Source: Cyanidioschyzon merolae
Lineage: Eukaryota
Length of the DNA: 64,000 nucleotides
NCBI GenBank assembly: GCA_000091205.1
Contig: AP006483.2
Strand: one strand, 5' to 3'
The translations under genes and the position numbers were made by a program. Of this stretch, positions 1 through 64,000 are shown piece by piece. The notes beneath the pieces are model-generated. The model had not been told where the DNA came from and ran no database searches. It saw only the letters and a program-made list of their open reading frames with translations. How positions within the stretch are numbered: position 1 is the stretch's first letter; every line of letters begins with the position of its first letter.

Positions 1-1675
1 CAATGCCCCGCTCATCCAGACCTCTGCGCCCAGCACGGCCGGACATTTGGATGTACTCGCCACTCGTGATGTACCGCACATTGCGCCCGTCGAACTTTTT
101 CAACGCAGTGAAGAAAACCATCCGCGCAGGCATGTTCAGTCCCAGGGAAAATGTTTCTGTAGCCAACAGAACTTTCACGAGACCCTCCTGAAACAGAATC
201 TCGACGATTTCCTTAACAATGGGAAACAAACCTGAATGATGAACACCAACGCCTCGTTTCAGCATTTCGAGCATCGTGCCGATCTGGTCCAGCTGTTGGT
301 CTTGCGAGTTCAACGTCGCCATTGCATTCTGGTAGACGTTTTCGACGAGTGCTTTCTCTTCCTCGCCATTCAGGTCCATTCCAGAGATGCAGCGCGCCAG
401 AGCTTCACAATCCTTGCGGCTGAACGAGAAAACAATCATTGGCTGCAAGTCCTGATCGATTGCAAACCGAATGATTTTCCGAAACTCCGCATTCGAGAGG
501 GTGCGGCCTCTGCTCGGTCCGCGAAATCGATCAATCCTTAAATCCTTCCGGATTCGTTCGAAATTTTTGCGATAGAATCTGCCGCCCTCGTCTTTTAACA
601 AAACGAGTCGGTCTTCCTGATTGGAAAGCGCGAAATGGCGAAGCGGCACGGGTCGTTTTTCGGTATAAACTGTATGACAGGGGGCTTGATGGAGTGCCAC
701 AATCCATTCGGCAAATTCTTCGGCGTTCGGAATTGTTGCCGAAAGGAAGACGAAGCGAACACTGTCTGGAAGCAGAATAATGCTCTCCTCCCAGACGACG
801 CCACGCTCACGATCGCGCATGTAATGAACTTCGTCGAAGATGACCCAAGCGGCCTCTCGAACAACATCGGAGCCCCTGTACAACATGGATCGCAAAATCT
901 CAGTGGTCATGATCAAACAGCTCGCATTTGGGTTCAGCGTCACATCACCCGTAATGAGACCAACATCATTGAATTCGCTTTGAAATTCTCGATATTTCTG
1001 GTTGCTTAGAGCCTTAATTGGCGAGGTATAGATGACCCGACGATGCTCACGAAGCGAGAGCGCAATAGCGTATTCTGCAATGGCAGTCTTTCCGGCTGAG
1101 GTATGCGCTGCAACCATGACAGATTCTCCCGCTTCCAAGCATTTGCAAGCTTCAATCTGGAACAAGTCTAAAGCAAACGGGAATTCTTTCGCTGGGGGGC
1201 GTCCTTTCGGTGGCCAAACAGACAGCTTAGAAGAATCATATTCAGAGAGTGACGCTGGAATAGACACAGTATGGACGCACGCGCAACGACTACCTGTGGA
1301 GAGGTCGAGCACGCTCAGATCATCTATCACAGCGTCAGCTTGGGAAGGCTCTGAAAGAGAGGTTTTGCCGGTTTCTGTCAGGGTTTCAAGCGTCAGCGTC
1401 CTCGGCCGCGAGCCACTGAGCAGAGGGTGTTTGAGCCGCAGCTCCGCCGCGCTCTGCCCAATCCAGGGCGGATCAGACTCGACCTTTGAGCCGGTTGGAT
1501 CCAATGCATGCTGAGCAGCCGGACGAAAGCGCTTCCTATTTCCATCGCGACGAGCACGGTGCGGGACCCACGAGTTGGAGCCGTGCTGTGCTTCGCGACG
1601 CTTGGTCGCTGTCGTTGAGCGCTTCTGTTCAGCTTCTGAGCCTAGCACCTGCTTGGCGTGTACTTTTTTTCTCAT
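1..1675 (-). CDS. MTR4: MTR4/SKIV2L2-type exosome RNA helicase (DExH-box). Partial: the N-terminal ~560 aa are in the window and the gene continues past coordinate 1.
   Basis: Manual translation of the minus strand starts MRKKVHAKQ... at complement 1675 and reads FPFALDLFQIEACKCLEAGESVMVAAHTSAGKTAIAEYAIALSLREHRRVIYTSPIKALSNQKYREF...IFDEVHYMRDRERGVVWEESIILLPDSVRFVFLSATIPNAEEFAEWIVALHQAPCHTVYTEKRPVPL, near-identical to MTR4 helicase motifs I-III. The short (~165 aa) N-terminal extension fits MTR4 rather than SKI2. The ORF track misses it because it has no stop inside the window. Confidence 0.85.
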   Translation of the reverse strand, partial: MRKKVHAKQVLGSEAEQKRSTTATKRREAQHGSNSWVPHRARRDGNRKRFRPAAQHALDPTGSKVESDPPWIGQSAAELRLKHPLLSGSRPRTLTLETLTETGKTSLSEPSQADAVIDDLSVLDLSTGSRCACVHTVSIPASLSEYDSSKLSVWPPKGRPPAKEFPFALDLFQIEACKCLEAGESVMVAAHTSAGKTAIAEYAIALSLREHRRVIYTSPIKALSNQKYREFQSEFNDVGLITGDVTLNPNASCLIMTTEILRSMLYRGSDVVREAAWVIFDEVHYMRDRERGVVWEESIILLPDSVRFVFLSATIPNAEEFAEWIVALHQAPCHTVYTEKRPVPLRHFALSNQEDRLVLLKDEGGRFYRKNFERIRKDLRIDRFRGPSRGRTLSNAEFRKIIRFAIDQDLQPMIVFSFSRKDCEALARCISGMDLNGEEEKALVENVYQNAMATLNSQDQQLDQIGTMLEMLKRGVGVHHSGLFPIVKEIVEILFQEGLVKVLLATETFSLGLNMPARMVFFTALKKFDGRNVRYITSGEYIQMSGRAGRRGLDERGI

Positions 1676-4027
1676 TATTCTGTAAAAGCGCAGAGGACTC
1701 GTAGGTTCGTGCCAACTTTAACACCAAACACAAAGCGAGTTTGAACAGCGCCTGATGAAATCGAGTCTCAAACACAATTCTCTGTGCACGAAGCCCGACG
1801 CTATTACGCCCCAGATTCGCTGCTCATATGCATACGAATAAGTATCTCTGTTTCTGGGAAAGGGCTTGTTATGGCAAAATATCTGAGGACAGCAAGAAAT
1901 CTCCTGCGCGAAACAACGTCACCAGGTGAGAATTATATGGTTGGCTGTTTCTTATATGAGAAGGAAGGCCTCGAAACTCTGTATACAGCGTGAAATATCA
2001 CCTCGGCCCGGACCTGAGAACCTCTGCGGCTTGGGTGCGAGGCAGGTCGTTTCACGCGCTAAGGAAGCGCGAGTGGGACGGTCATTACCATTCCAACCGG
2101 TTGAGCAAGCTGGCGCAAGCGCGCTGCTTGCCTCCCTACAGCCGAGGGCTTCGGCGATCCCAGCACGGTCTCATGTACTCCTGCCAGAGGTAGTGCGCAT
2201 ATGATCTTTGCTCGCTCACGTACGCTCTGGAGCGGGGCACAGGGCAGCTCATGGCGGGTGCGGGCAGCGATCTATCAGTCGGAGACCTCCGGTTCGACGG
2301 CTGGGAACCACTCGTCTTGAGACCCGCGAGCGTAAAATGGCGTTTGACAAGAGAGCACACGCTTTGTAGTGGATTGAACCAGAGGACAGCCTGGCACGCA
2401 GAGCAGCTCGACACCTGCCTCAACTGCGTACGGCTTGACCGCGTGTGATTGATGGCGACCGACGTTATCGAAGCGCTGAATAGAAGGATATGCGAAGGAG
2501 AAGTCAGTGAGCGTGCGTCGACGGAGGACGCAGTGTTGAGCGGTGCTGTACTTTTGGGAACGTGTAGGCGACCGCTGGATAACATCGTCGCTCGAGAAGG
2601 TGTTGTCGGAATGCTCGCGTGGCTCTTCTTTACGAACAGCTGTGTGCGCCTCCCTGAGTAGCCCTAGTCAGGTCTGCCAGTTCTCTAGAATAAGGTCGCA
2701 TCGAGCGAGACGAAGACGTATCCCTGCAGAGGTAAGCTTTCGCGCCTCACTGCGACGTCGATAGTGCAGCGTTCAGCGCGGGACGCTGGAGTCTAAGAGC
2801 GTGCTTTGCGCTTTGTCTACCCGCATCTCCTGCTCTCCGCTCGTGTGACGGGGTAGGGGATCTGCGCGCACTGGTGCCTCTCTGAGTGTACGATTCAGGA
2901 AACGTATGGAGTGGCTTTGATCCCCGTGGAGAGAATCTGCTAGGCAGAGAATGCTATGTTCTCTTTTGGATGTGCGCTGCTCAGGATGAAGGCTTCGACA
3001 CAGGTGGTTCATCGACCAGGTTAACGCGGATGTACTGACTCGTAGATTTCAAGGGGTTATTGTCTGGCGCGCCTCAGCGTAGGGGAAAGCGCCTTCTCGA
3101 CCTTCCCGCAGTCTACAGGAAACCTTCATATTGCAGATTACCTACGATAAACAACGGACAAAAGTAGAAAGGTAGAGTAGGTACAGGCTTTCCAGAATTT
3201 ACTGCTGTGGGCATAACGCCGGTTGGTGTCACGACATGCTGTACCGAGAACCTCAGTTGAGGAAGACGTTCCATCTCAATGTTTTCGGAACGCAAACGTG
3301 CATGGGGAAAAGCTCTATGAGTGTAGCTGCAACAAACCTCGGTGGGTACGCGCACATGCGCAAACTTCACATCTGAAGCAGTGCTGCACTTCGCACATGT
3401 ACACTGGGGAGAGCATCGGGAGACCTGGAATGACATTGCGTGCTCGTTTCTCATCTGGATGCAATAACTGACTTACTTGTGGTATCTGGCGGAAAGAAGC
3501 GAGCATTTTTCCCGCTCAGAAACGGCCTTTATCCGTTTAATATACAGTATGGGTTGCTGATCTTCGAATAAAGCGGAGTTGTGGAGCAAGCTGCATTGAT
3601 TCGCGGGATGGATAGAGCCTCGTCTGATCCAGCTGACAAGTAATGCATATTGTCTCGTTACCGTGCACAACCTGCAATGATGTTCTCTGCTCTGCATGGC
3701 GGATATTTCCATCCTTAGAGGGAACGTTCTCAGCGGATGGCATTGTTTGATATGTCACAAAAGATGGAATACGGGCACAGTTCTTAGTGTTGCAGCCGGA
3801 ACTCGCAACCCTGCCTGCTGACGGTAGCCGGCTCAGACGGTGGGGTCGTAGAGTCAATTTTGCGTTAGGCCCTTTCGCGGTGCAAGCCTCTGATATGCTT
3901 TCATATATTCAACGTTGACGTGGTTCATGGCGAGACTCAGGCACCCTACTCATTCGGAAAACTCTGCATCATAAAAGCTGTTTAGTGCATTTCGTGCAAA
4001 CGAGGCGTCTCTTCCGTCTTATAAAGG

Positions 4028-5143
4028 ATGAAAGGGAAGGAAGAAGGAAAAATTGAGGCGCTGCAGTTCTGGACGAAGGTGCTCGAGCGAGGCCAGTTTC
4101 ACCTTTTTGAGTTTGACTGGAGAAGCAGTTCGACGACTGGTTGCTATTCAGCTCTTACTTATGGACTCGTTCGGCATTTTGCCACCTACCTGTGCACCGA
4201 GCACGCAGCACTCGCGGAGAAAGGCTTTCCTGCAGCAGGTTCGAGCGCGTCGTGCTCCCCGCCGACGCCGGGTGACGCCCGGCTCATCTTCTGGTGCGCT
4301 GACCAATGCGTAGAGTGTTTGGTACCACCCAAGATACGACGGCTTGCAAATGATAGACTTGTATTCACGAAGAGCGTCACCAGAGAGGACCTAAAGGACA
4401 CGGCGCACACCATATTGGTGCTGGTATCCCTGAGTCCAAACTTGTGCAGGCGATCGGAGTTCTTGGACTCGCTCCTGCTTCCGGCTTTACTGTTTGAGAA
4501 ACCACCACAGAACCTGACAATAGTGATGGCTATCCGACCTCTTGAATTTCATGGATGTATATGTGATAGCTTGCGATCGAATGCGACGAGCTGCTGGACT
4601 TTCATATCAAAGTCTTGTTTTGTTGGATGGACTCGGGTGCCGCTGCGTGGCCGATGCGTTCACTACGGTTTCGAATGTAGTACGGAGGGAGAGCATTTAT
4701 GGCGGCTGAGCGGGAAGCAGCTAAGCGTTGTCGAATGGGCCTCGCAGCTGGACACACTGCCCTGTCTGTATGACGCGCGCGGTGTGTTTTCCAAGGCATC
4801 CCCGGGGGCCAGATTGGAGCCATACGCTGCTACCGTCCACACTGAGCCGGTTGAAGTGAACTCGAACGCAAAGATGGGCAGTGTGGCCAATCTTCAACCA
4901 TCCACGGAAACGAAGGCAGAGCCGCTCGAGAGCTTCCTTACATCTTTGCCGTTCCGAGTTTCTCTTTCGGAGCGGGAGGAACGCTCGCGATCGCGCCTAA
5001 AACTGCCATTTGAGCATTTTGATGAGAGCACGGCAGATGCGATTATCAAAAGTCCTGAAGGTTTTGTAATTTTTGAAAATGCCGAAGCGGATGAGCCGGG
5101 TAGTGACCCCGAAATCTCAAGCGACGAGGATCTAGACGTTTGA
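4028..5143 (+). CDS. Hypothetical protein, 371 aa, acidic C-terminus (SSDEDLDV); no recognisable domain.
   Basis: Longest uninterrupted ORF in a 5 kb stretch, sited between unrelated genes. No motif I can assign. Confidence 0.3.
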   Translation: MKGKEEGKIEALQFWTKVLERGQFHLFEFDWRSSSTTGCYSALTYGLVRHFATYLCTEHAALAEKGFPAAGSSASCSPPTPGDARLIFWCADQCVECLVPPKIRRLANDRLVFTKSVTREDLKDTAHTILVLVSLSPNLCRRSEFLDSLLLPALLFEKPPQNLTIVMAIRPLEFHGCICDSLRSNATSCWTFISKSCFVGWTRVPLRGRCVHYGFECSTEGEHLWRLSGKQLSVVEWASQLDTLPCLYDARGVFSKASPGARLEPYAATVHTEPVEVNSNAKMGSVANLQPSTETKAEPLESFLTSLPFRVSLSEREERSRSRLKLPFEHFDESTADAIIKSPEGFVIFENAEADEPGSDPEISSDEDLDV

Positions 5144-8100
5144 CTGCAACTGGAAACTCGACATGCCCAGCACGATGAACCAATGTGAACGGGCTACCGC
5201 TGCCAAACGTCTCATGGATTCCGGGATGCATGCTTATCATGTTGCCTTTACGCTCGTTGTTCGAGTCGACAAATCAGCGTTTTCCAGACAACGCCCCGTA
5301 AAGTTGAACGCGGCGCCTGCATGTTTGCTTTGTGACAGGCATAAACATACTGGCTTGTCGCGTTTCCAGTCATAGAGCGTTCCATGCGTGAGAAGGATAG
5401 ATGCATACCGCTAGCGCTATCGTGCGCCATATATGGAAGGCTTTGAAACTTGTTTTCATGCGGGACAAGGGCCACAGTGGACAGGAAATCCGCTGTACCC
5501 ATTTTGGCGTACCTCTGCTGATGATCGTTCAATCATGCGGCACTGTTGTTGCTTGGCGCGTTGCGCTGGAATGGTTTGCAGCACTCTAAATGACTCTTTC
5601 AGAAGCCCGACGAAATACATCTGCAGATTGCGCAACACACATTGCTACGGACGCTCGCCCTTTCTGGATAAGGACAACACGTATATTCCTGGCTCTGAGC
5701 CCCCGGGACCCAGGAACGAGTAACAGCGCATTACCGTACCCGCTGTTCCCTGATCGCATGTGAGATTGAAATGGGATACTGGATTGCGCGCTTTGTTCTT
5801 GCCTTTCGATGTTTTCCGATTTTTCGATGTATAGCTTCGACGTTCGAAGTGCAGAATTAAAGGTCTACGGATTCGCTTGCAGTGTTTGGGTTTCTCGCTC
5901 GTCTTTTCGGTGTCGCTCCTTCGATTCTTTGCGTCAGGGATTCGATTCGCCACTGGAATCAGGATGATTCGCAGCGTCATTGAATAAAAGGTGCGTAAAG
6001 AATCGATGTCATTATCCAATTCACACGAGCAAGCCTCGCCGCTTCTCCATCCCTACGAGAATACTGCTAAAATCACGCATTCGTCAAGTTTTCAATCTTT
6101 ATGTCTCAGGCAACTGGTGGACGTAGCATTTCGCGCCACTGGATAGCCGACGAAAAATACTCGATGTCCGCTCTTGACGACTTCTTCGGACGCTCACGCC
6201 GAATGTTCGCTGATCTTCTCACGTCACATAATAGATTCCGTTCAATGCACGATTCATCATCTCTTTGGTACGAACGAGGAATCGGCATTCCACAGCCGCA
6301 CAATATCTCTCTTGAAATATGTTCCTAGAGTCTCGCATCTCTTCTGTTTGCAGGAGACTGGATCTTGGACTTTGGCTTCAGTCGTCGCTGAAATCATTTA
6401 TACTCTAAAGTACATTACTCCGCTGCACAAAGAGAATGTAGACGGATCAATGTTCCGCGCATTGTTCTCCATCCTGGATTTTCCTTTCGGTACTTGTTTC
6501 ATAATGCGCATCATCGCGTTCCACAAATCCTCTGTCGAATAGAACGTTGCAAACTTGCATGTCCAGCAGCCGGAATGCTCACTGAGAGCATCGCCTAGAA
6601 GATGCTCGTTTGCATAGGGAATGTCGCCGCTCGCGGGAACGACGAAGGGCGTCAATGAGGATCTTCAGTTCCCCTCGAAAGTGTGCACCGAGCAGTGATG
6701 TAAGCGTACACGCGCTACAGAGTAGCATTAGGAGAAGGAGGTGCAATGGAAGTATGAGAACGCTTTATCACAGCCAAAAGTCTTTGCCGTGAAGGACCCA
6801 GCGTGGATGTATTTGAAGAAGATGAAAATGGCTCGCGGAGCGTAGATTGCACTATTCGCCTGTGCATGGAATGTGTTGACAGCGGTCGGGAGCAGCGAAA
6901 TAGTGACTTTAACGCTTACATCAACATCCTTTGACCACAAAAAACGGAGATGGAGTTACAGGAGAGACCGGCAAGTTGAAAGCCAGATATAATAGACAAG
7001 GAACAGAAGTATTAGTAGAAAAAGCCGGCCAAATCTGGTGTCGATTACAAGATGAAGAGACCCAGACTTATGTAAATACGTACACGCTAGATGACTGGTT
7101 CTGCTCCTTTTGATTCTGAAAGGGGTATAGTTAGGGAGCTGCAATAGGCTGGCGATAGCTCTCGAGAATAGACTATTTGGACAAATTTGTAGATCAGAAT
7201 ATTTCACGCCTCAACATGTCTTCTGTGCTCAGTCGGCGCGCAGTCGACTTCTTGTAGCCCGAATATTGCCCAAGTTATCGTAATGCAGAATGATTCGACA
7301 AGTCGATCGGCAGCAGCTGCTGGCAAAGTCTGGTTGGTATCGAGCGCATTCGCTGGTATGCTCAGTGCCCTGTAGCTGAGACGACCTTCGCGTTAGCAGA
7401 AGAGTGGTAAGAAAGGTCCTCTTTTTATCCAATGTGCAGACTTTTGTGATCAGAATCCTAGTTTATCCATCGGAATGAGCATAAAATTGCGTTTCGGAGA
7501 TGCACCGCGTAGGCGCGTAGTTTGGAACGCAGACTACTGCCCACAAACCGATCCGAATACGACAATACTGCGGCAATCTCTGCCAGAAACGCTGCCGACA
7601 AAATTTATACATGGAATGGAAAGAGAACAGTACTGTATGGATCAACGAGCGCTTTCCAAAACCGTTTGGCGGCAAATATTAGAGAGCATTGTCGATGATA
7701 AATTGGCTCTTCTACAGCGTATGGTTGACGCTTCAGACCGGTAGATTTTGGCGACGAAGCACATCGTTCGCAATGACGACATCCCGTGAAGTGGTTCATT
7801 ATTATCTGACTCGATCGCATTATTGGCTGATGATCAGACATTCGCAGAGCACCTGGCAACCGTGCTCCGTACTTCAAAGGAAAAACTGCGGTGCGCTTTC
7901 GCTTTACGAATTTCAAAAGACGGCAATTTGCTCATGAATTCAGACACGTAGGCAGCGAATGCCAGGGAAGCTATTGAGCACCAGCGGTCGACCAGAGCGT
8001 CCATGGCTGTAAAGACTGGTGGGATGAGCGCACCATTTCGCTTGTGCAACGCTAAATTTGTGGTATGCTTGCCAGTTCGAGGACGACATTTAGCTGCTGA

Positions 8101-9261
8101 GCGACAACTGAGAGTCGAACGCCCGCAAGTTTCGATTCGCTCATAGCTCTAGCGCCATAGTGACATCATGTTTTGCTTTGGAACGAGCGATTGACGGCAA
8201 AGCATACGTCTCTGGCAAGAAGCGCTAACTCTTGGCGGCAATCGCCTAGGATTTTCAGGCGTCCGCATACCACTTTGAACGACTCGCAAGTCCTCGACGT
8301 TCGAGTAGACTCCGTCCAACGTTGGGTGGCACCAAACGCTTCAGATTATCCCGACACAGTAACTTCATTTACAAGGTTTATTGCGTTGTGTGTATGCAGT
8401 GGGCGCACATCGAAGAGCTCCAAGCACGGATGCTGGAACCGGAGTGCCACGTTCGGTACGTCGAGTGGTTCTGCAGAGTGAGGTATCGCTGCGAGCGCTT
8501 TGGATACCATTGCAGCTTTTCACGCAAAGAACGGATCACCCGAATTTGCAGTCGAGCTTATCCGGAGCAGTTTGATTCTTTGTCATGGAATCTTGGAGAG
8601 TACCAGGTGGCTCTGCAGAGGCCCCTGCGGGTTTCGGCAACTTGCAGGCACGCACGAGGCCCATGGGTGCCGCGCGTCCGAATCTGTGTCCTCGAGCGCG
8701 AAGGGCCACATTTATGGTCAACAAAGATAAGTGTATGGATGCCCATATAGAATACAAATTTTGTACATTCATTTTGTGCCACTGACAGCTTCATTCTCGC
8801 CTGAGCCTGTCACTGAGCACGGCATCGATTCCGAAGGCCGTTTTCGAACGTGTTTGTTTCGGATGCGATGCACAACGAGCGATCAACCCGGTGCTTTGAA
8901 CAGCAAAAGCAGTCATGGGGGAAAATAAGAGGCCATGCTCCTTGAAAGATGGGACGGCTTCCGTGAAGTCACGTGCCACTTCGCAATAGTGCATCTTCTA
9001 TAAAAAAAGGCCCAGGAAACACCGCTCGGAGCGGCACTAATGCCAGCTTTTTCATCACTCACAGGAGAACACAATCACACAAATTGCAAGAATCCTTTCT
9101 TTCAAGTATGGTTCTCCAAATGGTAAAAGATCCTTGCACCAAATTTTGATCACGTCGACAAAAACATACGATATGCAACCATTCATATTCGCTAGTTCCA
9201 TGTCATTCGGGGATCTGGTTACCCCGACTATGCGATACTTTCTCCTCGAATACGAAATTTG

Positions 9262-11304
9262 TCAACTATTCATATCCGCGAGTCTCATATTACCCAAGGA
9301 ACCGGTCATACCGAATATTCGATACTCGCTGTTTGTCAGGGAAGCTTCAGCGGATGCAGTTGTGATGGTACCTGGTCGCGACCCCGAAAAAGAGCCCCCA
9401 GCTCCAGAGAGCGATCGACGCGATCGCCTGCCTGCCTGAGTACCGGACTGGGCGTCCGAGCCCTGCGTTCCCGCCGAGCCTGACATCGGGCTCGCCCCAG
9501 TTGGTATCTCGTGTTCGGTTGCGGACTGACGCAGCGTCCCATTGAGCATGGCTAGTTCCCGAAGTTGTTCTCGTTTGAGGGTATCCCGGTCTTCCGGGAC
9601 GGGGATCAATAGCAGTTCTACCAGTTCCTTGGCACGCTCGAGGGCGTAATCGGCCTGACTCTCCTCCATCTCTGCCTCCAGAATGACATGGAGAGGCTCA
9701 CTGAAGACGTGTTCCCAGCCAGGCTTGCCGCGCACTTCATTCTCTTTGTCTTTGCGGATAGAACCCTTCCCTCGAATCATAATCTTACAGCCTGTTTCTT
9801 TCTCAAGTTTTTTCAACGTGGCCCCGCGTGGGCCTAACAACCTGCCAACAAAATTGTAGTCTGGATACTGGTCAGCTGGGACGGATACTCGACATCGCTT
9901 TTTCACGATGTTTCGGGCAGACATCTTAGTACCTGTGCCCTGGGGAAGCGCATTTGGAAAAGCCGCAGCATCCGACTGTGGTCCACCAATCGGGCCTGGT
10001 CGGGTCAGCGATCCTCCTTCAGTAGCATCCTTGAGTGTGGGATCAGACGGCAGCCCCGCAGCACTGCCCATAGCATCACCTCTCGCTTGCGTTGCCGCGA
10101 GCGAAGCGTTACCATCGCTGTTGAGGCTTCCACTGCTAGAGCATGCCAAACTGAACTGAGAGTTTCCAGATGAACTCATGCCTTGGCCCTGGCTCGAGAG
10201 TGGGCGCATTCCATCTGGAACACTATTAGCAACGCTTCGGCCGGGTGCGAGGGATTCTTCTGATGTGCTCGTTGCGCAACACTGCCGCAGAATCTCCTGA
10301 ACGCGATGGATTTCTGCACACAGAAGCAGCCAGACTCTTGGCACACGTTCTTTCATGTTCTCCAATAATATTCTCTCTTGTCGCAACTCCTCTAGCACAA
10401 GCCTCGCTGCATTAGCGGACAGAGAAGTTGCCACGGGAGCCGCCCCGTCGCTCGGAAGCGCCGCAAATGAAGCACATCGGCGCGGTGGAAGCGGCGCCAT
10501 TCCGCTCGATGAAGCGCTCTTAAGTGAAGTCAAAAAAGGTCGATGATTCCAAGGTTCTGCCCAACGAGGACCTGAAACACCCAGTGTTAAGTGTGAACCA
10601 ATATCTCTAGTCTCGCTCCAGATATCTCGATTATCTTCCGCGGGCCACAACTCGGGAGCTCTCATTCCATCATCGTCACGGAACAAGTACGAAGGAACGC
10701 TATCCTCGTAGGTCGTTGGCAGCGCGCTAGCTCCCAACGAGCTTCTCGGTACAGGGCCGAAATTGTACGACGAATACGAGGTTACTCTGACGGGTCCGCG
10801 GGCCTCTGGCGGCACGTCCACATGGCGACCAAACCCTGATCCCGGAAAGCACGAGCCAAGGCCGTCTGGATGCGGAGCCATTCCGCCTGCGTTTTGAACA
10901 GAGACCGCTCGCGTCCAGCCGGTTGCAGCACTGCTTTCGCTTTCCGGCCCCTGCGCAGAGGTACTCTGGCCTAGATTAACGCTCGAGTTGCTCAGAGAAA
11001 CCGTCGATCCCCAAGGGGTAGGCGCGGGACTCGTCAGAGACAGCTGACTTTGCAGACTTTCGAGTGACCCGGTACGCCCAGTCAGGAGAGCTTCGGGGTC
11101 CAGCGCACCAGCACCGCCCTCCCGCTTCGAGTTCTCCACTTGCTCCTCTTTCGGGACACTGTTTACCCAGAGTCCATCGACCCGCGAAAAGTGCGTGTCG
11201 TCCATCTGAAAAAGGAGGTTTCTATTTTGCTGCAGCGCGTTCACCGGTAGTGACACAGCGTAGACGCACCTGCTGCTCTCTGCGTCAGGCACGTTGCGCT
11301 GCAT
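9262..11304 (-). CDS. STAR/GSG-family KH-domain RNA-binding protein (Quaking/Sam68/SF1-like) with a long S/P/G-rich N-terminal region.
   Basis: KH/QUA2 block: YNFVGRLLGPRGATLKKLEKETGCKIMIRGKGSIRKDKENEVRGKPGWEHVFSEPLHVILEAEM...REQLRELAMLNGTLR. An upstream QUA1-like helix reads LLENMKERVPRVWLLLCAEIHRVQEIL. Confidence 0.7.
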   Translation of the reverse strand: MQRNVPDAESSRCVYAVSLPVNALQQNRNLLFQMDDTHFSRVDGLWVNSVPKEEQVENSKREGGAGALDPEALLTGRTGSLESLQSQLSLTSPAPTPWGSTVSLSNSSVNLGQSTSAQGPESESSAATGWTRAVSVQNAGGMAPHPDGLGSCFPGSGFGRHVDVPPEARGPVRVTSYSSYNFGPVPRSSLGASALPTTYEDSVPSYLFRDDDGMRAPELWPAEDNRDIWSETRDIGSHLTLGVSGPRWAEPWNHRPFLTSLKSASSSGMAPLPPRRCASFAALPSDGAAPVATSLSANAARLVLEELRQERILLENMKERVPRVWLLLCAEIHRVQEILRQCCATSTSEESLAPGRSVANSVPDGMRPLSSQGQGMSSSGNSQFSLACSSSGSLNSDGNASLAATQARGDAMGSAAGLPSDPTLKDATEGGSLTRPGPIGGPQSDAAAFPNALPQGTGTKMSARNIVKKRCRVSVPADQYPDYNFVGRLLGPRGATLKKLEKETGCKIMIRGKGSIRKDKENEVRGKPGWEHVFSEPLHVILEAEMEESQADYALERAKELVELLLIPVPEDRDTLKREQLRELAMLNGTLRQSATEHEIPTGASPMSGSAGTQGSDAQSGTQAGRRSRRSLSGAGGSFSGSRPGTITTASAEASLTNSEYRIFGMTGSLGNMRLADMNS

Positions 11305-13809
11305 GGATCTGCAACGCGTGGCTGCGGGGCGCCTGCGATGCCTCCGGCGCGTTGTGCGGCGACGATTCGTCGACGCGCGCGGAGCCTAGACGCTCCTGCG
11401 AGGCGCTCTGCTGAAGCGTGCGGATCGCGTACGCAACGGTGCGCGATCGCCCATGCGTGCAGCGAATCCGCCGCCGCCGCCGCCGCCGAGCAGGCCAGAC
11501 GTGTCCGCTTAGGCGGCAAAAACGGCGTTTTGCTGCAGAGCGCACTGTAGGTACAAGCATTCAGTGAGACAATGGAGATGCTGTCGCGTGGCAGACGTGA
11601 ACGTGAGGTAGTCAGTTAGAGCTGTATTCCTAGCAAGTTGTTGCCCAACAACGTATACGTTGCGTGAGGCCGCGGCTCTGTCCGTCACGTTAGCGCTGTC
11701 CGGTAGCTGTGGCTGCTTACGTTCCCGCTCAGACGGAGAGACGGGGTGAGGCTCACGCCAACGCTTTTGTGCTCCGGGGCCTCTGGTTAGGTTGATGAAT
11801 ATGCCGTCATCAAAAATCAGCACTCGCTTTTCTTTCGGACTGGGACCTAGGACGATACGATGAAGCAGGCGGGCGACTCGGGTTAAGGCATCACCAGTGG
11901 GTACCTGTGCGCGAAGGGTGCTGGTCGAGCCGGCGATCCTCGGCGGCAGCAAAGTCGCCTGGAAACACCTGTGCGCCTTCAATAAGCTGATATGGCCCAG
12001 ATCGCGCTCCGTCGCTCTGTTGATCTTTGTTAGAGCTGAATATTGCTTGAGCGTTGGGAGCTCTGCTGCCCGTTATAGACTTGTGTCCACGTCGTTCCTC
12101 CCGAAGGCTTGCGCGCTCTTCGGTTTTGTGAGAACTCTATCACCAAGCCATATGGAGCGGAGACCGTGGTGCATGCAAGAGAACGATTATTTTTAGCAAC
12201 TGCCTCCAAAACCCTGATCGCCGCAAGATATACGCAAAAAGCTCCTGCCTAGGTATCTTTCCATGGGGCGTTTTTGGAAACGGGTACAAGATCGGATCGC
12301 AGCCGTGGAGTCTCGGTGCTGCAGACAGGAAAGCTGCTCTGTGAAGTTCCATGCTTTGAGGTTGCGGGCTACTGCCAATGTGAGATTTCATAGGTAAGAA
12401 TTTGGTTAATGTTCGTCGGGACGTGCAGTGGTTGACCGCACTTTTGCCGCTGCAGCAAGGTCTGAACAATTGAAACAGCGCACCCTCTTTTTCCTTTTTA
12501 TTTATTTTTCTCGCAAGTATTCAATAGATGGAATGTGTTCTCAAGTCTCAAGAAAGGCTGCGGAAAGACTTGATTTTGTCCCTGGTTACTGGCCAGAAAC
12601 GCCTTGGCTTGTACTTCTCAGGTATTCTTCGGTCATAAAGTGGACGAGCCACTCTACCTCGACTCTCTCTTCTGAAACTCGTATATCGAAACAAAGCTTA
12701 TGAAGCGCTATCTACACAAATGCCTCCTCATCTGAACATTGTACTCCAGAGGATTTTTAAGATGAATTTCAGAAGGAGCTACAGGATACGAAGTTTTCGT
12801 ACAGTTCGTTCGAACGGTGATGAAGAGACACGTATCGACGTGCAGAAAAAAAGCACGCTCGTATGGGTGATCGTCTCGCCTTGAGCAACACACTACCAAT
12901 GCCGCCGTGAAACCCGATATCTCATTACGGGATAGAGCGGTGCTTTTCTAAGTCGATGCGACTGGTTCCCGGATAAATGTTAGAGCTATTGAGGGGTCCT
13001 CAGCGAGCGACCAATTGGCTGCACTTACAGAAGAAACCAGCGAGAATGACGAGAACATCAGCACTAGCAGCCATTCAAACGAGTGATCGCCTAGAAACCA
13101 CCAAATGGACGGGATCCTTCAACAACTCATCCTTGGTTAGAGCTTTTCGTGGCTCCTCTTTCCCACATTATTATGACCTCTTCTCAGGAAATGGTGGTGT
13201 GAGTCACTTGGAAACTTTCACGGAGTGTGCAGCTCAGCCTGGTGTTGAGCTGCGCTCTCTGCCATCCTATCCGCCCTGCTTCCTCCTGGTCGAAGGCGTC
13301 TTCCCTGCTGTTCGACGCCATGCTTATAGTCACGACTCAGTAGATGTGTCGTTCACTCCTGTGAAACCGCTCTCCATCTAATAGTTCTATAATTTCACAG
13401 GTCGTGGACAGCTCAATTGCCTCTTTGCTCTAGTGCAGGAAGGAGAGAAGTGACTCGCTTCGTTCAGAGAGCGTGCTCTAGACGGTTCAGTTTGAGAAAT
13501 GGTACTTGTTGAATTGTGAATACGCGTATCGAGTAGGCGAGATTCAGTCACGCCGTCCACACAGTGCGTCTGAATCCCGGCGAAAACGGATGCGGAGTAC
13601 TGGGACCATACGGGAATCATCCCGCCAACTAAATGGAACGGACAAGAAAAATCCAGACAAAGAGCCGAAGGATCTTCTCGAAAAGCGGACGAGGAAGGAC
13701 AGAACCCAAAACTCTCGGAGCCAATTGATCAGTCCTGAATGGCTGTAAACGTCCTACATGAAAACCAATCAACGGATTCAATGTTCCCAAACGTGAGATG
13801 CAGGACGCC

Positions 13810-15377
13810 ATCAGGGAACAGGTAGCTCCATAGAGTCTTTCAACTTTTGTTTCTGTTCCAATCAGGTTGCGGTGTTTAGCAGGATATCTACATGACGATG
13901 CGATATACCGTATAGATCGTAGATGAATTCCACGTATGATATATACTTTTCTGATCAGTGCCAGCAGGACTGCATCCTTCCTTCGGGTCAGTCATGCCAC
14001 AGTGCTCAGATGGTTGAGGCACACTGATAGAAACAGGTACATGCGCTCCGTGCCGAAAACCGACATTCTCACAGTGTGTTTGCGGTCAATGGCAGAAAGC
14101 GACCCATCGTTCACGTTATGGAGGGTGAACGTGACAACAGTAGCCACCACGGGCGTCTCTGTTTCTCAACATCTTGTTCATGTTGCCCTGAAAACACTAG
14201 GATTCAGTTGCAAAGGAAATAACAAATTTCACGTACGGTCATCTTCTGTCAAAGTACCTACGACAGCGTTCATGGAACGTCGCAAGCGTTATGAGGCAAA
14301 GGACGTCGATTTGTTTTGTCATTCGATGAGGTTTGTTTCGGACGAAACGGTCGGAGCGTATGCGGGTATTCGTGGAGCGGCGCGCCCGTTCTTCGCACGA
14401 TCCAACTCGAGAAGAACGACGACATCTTTAGCTGTTCTAGGTGCAGTGGATTCATTTGGCGGCCTCGGATTCGCACGTAGTCAAGGCTTGTACAACAGCA
14501 TTCACTTTATCGAATCATTGAAGACTTCCTCGACGTCTGGTGACGTCCTTTGGATTAAGCAACATGGCATTGCACCATTTCTTTTTGCATTCATACTTTT
14601 GCCGATTCTGTCCGAGAAAAGCTGCATTTCATTCCTCCGTTCTATCTTTGTTTCAACCCAATCGAAGGAATGTTTTCTATCGTGAAGCGTAAGGATGGCT
14701 CCACTGGGCGAATCGCTGAAGCGTTCTGCAGACGGTGACACACTGGGAGCATATATCGTATTCCTTCGGCAAGTCTATCCTTTCCGGGAAAATCCTCCAC
14801 TAAGAACATAAAGAAGCGTGTTCATTTCAAGAATTAAAAAATCCAAGGAACAGGCATGCACGTGAAATTCGAGGATCCTGGAGGTCCGGTGTCGTTGGGT
14901 TCGAAAAAACGAAAACCTCCTCTTCTCGCCGACCGTCGAGCAAAGAAGAGAAATTTACGAGGAAGAAGAAGAGGGTACATAGGCGAGAAAAGCTATTTAA
15001 TTTACAGGATGATGACGAGACTCTAATGACACAGAGGGCTCGAGTCCTAGCAATCCTTGCAAAGGTGAGTCCACCAGATGCAATGCACGCTAGTAGTTCG
15101 CAAACTGCGACTTCTACGCCGCCGTCAACATTCGACAATATGCGGTGCTGAAGACGAGGCCCGAGAAGCTTTCGCGACGCGACTTTGTATGGCAGCCTCT
15201 CAGACTCGAAGTTTTCAGGGAGAAGCTGAAGCCGATAACAGGTGGCGGGCAAAAAAGGCTGGGAGGCGTCTGCGGCTCGGTATTATTTTACCCCACGGTC
15301 GCGGAACAGTCTCGCTCCTTTGAACTTTCTGCATGCGTATCTCTAGACGGGGTACACTTGCTCCCAGAGCACACGTT
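13810..15377 (+). mobile_element. Copy C of a ~1.5 kb TnpB/Fanzor-like (OMEGA-type RuvC nuclease) element; degenerate, with frameshifts and stops.
   Basis: Nucleotide homology over ~1.5 kb to reverse-complemented copy D (55193-56720). It is also homologous to the 3' parts of copies A and B. Its frames encode ...KFEDPGGPVSLGSKKRKPP... (RuvC-II-like) and ...DFYAAVNIRQYAVLKTRPEKL (RuvC-III DxNAAxNI at 15109-15135). Confidence 0.6.
13936..14685 (+). pseudogene. N-terminal reading frame (249 aa) of the TnpB-like protein of copy C. It includes a candidate degenerate RuvC-I (SGDVLWIKQHG).
   Basis: Its protein aligns with the D-copy ORF 55926-56375(-) (VSQHLVHVALK/VSQQLVHIVLK, ETVGAYAGIR/ETFGAYMGIR) and with A-copy ORF 63608-63877(-). 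It is interrupted by stops before the RuvC-II/III segment. Confidence 0.45.
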
Positions 15378-16772
15378 GATGACCTGGAAGCTGCCTATGG
15401 GCAACGTAAGGATGTGTGTCAGATGTGTGCGGGCAGTGTGGGGTATGGACCCGCCCCAGCTGCCCTGCAGGCGGTTTCAAGGCTTGAGGAACACCTAGGA
15501 GGTGGCTACGGTCCAGTCGCCGGTGAGTCCGCTTTATTGGCGAATCTTAGGGAAAAACTTTTCCTGCACAATGGGATAGACGTTGACGCACAGCGCGCAG
15601 CAGTTCTTGTAACTGCCGGTGCGAACCAGGCGTTTGTGAACGTGCTACTCGCGGTCGCCGATAGCGGCGACGCGGTTATTCTGTTTGCCCCCTACTACTT
15701 CTCACACTACTCGGCTGCATTATTTGCCGGCTTAAGACCGATAGTTCTGAACTCGAATTCCCACGAAAGCGTTGCCGGCGCTCTGCAATATTACTCCGAG
15801 AACTTGCTTCATTCTGAGGTGCCCAGCGTTGAAACGGTGCGAGCTGTGGTTGTTTGCACGCCCTGCAATCCTACAGGCAGCGTCTTAGATAACGCCGAGT
15901 TATGGAAGATTGCTCATATATGCGAAGCTCATGATTGGTGGTTAATCATAGATGAAGCTTATGAGCACTTCGATTTCGAGATGCAACTTTTGGAGCGGGA
16001 CGGAGAACTGACCCTGACCTCGATAGTGAGCCCGTCGTGTCTCACGGGGCTACCGCAGCGAATTCGTCGTCCGTACCTTATGCATAATCGGTCAATTCAT
16101 ATCTTTTCTATGTCGAAGTCATTCGGCATGGCGGGATACAGAGTGGGCTATATCCTTTGTCCGCAAACGGCCCCTATTCAAGATGGAGCGGATCTGTTCG
16201 ATGCACTCGTGCGGGTGAACGACACGATCGTGACCCATGCATCCCGCCAGAGCCAACTTCTGGCTCTCTGTGTGCTTCGGGATCCCGCCTGCATTAGCAC
16301 GCTCCAGTCCAGGCGACTAAGAGTGCTTCTTTACGTACGGGAGCTCTACCAGTTCGCTTTCAAGATGGTCAGAGCCGGACTGATCGAGCTCACACCATCG
16401 ATGATGGAGGTACTCAGAACATGCCAAAGAAACGGGCGCCCCTTTCGCATTGGCGCCTTTTACCTTTTCTGCCGTGCGTTACCGAAGAGGAATGGCTCCA
16501 CGCGTGTTGCTCGAGCTAGTGATCTCGAGTTGTGCCATTTTCTCGCAGATTCATATCGAGTGCTTGTTGCACCGGGGAGCATCTTTGGCACGGATGCGCG
16601 CGAATGTTGGATACGCGTTTCTGTCGGCGCTTGTTGTTGTAATGATATCCATGGTTTGCGAGATGCGCTTCGTCGTTTAGCAGCCGGTATCGCTGCGTTT
16701 CAAGAGCAGAAATTAGCGCGCAAGGTGAGTAGCGTCGATAACGACAACTTGGTGGTATCTACAACGTTTTGA
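15333..16772 (+). CDS. Class I/II pyridoxal-phosphate-dependent aminotransferase; substrate specificity not assignable.
   Basis: Fold-type I aminotransferase motifs: YGPVAGESALLANLRE, VLVTAGANQAF...GDAVILFAPYYFSH, CNPTGSV, IIDEAYEHF and SMSKSFGMAGYRVGYI (PLP-lysine SxSK motif). The first ~14 codons overlap the 3' end of element C, so the true start may be Met31 (about 15423). Confidence 0.8.
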   Translation: MRISRRGTLAPRAHVDDLEAAYGQRKDVCQMCAGSVGYGPAPAALQAVSRLEEHLGGGYGPVAGESALLANLREKLFLHNGIDVDAQRAAVLVTAGANQAFVNVLLAVADSGDAVILFAPYYFSHYSAALFAGLRPIVLNSNSHESVAGALQYYSENLLHSEVPSVETVRAVVVCTPCNPTGSVLDNAELWKIAHICEAHDWWLIIDEAYEHFDFEMQLLERDGELTLTSIVSPSCLTGLPQRIRRPYLMHNRSIHIFSMSKSFGMAGYRVGYILCPQTAPIQDGADLFDALVRVNDTIVTHASRQSQLLALCVLRDPACISTLQSRRLRVLLYVRELYQFAFKMVRAGLIELTPSMMEVLRTCQRNGRPFRIGAFYLFCRALPKRNGSTRVARASDLELCHFLADSYRVLVAPGSIFGTDARECWIRVSVGACCCNDIHGLRDALRRLAAGIAAFQEQKLARKVSSVDNDNLVVSTTF

Positions 16773-17856
16773 TCGTGTCTGCTGCTAAGACCCGTAGCGG
16801 TAAAGATCTGGTCAAGAGCATGATCGCACAAGACAAGCCTCGCATGACCAATATCCGACTGCGGCTACTCGATCGAAAGAGCAGTAAATAAGCACATTTC
16901 TGAAAAAAAAGCACAGAATGCGCGGGCTCGACGCGAAACCGAGTTAGACGGCAGTGTAACTCGGGACGCAGCCTAATTTACTTCCAAGGTATAGTGCGTA
17001 CGCTTTCAGCCATGATTATTCCGGAGCAAAAATGAAGCATGTGAAATGCGCACAAGCTGAGGCAGCCGCTCTGTTGGCTAAGCGCTTCCAAGCTATCTAG
17101 CTTCGCACAAGATCTGGAATTTTTCTCCATTAAGGCTCGCCTTAGCTCTATGCTCGAGTCTTGTAGCAAGAACTCTGCGCTTCGGACATAGAACGAGCTG
17201 ACGAAACAAACACAACCTGTTGGCATTCAGAACTGAAATGCAAGACACATGTACTCGCTTTGTTCCTGCCTCGAGATTTGCACGGCCTTGCTTTAAATAA
17301 AAAAGCTCGACTTCCGCAAGAAGTAATATGATCTTACGGACACTTATATTGTTTTAAGATTCCGGATGTCTTTTTTGAGTAGCTCTCTTGGCGCTTTTCC
17401 GCTGGAAGTGTAACGTCAATGGAATCAATACCGTTCGCGACGATCTCGGACAAAAAACGTCTATCAAGCAACCGATGTCAATATTCATTGCATACGTACA
17501 AGCACCAAGTTCTCTCGTTTCATTACTTGGAGCATGCTCAATCCAAGCATGCTTGAGGTTTTCGACTTTCTGCATGGGTGGAACTCTTCGGGAACAGCAA
17601 TGCGCGCTGCTGGATTGACAACGAACATAACCCGACGTCATCCCTTGCCGATTTCTGCACACGCCCATGCCAAAAGTTCACTTAATTTGTCATATCATAT
17701 CATAGGTTCCGTTTGAAAGACGAATCCTCCTCTCTCTGTCTATAGAAGCAATAGAATTTGACTTCGGCAGCAGGGTTCCTCCCGTGGGATATGCTTCCAG
17801 TCGCTCTCGTCTCTGTTCTTTGCATTTTCAAGTGCCTTGAAGTCGGACGTGAGTCA

Positions 17857-18498
17857 TTACGGGCATCGTTTCCAGTGGACATGCGTCACCGCCTTGTACG
17901 AAGGAAGCGCGGAAGACTCGAAATATCTCGATTTGTCTCGGGCGTGGATTCTCCTTCTACTATTTGTTTCATGATGGAAGAAATCGCGTTCTAGAAATCC
18001 TCTGTCAAATGCGACAACGTGCGCTCGCATGTGCGGAGGATGGAGTAATGGCTTGGAGATGGTGAAAAAACAAACGCGTGATTGTAGCATATGGCATCGA
18101 GCGCAGAGACGGAGAAGAGCATCGGCGGGGAGAGTTCTGTATTGGTCAAGTGTATGTACCTGGCAATGAAACAAGCGCTGACGCATCACAGGGCAGTTCG
18201 CAACGGACGTGTGATGCACCTGCGGGAGCCCATGACCGAAGTTAAGTGTCAACGTTGCAAACGGGGCAACAAGTCTGTACACGAACAAGATGAAAATGAC
18301 GAGCGATGTGTATATCGCGGCTTCCGCCCGGGCACAAAACGCATCGACAACAGCCTGAAGCCGCAAAAGTGGGACTTGGGCGCTGTTATCAACATCATTC
18401 GAGTGGAGACAACGGAGCTGGAGTGGCAGGAGAGGCCGGCGTGTTGAAAGCGAGACAAAATTGAAAGGAAAAGAGAGCAGCAAGAGAAAAGCTGGCAC
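17857..18498 (-). CDS. P-family small-ORF locus, copy P2. Paralogous to P1 (27127-27495) and P3 (49105-49528). No ATG at the conserved start position (GTG instead), so it may be a pseudogene.
   Basis: Conserved block ...LQLRCLHSNDVDNSAQV...ARAEAAIYTSLVIFILFVYRLVAPF...HHTSV is shared with P1 and P3 at protein level and at nucleotide level (~65-70 % identity). The 5' flank is also shared. Confidence 0.25.
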   Translation of the reverse strand: MPAFLLLLSFPFNFVSLSTRRPLLPLQLRCLHSNDVDNSAQVPLLRLQAVVDAFCARAEAAIYTSLVIFILFVYRLVAPFATLTLNFGHGLPQVHHTSVANCPVMRQRLFHCQVHTLDQYRTLPADALLRLCARCHMLQSRVCFFTISKPLLHPPHMRAHVVAFDRGFLERDFFHHETNSRRRIHARDKSRYFESSALPSYKAVTHVHWKRCP

Positions 18499-18499
18499 G

Positions 18500-19060
18500 C
18501 GCTAGTTTTCATGATAGTGAGAATCAAACCAAAAATTCAGAGGGTCCACCGGAATCAATAACTGGACCCCCTCAACTTAATTCTGATATGGGTGCGTTTT
18601 CGTTTAGTTCAAAGAGTGCTTGGCCCCAATCGCTTCGGCCTCGTCGCTCGCACAGCGTGAAGTCGCGAAACATGAAAGCGTTTCCCCCTTTTTTCATGAC
18701 AGTTGGAACCAGACCAAAAAATCTAGAGTGTCCACCGGAATCAATAACTGGACCCCCTCAACTTAATTCTGATATGGGTGCGTTTTCGTTTAGTTCAAAG
18801 AGTGCTTGGCCCAAACGCTTCGGCCTCGTCGCTCGCACAGCGTTAAGTCGCGAAACATAAACGCGTTTCCCCCTTTTTTCATGACAGTGGGAACCAGACC
18901 AAAAAATCTAGAGTGTCCATCGGAATCAATAACTGGACCCTCTCGAATTAATTCTGATATGGGTGCGTTTTCGCTTAGTTCAAAGAGTGCTTAGCCCCAA
19001 ATGCATCAGCTTCGTCGCTCGCACAGCGTGATGACGCGCATTACATTCGGGCTTGCTCAT
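18500..19060. repeat. Tandem array of three units, ~184-186 bp each.
   Basis: The 20-mer ccaccggaatcaataactgg recurs at ~18546, 18732 and 18916 (third copy ccatcgg...). Units are ~90 % identical. The first unit is continuous with the 5' flank of P2. Confidence 0.85.
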
Positions 19061-19953
19061 TTCTGCAACGACTTGGTATGTTTTCGAAGGCTGGCGTGCA
19101 GAAGCAGATAGGTGCTGATGCCTTCGCTATCGGAGCTTATAAAACTGGAATTCTTCCGTCAAAGAAAACGGGTTGGAGCAGCATTTTCTTTCTCGTAGTT
19201 GTTGCGGCGACTTCTGGTTGGTACGGTTACGCTCTTGGTCGCGAGCAGGCACGTCGGACGCTCTGTCGGGAAATTTCTGAACTTCGACAGTCGCTGCAAA
19301 CTTTGGAAACCTCTCAGGATCGAAATGCTCAGCGATAAGCTGCGCGTTAACAGTTCCGTAGCATTGGTAGGCTATTTTCGAATCACGTAGAACATCTGGA
19401 CGACCACTGTCACGTGAGACTGCTGGAGGTGTCGAGCGCTCCTCTGCTCGTGTTGAACTTCGGAAAGGGGTTTAACGCCAAGACCAAGTTTCAGTAGATA
19501 CGAGCAGCTGCATCTTTGAGCGTGTGGCTTCTTTGAAGAAATCACTTCGATTTTTTTACGGGGCCTCCGGTTTGGCAGAAGAAGCTGCAACATACCAACA
19601 GTCTGCAGTGAAGGCACAAGATCTCTGTGTGTACGGATCGCGAGGCTTCTGGAATGGCCCGGGGGAACGCGCTTGATGCTTCTTTGGACAATATTCGGTA
19701 CAAGGAACCACTGCGCCATATAGATCAGACTCGGGCCGACGCCCTGTATGTGTGTTTGTCCGAGTCGTAGCGCTCGTTTTTTTTCTCGAGAATGCTGCTG
19801 CCATGCGTATCGCGGAAGGCTTCGGGCATCAGCGCTATCGCACGTAGGTCTTTTGTATGACGCTGCTCCATACCAAAGCTCAGCTATTCGTCGCCCGAGT
19901 TCGTGACAATTTTCGATTCAGAGCTGCGGATGCGACGCGTCGCGCTGGGGACC

Positions 19954-21714
19954 TCACTGGCCTGCCTTCCGACGCTGGTGCCGCAGACCTGCACGGGCTC
20001 CCCAGAACTCCACTGCATCGTGGGTCGGAGGAGATAAATTCTCCTCCCATGAGGTGCGACCTGCATCTCTCGGGGACACGAGTGCCTCAAATGCATGAAG
20101 CCAGTCGGAAGTCTCTGCTCCTGTGAGGAATATGCAGTTGTTGGCACTAAAGCCCGCGTGGTCATGAAGCTCCCGTACTGTCAGCCTACCGAGCGGCACA
20201 ATCCAACGAATCATGTAGCCTCCTTTTCCGTGCCGTGATGTGTGCGGCTCCACTAGCATGAGCGCGTCGTCGAAGAGCACGAGGCGTCCCTCGCGTGCCT
20301 TCTTATGGCTCAGACGACCTCTCTGTATACCACCAAAATAAGCAACATTTTGCATACGGATGATTCGCCGTCCTGCAGCAATCACGCGTTGATCGCCACC
20401 GCACTCGAGACAAAGGGCGGCAAGCTTCCGGCTGTCATCTGCTAGCTCCTGCCTTTTGTTGGCCAGCTCGGCGATATCGCCAAGTCGGCGCGCTGCCTCA
20501 GTCAGTTCCTGCTCGCATGACCTGCCAGAGCCCTCACTCCTTATCTTGTGTAGCAGAAGGCTATAGCGAGTGAGACGCTGGACCGGTTTGATTAGGAAAG
20601 AACCGAGGCTTTCGCCGCGGCACAATTCCGAGCTTTCGCATCGATGAAGAAAATCTCGTATAACTGGAGCTTGGCGGAGCATTTTTTCCAGTCTTTCGCT
20701 GCGCTCAAAAAAGTCCGAACAGTACTGCGAATACAAGTGGAAGAGGAACGCTTTCGAGAGCAGGACGCGAGCGACACGATCCAGAGGGCAAGTCGCTGAT
20801 GCCTTGGGCTCTGGAGGCGTTCCAAAATTGTACATGGAGGTTTGCTGCCATTCGCGAAAGCAGTCAGAGAGCTCTTGGAGGAGATCCTCATGTACCTTTG
20901 CGAGCACTTGAGTGTTTGAAAACGAATCGATGAGCTGCCGCTCGTACTCGAGAGGCAAAAGCCCCACCTTGTATGCGTCACGAATTGGGTACAGAAAAGC
21001 TCGAAGGATCGTCTGGAGGTCCGCCACATAGAGGGCCTCAGTCGCCACGAGCTCGTAAACAGCGTGCACGTAGCGTTCATTGACTCCGCTGAGTGCTGCC
21101 TTGCTTCGGAGCATCTCGTGCACAAGGGTTCCGAGTATGATACTCCGCTGCTTCTTCTCCGCAAAGATCAGGTTTCCGGTGTCTGTCGAAGAGTCATGCA
21201 TGTTCATCGGCTGCAGCATCGCTAGAGGTGAGGCATCACGTAGCCCCACAAGACCACGTGGACGGTATCGAGGCTTCGAACTACACTGAGTTCCTGCACT
21301 CGCAGAACCGTCGCTATAGTACGTGATACAAAGCGTAGAGGTTCCATCCTGGAACCTCCAGAAACAGTGTCCTACGTCGAGCACTAGCTTCGGCAGCAGC
21401 GTCGATGGCGGATCATAGAAAGCCAAATAGACACCGACAAGATGTTGTTTATTCAAAGGGACATTCTGATCGGAAGACTCCAGCCACAGTGTCTCAATGA
21501 GCTCAACATGTGCGGGCGTCCAGACTGCGGCACACTCCGGCTGCAGCTTTGCGTTCGTTGGGGAGCTGCTGTTCGAATAATCAGCCTGCTTCCGCTGCTT
21601 GGAATGCTCTTGAACACCGACTTTTTCTGAATGGAATTCGTAGTTCGTCTGCTGAAAGCACGCAAGTACCCGAACTCGCTGCACCAAGCGCTGGGAAACA
21701 CCTCGCCATTCCAT
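19954..21714 (-). CDS. Rho guanine-nucleotide exchange factor, DH domain followed by a PH-like region.
   Basis: DH signature: ...ELVATEALYVADLQTILRAFLYPIRD...LYSQYCSDFFERSERLEKM...LGSFLIKPVQRLTRYSLLLHKIRSEG. It is followed by a basic/hydrophobic PH-like segment (RLSHKKAREGRLVLFDDALMLVEP). Confidence 0.75.
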   Translation of the reverse strand: MEWRGVSQRLVQRVRVLACFQQTNYEFHSEKVGVQEHSKQRKQADYSNSSSPTNAKLQPECAAVWTPAHVELIETLWLESSDQNVPLNKQHLVGVYLAFYDPPSTLLPKLVLDVGHCFWRFQDGTSTLCITYYSDGSASAGTQCSSKPRYRPRGLVGLRDASPLAMLQPMNMHDSSTDTGNLIFAEKKQRSIILGTLVHEMLRSKAALSGVNERYVHAVYELVATEALYVADLQTILRAFLYPIRDAYKVGLLPLEYERQLIDSFSNTQVLAKVHEDLLQELSDCFREWQQTSMYNFGTPPEPKASATCPLDRVARVLLSKAFLFHLYSQYCSDFFERSERLEKMLRQAPVIRDFLHRCESSELCRGESLGSFLIKPVQRLTRYSLLLHKIRSEGSGRSCEQELTEAARRLGDIAELANKRQELADDSRKLAALCLECGGDQRVIAAGRRIIRMQNVAYFGGIQRGRLSHKKAREGRLVLFDDALMLVEPHTSRHGKGGYMIRWIVPLGRLTVRELHDHAGFSANNCIFLTGAETSDWLHAFEALVSPRDAGRTSWEENLSPPTHDAVEFWGARAGLRHQRRKAGQ

Positions 21715-23179
21715 AGAATTTTAAAAGTGGAAGAGAAAAATCGTGTTCGCGCCAGCCTACTACGTGTGCGCAAATGCCTTCGCGTTCTGTTGTAGCCGGA
21801 GCGAAGGCGCATGCGGTATCTATTCGCCTTGTGTTCCTAGTCTGCGTCGTGCTCTATTTTGACGGACGATTTGACAAACCTGTGACGCTAGACGGACGCT
21901 CCGAGACAGTCACGACCAAAGCTGAAGCTCAACTTCTTGCTCGTGCGGGTTTGTTGCAAGAAGCGCGCGCTGCAGTGTCGGCTCGGGCGGACACGTTTTT
22001 CCATGGCCAGCAGAGACGCACAGGAACCAAGTCTGCATGCTGCAGACCCAAGTATTGTGCGCCCCTGCGAGCAACACGGCGGAGTGTTAGCCGGCAGTGT
22101 GAGCAGTCACCCGGCTGCTGCGGAGTGCGCGTCGCACACACCAACCCTGGAAACAGGGGCACCTTGTGCTGCCGGAAGCGCACCAAGTGCTCCTATGACC
22201 GACCAGGGCGCTCGGTCCCCTCGTGCTGCCGACAGTATGCCAGCTTCGTCTCTGGAACGCGACGAGCGTGCAAGGCGCATCGCATGTCGCTTGCCGTCGT
22301 CAGCGATACGCCTGCCGGCCTTTGGCGAAGCCGTTTCCCGTCCAAACGCGGGATCCAGCGTCGACGCAACCGCGACCAAAGCAAGCCTACCGTCCGCCGG
22401 CGACGATGGGCTGGGGAACTCCAGAGAAGAACAGGGCACCACTTGTTCTGAACCTGACCTGCACGGAGTGCCGGAAAACGACCAGGTTGAGGTGTGCGTA
22501 GGTGGCAGAGGCATCCTGCGACCTCGTAGTTATCAGAGACAAGCACCTCAGCGCTGCGGACTTCCGGGAATGGCACCTGAAACTGCCGCGCGGCCGGATC
22601 ATACCGCCCGAAATGAGCTTGAGGAGGCGCTCGCTCGCCAAAGAGCCCGACTCGCCGAGCCCGACGCTTCAGGGGATATCCATGGAAGGCACGCAGGGTA
22701 GCGAATGGGAGTAAGCTCGCGAGCTCGCCCTGCAGGGGATGCTGTCGTTCGCTCGCAAACACCAGTGGGCAGGCACTGGCGCAGACATCTGTATGTCGAG
22801 ACTTGATGCGTAGGTGCTGTTCACCATACGCTGCGGTCTCATAGACGAGCAGCTCCGATGTTGCAGCATGTGCTTCTCGCATCGCTGCTGCAAACCAGCG
22901 ACCCGATCCGCAAGAGCCGTGGACGTGAGCCCGGATTCACGAATACAGCATCTGCACCACGGGCAGCGATCGCTCAAAAATACAAACACACACACAAGTG
23001 TAAGTTTAGGGTTGCGTGGCGGATTCCCGCCTTGTCCGTCGATCGAATGCAGCGGGCCGGAGACTGTACATCGCTGCTACTGATGCCCGCGTTTGCACAT
23101 GGACCTCGGGTTTGCCGCATCGCCATCGTCACTCGTACGGAATCACAGCTCTAGCAGATGTGCATAACGTGCCATCGAA

Positions 23180-23184
<5 letters not shown>

Positions 23185-23215
<31 letters not shown>

Positions 23216-23216
23216 A
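23185..23216. repeat. (CTG)10 microsatellite.
   Basis: Direct reading: ctgctgctgctgctgctgctgctgctgctg. (CAG)5 lies at ~23296-23316 and (GCT)6-7 at ~44377-44398. Confidence 0.9.
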
Positions 23217-23408
23217 CCCGAGCACCATTCTGAATGATGTCTATCAAGGCGCGCGTACATGAAGCTTCCGCAGCATCATCCCCAACGCGCTTCGTGTTCG
23301 AGCAGCAGCAGCAGCAGTGTGTGGATGCGGCTATACCGGTGCAGATGCATTCTATAACGCTCGGACGCGGTGACCTCGCACCGCTCTGAAAGTTACGCGG
23401 GAAATCGT

Positions 23409-23440
23409 GAACACGCACACGCACACGCACACGCACAATT
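23409..23440. repeat. (ACGCAC)5 hexanucleotide microsatellite.
   Basis: Direct reading: cacgcacacgcacacgcacacgcaca. Confidence 0.85.
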
Positions 23441-23585
23441 GATGCGTGCACTGCATTAGCCGCTGATGGCTGCATGCAAATGCGCTAGGGCCCTCGCGAA
23501 ACGGCTCGCAAAGGGGAATGCATTGTTATAGGAAGCACCATGATGCGTGACAGGTAAAGAGGTGGCGTTCATCGTGCTGAACATT

Positions 23586-26500
23586 TCATTCCGGTGCCGA
23601 AGGCAGCTGCAAATCTACGCTCTCACCGTCCAGACACTGTAGGCTTAGACTGGAGGCGCTATCCGTTGAGGAAGACGAGACAAAACTAGATGCAGCAGTG
23701 GATGCATAACGCAACGCATCGCTGCTGAAAGCTGCGTAAACCCGCGCACTGCCCGCAAACAAGCTGACGATTGGCCTGAAGGTGTCGGATTCAGTGGTTC
23801 TATCACCTGACGGACACAACCACTCGCCGTTGTTAAACACGCTTTCGGTAAGTTCGGACGGCAGCGGCACCACCTCGATGCCATTCACGAAGAATCGCAC
23901 CCCCCGTTTCGAATGCGTTCGCAGGACCCCAATGACTGATTCGGCTTTCGCCAGTACGGATTCCACACTGGAGGCAGGCGCACCAAGAAAGACGACTCGG
24001 TGCCATTCAGGAAGTTTTCGCTCGGCGTTCCATCGTACGACATAGCCTTTTGTGTGGAAACCAATGCTGCCGGGTTGCCCTCCGAGAAGCGCGTTCGTCA
24101 AAGGGCCTTCTGCTTCCGGAGCGATACCGACACATGCTGCAGCTACCTCTGTTCGCTTGGCGGGTGCTCGGCTCGACCCTGACACATTGCGCCTTCGTCC
24201 TTGGACCTTAGAATCAACGATGGAACGAACGGGCTGAGGACCAGTATCAGCGTCCGCGAGTGGCGCAAATAACACCTCGAAATAGGACCCTGGCGGAACC
24301 GGCAGCAGTCCTCGCACGCTGCGATACATGCCACTGTGCTGTGGGCGAAGACTCGCGCACTGGTTTCCTGCCGATAGAACAATATCCGCAGCACAGGATT
24401 GTGGATCGAAGCCGTAACTGGGCGAGCTAAACTCTGCTCGCAAGGCGTACTGGAGCTCAAGTGGAACCCGTTTCGGCCGCATAATCGCGTCAACTGACGA
24501 CGTTCGTGCAAGGAGTCCGGGTTTGGGGACCGCCTCAGTCCGCGGTTGCGTGCTATCCCCAACTCGGCATGGCGCCGCCGCCACTCGTTCCGGTGCTTCT
24601 CGCGATCCGCTCCTGTTGTCTGTACCGGCGATTTGCACGTCTGACTCGCTCATCAATAGCTGCGCATGCTGCATGCGTATTTCATTGAGGGAACTCACAC
24701 GCGACATTGCACCCTCGGGGATAACGTCGCCACCGTCCCGCCCGACGGCGTTACGACGTGGCGGTCGCTGACGCGGTTCCCAGGGGCTGGACTCTGCATC
24801 CGATGCTGGGGTTTCCACTGGGATCTCGAGTTCGGCAGCGCCCTCAGACGACGTATTGTGCTCAAGAGGCAAACTACGTGCTTTTGCAACCCATGAAGAG
24901 TCTTCCCCATGACCGCTCTGGTGCTTCGTCTGCCATGACTGCACGCCGTTTGATTCACTTTCTGCTGCTGCAACTGTTACAAGATGCATGACGCGCATCG
25001 TGCGGTCATGAGACACAGCTTTTGGTGACAAACGCCCCGAAAGAATCTGGCTGGGATCGAGGCCAGACGCGTCCCCCTTACCAGCTGTCTCGCCTGTTGG
25101 GAAGACGCCTTCCACGCCGTCTCTTGTTGGCATTTGTGCGTGATCCCCATTGACAACTTGTGCCGTTGAGATATGCTCAGGGTCTCTATCCTCTTGCTGA
25201 CGTTGTTCCTCGAATTTGAGAACATGCTCCAGGGGAAAAAGCTCCGTCGCCGCGCTAAGAAGGTCTCGCGCGTCGGGAACTACAGTTGCTTCGAACGGCG
25301 CATCATTGATGTCATGGTGCATGAAAGTCTTGGACGGTACTGGAGTTTCACTATCGAGATTCACTGCAGCGCTTGGGTCACAGCCGCTCTGCATTTTGCT
25401 GTCAGCTGCAGTCAACGACGCCCGGTCGCCTGCATCATGGGATGAGACTGGCAGTGCCTCGTCAACGGTTCCGTCGCCCATTCGCTGTGCTGTGTTCTGC
25501 GAAGCCGCCGTACCTTGAACATCATCTGCCCGTCCTAGGCGAGCGTCTCCGCAATCGAGGCGGCCCTGAGCCTGCTCTCGTTGAATCCCTACCAGGCTAG
25601 CTAGCGATCGAGGGCGAAGTTCTGCGACTGCGCGCGACCCCTTTCCAGCTCTTCGTTTTTCTTTGTATTCCAGGGCCACCCCGGTGTGACCTTTAAGTGC
25701 AATGCGCTGGGTGTTAGCGGATGCACTGTCTCTGGATATATTTCTCTCGTCGCCAGCATTGAGGGGCTGGATTGATAGCAAAGAGCGGTTGCCCGCTGGG
25801 CCGGGGAGGTCAGCATGACTGCCGTCAGCCCCGCCGCCGCTATCGGATACTCTCGAATTAATCTTGTTATAAATGCGCGCACAGAAACAACTCTGATCGC
25901 CGCAGAGCTCGACATTGACGATGAGGATATTGTTCACGATCCCGCGCTCATCTACGATGGTCGGCTGATCAGGAGAATGCCGCCAGACGTTGTCCACGAT
26001 GAACTTGTACTGGTGCACCCCAGGAGCCAGCGGCTCCGTGTGCGTCCAAAGGCGTGGATCCTCCGTATCCCGCTGCAGTTGGCGAACTTCACGCCATTTC
26101 AAAAAAGATCCCGTAACAAGCACAGTGTTCGGGGCCGCGCTTGTGTTATGGACCCAGACGAACGTCACGTCAGTCACGAGGTAGTCGATTGCCTCCTGGG
26201 GCAGGTCAGCTTCGAACGATGCCGATATCTCTGAAACCCTTCCATACGCGCCCAGCGCTGATTGACCTGGACTTGAAGTTCCAGCATTAAAGATGTTTCC
26301 TAGTGGCACGCCGGCAGGAATCGGAGTCACGTTCCGTCGCGAGCCGAGCGCTCGACTGGGCTCTACTCCGAACTCACGCGCTCTGCCAGAGCCCGTGTGT
26401 CGCCTCGCTGTCCACGCCTCAACTTCGCGGCGCACGCGTGCATGCGATACTGACCACAGACCTGGAGTCGAGGGAGTACCCGTTGACGCAGCCGAGGAAG

Positions 26501-26591
26501 AGTGTGAATGTGGCGTGCGTGGCGCCTTCGAAGCTGAGGAGCGAAACTCCATGTGGTGAGCCCGTGACAACGACGCCAGCACCAGCTGCAC
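23586..26591 (-). CDS. 1001-aa protein with an N-terminal AMPK-beta-type glycogen-binding domain (CBM48/AMPK1_CBM) and a long low-complexity tail.
   Basis: VTFVWVHNTSAAPNTVLVTGSFLKWREVRQLQRD...VHQYKFIVDNVWRHSPDQPTIVDERGIVNNILIV matches the AMPK beta GBD consensus (YKFFVDGQW...DP...G..NN.I.V). Confidence 0.6.
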   Translation of the reverse strand: MQLVLASLSRAHHMEFRSSASKAPRTPHSHSSSAASTGTPSTPGLWSVSHARVRREVEAWTARRHTGSGRAREFGVEPSRALGSRRNVTPIPAGVPLGNIFNAGTSSPGQSALGAYGRVSEISASFEADLPQEAIDYLVTDVTFVWVHNTSAAPNTVLVTGSFLKWREVRQLQRDTEDPRLWTHTEPLAPGVHQYKFIVDNVWRHSPDQPTIVDERGIVNNILIVNVELCGDQSCFCARIYNKINSRVSDSGGGADGSHADLPGPAGNRSLLSIQPLNAGDERNISRDSASANTQRIALKGHTGVALEYKEKRRAGKGSRAVAELRPRSLASLVGIQREQAQGRLDCGDARLGRADDVQGTAASQNTAQRMGDGTVDEALPVSSHDAGDRASLTAADSKMQSGCDPSAAVNLDSETPVPSKTFMHHDINDAPFEATVVPDARDLLSAATELFPLEHVLKFEEQRQQEDRDPEHISTAQVVNGDHAQMPTRDGVEGVFPTGETAGKGDASGLDPSQILSGRLSPKAVSHDRTMRVMHLVTVAAAESESNGVQSWQTKHQSGHGEDSSWVAKARSLPLEHNTSSEGAAELEIPVETPASDAESSPWEPRQRPPRRNAVGRDGGDVIPEGAMSRVSSLNEIRMQHAQLLMSESDVQIAGTDNRSGSREAPERVAAAPCRVGDSTQPRTEAVPKPGLLARTSSVDAIMRPKRVPLELQYALRAEFSSPSYGFDPQSCAADIVLSAGNQCASLRPQHSGMYRSVRGLLPVPPGSYFEVLFAPLADADTGPQPVRSIVDSKVQGRRRNVSGSSRAPAKRTEVAAACVGIAPEAEGPLTNALLGGQPGSIGFHTKGYVVRWNAERKLPEWHRVVFLGAPASSVESVLAKAESVIGVLRTHSKRGVRFFVNGIEVVPLPSELTESVFNNGEWLCPSGDRTTESDTFRPIVSLFAGSARVYAAFSSDALRYASTAASSFVSSSSTDSASSLSLQCLDGESVDLQLPSAPE

Positions 26592-27126
26592 CCCCTACTA
26601 CCAAACCTGACACTTCGTCTCAGCAGCCACGACCTACTGCAGGCACTCAGCGAATAACGTTGTCTGTACTCGAAACAACGACAGGCTTCCTCGTCTTTAC
26701 AGAGAAACGCTCGCAGTCTTTACCGAGATGCGAACGCGTGTCAAAGCGTTGCAGACCAGGAATGTCACGTCAAAGTGGACGCCTCCCGGATCCTGACGAA
26801 ACTGTACTTTATGGTTTATAAAGGCCAACGGTGGAGAGCGGCCCTGCGGGCCCTCGACGTGCCCGCTCGGCGCATGATGTGCGTGACTGATTTCCGCGCT
26901 GGGTTACGCTCGCACTGGAAGCCGGTCATGTTGGTGTTCTATTTGCAGTTCCCAAGTGACAGCTCGAAAGCTCAGGCCCGGTGAAGTCACAGGCAGCAGA
27001 GCCAATTCGTGGGGATTTAAGGAACTACATTCTAGGTGCATGTGTGTCATAATGAAATAAAACGTGACAATTACTTAACTCGGGTGTGAGCACGAAATTT
27101 CGGAGTCCTTCCCGTAACCATGATCA

Positions 27127-27495
27127 CATGCCTTTGCGGGTTTTTTTCTTAAACAGCTTCCTTAGCTTTTCTTCTATCCGGATTTCAATACATTGGTCGA
27201 TAAACTCTCTCCAGCTCCGTTGTCATCAGTTGAAGGATGTTGATGGCAGTGCACAAGTTGCGATTTCGGCGATGACATGTGGCATCAACGCAGCTCATGC
27301 ACAGGCGGAATTTGCGATTGACGCTTCGCTAACCATTTCCATCTCCTTCGTAAATAGAGACTGTGTGTCCTTTGCAGAAGTGATGCTTGGCGGCGGTCAG
27401 GCGTTCGCAAACATCCACGACACTTCCTCCTCTGAGCGCAGGCCTGTGACACGTCAGGGCTTGCTTCATCATTCGGTACACGCCATTGTTGGTTA
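27127..27495 (+). CDS. P-family small ORF, copy P1 (~122 aa from ATG). Hydrophobic N-terminus, Cys-containing.
   Basis: MPLRVFFLNSFLSFSSIRISIHWSINSLQLRCHQLKDVDGSAQV...AQAEFAIDASLTISISFVNRDCVSF...HDTSSSE aligns position-for-position with P2 and P3. Confidence 0.3.
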
Positions 27496-29626
27496 GAGAG
27501 GGTTCTCGTCGACGCTTTCCTCCGTTCTCGCGCCCAGTATGTACCCTACGTTCAGAGGCGACTCCGCAGGCGACTACATTGTCCGCTGGACACTGAATCG
27601 CATGCTGTTCTATTCAGTGCACCATCGTCCGCGTCCTAGCACACTCGTCGTTTTCTGCGCACCCTTACCAAAAAATACCTCCGTTAGTGTGACCGGCATC
27701 AAGGCACCTTTCAAACTCGTGAGCATTTTTTGTAGCATGTTTCACTCAATGGCAAGAGTGCGTACAGGACTTTTGGGACGCTCTTGTCTTGCGTTCGCAT
27801 GCTCGTCATACAATTCTTTCAAATGTCTCCTTTCGATGGGATGAAGATGACGAGCGTGCGAGAGCAGCATACGAGTGCAGCTGGAAGCCGCAGGGTCCGA
27901 GACTCGTTCTCCACAGCGCCGTCGGCTGCCACAGGGTGGTCGGACTTTACTTCGGATCTCACTGAAGCAAACGGGTACACGTTCACTCTCGCTGGGTCCA
28001 GGCAGATGCAGATCGCACGGGGAAGCAAGTTCGCGAGAGCGTGGATCTGTTTTGATCCTCGTTCATCTTCGTATTTCCCCTTCCGAGCAGATTTGCGTTT
28101 GAGCTCTGAGATCGTCGTGAATCGTGTACGACGTTCGTGGTTGACGACGGTGAATACTGTCGTGCCATCGATGCCGATGGAGAAGAGTATGCCTCGCCTC
28201 CGTCGTGTGAACATCTCCTTCCTTCTTTTTTTTCCTTCTCATTCGCATATTTGTTTGTGTTGCACCGCTTTTCGTTCCTCTCGCGGTGCATGAACGCCTC
28301 CGAATCTCCAGGCGAAAGGAGCATATTTCCCTTCATGAACCTCATGGACAGAATCGGTCCAAATCGTTCTCGATGGATTTCGTTCTGTCCATCGTACGTT
28401 TCTGGGCGGCCTTGTTCGTGGGCATCCTCCATACCGAAACAAAAAAGGCGTGAATCGAAGCGCAGGTGCGAACGATAGATACATGCGTTCGGAAAAGGAG
28501 ATAATCTCATCCGATCTGGCACAATGAGACTGCACTAAAGATGCAGAAGCAGCATCGCGTCCGGAGGCCGGTTCCTAGCAGGCTGCAGAACCAACCTCTT
28601 CTTGTCGTCTCCGACCTCAATAAATATTCGACGTTCGCGCATCAAGCTCTCTATTCTCCGTGTCGATGGATGTCTGTGAAGAACCGGTCATGAAGAGATC
28701 TTTCGAGTTACCAAGGCTGGTGATCGAGTGGTCGAACTTTCGCCTCCACGTCATCGAGTCGTTCATGCATCGGTGAAGATGAACGCTCACATGGCTCAGC
28801 GTCGCCACTATTTTTTTTGACCACGCACTTTTTTGTGAAATCAAAGCCGGTTTGACTCACCAAGCGAGTAAGGGCCTCGACGACCGCAAGATCGCTCCGC
28901 TAGGGAATCGAGTACGCCTGGCGTCGATGAAAGCACTGAAACCAGGAACTGTAACCGGTAAATGCTCGAGAACACTGGGGACACGACAGGCCGCCTATGT
29001 CAACAGCGCCTGTATGAAGATCCCCTCTTTCGGACTGTAGTCGACGCGTTCGAAGCACGCGTTCTGTTTCGTGAGGTGAGCGCGTTGCTGGAGTGTAGAG
29101 AAAAGAACTGCGAATTCACCTACGCGGGCGCGATGTCTCGGCTATTGAAAGTACGTTCCGATGTATCCCATTTGCGGCTGCTCTGTTATAGATCAGCGAT
29201 GAGCGCAGCTTCTCGTCCGGAAGCATACCAAATTGATGAGCTTCGTCCAGGAAAGCACAACGTCGGAGATTAACGGCATTCTCGGGGAGCAGTACACGCC
29301 TCTATTCGTGGTACCAGGATTTGTATGTTGCTCTTATGCTGTTGAATTTCCTGCCAGACCGGGTGGGCAGGGGATGTTTGCCTCTTTAAGTAAACATGCT
29401 ACATATATTCATTCTTTCTGCCTTGTTCATATCTCCTCCTCATGGCTCTTTTGCAATCCACCTTCGGCAAAAGGAAACGAATTGCGCAAATTAAGCGCTG
29501 ACGAGTTATCAACAGATGTATTTGATGTACTGAATCATTCCTTCACGTGTCCGGAGCCATTATCGATCGGGTTGAAACGCGGGAAATGTGCTGGAATGCA
29601 CAAAACGAGTCATCCTCTATACTCTG

Positions 29627-30442
29627 CTCGTTTCGGAGCAGAAGCGGTTCATGGCACGGCATAGTGTCCCTGATGAAGCAAGGACCAGTAGAAAAATCCA
29701 TGCTAGAGAAATACGCCGAGGAACTGCGATCCGTCTACGCTCCCATCGTGCACACCTCCGGTGATGAACGCTCAGATCCAGGCGATCGCTGCAATGACTC
29801 GACGCCGTGTCCGGTACCTGTTGTCATGCAAGCGGAAGAGACGAGAGCGTCTGGGACCACATTCCTGTCAGAGATAAAATGCTGCAGCCGATTTTTGTTT
29901 CGACGATGCGAACCAAGGGTCGATGATGCGCCACTCAAACGAAATCCATTACCTGATGTGAAACGTTCAGCCAAGCTCCCGCGTGAGGTCTTGAGAGAGT
30001 CGTCAGCGTACGAGGTTGAGTTTTTTCCATCGTCAATGTACCGCCGCGAATTGCTGCGCGTTCCCAAGCTACACTGGCATGGAACGATCGAGAGCTTGAA
30101 GCATGCGTGACAAGCGCATGCTACACGTAAGGAAAGCAGGGGGATGGAGGCTTCCATGAATGAATTTTGACACTGGTATCGGCTATTTTACGAACGCGTG
30201 TTCCAGGGCGCCGCGGAACATCTCGATTCGCATGACTTATCGATTACCAGCCGCATAGCGTCGAAGAATCCACCTCGACAAGACGACAGGGAACCCTAAA
30301 ACTGCCTATGAATCCGTGCGCCGTTTCTGCTGCATTTCGAATGTGGATGCTGTATATCTGGAAAAGCTCGGGAAACAAAGTGCAAGGCAGGAGCCAGGCG
30401 CACATCAACGTCCCATTTTAACCTGACATCGGTGCAGATTGC
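29627..30442 (+). repeat. Direct repeat, copy 1 (816 bp), immediately 3' of RPS2.
   Basis: ~99 % identical to 32350-33162, at a constant offset of ~2720-2723 bp. It carries identical ORFs on both strands (29547-30110 + / 29735-30157 -, versus 32387-32833 + / 32458-32880 -). Confidence 0.9.
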
Positions 30443-30626
30443 CACGCGAGGAGCTTAGGATACGCGCTCACAACACAGCAGCAAGCATCATCTGTGGATC
30501 TGTGTTGCTTGTATCCCACGCAAATGCGACCAGGTTGAGTTACGCAGACCGAGCCAAATCGCTCTGTGTACAGAAAAGAACGAAATCCTGGCAAAAGGAT
30601 TCATGAACGAGGACATACTTCGTCGT

Positions 30627-31454
30627 TTATGTCGTAGACTTCTCTAGTTTGGAGAGGTATACCGAGAATTGTTCCTGTGGAGGCGGCATCAATTTCGTCT
30701 CTTTCCATAGATCGGGGGTGAGGAAGCTGTATGTCTTTTTCAGTGCATCGTAAGTCGCTTTGGCGAAATTCCCCAGAGTTTTCGAGTGGCCAGTGCACTG
30801 CGTATACACGTCCTGCAAACCTGCAAACTGAAGTATCTTCTTCGGTACCTGCGCTGCCACTATACCGGTACCACGTGGAGCCGGCACTAATCGCAGCGTT
30901 ACTGAGCCGGCTTTCCCACTAACCTTACACGGCACAGTGTGCGGTAGACCGAGCTTGCTGCCCCAGAAGCCGCGTCGCACGGGAACGACTGCAAGCTTCG
31001 CAGCAAGCATAGCTCCGCGAATTGCAGTCGCAACCTCCTTCGCGCTCTTGACTCCGAGACCGACGTGCCCGTTTCCGTCACCAACAACAACAATAGCCTT
31101 AAAGCGCGTTCGCTGACCCGCCTGCGTCTGTTTCTGAATAGGCATGATCTTCAATACCTCATCCTGGAGACGAGGTCCGAGAAAATAGTCGATAATTCCT
31201 GGCTCCTTAATCGGAAGCGAGAACAGGTAAATGTGCTCAAGCGATGGTATTTTGCCGTCTTTCACGAGCCGTCCCAGCTTAGTGGTCGGGATCCACTCCT
31301 CGTGCGCTGCTGTGCCGTCGCGACCGGCTGCTCGAGCCCCACCACGGCCGCCTCTGCCTCCACGCCCACCCCTACCACCTCGTCCACCTCGGGCACTGCG
31401 ACCACCACCACGGCTCTCACCAAAACCGCCAGGGAACCCTCCACGTTCAGCCAT
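30627..31454 (-). CDS. RPS2: 40S ribosomal protein S2 (uS5), intronless, with an N-terminal RGG/RGGRGG repeat tract.
   Basis: [30 protein letters not shown]...[42 protein letters not shown]...[64 protein letters not shown]...[34 protein letters not shown]...[25 protein letters not shown] is collinear with eukaryotic RPS2 over its full length. Confidence 0.95.
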
Positions 31455-32295
31455 GATCTTATGCACGAGTACTTGCTCGCTTAGAACACAGCAAATCCTT
31501 TGCGAGACGTGTGCCCAGCGCGACGACGAAACGCGCCGTCCTTACTGTCCTTACTGTACTAAAAAGTACATTTAGATACAGTCTCCACGGGATACCTGAT
31601 CGTACGCTGATGGACCGCGACCTGCGCGATCGCTCGTCGCGCTCAGGGCGTCGTTTCGGCAGGCGCGGGGCGCTGGCGACCTGCGCGCGATCACACACGA
31701 AGCAGTGTAGCGGAAATCAGGTCCTTTTTGCAGACTCGAGCGTAAACATCCAAGTTTGCGTCTCTCCCACTGTCATCAATATAAATCTTTAGGAAACTAT
31801 CCTAAGGCTGCTGCTTTTTTTCTCCTTTTTATCTCAGGCTTTTAAAACGCCTGTACCGCCCGTACGTCCAGCTACGTTGGCAGTAATCGCGGGGCGTTGG
31901 GGCAGCGCTAGAGTTGCATTTCGCCGCTTCCGGCTGTTGTCGGTGTATTTCAAGCATGGCCCGACGTAGGGATCTACGCTTGGCTTGCTACTTACCTCTT
32001 TGTCACGTACAACCTCGATTTGAGCTTCGCAGCGGTGAAACTTGGCTGGGGTCTAGTGTTGCCATTTGTCCATTGAACCGCGCATGCTTCAGGCGATGAC
32101 CGTGAGGCGCGGAAGGCCCTGCTTCATGGCTCGTTACATGCCCGAAAGGGGCACGGATACCTCTTTTCGATGTCGTCCTTCGTTACAGCGCCCAGCGCCA
32201 TACCCTTCGATCAAAAGCATCTTTTAGACGATCGCTACGGCGTGCATGCTGCCGGCTGCGCGAGCAATCGAACGCTGTTCCGCTCGGCACGGGAT

Positions 32296-33162
32296 TTCTG
32301 GAACGGGATAGTGTCCCTGATGAAGCAAGAACCAGTAGAAAAATCCATGCTCGTTTCGGAGCAGAAGCGGTTCACGGCACGGCATCGTGTCCCTGATGAA
32401 GCAAGGACCAGTAGAAAAATCCATGCTAGAGAAATACGCCGAGGAACTGCGATCCGTCTACGCTCCCATCGTGCACACCTCCGGTGATGAACGCTCAGAT
32501 CCAGGCGATCGCTGCAATGACTCGACGCCGTGTCCGGTACCTGTTGTCATGCAAGCGGAAGAGACGAGAGCGTCTGGGACCACATTCCTGTCAGAGATAA
32601 AATGCTGCAGCCGATTTTTGTTTCGACGATGCGAACCAAGGGTCGATGATGCGCCACTCAAACGAAATCCATTACCTGATGTGAAACGTTCAGCCAAGCT
32701 CCCGCGTGAGGTCTTGAGAGAGTCGTCAGCGTACGAGGTTGAGTTTTTTCCATCGTCAATGCACCGCCGCGAATTGCTGCGCGTTCCCAAGCTACACTGG
32801 CATGGAACGATCGAGAGCTTGAAGCATGCGTGACAAGCGCATGCTACACGTAAGGAAAGCAGGGGGATGGAGGCTTCCATGAATGAATTTTGACACTGGT
32901 ATCGGCTATTTTACGAACGCGTGTTCCAGGGCGCCGCGGAACATCTCGATTCGCATGACTTATCGATTACCAGCCGCATAGCGTCGAAGAATCCACCTCG
33001 ACAAGAAGACAGAGAACCCTAAAACTGCCTATGAATCCGTGAGCCGTTTCTGCTGCATTTCGAATGTGGATGCTGTATATCTGGAAAAGCTCGGGAAACA
33101 AAGTGCAAGGCAGGAGCCAGGCGCACATCAACGTCCCGTTTTAACCTGACATCGGTGTTGCG
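32296..33162 (+). repeat. Direct repeat, copy 2 (867 bp), ~830 bp 5' of RPS2. It contains an extra ~55-80 bp internal tandem duplication at its left end (32296-32349 versus 32350-32440).
   Basis: See copy 1. The extra unit duplicates ggatagtgtccctgatgaagcaag(a/g)accagtagaaaaatccatgct. Confidence 0.9.
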
Positions 33163-33559
33163 CCGCGCAGCCCTCGGACAAGCCGACGCTCTTCGAGGCA
33201 GCCCAGCGCCCTCTCGATCTACGGAGGAGAATGAGTGCTGCGCGGGCAGCGCGTACGGCATTGCAGTAAAGCGCGAACGGTCGGCACTCGGCGCCAGCAG
33301 GGTCTACGCATGCATCTGAGCCGTACACTTTCGGCAAGAGGGTTAGTCTGGAGCATGCAGACGTCCAAATGTTCATAGAAGAGCGATGTTCAGATTTCTT
33401 TCTGCCGGTCGCAAGCGTACATGCACGGGACATCGGATCCGATACATGAATGACACATCATGGATTACCATCATGCATTCGCTGGTCTTCCAGGACAAGG
33501 AACTGTTGGCACATTAGAGTCTTTCATGGCAATTGTGCTTCACCTCCCAGGTACGTGCA

Positions 33560-34195
33560 ATCAAATGCTTTTTCGTGGTTTATAGCGGATGCTTGCAAAG
33601 TATGTTCATACGCAAAAAATCCAAGGGAGAGGTATATAGTAAAAAAGGCGAGGTACCTGGAGCCTAGGTGTTGCCGCGGTAGACAGAAAACCGAAACGAA
33701 ATCCTCTTCCCGCCGACCGTCCAGCGAAGAAGAGCAAGTGACGAAGAAGCAGAAGAAGGGAGGAAATGGTCAAGAACAGGTAGTTGCCCGACGTGATGAT
33801 GACGAGACAGTAGGGGCACAAAGGGCAGGAATTCGAGGAGTCCTTGCAAAGGTGAGAACAACGAAAGCCAGTATACGCATGGAATTCGTGAACCGAGACT
33901 TCAACGATGCCACCAATACCAGATGATATGTGATACTGGAGGCGAGGCCCGCGCAGCTGACGAGCGCCAATTTTGTCGGGTAGCATCCCAGACCCGAGGT
34001 ATACAACCTGAGGTTGAAACCGATAGCAGGGGTCAGGCCGCAGAAGGCTGCGAGGCGTCCGCGGGTCGATGTATACAGGCACTCCACGACAGCGAAGCGT
34101 TTTCGTGCGAACGAGCATTTCGATCGAACGTTGGCCGAACATCGCGAGACCCGTTGTTCTGTCAGAAAGCTGGCATCCTGCGTTGGACACGAGCG
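33560..34195 (+). mobile_element. Copy B: 5'-truncated (~640 bp) 3' fragment of the TnpB/Fanzor-like element.
   Basis: Aligns with the RuvC-II to 3'-end portion of copies A, C and D. ORF 33450-33926 ends ...VVARRDDDETVGAQRAGIRGVLAKVRTTKASIRMEFVNRDFNDATNTR* (degenerate RuvC-III at 33894-33920). The 3'-terminal blocks gggtcgatgtatacag and gaagcgttttcg are shared with D. Confidence 0.5.
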
Positions 34196-34305
34196 CGAGG
34201 CACCGACGAAACGACGCATGCAATGGCCCGTAAGCCCCGAGTGCATCCCGTTTCGCTGCTATTCCGGACGCTTCGCGTCACCTGGATCGCTCCTGAGGAA
34301 GGATT

Positions 34306-34326
34306 TTGGGTGTGTGTGTGTGTGTG
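34306..34326. repeat. (GT)10 dinucleotide microsatellite.
   Basis: Direct reading: gtgtgtgtgtgtgtgtgtg. Confidence 0.85.
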
Positions 34327-34959
34327 GTCAGTGCAAGCCGGGTTTAGAGTGGAGCAGTGGACGCTTCGATCACATCTGAGGAACGACGTTTGGTGCGCTC
34401 TTCATCGCAAGCCGGGGATCGTGCAGCAGCGCCGGACGCATGAAAGTCAGCTGCGGGACAGCGCGTCTGGTGCACGCGCATGAACAATAGGGGTTTGGAA
34501 TGGATCGGTGGCTGCTGCCCCGGATGCGCGATTGCTATGGACATGCAGGTGATCTCCCTGATTCGACTCATCGATCCTCCAACGTTGGAAAACATGGGGC
34601 ACGGCGCGCGCTACAGTCGCCACTAGGACGCGACTGCCGCCTTCGCTATCACCTACCAGCAGTCGTTCCATTGGCTTGGCATCATCGTTGCGGACTTTTT
34701 CTTGAAGAATAAGGGCGATCTTCGGGGATTACCGCGCAGCAGTGCTCATTACGAGAATGTACAGAGAAAGCAGAGCATCGCTGGGCGCGACATCACAGAC
34801 ACACCTGACTGCATCTCGAGTGTTCGCATCGAATCTGATCGTCATCAGAGACCAGCGTCTGGAATAGACTGGAAACGCCGCGATGACTTGACGAAGCACT
34901 CGCAACCTAGGTCATCATGACAGCGGTTGTGCATTCGTCTCCAGAATGCGTCACGTTCA

Positions 34960-36642
34960 TCAACTGGTCTGTTGTCGCAGCGAGGACAAATAGTCCCCAA
35001 TAACGTCCACGAGTAGATCGACTGGATCAGGTCCGTCGGAAGCCGCGTCGCGGCGACTGCGTCGGCCGGTGCGCATACCCCCACCCACGGGATACCGCAC
35101 ATTGGGGCGGGAGTCGGCGTACGCGCGACTGCTCTTCGTATCGAACGGAAACATGCGCCGATACGCAGCGGACACAGGCACCAGGTGACCTCCGGGAACC
35201 TGACGGAACTCAAAGGCCTTTTCGCGATCGGCAAAGCGGTACCAAAGCGCCGCAGCGAGGTCATCGCTTTGGTCAATGGGGTCATCTGCGAACTTCACAA
35301 TCAAATTACTCGCACAGCTGTAATATGATTCGATAAGGCGCTGAGTCTCCTGCGGGCTGGGTGTAAACTCACGATCACGTAGAGCGCGTGCTGCCCCGGT
35401 CGCTAGGGAAGCCCATTCGGGCCAAATACCCAGCAAGCCGGGATCCTGGCTGCGCACCTCTTCTTGTTGCGGCTCCGCCAGGTCTCGAAAATATCGCTGC
35501 ACGCCGCGAGCCGTTTGCAGCCGAGCGCTGCTGCCGAGAATCGCCGCATCACGCAGAAAACTCTCGACGATGCGCCATCCGTCTGAACCAGCTACCGCAT
35601 CGAGTGCTTTGGTAGCGTCCTCGAAAAAGGGTATGCTCTTTGAACTCGAGTAATTATTATAGGCCAGAAATATGTTAGCCTTTGGCGCCAGTCCGGCTCT
35701 TTGCTTTCGATTGGGCGCCGTTGTTTCCTCTGCATGCATCAGCGCCAGTAGCTTCGCGCCGAGCGAGTGACCCATGCCCACGGCAGGGAGGCGCTCCGGC
35801 GATGCAAGCAGTCGCGAGAGAGACGCGGAGGCATCCCGGAACCGCTCCCTGAGCTTTTCCGCTAGCTGCAGATGGTCGAAGAAAAGAGTCGTATCCGGAA
35901 CGGGATGGCTGGAAAACGCATCCGCCCCAACTTTCGCAGAAGCACTCGTTGATGCCTTGGAGGGCGCCACGGCCGCCGAAAAGAACGGCGCTGCGATCAC
36001 TGCCATCTGGGTTCGGCGTGCAATTTGTTCAAGAAAGGGCCCATAAGTTGCCCGCGGAAACTGGCCCACCAAGAACCCGCCAATGAAGCAGATTACCCCA
36101 CGAAGCGCGCCAGACGCAGTGGCGAGCTTGTCGCTCGGCGAACCCGCCGGAACACCGTCCGGGATACACACGTCGCAACCGGCGAGCACCAACCAGCGCC
36201 CTTCCGAGTCCTCGACTTTTCCATCGACACTCATCTGGAGCGAGCTGAGCCCTAGGGAACGCCAAACACGGCCAGTAGGTCGACAGGCCTCTATCGTTTC
36301 ACCGTGTCCACAACGGCGATAACCGTACTGAAGACGCCTCCGGGCAGCAGATCTAGTGTTGACGCATGTGCGGCGTCTCACGCGAAATGCAGGCGACACG
36401 TCTGTAGCCCTGGCAACTATGGTGCTTGCAGAACAGCGACTCCTTGTGTGAAAAGAGCGCACGACAGCGGGCAGTACTAGAAACGCAGTCGAATCCAGCA
36501 GCAGGTCGCTTTTACACGCAGGGCACTCCGTGGAGCCACGAAGCCGTTGGACGCGTTCCGTGGTTGTCTGCTCACGAGTTTGTTGGGAGGACCCACGCAT
36601 TCTCAAATGCCTTGGTTCGAAAAAACGTTCCTGGCGACTCAC
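34960..36642 (-). CDS. alpha/beta-hydrolase-fold protein (serine hydrolase with a GHSLG nucleophile elbow).
   Basis: VGMGHSLGAKLLALMHAE (GxSxG) follows a hydrophobic beta-strand (VICFIGGFLVGQFP). This is the typical alpha/beta hydrolase arrangement. Confidence 0.5.
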   Translation of the reverse strand: MSRQERFFEPRHLRMRGSSQQTREQTTTERVQRLRGSTECPACKSDLLLDSTAFLVLPAVVRSFHTRSRCSASTIVARATDVSPAFRVRRRTCVNTRSAARRRLQYGYRRCGHGETIEACRPTGRVWRSLGLSSLQMSVDGKVEDSEGRWLVLAGCDVCIPDGVPAGSPSDKLATASGALRGVICFIGGFLVGQFPRATYGPFLEQIARRTQMAVIAAPFFSAAVAPSKASTSASAKVGADAFSSHPVPDTTLFFDHLQLAEKLRERFRDASASLSRLLASPERLPAVGMGHSLGAKLLALMHAEETTAPNRKQRAGLAPKANIFLAYNNYSSSKSIPFFEDATKALDAVAGSDGWRIVESFLRDAAILGSSARLQTARGVQRYFRDLAEPQQEEVRSQDPGLLGIWPEWASLATGAARALRDREFTPSPQETQRLIESYYSCASNLIVKFADDPIDQSDDLAAALWYRFADREKAFEFRQVPGGHLVPVSAAYRRMFPFDTKSSRAYADSRPNVRYPVGGGMRTGRRSRRDAASDGPDPVDLLVDVIGDYLSSLRQQTS

Positions 36643-37770
36643 GAACGCTACGTGGTGTCAAGGTCGAACGCCCAGCGTCGAATGCACAAATCACTGGATA
36701 TGCGTCAAACTTGCCTCGCGCCCGGGCGCCGATCGAACCGCAAAGATGCCTAACGAACGTTGGGGGCAGGGTTCGAGTTCGCAGTGCGCTAGCACACAGA
36801 CAGTGACCGTTTCATAGAATGCATGCAATGCTGGAGCGACACCAGACCTCATTTCGTTGTCTAGAAGCCAGATTCGTCATCACAGACTGTTAGAGAAGCT
36901 GCGTTCATTCCCGAAAGTTGGACGGCACGGGGTCAAAGTGCGTCGACTGGAGGCAGCGTACCTCAGTGCAAACGCTCAGGTGCGTGCTTGCGCTCGGCTG
37001 CGCAGCCTTCTGGAGATCACGTGCGATATAGCATGCCGTTGAGAACGGCACGCGGCGTATCGGTCCGTGGTGGCCCTCTGAAGGACGCCTCTGTCTGGGA
37101 CGCGACGTCCAGACCCTGGACACTGGACAGGTGCGTGGAGCGGCCAACGTTGCGCGCGGTTCCGCGAAAGGACTCGGGGTCTTTTCTCCTGGCAAGCAGC
37201 AAAGCGCAGATCAGCGGTCCTTGACGCGGCGTTTCGCAACTGGCGGGGGCCTTTGAGCGCTCGTAGGGTATAGCGCCTCCATAACAGTTCCCTCGCAGTT
37301 GCGCATGTCGTGGTCGAGCAACGAACGAGCTCGATGAAGTAGCAAACTTCCTCGCTGCCGACAAGCAGCACCGTACACTGCGACCAGGCGCTCAAGAGCA
37401 AGTCACGCGAGCTTAACGGTTCCGTAGAGCTAGCGGCCAGTGGGCACTCCTATGCTGCATGCTCTACTTTTACGGACACAAACACGGTCCACGGTCTGCA
37501 AGGGCAGACTAGCTGGAATAAGATGTTTGGATACACGTATCATTGACGAATGTGCGTTCAGGATAGCGGAGGGCGACCAAGGCCCCGTTGGTTGGCCTGT
37601 GCACGCTCCACACGCCGCCGTGCACAAGTCCCCTGCACGATGAGGCGTCGCGCTTGTAGATCATCACGCAATAGTGAATGCTTGCCGGATCAATTCGTTT
37701 CTTAACGACCTCGAGACTGTAGGCTCGCACGCCACCACCCCACTCTACACGTGACGCCTTTCTCGAATGG

Positions 37771-39405
37771 TCATGGAGACGAGGGGCTTTTTGACCGGGG
37801 ACTGTCGACGCGTAAAGCCCCCATCTGCGCTTCCACTGCCAGGTTTGCGTGCAATGCGAGCTTTCTCGCGGCGCTGTCATCAAACTGGCGCCAAGGTCTA
37901 AACCGATCCGTACATGAGCTGGCTCGCGGACCAGGTCCGCTGCTTTTCTCCGAATGAGCCAATTCACCCGTGTTTTCCACAAGTCTGCGACGATCTTCGG
38001 GGGGTAGTCTCTCTACCATGGAATTGGCGTCCTCTGCAGCGTATGCTCGGAGCGCCCCAAACAGCTGACGGGCAATGAAGCGCACCTTAGCCTGCGAGTC
38101 TCTGATCGCCAAACGAATGCAAGATTCGATTTCCGAGCGAATGGCGGCATCGCTCCACAAGGAGGACGCATCTTGTCGGAGCACAGTCGTTTGTGCGGCT
38201 CGGGGAAGCGCAACGGCCGACTCGGATTTTGTACCGACCTGTAGTACGAGACAGGCATACATGCCACAACGCTCCCGAAGCACAGGATGCTGTTCAGCAC
38301 CAGCACATGCTTTCAACAGGAATTGAAGCACGGGGAATAAGAAAGACGGATGCGACGCAGCGTCGCGCAGTACTTGCAGCAGTCGATGGGCGCACGCGTC
38401 TGCAGCATCATAAAAGACTTTTTTTGTGCGTATCAATACCGGAAAAATAGCGAAGCGAAAAAGGTAGAGCGCGATTTCAACGGGAGCCCGCCGTCTCGAT
38501 GCGCTCGCGGATGCGTTCAGCTGATGCGTCACTGCGCTTTCTCGCTTCGATGCCGCTGCGACTGGATCGTCTCCGAAGACTGCTCTTGCCGCATCCATCT
38601 CGCCGCTGGCTGGGTTGCTGATCGATACGAGTTGCTGCGCCTGGAGGCAAATGAAGGATTCGCTGTCGGAGGAACGCACAGGGGCTGTGCCGGGCTCGCA
38701 CGCTGCAGGTCGTCTCCATGTGGACCCGGATCGCAGTCCGCACGTATCATTGATCTGCTCTTGTAGCCGTTGTTGTTTTAGGGCAGCAAGCTCTCTCTTG
38801 AGAGCCTGTTTTGGCTGGCTTCGTCCGGGATCGATCATCGACGCACCGCGCATTGAGGTTTCCAACTCGTTGATGGCCGCCTCTAGCGCGGGGCCTAGGA
38901 CGAATTCTCCAAACCAGCCAAGAAAATCGAGACCATCCTTCGCGAGCTGGGAGCGAATGTCCGCGCAAACCTTCACCAGTGCTGTAAGGAGCGTCTCTTG
39001 GTGGCCGTTCGCTCCAACCGCAACGGACGCTTGCTCGCAGCTCATTGCTTGTTGGTGTAGCTTCCATACAATCTCACAGAACTCTAGTGCTGCGTTCTGG
39101 TTCGCCAGTCGTGCACTACTATCGCCGACAAGTAGGGTGCGCTCTAACAGTGAGCGCAACGCGTGCAACGCAGCTGCTTGGTTTTGCCAGGGCAGAACTG
39201 CGGGGCAGGTGTTCTCGTCGTTTTCTACAGCCTCCTCAGTTTTATCAGAGGGAAGACAGGCTGAAGTCGCTCCATCGCGAGTTCCAGAATAGATGCGCTT
39301 CACAAGCTCATAGCGCTCTATTGAGATCCAAGCGTGGGTAGCGGAATCCATTGTGAGAAGTTTGAGGGTGCCGCCTGAGCACACAGCAGCATCGCTGGTG
39401 GGCAT
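37771..39405 (-). CDS. Hypothetical 544-aa helical-repeat protein (possible HEAT/TOG- or CLASP_N-like); weak assignment.
   Basis: Uninterrupted 1.6 kb ORF with repeated amphipathic helices, for example KVRFIARQLFGALRAYAAEDANSMVERLPPEDRRRLVE. No diagnostic motif. Confidence 0.35.
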   Translation of the reverse strand: MPTSDAAVCSGGTLKLLTMDSATHAWISIERYELVKRIYSGTRDGATSACLPSDKTEEAVENDENTCPAVLPWQNQAAALHALRSLLERTLLVGDSSARLANQNAALEFCEIVWKLHQQAMSCEQASVAVGANGHQETLLTALVKVCADIRSQLAKDGLDFLGWFGEFVLGPALEAAINELETSMRGASMIDPGRSQPKQALKRELAALKQQRLQEQINDTCGLRSGSTWRRPAACEPGTAPVRSSDSESFICLQAQQLVSISNPASGEMDAARAVFGDDPVAAASKRESAVTHQLNASASASRRRAPVEIALYLFRFAIFPVLIRTKKVFYDAADACAHRLLQVLRDAASHPSFLFPVLQFLLKACAGAEQHPVLRERCGMYACLVLQVGTKSESAVALPRAAQTTVLRQDASSLWSDAAIRSEIESCIRLAIRDSQAKVRFIARQLFGALRAYAAEDANSMVERLPPEDRRRLVENTGELAHSEKSSGPGPRASSCTDRFRPWRQFDDSAARKLALHANLAVEAQMGALRVDSPRSKSPSSP

Positions 39406-40221
39406 TCAAATACGCCGGGCACAGCAGCACGCGGCCGCCGTCGTCAACGATCGCCGCGCACCGTTGGGTGCAGGTCGGACTTCGAACTGCTCCGGAGAGC
39501 GGATCGCACGCGGGCGCGAACGGCTGTCAAGCATTGTCCTATTTGATACAGGATGGTACAGATCGCAGCGGCATCAAAGACGCTACGGAGCGATCGTCGG
39601 TGAGAGCGGTTTGGCGACTGCTCTGCAACGCCAGCGTACGCTTCGTCATTGCCAGATGCGCGCCATGCCGTCGGATGTCGACGCCATGGCGCGATCTCGA
39701 GGGCCGTACGTGAGCGCGGTGCGCGGTTTATCTCGATGAGTGCAGTGAAGACGTTCATCGCTTGAGGATTGGTACCGTGTTGACTCTGGACGGCGAGCGT
39801 ATTGCCCAGTCAGTCCGTCTCCACTGACGGAGTGTAAACATCGAAAATTTTTCGTGTTTCGAGATCAATGCATCGAACCTGATTCCCTTGTATGTGCGAT
39901 TGCGTTAGGCAGTCAGGAAGTGACGACCGTGCTTTTCCAAACGTCTTAAAGTACCACCATGAGCCTTGCACCAGAATTCCAGGTGTGAATAGCAGTTCGC
40001 TGAAAGCAGCGATGCTCTTGGAGCCACTTCTCGGATTCATGTTCGCTATCACGGCGGGTGTGCGGCCCCGGCCGCCACAGAGACGCAGCAAGCCCTTTCA
40101 TTGTCCTAACAGGCGTCGGCTCGATGAAGCATTGAACATTTGGAGCGAGACAGCTGAGGCTCTGCTCTTTCGACCTGTCGGAATCAATACAATGAAAAGA
40201 GGCGACTCGCTGAGCATGTCC

Positions 40222-40490
40222 ACGGTTGCTCCTCGGGTTTCCATTTTTTCGATATCTGCGCCGCCTGATCGGCATCCGAGTCTTCTGCTGCGCTTTTACT
40301 TTGCTCGCATGCGCTGGGGCGACATCTTACCACTGCCGCTCAAAAAGGGTTCTCCCACGGTTGCTCCTCGGGTTTCCATTTTTTCGATATCTGCACCGCC
40401 TGATCGGCATCCGAGTCTTCTGATGCGCTTTCACTTTGTTTGCGTGCGCTGAGGCGACACCTTACCAATGCCGCTCAAAAAGGGGCCTCG
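40222..40490. repeat. Tandem duplication, 2 units of ~136 bp, ~95 % identical.
   Basis: cacggttgctcctcgggtttccattttttcgatatctgc(g/a)ccgcctgatcggcatccgagtcttctg... is repeated at 40222 and 40358. Confidence 0.85.
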
Positions 40491-41691
40491 GTGGCGACCA
40501 AGTTGCTACCAACTGGGGCACGGCGAGAATCTCAGCCGTGCCTCTGTTGCTGGGGCTGCACGCGAGCGCTTCCATCCCAGTTTGGGTCCCAGACGCTGTC
40601 GCACCATGACGCTTGCTCTGGAAATTGCCTTGTTTTCTTGGAGTGCGCGCCCCGGTCTCCCGGTGGCATTGGCGGCACATAGGCTGGAGGATCCGGGTCA
40701 GGTGCTGGCGACGCCCCAAGGGTGCCGAGTTGCGATGTGCGCGCCCTCCAGGCCATACCAGGCCCGAAACCGAAGATTGATCCAGCATGCTCATATCCGA
40801 AACCTGCTCTTCACAAAAGCTGTTTAGCGGTAGTTTTCATAATAAGAAGCGCGCAGTATAGCCGATCTGCCATGCACATGCAATTCAAGCACGGTTGCTA
40901 CCCGCTCTCGAGAATCGTTCATCCAGTGGACTTCCTTAGGGCGCGTGCCAGCACTGGAGCGTTCGGAGCGCTCCTTCGAGCTGCGTGTGGGCTCGTGCGC
41001 TACGACCGGGTGCGCGTATTCCCGCGGCCGATGCACCCGCCACACCTGGCCCCCGTGCTGCAGGGTGTATGCTACGCTTTCCAGGGTGCATTGCAACGCC
41101 TCGATGTATGTCAAATTGCATTTGAAAGGTAACGAGCGGACTCGGGTCAAACCGTCGTGTCCATACCTTATCATATACAAAGAAATGAAAGGATTTTAGG
41201 ATGCGCCACTAGGTCGTTGGTTGCAGCGGTACCGATCGGGTTGGTCATCGAGCATTGCGGAACATAAAACATGGTTTTTTTTCATGGACAAAACGTTTGC
41301 TTCGGCCAGCGTTCTCCGATTGTGCACTTTTCCTTTTCTTTTTGTTTGTGTGTGGTGAGGCATCCATGAACCCCCTACTCCCAAGTTACATTACGTATAC
41401 TTCTTCTCGGATATTCTGCTCATTTCATACGTCCTATCGTGTGCCGAGCCTGCCGAGCGCGTCAGCAATGGCACCTGTAGCGCCGACAGAACACGGTGCT
41501 CGCGTCGAGCCGCCGGCGTCGGAATCGCCATCGCGAAACGATTGTCCATGATGTCGCAAATCAAGATGCCATTTCGCTCGCGGCCTAAGAAACGCTCGGA
41601 TCGTGCGCAGCGTATATGTGCAGGCCTTTGTTAGCGAGACTTTGGCGAATACGCGCTGGCTCGGGCGGCAGCAAGCCAGCATTTCTCGGAA

Positions 41692-42930
41692 ATGGTAGCA
41701 CAGGGGGGCCTCATATCGACCAGAGTAGGCGGTACAGGAGTTTGCCTCGCTAAGTGCTCGAGCACGACGATACATCCCCCGTTTGGTACGACAGGAAGCG
41801 GCGCGCTTGCCGTCGACGAACAATCTTGGCGCAGTGCCGGGCGTCAACTGCTCTACGCTACCATGTACGTGACGAGCTCCGGGACGAGTCGACTACAATC
41901 GAGGCGCTTCGTGTACGGCGCAGCGCGTCGGCGGAACTGTTCTCGGGTTCTAGGGACGCGTCGATGTCCTTACGAGCTGGGCGCTGGAGAAGCACGCACT
42001 GCTCGGGCGAAGCCTCTCCACGGAGGCACGAGCAACCGTATGCGTTGCGTGTCTTCTGGGATGGAACAGCGCCCGTCGTTGAATGACTCACGCATACCAC
42101 AATCAACCTTTTCTCCGCGGATAGGGAAGCCCGGGGAGCAGTTGCAGGAACCCAGCATTACGCCCCTGGAAGCCGAACAGCGCCTCGTTCGGTCGGGAGA
42201 CTGGCTGCTGTTTGCGGCAAGCCTCTGTACGCTGTGCTTTGGTGTCTGCCTGGGTCCACGGCGAGTACACGCCCAGCGTCACGAGCGTACTATTGCTGCA
42301 GCACTTGTTCATGGCCTAGCCACAATGGATGCTCGCGTCGTTTCCCAAGATACGAGGCGGGTATTCAAGTCGTCTACGGAGCGCCGGCCGATGGCCACGG
42401 TATCCGTCCCAAAAGCGGAAACGACGAATCAGCTCGATATAGGAAAAATGGGATATTCCCTCTACGATTTCGTGGATAAGAAGAAACTTTTCTCTTCGGA
42501 TCTATCCGCGAGAACAGAGACACAACTGGAATTGGAAGAGATCGAAGACGAGGAAGTGCAGAAAGCTTTGGTGTTAACTGTTGGGCGGCTTCTGCAAACG
42601 GTTGGCGCTCTCGTTGCTGCTTACTTCGTTTACGTCGGCAGTCGGCGCTGGGAAGAATGGATGCGAGAAGAGGAACGATTGGCGACCGAGAAAGAAATCA
42701 GCTTGACTGGTACCTACATTGACCCTGCTGTACCGCGTGAGGACCTCGAAAGACGACGAAATCCCGAGTCGTCTACGCCTTCCGGCGTTTCAGACGACGA
42801 CAGTGGCCACGATCCTGACACCGGAACGGGTAGCACAAAACGCCCCGGTCCTGGACCGAAACCACCGTCGACGGACCGCGGCGGAGCGCCAGACGAAGGG
42901 CTTGACCTTCTGGACGACCTGCTCGAGTAG
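41692..42930 (+). CDS. Hypothetical protein with one predicted TM helix (ALVLTVGRLLQTVGALVAAYFVYVG) and an acidic C-terminus (GLDLLDDLLE). The true start is probably an internal Met.
   Basis: ORF only; no recognisable domain. Confidence 0.3.
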   Translation: MVAQGGLISTRVGGTGVCLAKCSSTTIHPPFGTTGSGALAVDEQSWRSAGRQLLYATMYVTSSGTSRLQSRRFVYGAARRRNCSRVLGTRRCPYELGAGEARTARAKPLHGGTSNRMRCVSSGMEQRPSLNDSRIPQSTFSPRIGKPGEQLQEPSITPLEAEQRLVRSGDWLLFAASLCTLCFGVCLGPRRVHAQRHERTIAAALVHGLATMDARVVSQDTRRVFKSSTERRPMATVSVPKAETTNQLDIGKMGYSLYDFVDKKKLFSSDLSARTETQLELEEIEDEEVQKALVLTVGRLLQTVGALVAAYFVYVGSRRWEEWMREEERLATEKEISLTGTYIDPAVPREDLERRRNPESSTPSGVSDDDSGHDPDTGTGSTKRPGPGPKPPSTDRGGAPDEGLDLLDDLLE

Positions 42931-43373
42931 CGCAGCGGTGCACAGATCGTTTACCTAGGCCGTTCTGTACAAAAGCTAGGCGTAGCGCCCATGCTGACAA
43001 GCGAGCAACGCACGAATTGTGCACCCAAAGAGCTTTACAGTGCAGTGAGGCTTCCTCCGCATGCCAATCACACATACGAATTCGTGCAGTCATTGCGACA
43101 AGCGGAGCGACTCGCGCATGCAGTCGCACCGCTTTGGGACTGGCGATCTGCAAGACGCTCGTTCAAAAGACAGCAGGGCGGTGCTCCTTTGACAGAACAG
43201 GACAGATCAAATTTGCAGATGGAGTACTGTGCACGAGGCCTCGCGGAGCTCCACTAGGGCTATCGCAGGCAAGACGGATTCCTCCAGCGCGAGTCGCACG
43301 CTTGAGCAGCTGCCACCTGCTACCGCATGGCAATGCTGCTCCAAAATTTGGTACCAAGTGCGGCTTGTGTCGC

Positions 43374-46300
43374 CTATGGCGCAGATTCGGTGCCCGTGGA
43401 GGAAGATTTGGACTTCTCGGTGGACTTGTTGCGCTTTTTGATGCTGCTTTTTGGTTGTTTCAGCGCTTCGGATTTGGCTGGCTTGCTGGCGCTTTTCTCT
43501 TGGCGTGCAGCAGCCGTAGACCCGCTTCCAGCACTTGCGCGTTTGCCGGCAGCTCCTGGGGACGTTGCCGCCGCTCTGGTCGTAGAGCTGCGCTTCGAAC
43601 GAGTTTTGCGCACAGTCTTTGGTGAGTTTGGCGCAGCGTTTCCATCCAAAGCGGATGTGCGGGACTCGTTGCCAGAAGGTTCCAAAGTTTCGGAGCGTGC
43701 TTGTTTCACGGACGGCGACGCGGTCATATCCACACTGGCCGCCGAACGCTCGGGCTGCTCATCACGCCCGGTCGGACGTGGTGCAGCCTCTGCTGACTTT
43801 GTGGGCACACGCTCGGAGGCGTGTTGCTGCGCAAGCTGGTGCTCAGAGGGATGTTGTGTAATCGATTTTGCGGACGATCCCGGAGCCTCGGACGGTTCTT
43901 CGGCACAAGCTGGCGACGTTACATTGGCATCCGTACGCTGCACATCACCGGCGCCATTTCTGCGTAAAGGCAAGTCCAGTGAATCGATACTGTTTCGGGT
44001 AGAGGCCTCTGTCCATGTCGGTCCTCCACGTGCTGCGACTGCGAGCGGCGACTTCTCATGCTTGTCTGCTTCAGTCGCTGCTGCGGATTCCCGTGGTGCG
44101 TCGACGACACGCGTCTGTGGCGGCGTGTCCTGTTCGACATGTGATGGCGAGCGGAAGCGTTCAGCCTGCCTTGCATCTGGTATCGCCTGCTTTGGAGCCG
44201 TTCCAGTGGTCTGTCGTCCACCAGCGGTATGATCTGAGGGTTTTTGTTCGAAACGCGAGGGTCTTGCACTGTCCACAGGTACAGGCGTGTTCGCGCTTGC
44301 TGCTTCAGCGGCTTGAGCTGTGGCAGCTAGCGAGGCTCCTGGCAGCGTCTCTGGCGCCGTGGTAATGGGTGCTGGATGCTGCTGCTGCTGCTGCTGCTTC
44401 TCCTGGGATAGCGGATTCTCTCGAACGGCCGACTGCTGGCACGTTTCGGATGCGGAGCTTGCTCGATCCTGAGCGTCTGCTCTTGTGTGGGTTTCTGCGC
44501 CCATTATGGAGGACGATGCATTCGGTACTTTGCCTGCTGATTCATTGGACACACCGGACTTTGGCGATGAGGGCGGTGCGCTGCTTGCTAGGTTTGTCGT
44601 CGCGGATTCGATAACGTCTGTTTCCGAAACTTTCCTGTTCGGCGCTTCTGCGGTGCGCGCGCGCCCAGCTGCTGCTGTCGAAAGTGGTGCGTGTAGAGTG
44701 GCTTCATCATCACTGGACGTGGCTGATTTTTGCTTTGTTTGAAAAGCCTCGAGCGCCCTCAGAACATGAGATTCTAGATCTTTGCTCCAAGCAGCATGCA
44801 CCATATCGGGATTCCACGGTAGAAAAGGGCATCTGCGCAGTGCGGTAAGCGTTTCCTGGCTCTTGGCATGCTTCTGGCGCCAGTGCCGCTCGATCTCGCA
44901 CACTAACTCGCCAACGGACCCACCGTCGTGCATTTTCTTCGCAATCTGGCGAATCAGAGACATATTGGCTCGAACCAAAGCCATCGCTTCGACAAATGCC
45001 CAGCGCAGGGTGAAATCCTCCCAGTCGATTCGCTGGAGATCCGAGACGTCGTCACCAGGGCTTGAACGCTTATCCATCTGGGCGCTCAGCGTCCGAATCT
45101 GGATTCCAAGACTCTCCTTGACAAAGATTCGGGCCTGACGAGTCTCGCTCTCTATGAGTTCCTGATCAAAGCAACATTCCGCCGCAGTGCGCGAAAGCAG
45201 CCAAACTGTGAGCAAGGCTATATGCTCCTCAAGCAGAGGATTCACTTGCTCAGCATCCTTCTGGCGACTGCATTGGTCGGCAACCTTCTTGAACCATTCC
45301 AGGCAAAGGCGAGCCCGTGGGCGGAAGGCAAAGTCCGGAATTCCAAGCAGATAGGCAACCACAAAAGACGCTGCGTCGCAAAACGCCTCGCGCTCGCGAT
45401 TGCCGCCTACGATGCGACGTATGCCCTTGTCCACCGTGTCGGAGATCCGGCCTTGGAAAAGGAATACGAAACGATCAAGCGCATAGGAGCCAAATAGCAA
45501 CGTAAGAACGAGTGTTTCCTCGCTGCCATGTCGATGAAAAATAATAGGATCGATGATTTCTCCAAGAATCGCCAAGCTAGAAAACGCCAGAAACCCGAGC
45601 CCAACAGATGCTTGCACTAGTTCTTCACGAGGGTTCGACGGCAGCGGCGGGAGCGCACTATACGCTGCCGCACCAGCCGGATCACGACACCAGATGCTGC
45701 GCATCGAGGGCGAATTCGAGAATCGAATCCGAGGCGGCGGATGAGTATTCAAAATTCGCTCTTGTTCAATGCCAAATGCCTGGATCGCGCCGAGGTCCCA
45801 TAAACGGAGCAAAAGCAAGGCGAACCCGAACCCGAAATTTTCATCCAGCGCGCGCCGGATCCGTTGGCCATCGAGCTCCACAGACGGTGCCCGAATGACC
45901 GCATCCACTAAGAGCAGAACGAGCTCGTCGCTTTGTTTTGTATCAAGATCGCGTACCTGAGAATCACGTTGCATCTCTTCCAAAAGCGCCAGTATCGAAT
46001 CCAGTGACAGTGGCGTTGGCGAACTATCGCTGTAGTTGCTCGAGCCCGAACGGCTACAGACCGCTTCCAGTGCTGTTTTGTACGCAGTAGAACGCGGCAA
46101 ACCTTGGAGGATCTGCTGCAGCGTGCTTTTAGACTCGTCTGCTGAGTCTCTCAAAGTGCCGGGGAATAAACCTCGCGCTTGCTCTTGGAGGCGGCTGTCT
46201 TCTGCAGGCGTTTTCGCCCAAACGTCAAAGGCGCGTCGCTGTCGAGCGCCACACGCGCGCCTCCAATCCGTACAAGACTTGCGAGACCAGGTATAATAAT

Positions 46301-46550
46301 TAATTTGGCAGGTCCACCTGCAGAGCATCCCTCCAGAGGTGCGCGCATCATTTGAAATGCGCAGCGCCCTAGGCGCCGTCACCGTGAAGGCCACGAGCGT
46401 AGTTGGTGAGCGCCCACGTCGCGGCGTCGGCGCCTTGCTCCACAGAGACAGCGTTCCAGAAAAGTTTTTGTAGACGTTGTCACGCTTGCGGTCCATGATT
46501 CCGTGAAAAAAACAGCTGTAAACGTTCGGCAGGAGGCGTCTCGGGCGCAC
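43374..46550 (-). CDS. Hypothetical 1058-aa protein: ~600-aa helical N-terminal region plus ~450-aa A/S/P/Q-rich disordered tail containing a poly-Q run (QQQQQQ).
   Basis: Single 3.2 kb ORF; no diagnostic motif recognised. Confidence 0.4.
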   Translation of the reverse strand: MRPRRLLPNVYSCFFHGIMDRKRDNVYKNFSGTLSLWSKAPTPRRGRSPTTLVAFTVTAPRALRISNDARTSGGMLCRWTCQINYYTWSRKSCTDWRRACGARQRRAFDVWAKTPAEDSRLQEQARGLFPGTLRDSADESKSTLQQILQGLPRSTAYKTALEAVCSRSGSSNYSDSSPTPLSLDSILALLEEMQRDSQVRDLDTKQSDELVLLLVDAVIRAPSVELDGQRIRRALDENFGFGFALLLLRLWDLGAIQAFGIEQERILNTHPPPRIRFSNSPSMRSIWCRDPAGAAAYSALPPLPSNPREELVQASVGLGFLAFSSLAILGEIIDPIIFHRHGSEETLVLTLLFGSYALDRFVFLFQGRISDTVDKGIRRIVGGNREREAFCDAASFVVAYLLGIPDFAFRPRARLCLEWFKKVADQCSRQKDAEQVNPLLEEHIALLTVWLLSRTAAECCFDQELIESETRQARIFVKESLGIQIRTLSAQMDKRSSPGDDVSDLQRIDWEDFTLRWAFVEAMALVRANMSLIRQIAKKMHDGGSVGELVCEIERHWRQKHAKSQETLTALRRCPFLPWNPDMVHAAWSKDLESHVLRALEAFQTKQKSATSSDDEATLHAPLSTAAAGRARTAEAPNRKVSETDVIESATTNLASSAPPSSPKSGVSNESAGKVPNASSSIMGAETHTRADAQDRASSASETCQQSAVRENPLSQEKQQQQQQHPAPITTAPETLPGASLAATAQAAEAASANTPVPVDSARPSRFEQKPSDHTAGGRQTTGTAPKQAIPDARQAERFRSPSHVEQDTPPQTRVVDAPRESAAATEADKHEKSPLAVAARGGPTWTEASTRNSIDSLDLPLRRNGAGDVQRTDANVTSPACAEEPSEAPGSSAKSITQHPSEHQLAQQHASERVPTKSAEAAPRPTGRDEQPERSAASVDMTASPSVKQARSETLEPSGNESRTSALDGNAAPNSPKTVRKTRSKRSSTTRAAATSPGAAGKRASAGSGSTAAARQEKSASKPAKSEALKQPKSSIKKRNKSTEKSKSSSTGTESAP

Positions 46551-49104
46551 CTCTTACCCAGCGGTCGCACAAGCGGCCCAGACGCTGTGCAGCTATCGCC
46601 ACATGAAACGAGATTCGCGCGCGCATGGACACGCGCGCTTTTCAAACTTGGACACTTGCGGACAAGAGAGATATTTCGTGTCTTCGGCATTCTCGACCAA
46701 ATAAGCGGCCGAAAGTGCACTTCAACGGGATGAAAAATTATTCTATTGGGAGTAGGGTAATAGATGCTCTGGCTTACCGAATAAATCTGCCGCTTGGCTT
46801 CTTCGTTGAGAGAAAGGACGATAAGCGGGACGACTTGACCCCAGGGGGAACTTCCCGTCGTCAACTTGAAGCTGGGCGCTTTCCACCAGGACCCTAATCG
46901 CGAACGAATAAAGTCCCTCGTCTCACATTGCTTTAACCTTGTCAACTGAAAGCAAGGGGAAGCCAGCACTCTCGCGAATTTCCGAAAACTGGGGAGTCGC
47001 TCTTCCGATTCTTGACCCAGTTCACGCGATGGACTGTTTCCCTCTTACGGACACAGAAAAGAATTGGTAAAAATTGTCAAGAATCGGACGATCGAAGGGC
47101 CAAAAATGCGCTCCCTTTCATGCATAGAAAAAATTGTACGCCTGAACCATCGTCTGGACCGTCAGGAAAGGTAGCGGCTTCGAGAGAGCCATCGGCGCAA
47201 GTCTCAGGTCGATCGTTGATGAATACGATCGTCTTTGACCCTTGATGAACGGAAGGACGAACCGGAGGGAAGGACCTGTGAGTTTCGACGATGGTGGATA
47301 TCTGTGGGATGACGCAGATGCTCGCGGCGCTTTCGATTCCGAAGGCGACGATCGCCACGAATCATATCCAGATGAATGCTGGGTGTCGCGTCGCTTATTA
47401 TATCAAGCTGAGGTACGGAAGCGAAATCAAGGGCGTCTAGAGAGAGGGATTGTTTGTGCCGTACGAACTCAAACGCTTGCGAGTCTCGACGTTCTCCTCT
47501 TCCAGAGCGATTGAGAAGGGAAACCTGGGATGAAATTGGCGCGCTGAAATCGCGGAATATCGAAGCAAGTACTTTCCGAAGGCTTCTCTCTGACTGAAGC
47601 ATCTATCCAAGACGCGTATGGCCGTTCCTCTGAACTATAAAATAATGGAAAAGAGTGCAAACACTTCGGATACCTGGATAGAATAGAATGGAACCGGCCC
47701 AATAGGTCAACGCCGCCCCAAGACGTTCTGTCTCCTGTCGACGAGGCGTCGTATCCCAATTCGTCATGTTCCTTCCAGTTACTTGATCATCATGGGCATT
47801 CTACGACGCCATGGTACCGTGGACATGAAAGAAAGCGGAAGGAAATTGAATGAGTAAATGTAGACTAAGGTTTACCAGGAAAACCTCAATATCAAAGCTG
47901 CTGAAACTATAAACAGTCTATTCGGTTTCCAGCTTCTCTCGGATGGACACGGTGCCAGTGTTCAACTGAGCGCACCGCTGCATATTTCGAGGGAAATGGG
48001 AGACGACAAAAGCTGTTCGCCTCTGAGGGATAAGCAACGTCTCATGGGCGAGAACCCGGGTCTTCCAGACGCGGTCACCTTGGTGGACACGAGTCCCGGA
48101 TAAGAAACGCGTCATTACACCAGCAGAAGACACGACCAGGAGGCGAGGTTCGTTTACAGCGCAGGGGAAACGCAAGAAAAAGAACCAATGGAGAGAGGAT
48201 GTGACTGCTCGTCTCCTCATTTGTGAACCGACGAAATCTGCTTTCAAAACCAACCTGAGAACGGATTTGCGTGTGTCCCCTGAACGACTGAGACAACGAG
48301 CTCGTTCTGGATACCAGTGAACGAGATGCTCCCGGTCACATGTTTGAAAAGGAACCAATGCCTGGGATCTGCACCCTCTTTTGGTACCGAATGGCGAAAA
48401 GACCGTCATCGAATTCTGGAACCAGGATGCAGGAGCCAAGCGTTCGATATCCCATCATAGATCCGGTGTGCGGAAATCGACCAAACAGAAGTTTGGGGGA
48501 ATGCCGGATATGCGTCTTGGAGACATCGATGAATGCGGACGTGCCTGACGTGTTCTTGTTGCGGAATTCACCTCACGAACATAAAAGAACGATGACGAGG
48601 GCTATTTCCAATGGAGAAAAGAATGCGAAAGAAAGAAGGTCCTATCTTGCTCAGATCCACAGAGTGCTGCACTGAAAGCGAATAAGGTGCAGGGGTCTGG
48701 GAGAATCTCCCAGCCGAGGCACCACGTGGAATTGTGACGACAAGGAATGCCACAACATTCCTGAGCTGCTACAGATCAGCGTGAGACGAGGCCAACATCG
48801 TGCACCATTTCGTCACGCGATAGGAAACAAAAAATCATCGCCCAGAGGCAAAAAGCCGCAGCATCCTTCCTGACCAAAAGACTCGAGGCGAGCGACAGGT
48901 TATGTACTCCTGGGTTTCTTATATAGTAAGCGTTATATTTTGATTCAGTCATACAGGAGCAAGTGAGATGACACGACTGCCCCACAATTTTCGATCATGC
49001 CAGAATGCTCAGCGCAACTCAGTTCGACCTGCGTTAGAACAAAACGGAGACGGACCCACTTGGTTGACTCGGGCGTCCACTCAAAGGTTTCGATTTCTTC
49101 CGAA

Positions 49105-49528
49105 AATCATCACCATGAACCTGTGGAGGTATCTCCTGAGACCGATTACCTTTCCGCTCTCTTATCTCTGGCTTGAAATACGTCGGTTTCTCCTTAGACT
49201 CATGCATCATTCATTGCAACGGAAGGCTGATTGCAGCGCGAACCTCCTGATTTCGCCGCTTCAAACAGACGGTGATGCGTCTCATGCTAGGGCAAAAATT
49301 GCGATCTACGCATCACTTTCCATCTCCATCTTCTCTGTATACAGCTTCTGTACGCCCTTCGCAGCAGCAGCACTAGAATGCAGTGCATTGTTCCAGTGTG
49401 CCGACTACATCTCGTCGTCCGCGCACCAACCTCTCTCGCGTGAACGCTTTTCTCGTTGCTCGCTACATGCCCTTGACAGTTGCAGAAGGATAACATTGAT
49501 ACTCGCATTCGCTTCGACTCCGGTGTGA
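49105..49528 (+). CDS. P-family small ORF, copy P3 (~140 aa from ATG).
   Basis: MNLWRYLLRPITFPLSYLWLEIRRFLLRLMHHSLQRKADCSANLL...ARAKIAIYASLSISIFSVYSFCTPF... aligns with P1 and P2. The conserved 5' flank (actcgggcgt...catcaccatgaacc) matches the P1 flank. Confidence 0.3.
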
Positions 49529-49843
49529 TACCTGAATAACATATGGTTTCTCTGAACGTTCGCCTTGGCGAGTACGCTATCCGCTTCGCGCGCAGGCCTT
49601 CGGTGTTCCATTCGATCAAGGATTTGCGCAACGCGATGCTTCTTACGATGACCCAGGTACCGCGAGCAACATCCAGGCTGTAAACCAAGCGACCCAGTTT
49701 TGGTCTATCTGCGGCCACTTCGTCCGAAGCGGTAATGCACGCTCCACGAGCAGTGATTACTACGATGACGAAAGTCCAAGTCCGAGACCCCATTCCACGG
49801 AAACAGGAAAATGGGTCTCTCCGGGACCATCTCTCGAGAGGGG

Positions 49844-49997
49844 TATCACGCTGCTGTTGAATGCCGTTTCGTCGATACACACCAAGGGCGGATCTTGTAG
49901 CTTTCGAACAGAACAGATTATATCACGCTGCTGTTGAATGCCGTTTCGTCGATACACACCAAGGGCGGATCTTGTAGCTTTCGAACAGAACAGATTA
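49844..49997. repeat. Perfect tandem duplication, 2 x 77 bp.
   Basis: tatcacgctgctgttgaatgccgtttcgtcgatacacaccaagggcggatcttgtagctttcgaacagaacagattat occurs twice with no mismatch. Confidence 0.9.
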
Positions 49998-50941
49998 TTT
50001 GGCATGAGAGGCCCTGTGAGCCTTCTGCAACAATTTGTGAACCAGGCGTCAAGGGAACGCCTCGCGTTTTCTGTCCCTCGTGGGTCTAGCGGCACGACAT
50101 GCTGCGTTCACCAGGTGATATGAAAGATGGAAAACTTGAAGAATGCATGATTTGCGCATGCTGCACGCAAGGAACCGAGAAGATAAAATCCTTGTACATT
50201 TTCAGTGGATAATGATTTCGATTAGGGCACGAACCCGTATTCGAGGGCGTGGTGAATCATGCTGTATTCCGCGGACATAACGCATTCCAATGGACGATTT
50301 GAAAGAGCGCCGCTCTGAGTAGACGACCGAGAATCCTGGAAACGCGTACAACTCTGTAATCTCTTATTGCAATGAATGGAAAATCGAGTCCGTGTATCTA
50401 ACGAGGTTCGCAAAAATCGAAAAGCAAGAACATCACAGGCATTCCAGAGCTCCAGTCTGAAACGGATGCAGCGCTCGAGATCTGATCAGCTTGCTTGTCG
50501 TACCCTTGATCTACAGCGCGTCTGAGGTGGCTTGCATCAAAGTTTTCCACATGCCGAGCTCCTGCTTGTCAAGGAGAATCGTCGGCCATTCGAAGCGTCC
50601 GAGTGCAGCGCCTCATCCTCTGTGCGTATGGCTGTGTCTCTACGTGCTGGTTCTTGTTGCCATATATCGACAACGACAGTGAAGCTCGTCGAACACAACA
50701 CCTCTGGTGACGGCAATGACGACAAATGAAGGTGAACCTTTCAAAGAAGTTAGCTGCAGGGAAGCAGCAGCATGGGAACGGCTCTCCAGGTGGTCCAGTA
50801 CTTGCCGGGGCGCGGGTGACGCCCAGTGACACCGTCATAGCGGAAATACCTCACCAGTTCAAGCTTCAGACCGAGTTGCAGTCAATCAGTTCGCTTTGGG
50901 TGCATTTATCCGAGTTGGAGTTTCGGTTTTTTTTCCAGTTT

Positions 50942-53900
50942 TCAAGGCTTGAAAGCCACACGCATGCGAAGTGTTGATAAGAGCGCACGAGAGGCTGCTG
51001 AGCCTTGAAGAGCGCTCTCGATTGAACCGAATGTTTCTGCACTAAGCCTGCAGTGCACGACACAAGCACAAAGTAAGAGTAAGCGTGCGTTCAACTTGCA
51101 AAAACTGGAAGTAACGGTTGTCCGCTGAGGTTCATCCGAAAGCTCGGACAGCAGAAAGTCGACCATGCGCCCGGCAAAGACAGCAACCGGGTGGGTGTGG
51201 ACGGCCTCGTCTACCCGAGTGGCTGTACCCGTTGCCGCCAGCGTCTCCCGAAGGAGGTTCCCGTAGCATGGAAGCTCCCACAGCGATGCTGGCGGGGCAA
51301 GCTCGTCGTGACTGTCACCGCAAGCGCATTCCTCTTCAAGTTTGGAGACCAAGCATGGAGTGAGGACGCTAATCAGCAGCTGCATACGTTTCCGGAGCGC
51401 TGTGCGTAAGGTACGCACCAGCGCACGGCGAACCAGCAAGTGCTCAACTGGTGACCCTGCAGCAGAGGCCTCCGCCCACGGCACCGGTTCCAGTGGTGAC
51501 ATCGCGCCGACCGCTTCCACGACGCTTCGCAAAGCGCTGCAAAGCAACTTGTCGATTGCGGCGTTTGCAACATCTTGCTGAGCGTGGCAGGTAGCATGCG
51601 GGAGCAGATGCCAGGCAACACGGCAGGCAGCGATCACGTTCGGTGCCATCAACTGTTCGCCAACGCGGTTTGCTGTGGCTTCATCCAGGCCCTCGCCGGC
51701 CACAGGACCGAGTGCCAGACATTCACTCAAGTACAGGGCCCCTTCTTGACGCAATGTTCCTATCGGATTGCTGTCTGTGACGTTTGTAAAGGCCCATTCG
51801 TACGCATCCAGCAAGCTTCGAATGGTTGCTGCTCGGATGCAGTATCGCGCAGGAGCTGTTTCCGACTTTGACTGTCCGCCGCTGTGATCCGAGTGCCGGG
51901 CTCGCTTCCGGTCCGCATCCCGAACGAGGCCATTGGCGATTATGAGACATCCCAGCAGCTTTGCTGCGATGACGCGCACTGCCTGCGATACCTGCTCCTT
52001 GGCGTCCAGAAAACGGGTCAGCAGGGCCTGCAGGGCCCGGCAGCTGCGTATGAACCGATGATCGCCTTCAATGTGAGATCGAAGCGCCGGCTGGAACAGC
52101 ACCCATTCGCACAGCAGGGCAACTGATTCCATGGTCTGGACACTGCAGTCTGAAGCTCCATCTGAAGCCGTCTCCAGAATGCTTGTCAAGTGCGGCAGCA
52201 GAACTCGGGAGCCGAACACGTCGGCGCCGCGTCCCCAAGCAATAAGTGCCTCAACGGCAGGCACGAACGATTCCACCTGGGCCCCGATTCGAAGAGCTTC
52301 TGAAACGCTACTCAGGCATTCTTCGGAGAGATCTTCCATGAGACTTTTGGGTAGAGCCGAGAGCAACCTCCAGAAGTGCATCACGCTCCTGGTTTCCGCT
52401 CTAGCACCACCGAGCAGTGATGCTTTCTCGCTCGGAAGCGCGTCCACCAATGCGAAGAGCGTTTCCAAGGCAAGCTGCCTTTCGAGGAAGACTCTGCAGT
52501 CGCTATGCTCGCCATCGTATACTACCGCTGCGATGCTTCGATATGTTTCACAGAGAATTACGAACAAAGGCTCTACGAGCTCCTTTTCGCAGCCTCCATG
52601 ATCCCTCTGATTCAGCGAGCTCTCGTCTGCATTGGGATCCTGTTGGGTCAACTCGATCACCGCTTTTCCGAGAACCGCGATGAACTTGCATATGGAGCGC
52701 ACGCACGGAATGCTTATCGGAGGCAAGTTCCTGAGCCAATTCCGCGGTTCGAGCGCCAGCGGCCCCAGCGAGGCGTAAAAGTGCCATGCTGCGACCGCAT
52801 CTAGACGGATGAATTCAACGCACCGAGCCAGTGTGTCCGTGTAACGCAACGGATCCACATCTTCATCCAAGTTGGCATCAAGACCAGTGAAGAAGCTCGG
52901 AAGCAGTAAGCAGGTAAGGCGGCTGTCCATGGTATCACCGGCGCTCATGTAGGGCAATATATCTTCTTGCAGGGAGCATACATCGTACCAGCGTAGAGAC
53001 GGGGATCTACTGACTCCGAGAACGAGCTCTGCGGCCGCTAGCTGGACCCTCCTATTCCTGTCATGGAGACACGTCCGAAGGCCGCGTAGAAGGCCAGTCC
53101 GCAGCGTGGCCTGTGCTAAGGGCTGCTCAAGCACAAGTCGTAAAATTCCGCGGCAAACGCTTTCTCGAACGGTTGCCGAAGCAGCGTCTAGTGCAAGCTC
53201 ACCGGTTAGAAGCTGAAGCAGCTGAACCCGATCAGCGGCCGGAAACAGATCCCAGAAGATGGTCAAGAGGCGGCAGACACCATCCACGGCCAGCTTTCGA
53301 ACAACGGGGCTCTTATCGAAGAGTACACGCGGGAGCACAGCGAACTGTCGTGCAAGCTGGGTATCCAGGTCGTCGAGAACATCGCCGCGAGGCGAGCTCG
53401 GTGCCAGTGTCTTGGTCTGTTCGTCGTCGGAGACGTCCTGCGTGCGCTCGCTGGACTTGAGCTGGAGCAGATCGGTGTCTGAGCCATCTTCTCTCAGCAG
53501 CGGGAAGGCATCGAAGAACAAGTAACAGGCATTCTGTCGGATGCGAGGATTCGTCGAACGCAGAAGAGCCCGATAGATGATCGGCTCGTAGCAGTGTGCA
53601 AGAGCATTATCGACACCAGGCAATCGCTTCTGCGCATGAAACGCTGCGAGAATTTGCCGGCAGACTCGGGCCAGACGTGATGATTTGCTAAGGATGCTCT
53701 TCTCTGCGAAATCTCGGAGACAGAGCTGCTCAAACACACTTCTAGCCAAACCATACTGGAGATTTTCTCGGCAGGCCGCGTGTGCAATGCACCATGCTCG
53801 AAAATAAATTTCAGCGTAGTACTGACAGAGTCGCTTTCCATGCAATTCGAAGATGATACTCTCGATGAAGTGCTTATGAAGCAGTCGTGTCAAATCTTGA

Positions 53901-55213
53901 GAGAGGACGCCACTCAGACAGAGAGCCAGCCACTTGCGCGCGTAAGAATTCTGAACCACGAGTGAATCCTCGAACGCTGCGATCAAACTGGAGACCAGGA
54001 CGTGCTCCGCTGCTTCTGGGGGATCGCTTCCTGCTTCGTTGCCGTGGGCAGTTTTGTTATGATCACGAATGTTCTCCATGGGGATACAGAAGAATGCGTG
54101 TCGGACTTGGTACAAGCGACGAATGGCGTCTTCACGAAGGCTCGCGCGGGATTGGCGTTGCTCTTTGGAGGCGAACCCGCGCGAATCCGGCAAAGCGGGG
54201 AGCGTGCATTCTAGGTAGGTTGCTGGACCCGCTTCGAAGCCGACGTTTCCATATCTACCAGCGGCAACGGCAAGGAGAAAGAGGATCATGTGCGGTCCGA
54301 CGAGGTGACGATCTGCCCAGTTATGGCTCCAGAGGACCTCACAGGTCTCAGCAATGGAATCCTGGACGACTAGCGTCTCCAACGGTGCATCACGCTCGGT
54401 CTCTATTGGAACACGCTCCCGGTCGGCATTCCGCAGCTGATTTTCGCTCATTGTACCAAAATGAAAATTGTCTACAGTCGAAAATGCCGGGGCGACGTCT
54501 TGCATAGCCTCGAAGAGCATGCCCACTCCCTTCGCTTCCGAAGGCGGCGAAGGAGACGTTTTTTGTCTCTCTCGGTGCTCTGCGGTAGAATTATCAGCTA
54601 CGCGAGGCAGGGAGAACATCATGTCATGCAGGACTTGCACAGCCTGAGCAAGGGCTCCGGGCAGACACAGACCGTCTTCGTGCCGATCAAGAGCTGCACT
54701 GAACTCCACGAGCGCTGTCGCTAAGTGCGCAACAGCTCCGACGCACAGGAGTCCTATCATTCGGTAGTCGTCCGCGCCGAGCTCTAGGTGAGGTGCAGAG
54801 ACATACAAGCAGTTGCAGGCGTCGGCAAGAACGTCCAACAGAGCTTCGCAAACAGCCTCGAATCCGTGCTTGCGTGCGAGTCGCCCCAGCAGGAACTGCT
54901 GTTGATCAGAAGCTAGCTCAACAAAAAGGGAAACTATTGCCGGCAAAGCGCGGAGAACGCCAAAGTTCGGCTCTTCATCTTCGAGCGCTGGCGACCGAAC
55001 GTGTGGAAACAACAGATTTTCCAGTGAGGACACGAGATCAGACACATCCTCCACCGCTAGCGAACCCTTTGTTACAGCAGAGCGGCTGTCGTCTGATAGA
55101 CGCTTTTCTGTGACAGAAAGGTCAACGTGAGCAATGTTTCTGCTCATGAACAATTTTCTGCACGACAGCGTCCAGAGAACAGTGTGTGGACTCGGCTGCC
55201 GGTGCCCTGGCAA
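50942..55213 (-). CDS. Large (1423 aa as called) alpha-solenoid HEAT/ARM-like protein; family not assignable (condensin-II D3/G2-like, PDS5-like and TBCD-like are all possible).
   Basis: 4.3 kb uninterrupted ORF with HEAT-like units, for example FDKSPVVRKLAVDGVCRLLTIFWD and CLHDRNRRVQLAAAELVLGVS. The first 7 codons overlap the 3' end of element D, so the real start may be Met23 (about 55147). Confidence 0.6.
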   Translation of the reverse strand: MPGHRQPSPHTVLWTLSCRKLFMSRNIAHVDLSVTEKRLSDDSRSAVTKGSLAVEDVSDLVSSLENLLFPHVRSPALEDEEPNFGVLRALPAIVSLFVELASDQQQFLLGRLARKHGFEAVCEALLDVLADACNCLYVSAPHLELGADDYRMIGLLCVGAVAHLATALVEFSAALDRHEDGLCLPGALAQAVQVLHDMMFSLPRVADNSTAEHRERQKTSPSPPSEAKGVGMLFEAMQDVAPAFSTVDNFHFGTMSENQLRNADRERVPIETERDAPLETLVVQDSIAETCEVLWSHNWADRHLVGPHMILFLLAVAAGRYGNVGFEAGPATYLECTLPALPDSRGFASKEQRQSRASLREDAIRRLYQVRHAFFCIPMENIRDHNKTAHGNEAGSDPPEAAEHVLVSSLIAAFEDSLVVQNSYARKWLALCLSGVLSQDLTRLLHKHFIESIIFELHGKRLCQYYAEIYFRAWCIAHAACRENLQYGLARSVFEQLCLRDFAEKSILSKSSRLARVCRQILAAFHAQKRLPGVDNALAHCYEPIIYRALLRSTNPRIRQNACYLFFDAFPLLREDGSDTDLLQLKSSERTQDVSDDEQTKTLAPSSPRGDVLDDLDTQLARQFAVLPRVLFDKSPVVRKLAVDGVCRLLTIFWDLFPAADRVQLLQLLTGELALDAASATVRESVCRGILRLVLEQPLAQATLRTGLLRGLRTCLHDRNRRVQLAAAELVLGVSRSPSLRWYDVCSLQEDILPYMSAGDTMDSRLTCLLLPSFFTGLDANLDEDVDPLRYTDTLARCVEFIRLDAVAAWHFYASLGPLALEPRNWLRNLPPISIPCVRSICKFIAVLGKAVIELTQQDPNADESSLNQRDHGGCEKELVEPLFVILCETYRSIAAVVYDGEHSDCRVFLERQLALETLFALVDALPSEKASLLGGARAETRSVMHFWRLLSALPKSLMEDLSEECLSSVSEALRIGAQVESFVPAVEALIAWGRGADVFGSRVLLPHLTSILETASDGASDCSVQTMESVALLCEWVLFQPALRSHIEGDHRFIRSCRALQALLTRFLDAKEQVSQAVRVIAAKLLGCLIIANGLVRDADRKRARHSDHSGGQSKSETAPARYCIRAATIRSLLDAYEWAFTNVTDSNPIGTLRQEGALYLSECLALGPVAGEGLDEATANRVGEQLMAPNVIAACRVAWHLLPHATCHAQQDVANAAIDKLLCSALRSVVEAVGAMSPLEPVPWAEASAAGSPVEHLLVRRALVRTLRTALRKRMQLLISVLTPCLVSKLEEECACGDSHDELAPPASLWELPCYGNLLRETLAATGTATRVDEAVHTHPVAVFAGRMVDFLLSELSDEPQRTTVTSSFCKLNARLLLLCACVVHCRLSAETFGSIESALQGSAASRALLSTLRMRVAFKP

Positions 55214-56720
55214 CAGAACGCCTGAGGAAGCTGCGCACTGCGCGGAGCGCGCGTTTCAAATTCCCGGGTGCGACGCAGTACGCAAGAAGCGAAAACGCTT
55301 CTCTTCTGTGTATATCGACCCGCAGATACATTCCCGTCTCCCTGGACCGACCCTTTGCTATCGGTTTCATCTTCTCCGTGTCCATTTCAGGCCTGAGAGG
55401 CTGCACCACAAAATTAAGATCGCCTCAGGTCCTCGGGTCTCGGCCTCAGCACCACATATCTTCTTATATGGATAGCAGCGGTAAAGTCTCGGTTCACGAA
55501 CGCCGTGTGTTTATTGCCGCGGCCGCTTGAACTGGCAAGTGCAAGGAGTCCCGGAACGCATGCTTTCAGTCCCATTTGCTGTTCGGTTGGCTCTCTGCGC
55601 GTTTCTAGTGCCGGAGCACTCCGCTGACTTTTCTCCATCTCGATCGTCTGAAGTGCACTCGCTGGATCATCCCTTGGTTGTTTTACTTTTGAAAATGAAA
55701 GCAGTTATTGATGCCCCTAGCTTGAGACCTATTCGGAAGGGGAATCACTTGTGCAGGGAAGAGGATACATGCCCCGGTGTGTCGTCGTGTGCTGAACGCT
55801 TCAGCGATTCACTCAGTGGAGCGATCACTCCGAATCAGGACTGAAAGCACCCCTTCGATGTCGCTGGACCGCCGAGCGTATGGAGGAGTGATAAGCAGCC
55901 CAAATCCGATAAAAGTCGCAAAAGCTCAAAGGCGAAGGCAATGGTGAAATACCACGTTGTCTAATAGAGGGGCGTCGCGAGACGTCAGGCGGAAAGTCTT
56001 CAACGATTTGGCAAATTGGGTGCTGTTGTGTTTGCCCTCCCTGCCAACTAAACTGAGGCGGTCAAATGAAGCTACTGCAGTTCGACTAGATGAGGATACC
56101 TTCGTTCTCTTCGAGTTCCATCGCACATACCACAGGCGCCCTGCTTCGCGAATACCCATATACGCTCCGAATGTTTCGCCCGGGGGAAGTCTCAACAGCT
56201 GAAAAAGAAAAGAAACCGACGTCCCTGTGCCTTTAACCGATCGCGACGTTCCAGGAAGGCTGTCGCCGTGATTTCGGTTGAAGATGGCTATGCTTGAACT
56301 AGGACTGTTTATGCGACAATATCCCTGTGGTTTGAGGACTATATGAACAAGCTGTTGAGAAACAGAGGTGCACACTCTGGCTGCGATCGTCGCTTTTTGC
56401 TTTCCGTACGTTGATCAACTAGTCGTTCTCTACCATTGACCGCAAGCAGTCTTTGACAATACCAGTTTCGCCGCAGAGCGCATATCCTTGTTACTTTCAG
56501 AGTCCCTCAAGCATCGGAGTAACGTGGTATGTCGTATCTGCAATCGGAATGCAGTCCTCCTTGCACTGTCCAGTACAGAATATATCCTGCAGGCAATTCT
56601 TCTACGATCTATGCTATACAGCGCATCGTGATTTTCATCTCCAGCTATTCACCACAGCGGAGGAAGTGAAACCGAATTGACTTACAGACTGAAACGGCGA
56701 TCTAGGATCCCTAGCAGCTC
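55193..56720 (-). mobile_element. Copy D of the TnpB/Fanzor-like element (~1.53 kb); degenerate.
   Basis: Reverse complement aligns along its length with copy C. ORF 55414-55638(-) ends ...FVNRDFTAAIHIRRYVVLRPRPEDL (RuvC-III at 55454-55480). ORF 55926-56375(-) is the N-terminal homolog of 13936-14685. Confidence 0.6.
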
Positions 56721-57776
56721 CAAGAGACACATAACTCCGCACCCGTGCGCATCGCCGTAGATTGTATACCTGCCGACATTCGCTCCGTGTGACTGGATAG
56801 CACTTTTCACCGCTTGGAGCGTCGTAAGCGTATGTCGGGCTCGAGCAACGGTCGTTTACAGGCAAGTGAAGCACCTATAGCCAAGTCGGCTGTACTGTAC
56901 GCAGCCGCTAAAGAAATTGGTATGCACTGCCGCGAGGAAAACCAGAGTTTTCTCCAGTGCAAAGCAGTCGAGTCCGATCCTGCCAAATGTTTCGAAAAAG
57001 GGAGATCTGTGCAAAGGTGTGTTCTGGAACTCCTGATGAGTTTGAACACGACCTGTCCACAGCAGTTTGAGGCATATGCACGATGTCTGGATGAGCAGAG
57101 TGCACCCTCGTACGCTTTTGAACGCTGTCGACGGCAGGAGGCGGCCCTGGTAGACTGCCGTCAGGCAGGGACGCTTGATAAACAGCGCGTGGAGAGCCAC
57201 GAGGTGCTTCTTCGAGAGTGAGAAACCGATTCGTGGTGTTCCGAGTCATGCACGTCGTGGAGGTCTGTGGCGAAAGCCAGTGAAGGCCAAAAAACGCCGA
57301 CGCTTCAACAAGCGCAGTTGCAGAGGCGAGGTTCTCCGTCGATATTCGTTCGTCCTAGTTGTACACTGCGTGACGCTTTTGCGCCCGACGATCCGGTTCC
57401 AATCTAGTGGTAAAGTTGTTCGGGCATGCCCGTGCCTATGCGTCTCTTCAGGTCCGTCAGAGAGCTTCTCAGGAAATCCCGACTGCTGAATGGCTTCCAC
57501 CTTGTCACGATTTGAAGCTCACCGTATGTTCGCAACCACCAACGACGCTCTCTGGGCGTTGAGCGTCGTTTCGGAGTGGCCCAGCGTGCAATACTTTGGC
57601 CACTGACGCTGGATACCGACCTCTCGTGGAACTGGTCGCGAGACGCCAGTATCCATGCATTGCTGCAGTGACCGAGAGGCAATCGATATGACTCTGGATC
57701 CAATGATCCCTGTGTTTTAGGTTTTGTTTCAAGCTACCCGACCGGTGAACAGAGGTGCACTGCTGGTTCGTCGCGC

Positions 57777-60764
57777 TCAGTGTAGCTCACTCGCAGCGTC
57801 CAGACTGCTTCGTTGCAGCTCGCGCACTTGCTCGGCGCTCGATGCCTGCTGGCTTCCATTCAGGGCACCGGGATTAGCGCTCGATGTTGTTGGACTCTGG
57901 GAAACGTCCAGCGCTGCGACTGCGCTGCTCAGCTCCTGAGAAGACTTTGCTGCTCTGCTTTCGACCTCGGACACTGATGTTGGACACTCGCCTGTTTGGA
58001 CGCATTGCTCTAGCGCGATGCCCTCTTGAATCGGCGCAAAGGCACAAACACTCTGGATCCAGAGCTGAACCATTTCAAACACAGATATATTCACGTACAG
58101 AAGGAGCACGCGCAGGTGCAGTGCGCGACTTCCCAACGATCGGTCTATTTTCGCGGCCTCTTCAGGGTGGCAGTACGCTCTGATGCTTCGGAGAAACGCA
58201 CTCGCGCTCAGGTATGCCCAGCTGTCTTCTTCCACTGGCGTTATCGCGGATCGAAACGTAATCGCAACACCGCGACAGTTCCGTTCGAGATAGTGAGGCG
58301 AAGGGAATGCAAAGAGAAGTATCGGAAAATGGACCACCGTTGCGTCGGCGTGCTCGTCTGAGGCCCCTTCTGGAATCACTGTGGTGCTGATACGGATGAT
58401 GGGACCACCAAGTTCCCAGTCAAGAATATGTTCCATTTTCAACGGATATTCCGGAGGCAAACACTTTTCCATGGCGAGTGCCATTTCCCTGCGAACGGTA
58501 TCCATGAAACGATCTCGCGGAGGCTTTGTATCCGCGGCGTTCATCTCAAGCAACCCCGGAAGAAACGTCTTTGCATCTGTTTGCTTTCCATCTGGCTCAC
58601 GTTCAGCTACGAAACAACTCGCAGTCTTGCGCTCCGCACCTGGGACCGTATCCATGGAGGGCTTGCTTTCCGTTTTCACCGCAACCACGTTGCCGTGCTC
58701 ACCCAGAAGCGTGACAATCTTCGGCATAATCGTTGGTGTCTGTGCTGGTGATTGATTTGAAGACACCGTAACCGCTTCAAAATTGGTCTTCAGGAGCTCG
58801 GAGTCACCGCCAGTTGCGGTGACACCGGAAGTTGGCAACACGCCACCTTCTCGCCTGGTGGCTGCGTTACCAGATGGGGCGCCATATCCCAACGACTGCA
58901 TCAGCCCCGCATTCAAAGACGAGTCGGACGACATGACCAGAGCGGCTCCAGCTCGATTCGGTTCTGAGTGTGGTGCTCGGCGAACATCCGCCGGCGTGGC
59001 GCTACGCAACGCATGCGGCTTGTTCGAGTCAACGGCGTCTCCGACCAAGAGGGATGCGGGGCTCTGTCCTCCCACATGCAAGTGCCCGTCTCTTTCAGTG
59101 GATAGGAACACTCTGGCGTTTGTCGACGCGTCCGACGGTGCAGGAGGCGCGGCGGCATTGCCGCAGAATCCTGCGGTGGAGACCTCGGTAGCAGTGCGGC
59201 CGGGAACAGCCGTCTGGAAAGTGGGCGCGGTGCCCTGTGCCCGTCGCTCCGTACGCCGTAAAGTGCTGGACGTGCTCCGACTGCGTCCTGCTACATCTTG
59301 AAGAAGCGCCACCCAGCGCTGCACATAGCTTCGCGCCCGCTGGATCTCGGCAAGCGTCGGGTATCGTGTGCTCGTGAGGGTACTGGGGTTCATCTGAATC
59401 AAATTCAAGACCGCTTGGATGTTCTCCATATGTCGTTCCCGGAGGAAAGGATCGGTCTGTTTTTGCAGCGCAGTGCGTATGATGCCCAACGCACCTCGAA
59501 ATACCTGACCCTCCCGGGCCTGGAAGTCAGCGAGCTCCGCAAAAATTCGCGTAGGCGACTCGTGCACTTCATTTTCCATAGCATGTCCAGATAATGGACG
59601 AGTCATATTCGGGCTTGCAGCAAAGAGGGTTTCCGGTGCTCCAACCGAGATTGATCGTCTTAGATTTGGGCTTGACATTTGCGCGGAAACGCTTGCAGCA
59701 GCCATCGAAAGCGATTTCGAGATTGCGTAGCGTGCAGCTGCCTCACGGGCAGCATTCAGTGCAGCAATAAAGCGCACATACAGGACTTCGCGCTGTGCCG
59801 TGCCGACAGCCATCGCTGCTGCAAAAGCAGCAAAGACGATAGGGTCGTTCGGAAAGACTTGCGCCAGCCTTTCAATCACATGCGGTGGCAGCGCACCAAA
59901 TCCATGCGCCCGAAGCTCTTCAGGCATCTCTTGGTACGCGTCAAGAACTGTCCGAATGACCTCTTTCTGCTGTGGATTGAACAGATTCGGTGCCAAAGGT
60001 GTGTTGGCTCGTTTGAAATTCGTCGTCGATCCACTGATTCTGCCGCCAATCGGCGCTGCACCGGTTGCCGTTCCATCTGTGCGGGAAACCTGGGCGATCT
60101 GGGCAGCTCGTGCCCCGTCCACAGAAGAAGAAACCGAGAATGAGCATGGAGAACGCTCATTGTCTGCTGGCGGAGCAGACTGCACAGATTGCACGCGAGC
60201 TTCCATTCCAAACGGAATACTCGTCATGCTCTGTGTTCGTGGTGGCCGCGTCTCACGCACAGTCGGAGCAGACGAATTCGAGCAGGCGCTCCTGGCTCGC
60301 TTTCGCTGCTCGTCGAGCTGCACTTCCGTCGCGTCCACCGGGTGCTCTTGCCACTCGTTCAAACGTCTAGGTAGAGGCGCCATCAGTAGTGTATCTGATG
60401 ACGCCTGAGCCGGTTGCTGCTTCGCCGGCCTAGAGGCTGGTGCACCCTGTGGCGCCTCAGCGTGGCCGCCCACAGCGCGTTCAGCATTCTGCAGACCAAC
60501 CGCTATGCGATGAAGGTACTCCTGCTGGGATGACGCTCGCGCAAACTCACGCTCCTCAAAGGTAACCGAACGGGCCCACAAGTCCTTCTCCGAGACGCCC
60601 TCAACGAGCGCTGCAAGGCGAGTGAAAATATGTTTCTGTACGCTAGCCCGCTGCTGCGGAGTTAGCGACTCTCGCCAGTTTCGCGACGCGTCTGCAGACA
60701 TCACAAGCCGGCCTAGCCACAAAACTAGCAGGTTTACTCCTGAAGCGGACTTCAAGAATCGCAC
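57777..60764 (-). CDS. Mediator subunit MED15 (Gal11)-like protein with an N-terminal KIX domain and long Q/A/S/P-rich regions.
   Basis: N-terminus NWRESLTPQQRASVQKHIFTRLAALVEGVSEKDLWARSVTFEEREFARASSQQEYLHRIAVGL follows the MED15 KIX pattern (WR...QR...I...L...FEE..Y..A.SQ.EYL..I). Extended low-complexity regions are typical of MED15. Confidence 0.5.
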   Translation of the reverse strand: MRFLKSASGVNLLVLWLGRLVMSADASRNWRESLTPQQRASVQKHIFTRLAALVEGVSEKDLWARSVTFEEREFARASSQQEYLHRIAVGLQNAERAVGGHAEAPQGAPASRPAKQQPAQASSDTLLMAPLPRRLNEWQEHPVDATEVQLDEQRKRARSACSNSSAPTVRETRPPRTQSMTSIPFGMEARVQSVQSAPPADNERSPCSFSVSSSVDGARAAQIAQVSRTDGTATGAAPIGGRISGSTTNFKRANTPLAPNLFNPQQKEVIRTVLDAYQEMPEELRAHGFGALPPHVIERLAQVFPNDPIVFAAFAAAMAVGTAQREVLYVRFIAALNAAREAAARYAISKSLSMAAASVSAQMSSPNLRRSISVGAPETLFAASPNMTRPLSGHAMENEVHESPTRIFAELADFQAREGQVFRGALGIIRTALQKQTDPFLRERHMENIQAVLNLIQMNPSTLTSTRYPTLAEIQRARSYVQRWVALLQDVAGRSRSTSSTLRRTERRAQGTAPTFQTAVPGRTATEVSTAGFCGNAAAPPAPSDASTNARVFLSTERDGHLHVGGQSPASLLVGDAVDSNKPHALRSATPADVRRAPHSEPNRAGAALVMSSDSSLNAGLMQSLGYGAPSGNAATRREGGVLPTSGVTATGGDSELLKTNFEAVTVSSNQSPAQTPTIMPKIVTLLGEHGNVVAVKTESKPSMDTVPGAERKTASCFVAEREPDGKQTDAKTFLPGLLEMNAADTKPPRDRFMDTVRREMALAMEKCLPPEYPLKMEHILDWELGGPIIRISTTVIPEGASDEHADATVVHFPILLFAFPSPHYLERNCRGVAITFRSAITPVEEDSWAYLSASAFLRSIRAYCHPEEAAKIDRSLGSRALHLRVLLLYVNISVFEMVQLWIQSVCAFAPIQEGIALEQCVQTGECPTSVSEVESRAAKSSQELSSAVAALDVSQSPTTSSANPGALNGSQQASSAEQVRELQRSSLDAASELH

Positions 60765-61908
60765 CCGCAGCCGTCTCTACGAAAAGAAAACAATCCTTTT
60801 CTTGGCAGCGAAACGAGTCCTCTACAAAACGCCGCGCTCGCCGCAGCACACCAAAATCCAAGCAGCAGCTCGCAGCACACGCCTAAAACACACCGGAAAA
60901 CAGGAAATCAATGTCAACAGGGTATGCACGAAGCACGATGGAAATAGATCCTGCAAACCCGTGCCGAAAAGTGCGACCACAGCTCTCGGGCTCTGCAGCT
61001 GGCAAGCAACCCGAGGTAGCGGTGCTGGCGGCCGTCGGCCGGTATGCAACTTCACCGCCTCAGCGATGCAGGTAGATCGGCAGCAGCGATGGCGCTCGCG
61101 CCGTTGAGGGTGCCCGCGCGCGCCCGCATCGGATGCGCGTGCCGCAGGTGCCGCGTGAGATCGCCACGCCGAGGCGCGTGCGCGCGCGCCCTGGGAGATG
61201 CCGGCTGATTTCGCGTTTCTCCATGAGCAGGTTTCCGACAGAGCAGGGGTACCAGATGATGTGATGGATCGCGGCGCTCGGGCGAGCATCTGTCTTTCTA
61301 GATACCTCCAAGTTCTATGATTTGTGCTTGCTCGTAAAGAGAATGGTTATTTTTTGCGGCCCATTGTTCGCTGAGCTTGTCCGGTTTGGTGATCGGCGGT
61401 ATGCGAAACCGGGTCAGATGAACACGGAGCAGTGGACAGCTCGTTATGTTGTTGCGTTGAGATTTGTTTGCGTTCGTTTTTTGGGTGTGCAGCCGCGGTA
61501 GTACAAGAGCGGCAATGGGGGCTTACGGATTGGTACGTGGTTTGAAGATTCCTGGGTGTCGTTTCCGAGAGGTTGCATCGATGCTTTTCTGCTGGGATTC
61601 GGCACGGCGTCGGAATCAAGATCATTCGCGATGCCCTCGAAAAAGAGTTCGTCAAATAAGCGGTACCAGTATCCAATTTATAAGTGCAAACTTCAATTCT
61701 GATGCTTTCCGGATGTAAAGCATGGTCCAATCTTGCATTCTGCGAGTTCTCGACCTCTCTGGTACAAGGCAACTCGGATTCGCAGCCATTCGCACAGCTC
61801 GATCGACGCGGCGAAAAGCCCGAGGTCGACCCCTGCAGGCCTCTGCAGGTGCTCCTGCTGAAAGCGCACTGAACTCGTCACGGCAAATCATCGATTTCGT
61901 TTGGAAGA

Positions 61909-62046
61909 CGAATTCTACTGCTTTTACAGTTATTGACGATGCTGTACTCCACATCGGCGTGGTACCTCTCACAGGGACGAATTCTACTGCTTTTCCAGTT
62001 ATTGACGATGCTGTACTCCACATCAGCGTGGTACCTCTCACAGGAT
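61909..62046. repeat. Tandem duplication, 2 x 69 bp (~96 % identical). In-frame within ORF 61722-62597(+).
   Basis: cgaattctactgctttt(a/c)cagttattgacgatgctgtactccacatc(g/a)gcgtggtacctctcacagg occurs twice. Confidence 0.85.
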
Positions 62047-62677
62047 ATGCATTCAGAAGCTTTCGCCTCTTGTATTTGCATAGAGAAAGGTATTGGACGC
62101 GGACTCGAATCATCGGAGCGAACGCTTCCAGCGGAGCATGCGTCGCCGCTTTGTACCGAGGGAGCGTAACAAGATCGGAAATTTCGCGACTTGATCTGCA
62201 GTCTGGATTCTCTTTCTGGTACTTGTCTCGTCATGGGCAGTATCGCTTTGCAACAATCCTTATTCGAATGGAACAGCGTGGCCTTGCGCATGGAGCAGAA
62301 AAAGTCCTCGACGAGTGCAGCATCCAGAGGAATACCGCTATGGTCAGGTACGACACCTCGTGCGGAATCCTCGGAAGGCATCGAGCAAACTCTGGTTTGC
62401 CAGTCAAGGGCATATATCTAGCTATGAAAGAAGGGTTCACGTGCCACAGGTCGGCGCCCGGACGTACAGATGAGGTGCAACTATGGGAAACCTTACCAGA
62501 GCCAGGTGCCGCCGCTCCGATAGGCACGCCGAGCCTCTATACGAAGGATATGAAAAAGGCAAGCGAAGCGGAGAGTGTAACTACCGCCTCTGCATGAAAT
62601 GTGTGCGCACAGCTGAAAGCGGCGAAATCATGACTTTAATCCTGCAACCAACATTCTCCGACTGCTGACTGCGGAGC

Positions 62678-64000
62678 TGGAGGAACAGTTGCGACCGGAG
62701 AATTTACAGCCGGAGATGTGCTCAGTGGAGGCGAAACGTTTCGCAATCCTAGAGTGCGAATGTATATGCGCAACTTCAGACGGCTCACAGCTTTTTTTCG
62801 ACCGCCCCCCTGGTATCAATTTCAGCTTCTCCTTGTACACTTTTAGCCTGAGAGGCTGCTCCACAAAGATGGCTCGCGTCAGCTCCTGGGGTCTCGTCTT
62901 CAGCACCGCGAATCGTCTGATATTGATGGCAGCATTGAAGTCTCGGATCACGGACTCCATGCGTTTCTTGCCGCTGTTTAAAAAAACTAATCCAATTAGT
63001 ACTCGTGCTCCTGCCCTCTTTGCCACTGCAGTTTCGTCATCGTCCCGTCGGGCGACCACCTTTTCTCGCCTATCTCTACGCTTCTTCTTCTCTTTGATCT
63101 TCGTCGCCTGCTCTTTTTCTTTCGGTGGTCGCCGAGAAGAGGATTTTTCGATTCTTTTCATGCAGCCGGCAATGACGGCCCTGCAGGATCCCCAACTTGA
63201 CTGTCCCTACTTTTCCCTTGGGATTTTTATGTTCAAAATTGAACGCACTTCGAGCTGGTCTGCTGGAAACCGCGAAAACGCATTTCATTCCACGCACGTG
63301 GGCGTAATACACAATTGAGTCCAACGACTGTCATCGAGGAGGGCTCGTCCAGCTTCTCTCTCGATAACTTGCCTCGTCAGGCGGCAGGTTGCAGGAGTTC
63401 CAGATGCAAGGCTGCCAGGTGTCCCCATTCGTTTGGAATTTTCGATGAATTCTTCGTGCGCCAACTCATCTGGTGCACTGGACAGAATATGGAACATGGC
63501 TTGATCGAAGAATCAGAAACGTGCGCACAGGCTTTCCCGAGCACCTTGAGATGTTGCCGCGCATCGTCGGCGATTGGAACCTGTGAAGCGCCCGTTGCCA
63601 AAAAGCATCAATTCGGGGAAAGAAACTCATCTCCAACCGACCTGGATAGATAGAGAAGAAAACGTTTTCTGTGAGCGTGAATCTCGGCTTGAGGAATCTC
63701 GTGGCTGCCGAGGTACTTGGCAATCAAGAGGACGGAGCCAAAGAACGCAACGGAAACGAGACGAAGGCGCCGAACATTTCCCTGACTTGGTATCAACGAG
63801 TCGGCCATGCTGGACGCTTCAAGAGATGCCAACGACAGGAATGACGGTTTCAGGACTATTACTGAACCGCTGCGCACCCTGTCGAGCAGAGACGATCGCG
63901 TTGTTTGCTTTATTCAGGGCGTACAAGAGACCGCGCTTGGGTAGCCATCGGTTTCTGTTGTACGGAGACAAGACGCGGGCATTCGTCAACTTGTGCAATG
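62678..64000 (-). mobile_element. Copy A of the TnpB/Fanzor-like element; its 5' portion is truncated by the window end.
   Basis: ORF 62628-63161(-) contains the best-preserved RuvC-III, ...VIRDFNAAINIRRFAVLKTRPQEL (62919-62946). Upstream ORFs 63285-63877(-) match the N-terminal parts of C and D (SLASLEASSMADSLIPSQG versus SLAVLGAVDSFGGLGFARSQG). Confidence 0.6.

Follow-up and report, generated by a model that had tools for sequence, protein, structure and literature searches.

Do the 269 nt at positions 15109-15377 of a 64,000-nucleotide stretch of Cyanidioschyzon merolae DNA (the whole stretch analysed, here called the window) hold the scaffold of a guide RNA? The logic behind this proposal comes from ISDra2, in which the scaffold overlaps the right end of the element and the flank supplies the guide. 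The initial annotation expected the same of Fanzor elements, in agreement with Fanzor1 systems, whose omegaRNA sits at the 3' end of the ORF and the right end (Saito 2023, PMC10432273; Jiang 2023, PMC10530073), and relatives of the elements in the window carry a structured-looking module there. Our analysis showed that the interval consists of three unlike parts: the 3' end of a pseudogenised Fanzor1 gene, the relic of a terminal module and the start of a host gene. Its interpretation as a Fanzor guide scaffold, an element of known kind, is partly supported.

Four internally deleted relics of a Fanzor1 family

Pairwise nucleotide comparison delimited four copies of the family in the window: copy C at 14813-15326 (+), copy B at 33614-34109 (+), which is 5'-truncated and carries in-frame stop codons, copy D at 55271-55520 (-), or 55271-56656 with its transposase relic included, and copy A at 62708-63251 (-). 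The earlier count of four copies, about 65% identical, is real; pairwise identity is ~68% (68-70% across A-D, with a mean of 66% in a four-way MAFFT alignment), and translation revealed an RDxNAAxNI-type motif in each copy. The right ends had been drawn too far out, at C ~15377, D ~55193, B ~34195 and A ~62678, whereas homology to any other family member stops earlier, at C ~15322-15326, B ~34109, D ~55271 and A ~62708. For copy C, the nhmmer match stops at 15322 and blastn against other copies of its lineage (denoted beta) stops at anchor +213 to +220, that is, at 15319-15326; the last detectably homologous bases, 15316..15326 (+), were taken as the right end.

Neither a single-sequence phmmer search of the L070 protein against the PDB, nor a Pfam scan of that protein, nor one of six-frame translations of copies C, B and A gave any match, and the family was identified only by profile and fold search. 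A profile of 18 homologues (A3) matches SpuFz1 (8gkh, E 8.6e-15) and GtFz1 (9cer, E 4.7e-7). Intact relatives are ~750 aa long, and the AF2 model of P0005 (752 aa, pLDDT 76.4) has SpuFz, PpFz and GtFz as its best Foldseek matches in the PDB (E 1e-15 to 5e-13, TM 0.48-0.69); P0064 exceeds the Pfam cut-off for Cas12f1-like TNB. The window copies join this Fanzor1 family through their C-terminal 115 aa (45-60% identity), and in the profile of intact relatives the RuvC-III motif aligns with those of SpuFz1 and GtFz1. The profile and fold matches of the intact relatives bear out the description of the copies as Fanzor relics. About 330 relatives were found in metagenome contigs, all from a handful of JGI metagenomes.

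The window holds only residues ~590-705 of the 707-aa Fanzor consensus. By blastn, copy C 14814-14975 corresponds to nt 383-534 of the alpha consensus, and copies A and B correspond to nt ~346-590 followed by nt ~2463-2576; copies A-D keep the first ~45 and the last ~115 codons, with an internal loss of about 1.9 kb (consensus residues ~45-590). Since only these terminal codons are left, A-D have no WED, REC, RuvC-I or RuvC-II, and the complete RuvC catalytic triad (RuvC-I D, RuvC-II E, RuvC-III D) is not encoded, RuvC-III alone being present. It follows that the window copies are nuclease-dead relics, and all four have decayed further beyond the internal deletion.

Copies A-D represent the beta lineage, in which a DDE_3 (IS630/Tc1-mariner-type) transposase gene is followed by the internally deleted Fanzor gene. 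A second stretch of homology between copies C and D (D 55672-56656 versus C 13868-14848, 67.8% nucleotide identity, also found by tblastx) was considered as the missing Fanzor N-terminus and rejected, the region being a DDE_3-type transposase. In copy C, homology to D 55672-56656 places the decayed HTH and DDE_3 (IS630/Tc1-mariner-like) ORF, which ends ...KKRVHFKN*, at 13868..14830 (+), and the motifs LDNxxxH and PPxxxxxNPIE can be read from its translation. The copy D relic matches Pfam DDE_3 weakly, with E 0.011 (16.1 bits, below the cut-off of 28.6). In many loci, including C and D, the same transposase ORF immediately precedes the beta-type copy, and in the distant relative L088 a DDE_3 gene (E 7.7e-17) precedes a complete Fanzor1 gene of the same orientation.

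Fanzor1 genes carried by autonomous Mariner/Tc1 transposons have been described (Bao and Jurka 2013, as cited in Jiang 2023, PMC10530073). The elements studied here resemble them in having a DDE_3 gene directly upstream and in the same orientation (L088; C and D in the window), but the Fanzor gene in the window is an internal-deletion stub and a search of six beta copies found no terminal inverted repeats (TIRs) consistent between left and right regions, which is weak evidence because the beta copies are decayed and their left ends undefined. Alpha elements have no sharp left end, their subgroups extending to different lengths.

Anatomy of the interval

In copy C the internally deleted Fanzor ORF before RuvC-III, located by blastn against the alpha consensus, occupies 14856..15105 (+); it has a start codon (MHVKFEDPGGP), a K/R-rich stretch and a deletion junction at about 15020-15040, after which the joined sequence reads ...RARVLAILAKVS. 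The RuvC-III relic, translated as CDFYAAVNI (family consensus RDFNAAINI), follows at 15106..15132 (+), and frame conservation and codon periodicity assign 15133..15258 (+) to relic codons of a conserved C-terminal tail (AVLKTRPEKLSRRDFVWQPLRLEVFREKLKPITGGGQKR). Altogether the former coding sequence spans 15106-~15300 and comprises the last ~65 codons of the pseudogenised Fanzor1 gene (RuvC-III plus tail).

The terminal module relic overlaps the last codons and extends to the right end of the element. Alignments place at 15259..15275 (+) the ctgggaggcgtctgcgg block common to alpha and beta, which in alpha forms the 5' arm of a stem denoted S1 and the opening bases of solo modules; codon periodicity is lacking here, from +150 nt onwards. 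A small predicted stem, ggta/tacc, at 15279..15293 (+), the beta-type equivalent of the first stem-loop, comes from single-sequence RNAfold only, and a decayed hairpin (gcgg aacagtc tcgc) at 15301..15315 (+), with a cognate-arm rank of 33/43, was identified by its positional equivalence to the H2 hairpin of other copies. A scaffold relic could lie only within ~15259-15326, about 65 bases of the 269-nt interval.

The 3' edge of the interval belongs to the host. An ORF at 15333-16772 (+) encodes an aminotransferase of 479 aa (Pfam Aminotran_1_2, E 7.5e-41, domain beginning at residue 27), and its first 15 codons occupy 15333..15377. As position 15333 is the ATG of this gene, 15333-15377 is host coding sequence outside the element; these 45 nt are not scaffold.

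The other copies have corresponding features. Copy B (+) has RuvC-III at 33894-33920, the conserved block at 34048-34064 and H2 (cgaagcgttttcg, cognate-arm rank 9/43) at 34093-34105. In copy D (-), besides the DDE_3-like relic at 55672-56656, RuvC-III lies at 55465-55491, the block at 55320-55337 and H2 (agaagcg-tttt-cgcttct, -10.6 kcal/mol, rank 1/43) at 55285-55302. Copy A (-), whose orthologous loci L002-L009 are 97-100% identical, retains an open remnant ORF of 177 aa at 62628-63161, with RuvC-III at 62919-62945, reading RDFNAAINI, the block at 62775-62790 and H2 (gcgaaacgtttcgc, rank 3/43) at 62731-62744.

The conserved blocks probably reflect former coding constraint

The initial annotation derived RNA-level constraint from exact sequence blocks that persist among the decayed copies. 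Three of its five blocks were reproduced exactly: cagcctctcag in A, C and D (CAGCCTCTCAG at C 15193-15203, A 62848-62858(-) and D 55393-55403(-)), a block common to A and C (GGAGAAGCTGAA at C 15219-15230 and A 62821-62832(-)) and a block common to B and D (GAAGCGTTTTCG at B 34094-34105 and D 55290-55301(-)). The block gggtcgat.tatacag, assigned to B and D, is exact in B (GGGTCGAT.TATACAG, 34063-34078), but D has gggtcgatatacacag instead. The supposed four-way terminal motif tg.t.cc..cag.gcac has zero matches in the window and appears only within a gapped alignment.

Read in frame, cagcctctcag encodes QPLR (copy C 15193-15203) and ggagaagctgaa encodes EKLK (copy C 15219-15230). The C-terminal tail is conserved as protein even among homologues of 24-43% identity, in which the pattern RP..L.R..F.GQ.L is found, and its reading frame is kept across 43 distinct copies. 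Codon periodicity (diversity at position 3 over positions 1 and 2) is 3.8, 2.3 and 1.8 in bins up to +150 nt; it holds to about +150 nt and is gone beyond +180. When four 260-nt copies were simulated to decay uniformly until their pairwise identity was 68% (3000 runs), two copies shared a block of at least 12 nt in 98% of runs, and three copies shared one of at least 11 nt in 41%. Exact blocks alone are therefore uninformative on constraint, blocks of such length being expected by chance at this identity. The step from block-wise conservation to RNA-level constraint fails, since the A/C/D blocks are in-frame codons of the protein-conserved tail and have lengths expected by chance. The best explanation is that the blocks owe their conservation mainly to constraint on the protein in ancestors that were still active, and in addition to common ancestry, which we consider probable jointly with an omegaRNA origin of the module.

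A folded terminal module in the better-preserved relatives

In the intact alpha modules, the same three sense-strand stems (S1, H2 and H3) recur in single-sequence folds. Compared with dinucleotide shuffles, the modules have a mean z of -1.0, with values below -2 in 12/43, against -0.18 for coding sequence and -0.40 for flank, and alpha modules reach -3.5. By the same measure none of the window copies A-D has a significant fold (C -1.52, D -1.10, A -0.15, B +0.99). Cognate arms pair better than swapped arms for H2 (p = 0.008, 43 copies) and H3 (p = 0.003), and not significantly for S1 (p = 0.08) or for H2 in alpha only (p = 0.2), these permutation p-values being optimistic because the copies are related by descent. 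Among the copies, H2 takes the form of four unrelated stems (GGCGGG/CTCGCC, GCGAAA/TTTCGC, AGAAGCG/CGCTTCT and GTGGGAC/GTTCCAC), and H3 occurs in two versions, CGTCGTTCGA/TCGAACGGCG and AACGTTTTTC/GAAAGGCGTT. Sense folds are more stable than antisense folds by 8.1 kcal/mol (23/24 copies), the difference being 2.0 for coding sequence and 0.2 for flank; this strand bias is partly compositional, the sequence being G+T-rich.

The search for covariation and consensus structure that the initial annotation had suggested was negative or uninformative. RNAalifold on MAFFT-aligned alpha modules yielded almost nothing (5 invariant pairs, -1.9 kcal/mol) and on beta modules no consensus structure, in part because the stems of the subfamilies differ in register (the two H3 versions; H2 loop sizes). 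Column-wise covariation in 24 alpha modules gave 76.0% paired versus 76.0% in shuffled alignments, with scores of 0.111 versus 0.120. Single H2 hairpins beat mononucleotide shuffles in just 6/43 copies. The nucleotide diversity of the alpha modules (0.29-0.36) is not below that of the upstream third codon positions (0.18-0.31), and the module thus gives no direct sign of purifying selection. The thermodynamic, arm-swap and strand-asymmetry tests give moderate support for a folded module in the better-preserved relatives.

Homology runs about 60-110 nt beyond the stop codon in dozens of independent insertions and ends at a sharp common boundary. Any transposon end would show such a sharp end of homology after the stop codon. 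Solo "ghost" modules without an ORF were found in L017 (1057-1159) and L049 (694-799), both starting at the ctgggaggcgtctgcgg block. Distant (L086-L088) and intermediate (L089, L090) homologues were added for covariation depth, but their 3' regions either could not be aligned to the module or proved to be decayed alpha-type copies.

Alternative explanations of the module

The alternative that fares best assigns the interval no RNA role: the coding part would reflect protein constraint and descent, and the non-coding tail would be a DNA-level right end bound by the DDE_3 transposase, with hairpins that are incidental or act at the DNA level. In beta elements a transposase gene accompanies this end, which must therefore contain the sequences that the transposase recognises; the null result of the formal covariation tests, a diversity not below that of synonymous sites and blocks accounted for by chance and coding agree with this, and the solo modules may have arisen as truncated ends or as MITE-like derivatives. 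However, Tc1/mariner transposases normally recognise TIRs, not hairpins, and a search of six beta copies revealed no TIR corresponding to the right end. The stems are rich in G-U pairs and far weaker on the antisense strand, which fits RNA better than duplex or cruciform DNA, the cognate-arm tests are positive for H2 and H3, and all characterised Fanzor and TnpB systems have an omegaRNA at exactly such a position. We regard this explanation as unlikely, while giving it appreciable weight.

An element of the mRNA 3' UTR, which would govern 3'-end formation, stability or translation of the mRNA for Fanzor or the transposase, would also account for a module at the 3' end of the transcription unit whose sense-strand-specific fold overlaps the stop codon. 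The solo copies without an ORF, the persistence of the module in a deletion derivative with a non-functional ORF and the lack of a precedent in the Fanzor literature that we searched make it improbable. That the decaying repeats resemble each other by chance, and that nothing functional lies beyond the former ORF, would match the simulated blocks and the thermodynamically ordinary window copies but is very improbable given the ~60-110 nt of homology past the stop codon, shared to one sharp boundary by dozens of independent insertions, and alpha modules down to z -3.5.

A candidate omegaRNA scaffold

The explanation that we favour, and hold to be probable, is that the alpha module is an omegaRNA scaffold, that the module in the window is its fossil, and that the blocks arose mainly from coding constraint and ancestry. 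In intact alpha relatives (Fanzor1 of ~750 aa), a sense transcript through the ORF end would form three stems: S1, in which the codons for GRRL would pair with those for RRFV, H2, predicted as a hairpin enclosing the stop codon, and, after a TGTACAC linker, H3, a putative terminal hairpin of 10-12 bp. The ~105 nt spanning these stems would be the scaffold, with the guide read from the flank, and the expected sense RNA would run from near GGGAGGCGUCUGC or further upstream to 14-21 nt past the alpha right end. Beta elements and ORF-less solo modules would then be 'ghost' omegaRNA loci, usable only with a Fanzor provided in trans.

This candidate resembles the omegaRNA or fRNA of SpuFz1, GtFz1, CrFNuc and ApmFNuc in belonging to the same protein family by profile and fold, in lying on the sense strand from the ORF 3' end to the right end, where it would overlap the last ~14 codons, and in its few predicted stems with a linker, directly after which the flanks diverge. 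The GtFz1 omegaRNA overlaps 17 codons (Saito 2023, PMC10432273), and in ApmFNuc fRNA conservation reaches into the ORF (Jiang 2023, PMC10530073). The SpuFz1 scaffold is 75 nt long with two stems (Saito 2023, PMC10432273), unlike the three stems over ~105 nt predicted here. Further differences are that the window copies are decayed and without a nuclease, and that the module lacks similarity to any curated RNA: a Rfam 15 gathering scan of the window, L070, L017, L026 and L088 gave no relevant match, although Rfam may hold no Fanzor omegaRNA model.

Ghost loci of Spizellomyces punctatus are ~550 nt long, flanked by inverted repeats and without a transposase, with activity tested in SpuFz1 (Saito 2023, PMC10432273). 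They share with the present family a 3' module without a functional Fanzor gene (solo L017 and L049; beta copies with a gutted ORF), whereas the Fanzor-less carrier here has a DDE_3 transposase gene and still contains the two ends of the Fanzor ORF. With ISDra2, as an IS200/IS605 TnpB element, the likeness lies in the overlap of the scaffold with both the right end and the nuclease ORF at its 3' end, and in a guide taken from the flank; ISDra2 is prokaryotic, with a TnpA (HUH) transposase and subterminal DNA hairpins, whereas the present family is eukaryotic, DDE_3-associated and has a much smaller ORF overlap.

Fanzor 3' ends repeatedly meet in tail-to-tail and tail-to-head junctions (window 62708/62717; L010; L022, L017, L049); in the window, the 3' end of copy A and a family-2 Fanzor-like relic (+) abut tail to tail, the relic ending at ~62717. 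Conceivably, beta represents a division of labour in which transposase carriers without a nuclease keep the guide module, along with the short ORF ends overlapping it, and as 'ghost' omegaRNA donors recruit an alpha Fanzor in trans for their retention or homing, and the junctions would reflect right-end-directed, possibly RNA-guided targeting and not chance nesting; we consider this speculative and improbable.

As regards the window, the analysis chiefly corrects the earlier picture: its copies are dead stubs with internal deletions, most blocks read as "RNA-level" were once codons, and a host gene takes up part of the interval. Exact 11-12-mers shared among four copies that are 68% identical are, moreover, uninformative. 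Should the module be an omegaRNA, these elements would represent a high-copy and uncharacterised Fanzor1 family, present in a few metagenomes in at least 330 copies, that combines intact members of ~750 aa, a compact candidate scaffold of ~105 nt and natural ghost copies, and would offer material for comparing the co-evolution of Fanzor1, its guide RNA and a DDE transposase.

The window copies derive from an internally deleted Fanzor1 gene

Self-comparison of the window, which has a eukaryotic look (long ORFs are sparse and G+C is 47-59%), revealed one repeat in four copies of 68-70% identity: C (14813-15326, +), B (33614-34109, +), D (55271-55520, -) and A (62708-63251, -). Copies C (13868-14848) and D (55672-56656) have an extra ~980 nt upstream in common. 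All four carry an RDxNAAxNI-type motif; a 177-aa open frame remains in A, and B, C and D contain stops or frameshifts. The window also holds tandem repeats at 18439-18994 (unit 185 nt), 40220-40489 (135 nt), 49844-49997 (77 nt) and 61907-62044 (69 nt), and just upstream of copy B lies an 810-bp direct duplication of 99% identity (29625-30434 and 32348-33157).

The copy A ORF has only four database relatives; a degenerate-pattern scan found 330 in metagenome contigs, and 80 loci were fetched (designated L). The orthologues of the A, D and B loci in sister strains are L002-L009 and L014-L016 (97-100% identity). After de-duplication at 95%, 43 distinct 3' ends split into two lineages, alpha and beta, and the window copies belong to beta. 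Alpha elements measure ~2.7-3.2 kb and their consensus encodes a ~707-aa protein; an intact 752-aa homologue is in the database (P0005), with further relatives down to 24% identity. Single-sequence searches gave nothing on family identity. We assign the family to Fanzor1 because a profile of 18 homologues matches SpuFz1 (8gkh, E 8.6e-15) and GtFz1 (9cer, E 4.7e-7), SpuFz, PpFz and GtFz are the sole strong PDB matches of an AlphaFold model (pLDDT 76; E 1e-15 to 5e-13), and the database protein P0064 exceeds the Pfam Cas12f1-like TNB cut-off. Alpha Fanzor genes contain 75-nt (25-aa) tandem repeats, varying in number, just upstream of RuvC-I (unit DPATQEVQDNDFVVD..K.EE.KEA; L070 1300-1680, L017 6910-7290, L049 2996-3375), and the AF2 model is disordered across this stretch (residues 376-471).

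Window matches to the 707-aa consensus cover only residues ~590-705, apart from two short matches to its middle (residues ~491-527) at 2094-2198(-) and 63907-63999(+) (E 5e-6 and 0.004), which are probably other fragments. Upstream of the RuvC-III region, A and B correspond to consensus nt ~346-590 (start codon and K/R-rich N-terminus), after which the match resumes only at nt ~2463-2576. The gap is a single internal deletion of ~1.9 kb, taking out WED, REC, RuvC-I and RuvC-II. All beta copies examined are pseudogenes, and those of the window are fossils without the nuclease. One source names the remnant ORF of copy A (62628-63161, -; cf. the database protein P0001) 'adenine-specific DNA glycosylase', a name that is unsupported, the ORF being a fused N- and C-terminal Fanzor stub.

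Most of the interval is former coding sequence

The initial annotation had proposed 15109-15377, in copy C, as a guide-RNA scaffold, taking block-wise nucleotide conservation among the copies as a sign of RNA-level constraint. Three of its exact blocks are exact where claimed; gggtcgat.tatacag is exact in B only, and the four-way terminal motif tg.t.cc..cag.gcac, as written, matches nowhere in the window. When we let four simulated copies decay evenly until they were 68% identical, a 12-mer or longer was common to two copies in 98% of runs and an 11-mer or longer to three in 41%. Block-wise identity among four copies is therefore no evidence of constraint.

In intact alpha elements the protein runs ~64 residues beyond the R of RDFNAA, the RuvC-III motif (...INIRRCAVLEKRPPELTRENFIGQPLKVELYEKKLEAVVGGRSKKTGRRLHVSWRRFV*), and the RP..L.R..F.GQ.L motif, which aligns with the SpuFz1 C-terminus, is retained even in homologues at 24-43% identity. 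The block cagcctctcag represents QPLR codons and ggagaagctgaa EKLK codons. The ratio of third-position to first- and second-position diversity, binned by distance from this R, declines with distance: it is 3.8 at 0-29 nt, only 1.1-1.3 at 30-89 nt, 2.3 at 90-119 nt, 1.8 at 120-149 nt, 1.25 at 150-179 nt and ~1.0 beyond 180 nt. From this periodicity, protein-level constraint in active ancestors explains C up to roughly 15260. Coding accounts for most of the interval.

The right end of C had been placed at ~15377, yet homology to any other family member ends at 15322-15326; the ends proposed for A, B and D overshoot too, by roughly 30-90 nt. A 479-aa aminotransferase (Pfam Aminotran_1_2, E 7.5e-41, domain from residue 27) has its start codon at 15333, so the last 45 nt of the interval are host coding sequence. 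Copy C stops at most 10 nt short of this ATG, in the same orientation (15322-15333), and copy D and the ORF 50942-55213(-), which it precedes in the same orientation, are ~58 nt apart (55213-55271). Three parts make up the interval 15109-15377: dead codons left from an internally deleted Fanzor1 gene, ~65 nt of a relic terminal module and 45 nt of a host gene.

A terminal module overlaps the last Fanzor codons

Codon periodicity is absent from the conserved block GGGAGGCGTCTGC (C 15259-15275) onward, and alpha homology runs ~60 nt beyond the stop to a sharp end at +250 to +270 from the R of RDFNAA. When the better-preserved alpha modules are folded one sequence at a time, three predicted features recur: S1, in which GGGGAGGCGTCT (GRRL codons) pairs with AGACGTTTCGTC (RRFV codons); H2, uAGGGCGGG-uca-CUCGCCaCUA, with the stop codon inside; and H3, a 10-12 bp terminal hairpin after a TGTACAC linker. 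Beta copies, including the window's, have in common only the conserved block, a stem that varies, a hairpin resembling H2 and ...CCACTGA; nothing equivalent to H3 was recognised in beta. Two solo modules, L017 1057-1159 and L049 694-799, have no ORF and start precisely with the conserved block. Three Fanzor1 homologues of 39-42% identity (L086 ~2280-2400, L087 ~3380-3500, L088 ~3500-3650) have common non-coding motifs, CCATCTATATAT and GGGTATAC, 130-290 nt past the stop, which are possibly a right-end or omegaRNA signature peculiar to them; their core, GTAYAC, resembles the TGTACAC linker.

The mean dinucleotide-shuffle z of the module is -1.0, against -0.18 for upstream coding sequence and -0.40 for flank (Wilcoxon p = 0.001 and 0.035), and 12 of the 43 copies, all alpha, fall below -2. 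In the module the sense fold is favoured over the antisense fold by 8.1 kcal/mol, compared with 2.0 in coding sequence and 0.2 in flank, and G-U pairs are numerous in module stems. For H2 (p = 0.008, 43 copies) and H3 (p = 0.003, alpha), a copy's own two arms pair better than arms exchanged among copies; S1 and alpha-only H2 were not significant. Because the copies are kin rather than independent samples, the p values are optimistic. H2 occurs in four unrelated stem versions and H3 in two, with shifted partners. The consensus structure and covariation to which the initial annotation had looked were not forthcoming: RNAalifold returned next to nothing for alpha modules and nothing for beta ones, and column-wise counts were no higher than in shuffles (pairing 76.0% vs 76.0%, covariation 0.111 vs 0.120). 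Single H2 hairpins were better than shuffles in only 6/43, module diversity is not below third-position diversity, copies A, B, D and C are individually unremarkable in fold (z = -0.15, +0.99, -1.10 and -1.52, in that order), and Rfam gave no family match.

Transposase association and comparison with known Fanzor1 systems

A decayed HTH + DDE ORF lies directly upstream in C and D, as it does in the beta copies of eight or more further groups of loci; in D it gives a weak Pfam DDE_3 match (E 0.011). In the distant relative L088 a full-length Fanzor1 gene is immediately preceded by a clear DDE_3 gene (E 7.7e-17), the order of the published Mariner/Tc1-Fanzor1 arrangement. No terminal inverted repeats were found in the six beta copies searched.

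The window also contains five copies (~66-73% identity) of a second family, unrelated to the first. These are decayed TnpB/Fanzor-like 3' ends (zinc-finger-like CxxC stretch, then RNxDFNAxINI) at 6275-7007(+), 17768-18474(+), 27209-27432(-), 49222-49874(-) and 62024-62717(+). The last meets copy A tail to tail at 62700-62720, where homology of A(-) runs out at 62708 and the second-family copy (+) stops at 62717; in L010 (~4340-4440) a beta(+) copy likewise runs up against an alpha(-) copy at the GGCGTT terminus of the latter. Tail-to-head arrangements, in which an alpha element directly follows the 3' module of another copy, are frequent (L022 ~615-900, L017 1057-1159, L049 694-799, L068 1004-1138). 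In two of them the upstream module is solo, lacking an ORF, and in L068 the alpha element sits within a beta tail cut at GGRS codons. On one reading, which we consider improbable, beta elements with a transposase retain the module to act as ghost guide-RNA donors; the recurrent junctions between Fanzor 3' ends would then reflect targeted insertion.

Fanzor1 omegaRNA lies between the end of the ORF and the right end (Saito 2023, PMC10432273; Jiang 2023, PMC10530073). That of GtFz1 overlaps the ORF by 17 codons, and 'ghost' loci carry the RNA without the gene (Saito 2023, PMC10432273); fRNA conservation reaches into the ORF (Jiang 2023, PMC10530073), and autonomous Mariner/Tc1 elements contain Fanzor1, according to the statement in Jiang 2023 (PMC10530073) that cites Bao and Jurka 2013. 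The module described here occupies the same place, with an overlap of ~14 codons, also exists in solo form and has a DDE_3 transposase linked to it. For the family, the guide-RNA scaffold idea had both the kind of feature and its location right, but the blocks cited are not evidence for it. By analogy we infer that the module belongs among the omegaRNAs, and its position and architecture suggest that it would work like a Fanzor1 omegaRNA locus.

Follow-up and report, generated by a model that had tools for sequence, protein, structure and literature searches.

Fanzor proteins are eukaryotic TnpB/Cas12-like RNA-guided nucleases. The genome of Cyanidioschyzon merolae is reputed to be compact and poor in transposable elements. 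One Fanzor1 family has been reported for this species, CMe-1A, a 3169-bp element present in ~150 copies with ~80% identity to their consensus (PMC3627910). CMe-1A is without TIRs and is unclassified (Bao and Jurka, 2013; PMC3627910). Fanzor1 genes carried by Tc1/mariner transposons are described for PUl-1 and PUl-2 of Pythium ultimum and for PGv-1 (Bao and Jurka, 2013; PMC3627910).

The window, which is the whole 64,000-nucleotide (64-kb) stretch of DNA that was analyzed, is eukaryotic in character, with few introns and ~54% G+C. Its long unbroken open reading frames (ORFs) include a condensin-II subunit, a RhoGEF, a KH/BBP protein, ribosomal protein uS5 and an aminotransferase, the last of which (15333-16769) is identical to XP_005535070.1 of C. 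merolae 10D. About 14% of the window consists of a repeat referred to here as the P family, after three small ORFs (P1, P2 and P3) that the original prediction proposed as either genes for small secreted proteins or a non-autonomous repeat. The family shows homology to two transposon genes, a two-gene architecture, a shared internal deletion and no coding constraint, and its copies are very probably fossils of a DNA transposon that carried a transposase and a Fanzor1 gene, together with a deletion derivative of it, with the P1-P3 ORFs being antisense artefacts.

Copies of the P family and their internal deletion

Comparison of the window with itself and a search with the copy at 62 kb identify six copies of the P family and one duplicated fragment, where only three members of ~550 bp had been proposed. 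Five of the six copies are ~1.3-1.4 kb long and share ~60% pairwise identity, and the P1 locus extends over 3.4 kb (Table 1). Homology among P1-P3 is far beyond chance, with blastn identities over the originally proposed intervals of 62% (392 bp, E 3e-31), 59% (440 bp, E 3e-20) and 61% (342 bp, E 2e-23), but the claimed level of 65-70% is too high, and the mean column identity in a MAFFT alignment is 62%. Beyond ~600 bp, P1 no longer follows P2 and P3, being part of the undeleted form.

Table 1. Features of the P family and of neighbouring CMe-1A-related sequence in the window. Strands of P-family copies are those of the ancestral genes, opposite to the P1-P3 ORFs.
Feature	Coordinates	Strand	Evidence or description
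c6k, deletion derivative	5758-7110	+	Two-block match to full-length relic
A1, decayed IS630/Tc1-like transposase gene	13868-14848	+	Directly upstream of CMe-1A-derived fragment
A2, other copy	14813-15323	+	CMe-1A-derived
c18k, deletion derivative	17333-18586	+	Two-block alignment to full-length relic
185-bp tandem repeat, 2.9 copies, 91% matches	18506-19038		Last ~80-100 bp of c18k and adjoining flank, triplicated
Near full-length decayed parent	27047-30434	-	HMM and tblastn matches; reads 30434 to 27047
c32k, deletion derivative	31700-33157	-	Fanzor HMM 542-629 at 32286 to 32011 (iE 6.6e-15); transposase HMM; two-block match
A2, other copy	33500-34102	+	CMe-1A-derived
c49k, deletion derivative	49045-50453	-	Fanzor HMM, tblastn, two-block alignment
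A2, other copy	55306-55670	-	CMe-1A-derived
A1, second copy	56656-55672	-	68% identical to the first A1 copy over 991 bp
c62k, deletion derivative	61403-62717	+	Fanzor HMM, transposase HMM, two-block alignment
A2, internally deleted CMe-1A copy	62734-63334	-	Consensus ~800-1073 joined to ~2809-3083; blastn

The near full-length relic is read as a 5' leader, a transposase pseudogene (~30357 to ~29400), a Fanzor1 pseudogene (~29360/29165 to 27140) and a 3' tail. A Fanzor-family HMM matches it with positions 66-450 at 29165 to 27945 (iE 5e-22), 504-627 at 27730 to 27362 and 679-741 at 27322 to 27140, and a transposase HMM matches with positions 159-274 at 29855 to 29505 (iE 2e-9). In tblastn, the intact relative P0119 (described below) aligns with residues 511-679 at 27655 to 27155 (E 5e-12) and 342-423 at 28214 to 27966. 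P1 (27086-27496, +) lies antisense to the Fanzor C-terminus of this relic, and the HMM matches thus place it on the strand opposite to the C-terminal end of a full-length element of 3.4 kb.

Two alignment blocks (30434 to ~29650 and ~27550 to 27050) link each of the 1.3-1.4 kb copies to the full-length relic, with ~2 kb absent between them. The deletion removes the transposase gene from about codon 240 onward and roughly the first two-thirds of the Fanzor gene, leaving ~240 codons of transposase fused to the final ~165 codons of Fanzor. Retained in the short form are the 5' leader, the N-terminal transposase part with the HTH domains and the first catalytic Asp, the Fanzor C-terminus with its E-x-x-T-[ST]-x-x-C4 zinc ribbon and RuvC-III motif (NRDFxAAINI), and a purine-rich 3' tail of ~130-150 bp. 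The junction is common to all five short copies, and the deletion is therefore older than their amplification. The breakpoint falls after the transposase segment 'GFSFWYLFHHGQHRVPQIL', into which the hhalign alignment to Fanzor had reached, and before the Fanzor segment 'CRMEQRALACAAD...'. The segment 'GFSFWYLFHHGQHRV' is assigned to different partners by hhalign and the HMMs, and the full-length relic favours the transposase. Since the segment runs on into the transposase in that relic, the junction is placed near transposase residue ~240, give or take ~20 residues. An alternative placement at consensus residue ~220 was dropped because the full-length relic puts 'GFFYW.LLHQGH' in the transposase.

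In c6k, the transposase HMM (77-235) matches at 6078-6554 (iE 4.5e-24) and the Fanzor HMM (541-741) at 6533-7024 (iE 2.6e-9). The copy c18k, whose antisense strand carries P2 (17857-18498), comprises an N-terminal transposase remnant (~17414-17990), a C-terminal Fanzor remnant (17961-18447, with the ORF 18091-18447) and a 3' tail (18448 to ~18586), with HMM matches at 17420-17888 for the transposase and 17964-18483 for the Fanzor family. The tail of c18k is the sequence that had been described as a conserved 5' flank, and the unit of the tandem repeat at its end includes GTCCACCGGAATCAATAACTGGACC, the 3' terminal motif of the P element. At its 5' end, c32k shares 99.1% identity with 29625-30434 of the full-length relic over 810 bp (32348-33157). 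P3 (48968-49528, +) lies on the strand opposite to the Fanzor C-terminus and 3' tail of c49k, a copy that also contains a perfect 77-bp tandem duplication (49844-49998). The longest sense ORF left in the family belongs to c62k (61722-62597, 291 aa) and runs in frame across the transposase/Fanzor junction; this copy is ~100 bp short at its 3' end, where it adjoins a fragment derived from CMe-1A. The five short copies have unrelated flanks and occur in both orientations. Stops or frameshifts interrupt the sense strand in every copy in the window, and the copies are pseudogenes, not working Fanzor loci.

Homology of the ancestral genes and their intact relatives

Single copies are too decayed for homology searches, and a 388-aa majority consensus was therefore stitched together from the strand opposite to P1-P3. 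Searches of the individual ORFs (P1-P3, the antisense ORFs and those of A1 and A2) against Pfam and NCBIfam gave nothing useful except a weak IS630 match for A1. The N-terminal part of the consensus reads '...FVCIDETEF...GYAPRGSR...VIAAIASSGAC...' and the C-terminal part '...LVIVGYGTGRGN...VPVKGMYRAMKQAF...VMDVWEHLTAAKCHCCEGH...RNFRLCMKCVDNSRKRRNRDFSAAINIL', and the Fanzor1 C-terminal motif is retained as '...VMDVWEHLTAAKCHCC...RLCMKC...NRDFSAAINIL'. Consensus residues 44-217 match the NCBIfam IS630 transposase (E 2.2e-11), and residues 1-220 align by hhalign to residues 1-212, from Met1, of a 317-aa DDE_3 (PF13358) transposase with probability 99.1 and E 1.5e-18. The C-terminus scores 22.8 bits (E 1.1e-4) against Pfam PF07282 (OrfB_Zn_ribbon / Cas12f1-like TNB), for which the gathering score is 26.3; single decayed copies have no match to PF07282. 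By hhalign, consensus residues ~222-388 align to residues ~495-667 of P0119 (probability 99.8, E 1.8e-27). A search of the consensus profile against PDB sequences returned no relevant match.

Every copy in the window is matched by the transposase HMM and, in tblastn, by P0119. Position 274 of the transposase HMM is reached only in the full-length relic, which is also the only copy to contain the RuvC-I Asp region (HMM 66-450), deleted from the short copies. The original prediction had pointed to the ORF at 18091-18447 (+) and its CQRC...C pattern as a reason to doubt which strand was coding. This ORF is present, the remark on its cysteines is the key clue to the family, and the doubt was justified, with the homology to an IS630/DDE_3 transposase and to Fanzor1 placing the ancestral genes on the opposite strand. 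BLASTP aligns 18088-18444 (+) to residues 564-665 of P0119 with 35% identity (E 7e-11), and the ORF is the zinc-ribbon/RuvC-III end of a Fanzor pseudogene. Two other assignments were rejected. The antisense ORF of the consensus as a whole is not a Fanzor/TnpB gene, as its N-terminal half is a DDE_3 transposase by the IS630 and hhalign matches, and its C-terminal extension is not the ordinary end of an IS630 transposase, as judged from the P0119 matches and the full-length relic.

Intact relatives were sought with a profile built only from the window ORF fragments and five close matches, which was searched exhaustively with HMMER against 1.84 billion representatives. The 306 matches are mostly short decayed ORFs and also include DDE_3 transposases over profile positions 45-185 and, over the C-terminal part, three intact proteins of 376-682 aa (P0078, P0119 and P0128; E 7e-12 to 5e-9). 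A word-indexed protein search with the consensus alignment gave five decayed ORFs only. The three intact proteins carry PF07282 at 32.7-34.9 bits, above the gathering score. Residues D413 (within DPG), E595, T599, C602, C605 and R643 are invariant among the intact relatives and C630, C633 and D644 nearly so, a set that matches the published Fanzor signature D-X(125-275)-[TS]-[TS]-xx-C4-X(5-50)-RD (PMC3627910). The intact relatives come from environmental contigs and are at best 35-41% identical to the P family in the part that it retains. Some of these contigs resemble those of giant viruses or protists.

The Fanzor fold was assessed on P0119, to which the window pseudogenes are tied by the hhalign match given above. 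An AlphaFold2 model of P0119 (pLDDT 72.4) has as its best Foldseek matches in the PDB the solved Fanzors, in the order SpuFz (E 1.3e-12), PpFz and GtFz (to 1.8e-5), followed by Cas12m, Cas12f and TnpB. At the sequence level, phmmer finds no match between P0119 and PDB sequences, including those of the solved Fanzors. The contigs of P0119, P0078 and P0128 are too short to show neighbouring genes, and the genomic context is taken from the more distant P0152 (765 aa, 43% identical to P0119), which is encoded on the same strand as a 317-aa DDE_3 transposase, 72 bp downstream of it, in five different genomic contexts. Identical intact relatives in four contexts leave their flanks at TA|CAATCTTGTTA...TAACATAGGTG|TA. 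The layout of the relatives is that of a transposase followed by Fanzor1, as in the mariner-type PUl-1 (PMC3627910).

For the copies in the window, an inverted-repeat scan and alignment of flanks found no TIRs or TA duplications, and the ends are blurred by decay. The assignment to Tc1/mariner-IS630 therefore rests on transposase homology and on the relatives and not on the termini. MITEs are short (<~800 bp), non-coding elements with TIRs and TSDs. Such an identity is ruled out for the P family, whose units are 1.3-1.4 kb long and consist almost wholly of gene remnants, with no TIRs detected. The proposal of a non-autonomous repeat with ORF-like composition was nevertheless essentially right, the repeat being an internal-deletion derivative rather than a MITE. 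The 3' terminal ~240 nt have no conserved secondary structure (consensus -2.9 kcal/mol, one covarying pair), and Rfam and tRNA scans returned nothing, with no omega-RNA found. From Fanzor biology, it is reasonable to suppose that the 3' tail may formerly have acted as an omega-RNA template or right end.

Antisense frames, selection and alternative explanations

By coordinate arithmetic, P1-P3 share their codon boundaries with the Fanzor frame of the opposite strand. In this phase, stops in the P1-P3 frame arise only from the sense codons TTA, CTA and TCA, which together occur at 27 per 1000 codons in the genes of the window versus 47 expected at random. The same in-phase antisense frame is open for 279 codons (codons 404-682) in the gene of an intact relative. 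The 3' tails of the copies are 61-71% purine, and both the signal-peptide-like segments and the 5' flank noted as conserved in the original prediction are the reverse complement of this tail. The N-termini of P1-P3 are hydrophobic as described, and conservation upstream of them does extend over ~100-150 bp, which forms one end of the longer unit. The start codons said to share one aligned position lie a few columns apart in the MAFFT alignment.

Evidence for selection on either strand was evaluated in the copies from the window. Throughout the unit, column conservation does not differ among the three codon positions, and substitutions show no period-3 pattern. Over the 100-104 codons common to all copies, Nei-Gojobori estimates give pN of 0.36-0.46 and pS of 0.41-0.60, and the resulting pN/pS of ~0.5-1.1 does not distinguish the strands. 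The even distribution over codon positions and a pN near pS on both strands indicate that the copies diverged without coding constraint. Values of pN/pS below 1 in some pairs leave some room for weak past constraint.

These results bear directly on the proposal that P1-P3 encode a dispersed set of small effector-like paralogues, secreted and Cys-containing, with their own conserved promoter or 5'UTR. Their ORFs do encode 136-213 aa with hydrophobic N-termini, the P frame of the majority consensus stays open for ~330 codons and the sequence upstream of the ORFs is conserved. The substitution pattern is nonetheless that of non-coding DNA whichever strand is read, P1-P3 are without Pfam matches, their frame mirrors a Fanzor frame codon for codon on the antisense strand and is already open for 279 codons in an intact relative, the ORF is absent from the other copies of the P repeat, and the supposed flank runs on as the body of a transposon of 1.3-3.4 kb. 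Together, these leave the effector proposal with next to no probability. It is also extremely improbable that the short copies specify, now or in the past, a working chimera of the transposase DNA-binding part and the Fanzor zinc-ribbon/RuvC-III region that was domesticated or regulated transposition. Although the 291-aa ORF of c62k spans the junction in frame and the same junction occurs in all five short copies, an in-frame junction has a one-in-three chance of arising, the sense strand of every copy is broken and codon-position bias is absent. With RuvC-I and the last transposase catalytic residue both missing from such a fusion, neither enzyme could work.

In a further alternative, the transposase and Fanzor parts never belonged to one element; nested insertion or recombination would have brought two unrelated fragments together, and the composite would have spread by segmental duplication instead of transposition. 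This would accord with the TIRs and TSDs not being found, with the 99%-identical block at one pair of loci, which is typical of conversion or duplication, and with the chimeric Fanzor elements of the literature (PMC3627910). It has a very low probability given that a contiguous transposase-Fanzor order is present in the window and that the intact relatives show the two-gene unit in many contexts, while the ~60% identity, unrelated flanks and dual orientation of the short copies fit old dispersed insertions rather than segmental duplications.

Under the preferred explanation of a decayed transposase-Fanzor1 transposon, a complete element of Tc1/mariner-IS630 type would have carried two genes on one strand, with the DDE_3 transposase closely before Fanzor1. 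Loss of ~2 kb would have made a non-autonomous derivative retaining both ends, which was presumably mobilised in trans by full-length copies and then amplified. All copies would subsequently have decayed neutrally to their present divergence, and P1-P3 would be shadow ORFs that stayed open in the antisense frame in codon register with the Fanzor C-terminus, where stop-giving sense codons are rare.

Relationship to CMe-1A and other Fanzor1 elements

CMe-1A-derived sequence is also found in the window. With the CMe-1A consensus from supplement 2 of PMC3627910 as the query, blastn identifies the A2 copies at 65-72% identity over two blocks, and tblastn with the CMe-1 protein gives E 1e-12 to 8e-21. 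The A1 transposase relic (NCBIfam IS630, E 3.4e-6, along with transposase HMM matches) precedes CMe-1A sequence directly at two loci, which suggests that CMe-1A also descends from a two-gene element of Tc1/mariner type. The A2 lineage is different from the P family. The two share a genome, membership in the Fanzor1 class, a similar age of copies and the RuvC-III motif 'NRDFNAAINI', and CMe-1A copies lie next to or near those of P. At the DNA level, however, the P consensus and CMe-1A are alike over only 29 nt, at the RuvC-III motif, the CMe-1 protein is 25% identical to P0119, and a clear C4 zinc ribbon is present in the P lineage but not in CMe-1. This short DNA match, the low protein identity and the zinc-ribbon difference identify P as a second, separate Fanzor1 lineage beside CMe-1A.

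For annotation, the analysis removes a false lead, as the window contains no family of effector-like genes and the P ORFs should be masked as antisense shadow ORFs of transposon pseudogenes. C. merolae carries the relics of a second Fanzor1 lineage, tied to a Tc1/IS630 transposase, which provides a clean in-genome case of a two-gene transposase and Fanzor element degenerating to a non-autonomous form and a hint at the transposase partner of the unclassified CMe-1A family. A broader reading is put forward tentatively, namely that the window holds full-length and amplified deletion forms of a Tc1/IS630-Fanzor1 lineage other than CMe-1A, that the giant-virus-like or protist-like contigs of some of its relatives would fit transfer of Fanzor transposons by viruses, and that CMe-1A might share a descent of Tc1/mariner type. 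The view of how Fanzor systems work is unchanged, and the P family is ordinary in kind.

Among described elements, PUl-1, PUl-2 and PGv-1 resemble the P family in having a mariner/IS630-type transposase followed by Fanzor1 on the same strand within ~3.4-3.8 kb, in the Fanzor C-terminal pattern D...[TS][TS]xxC4...RD, and in the occurrence of non-autonomous and chimeric derivatives. The intact relatives of P also have TA-flanked short inverted termini, as do Fanzor1-carrying Tc1/mariner transposons. Unlike PUl-1, PUl-2 and PGv-1, the P copies in the window are all pseudogenes at ~60% identity with TIRs and TSDs that are no longer recognisable, and the form that was amplified has its two genes fused by a specific internal deletion of ~2 kb. 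Compared with the solved Fanzor1 structures (SpuFz1, PDB 8gkh; PpFz; GtFz), the P0119 model aligns with TM ~0.45-0.56 over ~690 columns, whereas the copies in the window keep either the last ~165 residues of such a protein, in the short form, or its frameshifted full length, in the long form.

The A1 transposase and the CMe-1A Fanzor1 gene

At two loci, the decayed IS630/Tc1-like transposase repeat A1 is located directly upstream of an internally deleted Fanzor1 gene of CMe-1A, a published but unclassified C. merolae family (PMC3627910), and the junction between the two is identical at both. Window position 14814 corresponds to CMe-1A consensus position 869, which lies 37 bp before the start codon of the CMe-1 protein. 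The shared arrangement and junction suggest that the CMe-1A family also descended from a two-gene element in which a transposase gene preceded the Fanzor gene. Two further CMe-1A copies, both lacking the A1 part, join consensus positions ~771-1073 to ~2809-3089, and one of them meets the 62-kb copy of the P family (decayed DDE_3 transposase and Fanzor1 transposons) tail to tail, at the latter's truncated 3' end. Five more matches, listed below, are short and isolated; the two to the CMe-1A 5' region fall in the part common to TE-N2_CMe.

Features located in the window
Feature	Position	Strand	Details
A1, then internally deleted CMe-1A Fanzor1 gene	13868-15323	+
A1, then internally deleted CMe-1A Fanzor1 gene (second locus)	56656-55306	-
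Internally deleted CMe-1A copy	33500-34102	+	A1 part absent
Internally deleted CMe-1A copy	62734-63334	-	A1 part absent
CMe-1A 5' fragment	41365-41476		positions 75-188
CMe-1A 5' fragment	61241-61429		positions 22-214
CMe-1 fragment	2094-2198		residues 518-554
DDE_3 transposase HMM match	13019-13327		weak, iE 9e-5
DDE_3 transposase HMM match	2559-2831		weak, iE 4e-3
uS5 ribosomal protein gene	30627-31466	-	bracketed by both 810-bp block copies
Tandem duplication	18506-19038		185 bp x2.9, 91%
Tandem duplication	49844-49998		77 bp x2, 100%
Tandem duplication	61907-62044		69 bp x2, 97%
Tandem duplication	32300-32427		~76 bp x2, 92%

Young duplications and a probable recent exchange within old P copies

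The sequences at 29625-30434 and 32348-33157 form an 810-bp block with 99.1% identity, whereas the remaining repeat copies are only ~60% alike. The block is limited by the 5' end of the P element on one side and by the deletion breakpoint on the other. It looks like the product of gene conversion or recombination that recently involved the full-length relic and the short copy next to it. Metagenome contigs L001-L003 show this arrangement as well.

Recent tandem duplications are found in four of the six decayed P copies, placing young repeats within old relics. The units duplicated at 49 kb and 62 kb have a common start point in the element, near the transposase's first catalytic Asp. A separate 135-bp tandem repeat (40220-40484; two copies, 93% identical) is located within or beside a gene-dense region.

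Contigs carrying intact relatives

Intact transposase and Fanzor units occur on densely coding contigs (L007-L012) with 43% or 56% G+C, one of which (L008) carries two diverged units arranged tail to tail. Their neighbours include Peptidase_S74, 2OG-Fe(II) oxygenase, UvrD helicase, DNA_pol_A, Lipase_3, Skp1 and ATG8, and the hosts of these contigs are possibly giant viruses or protists.
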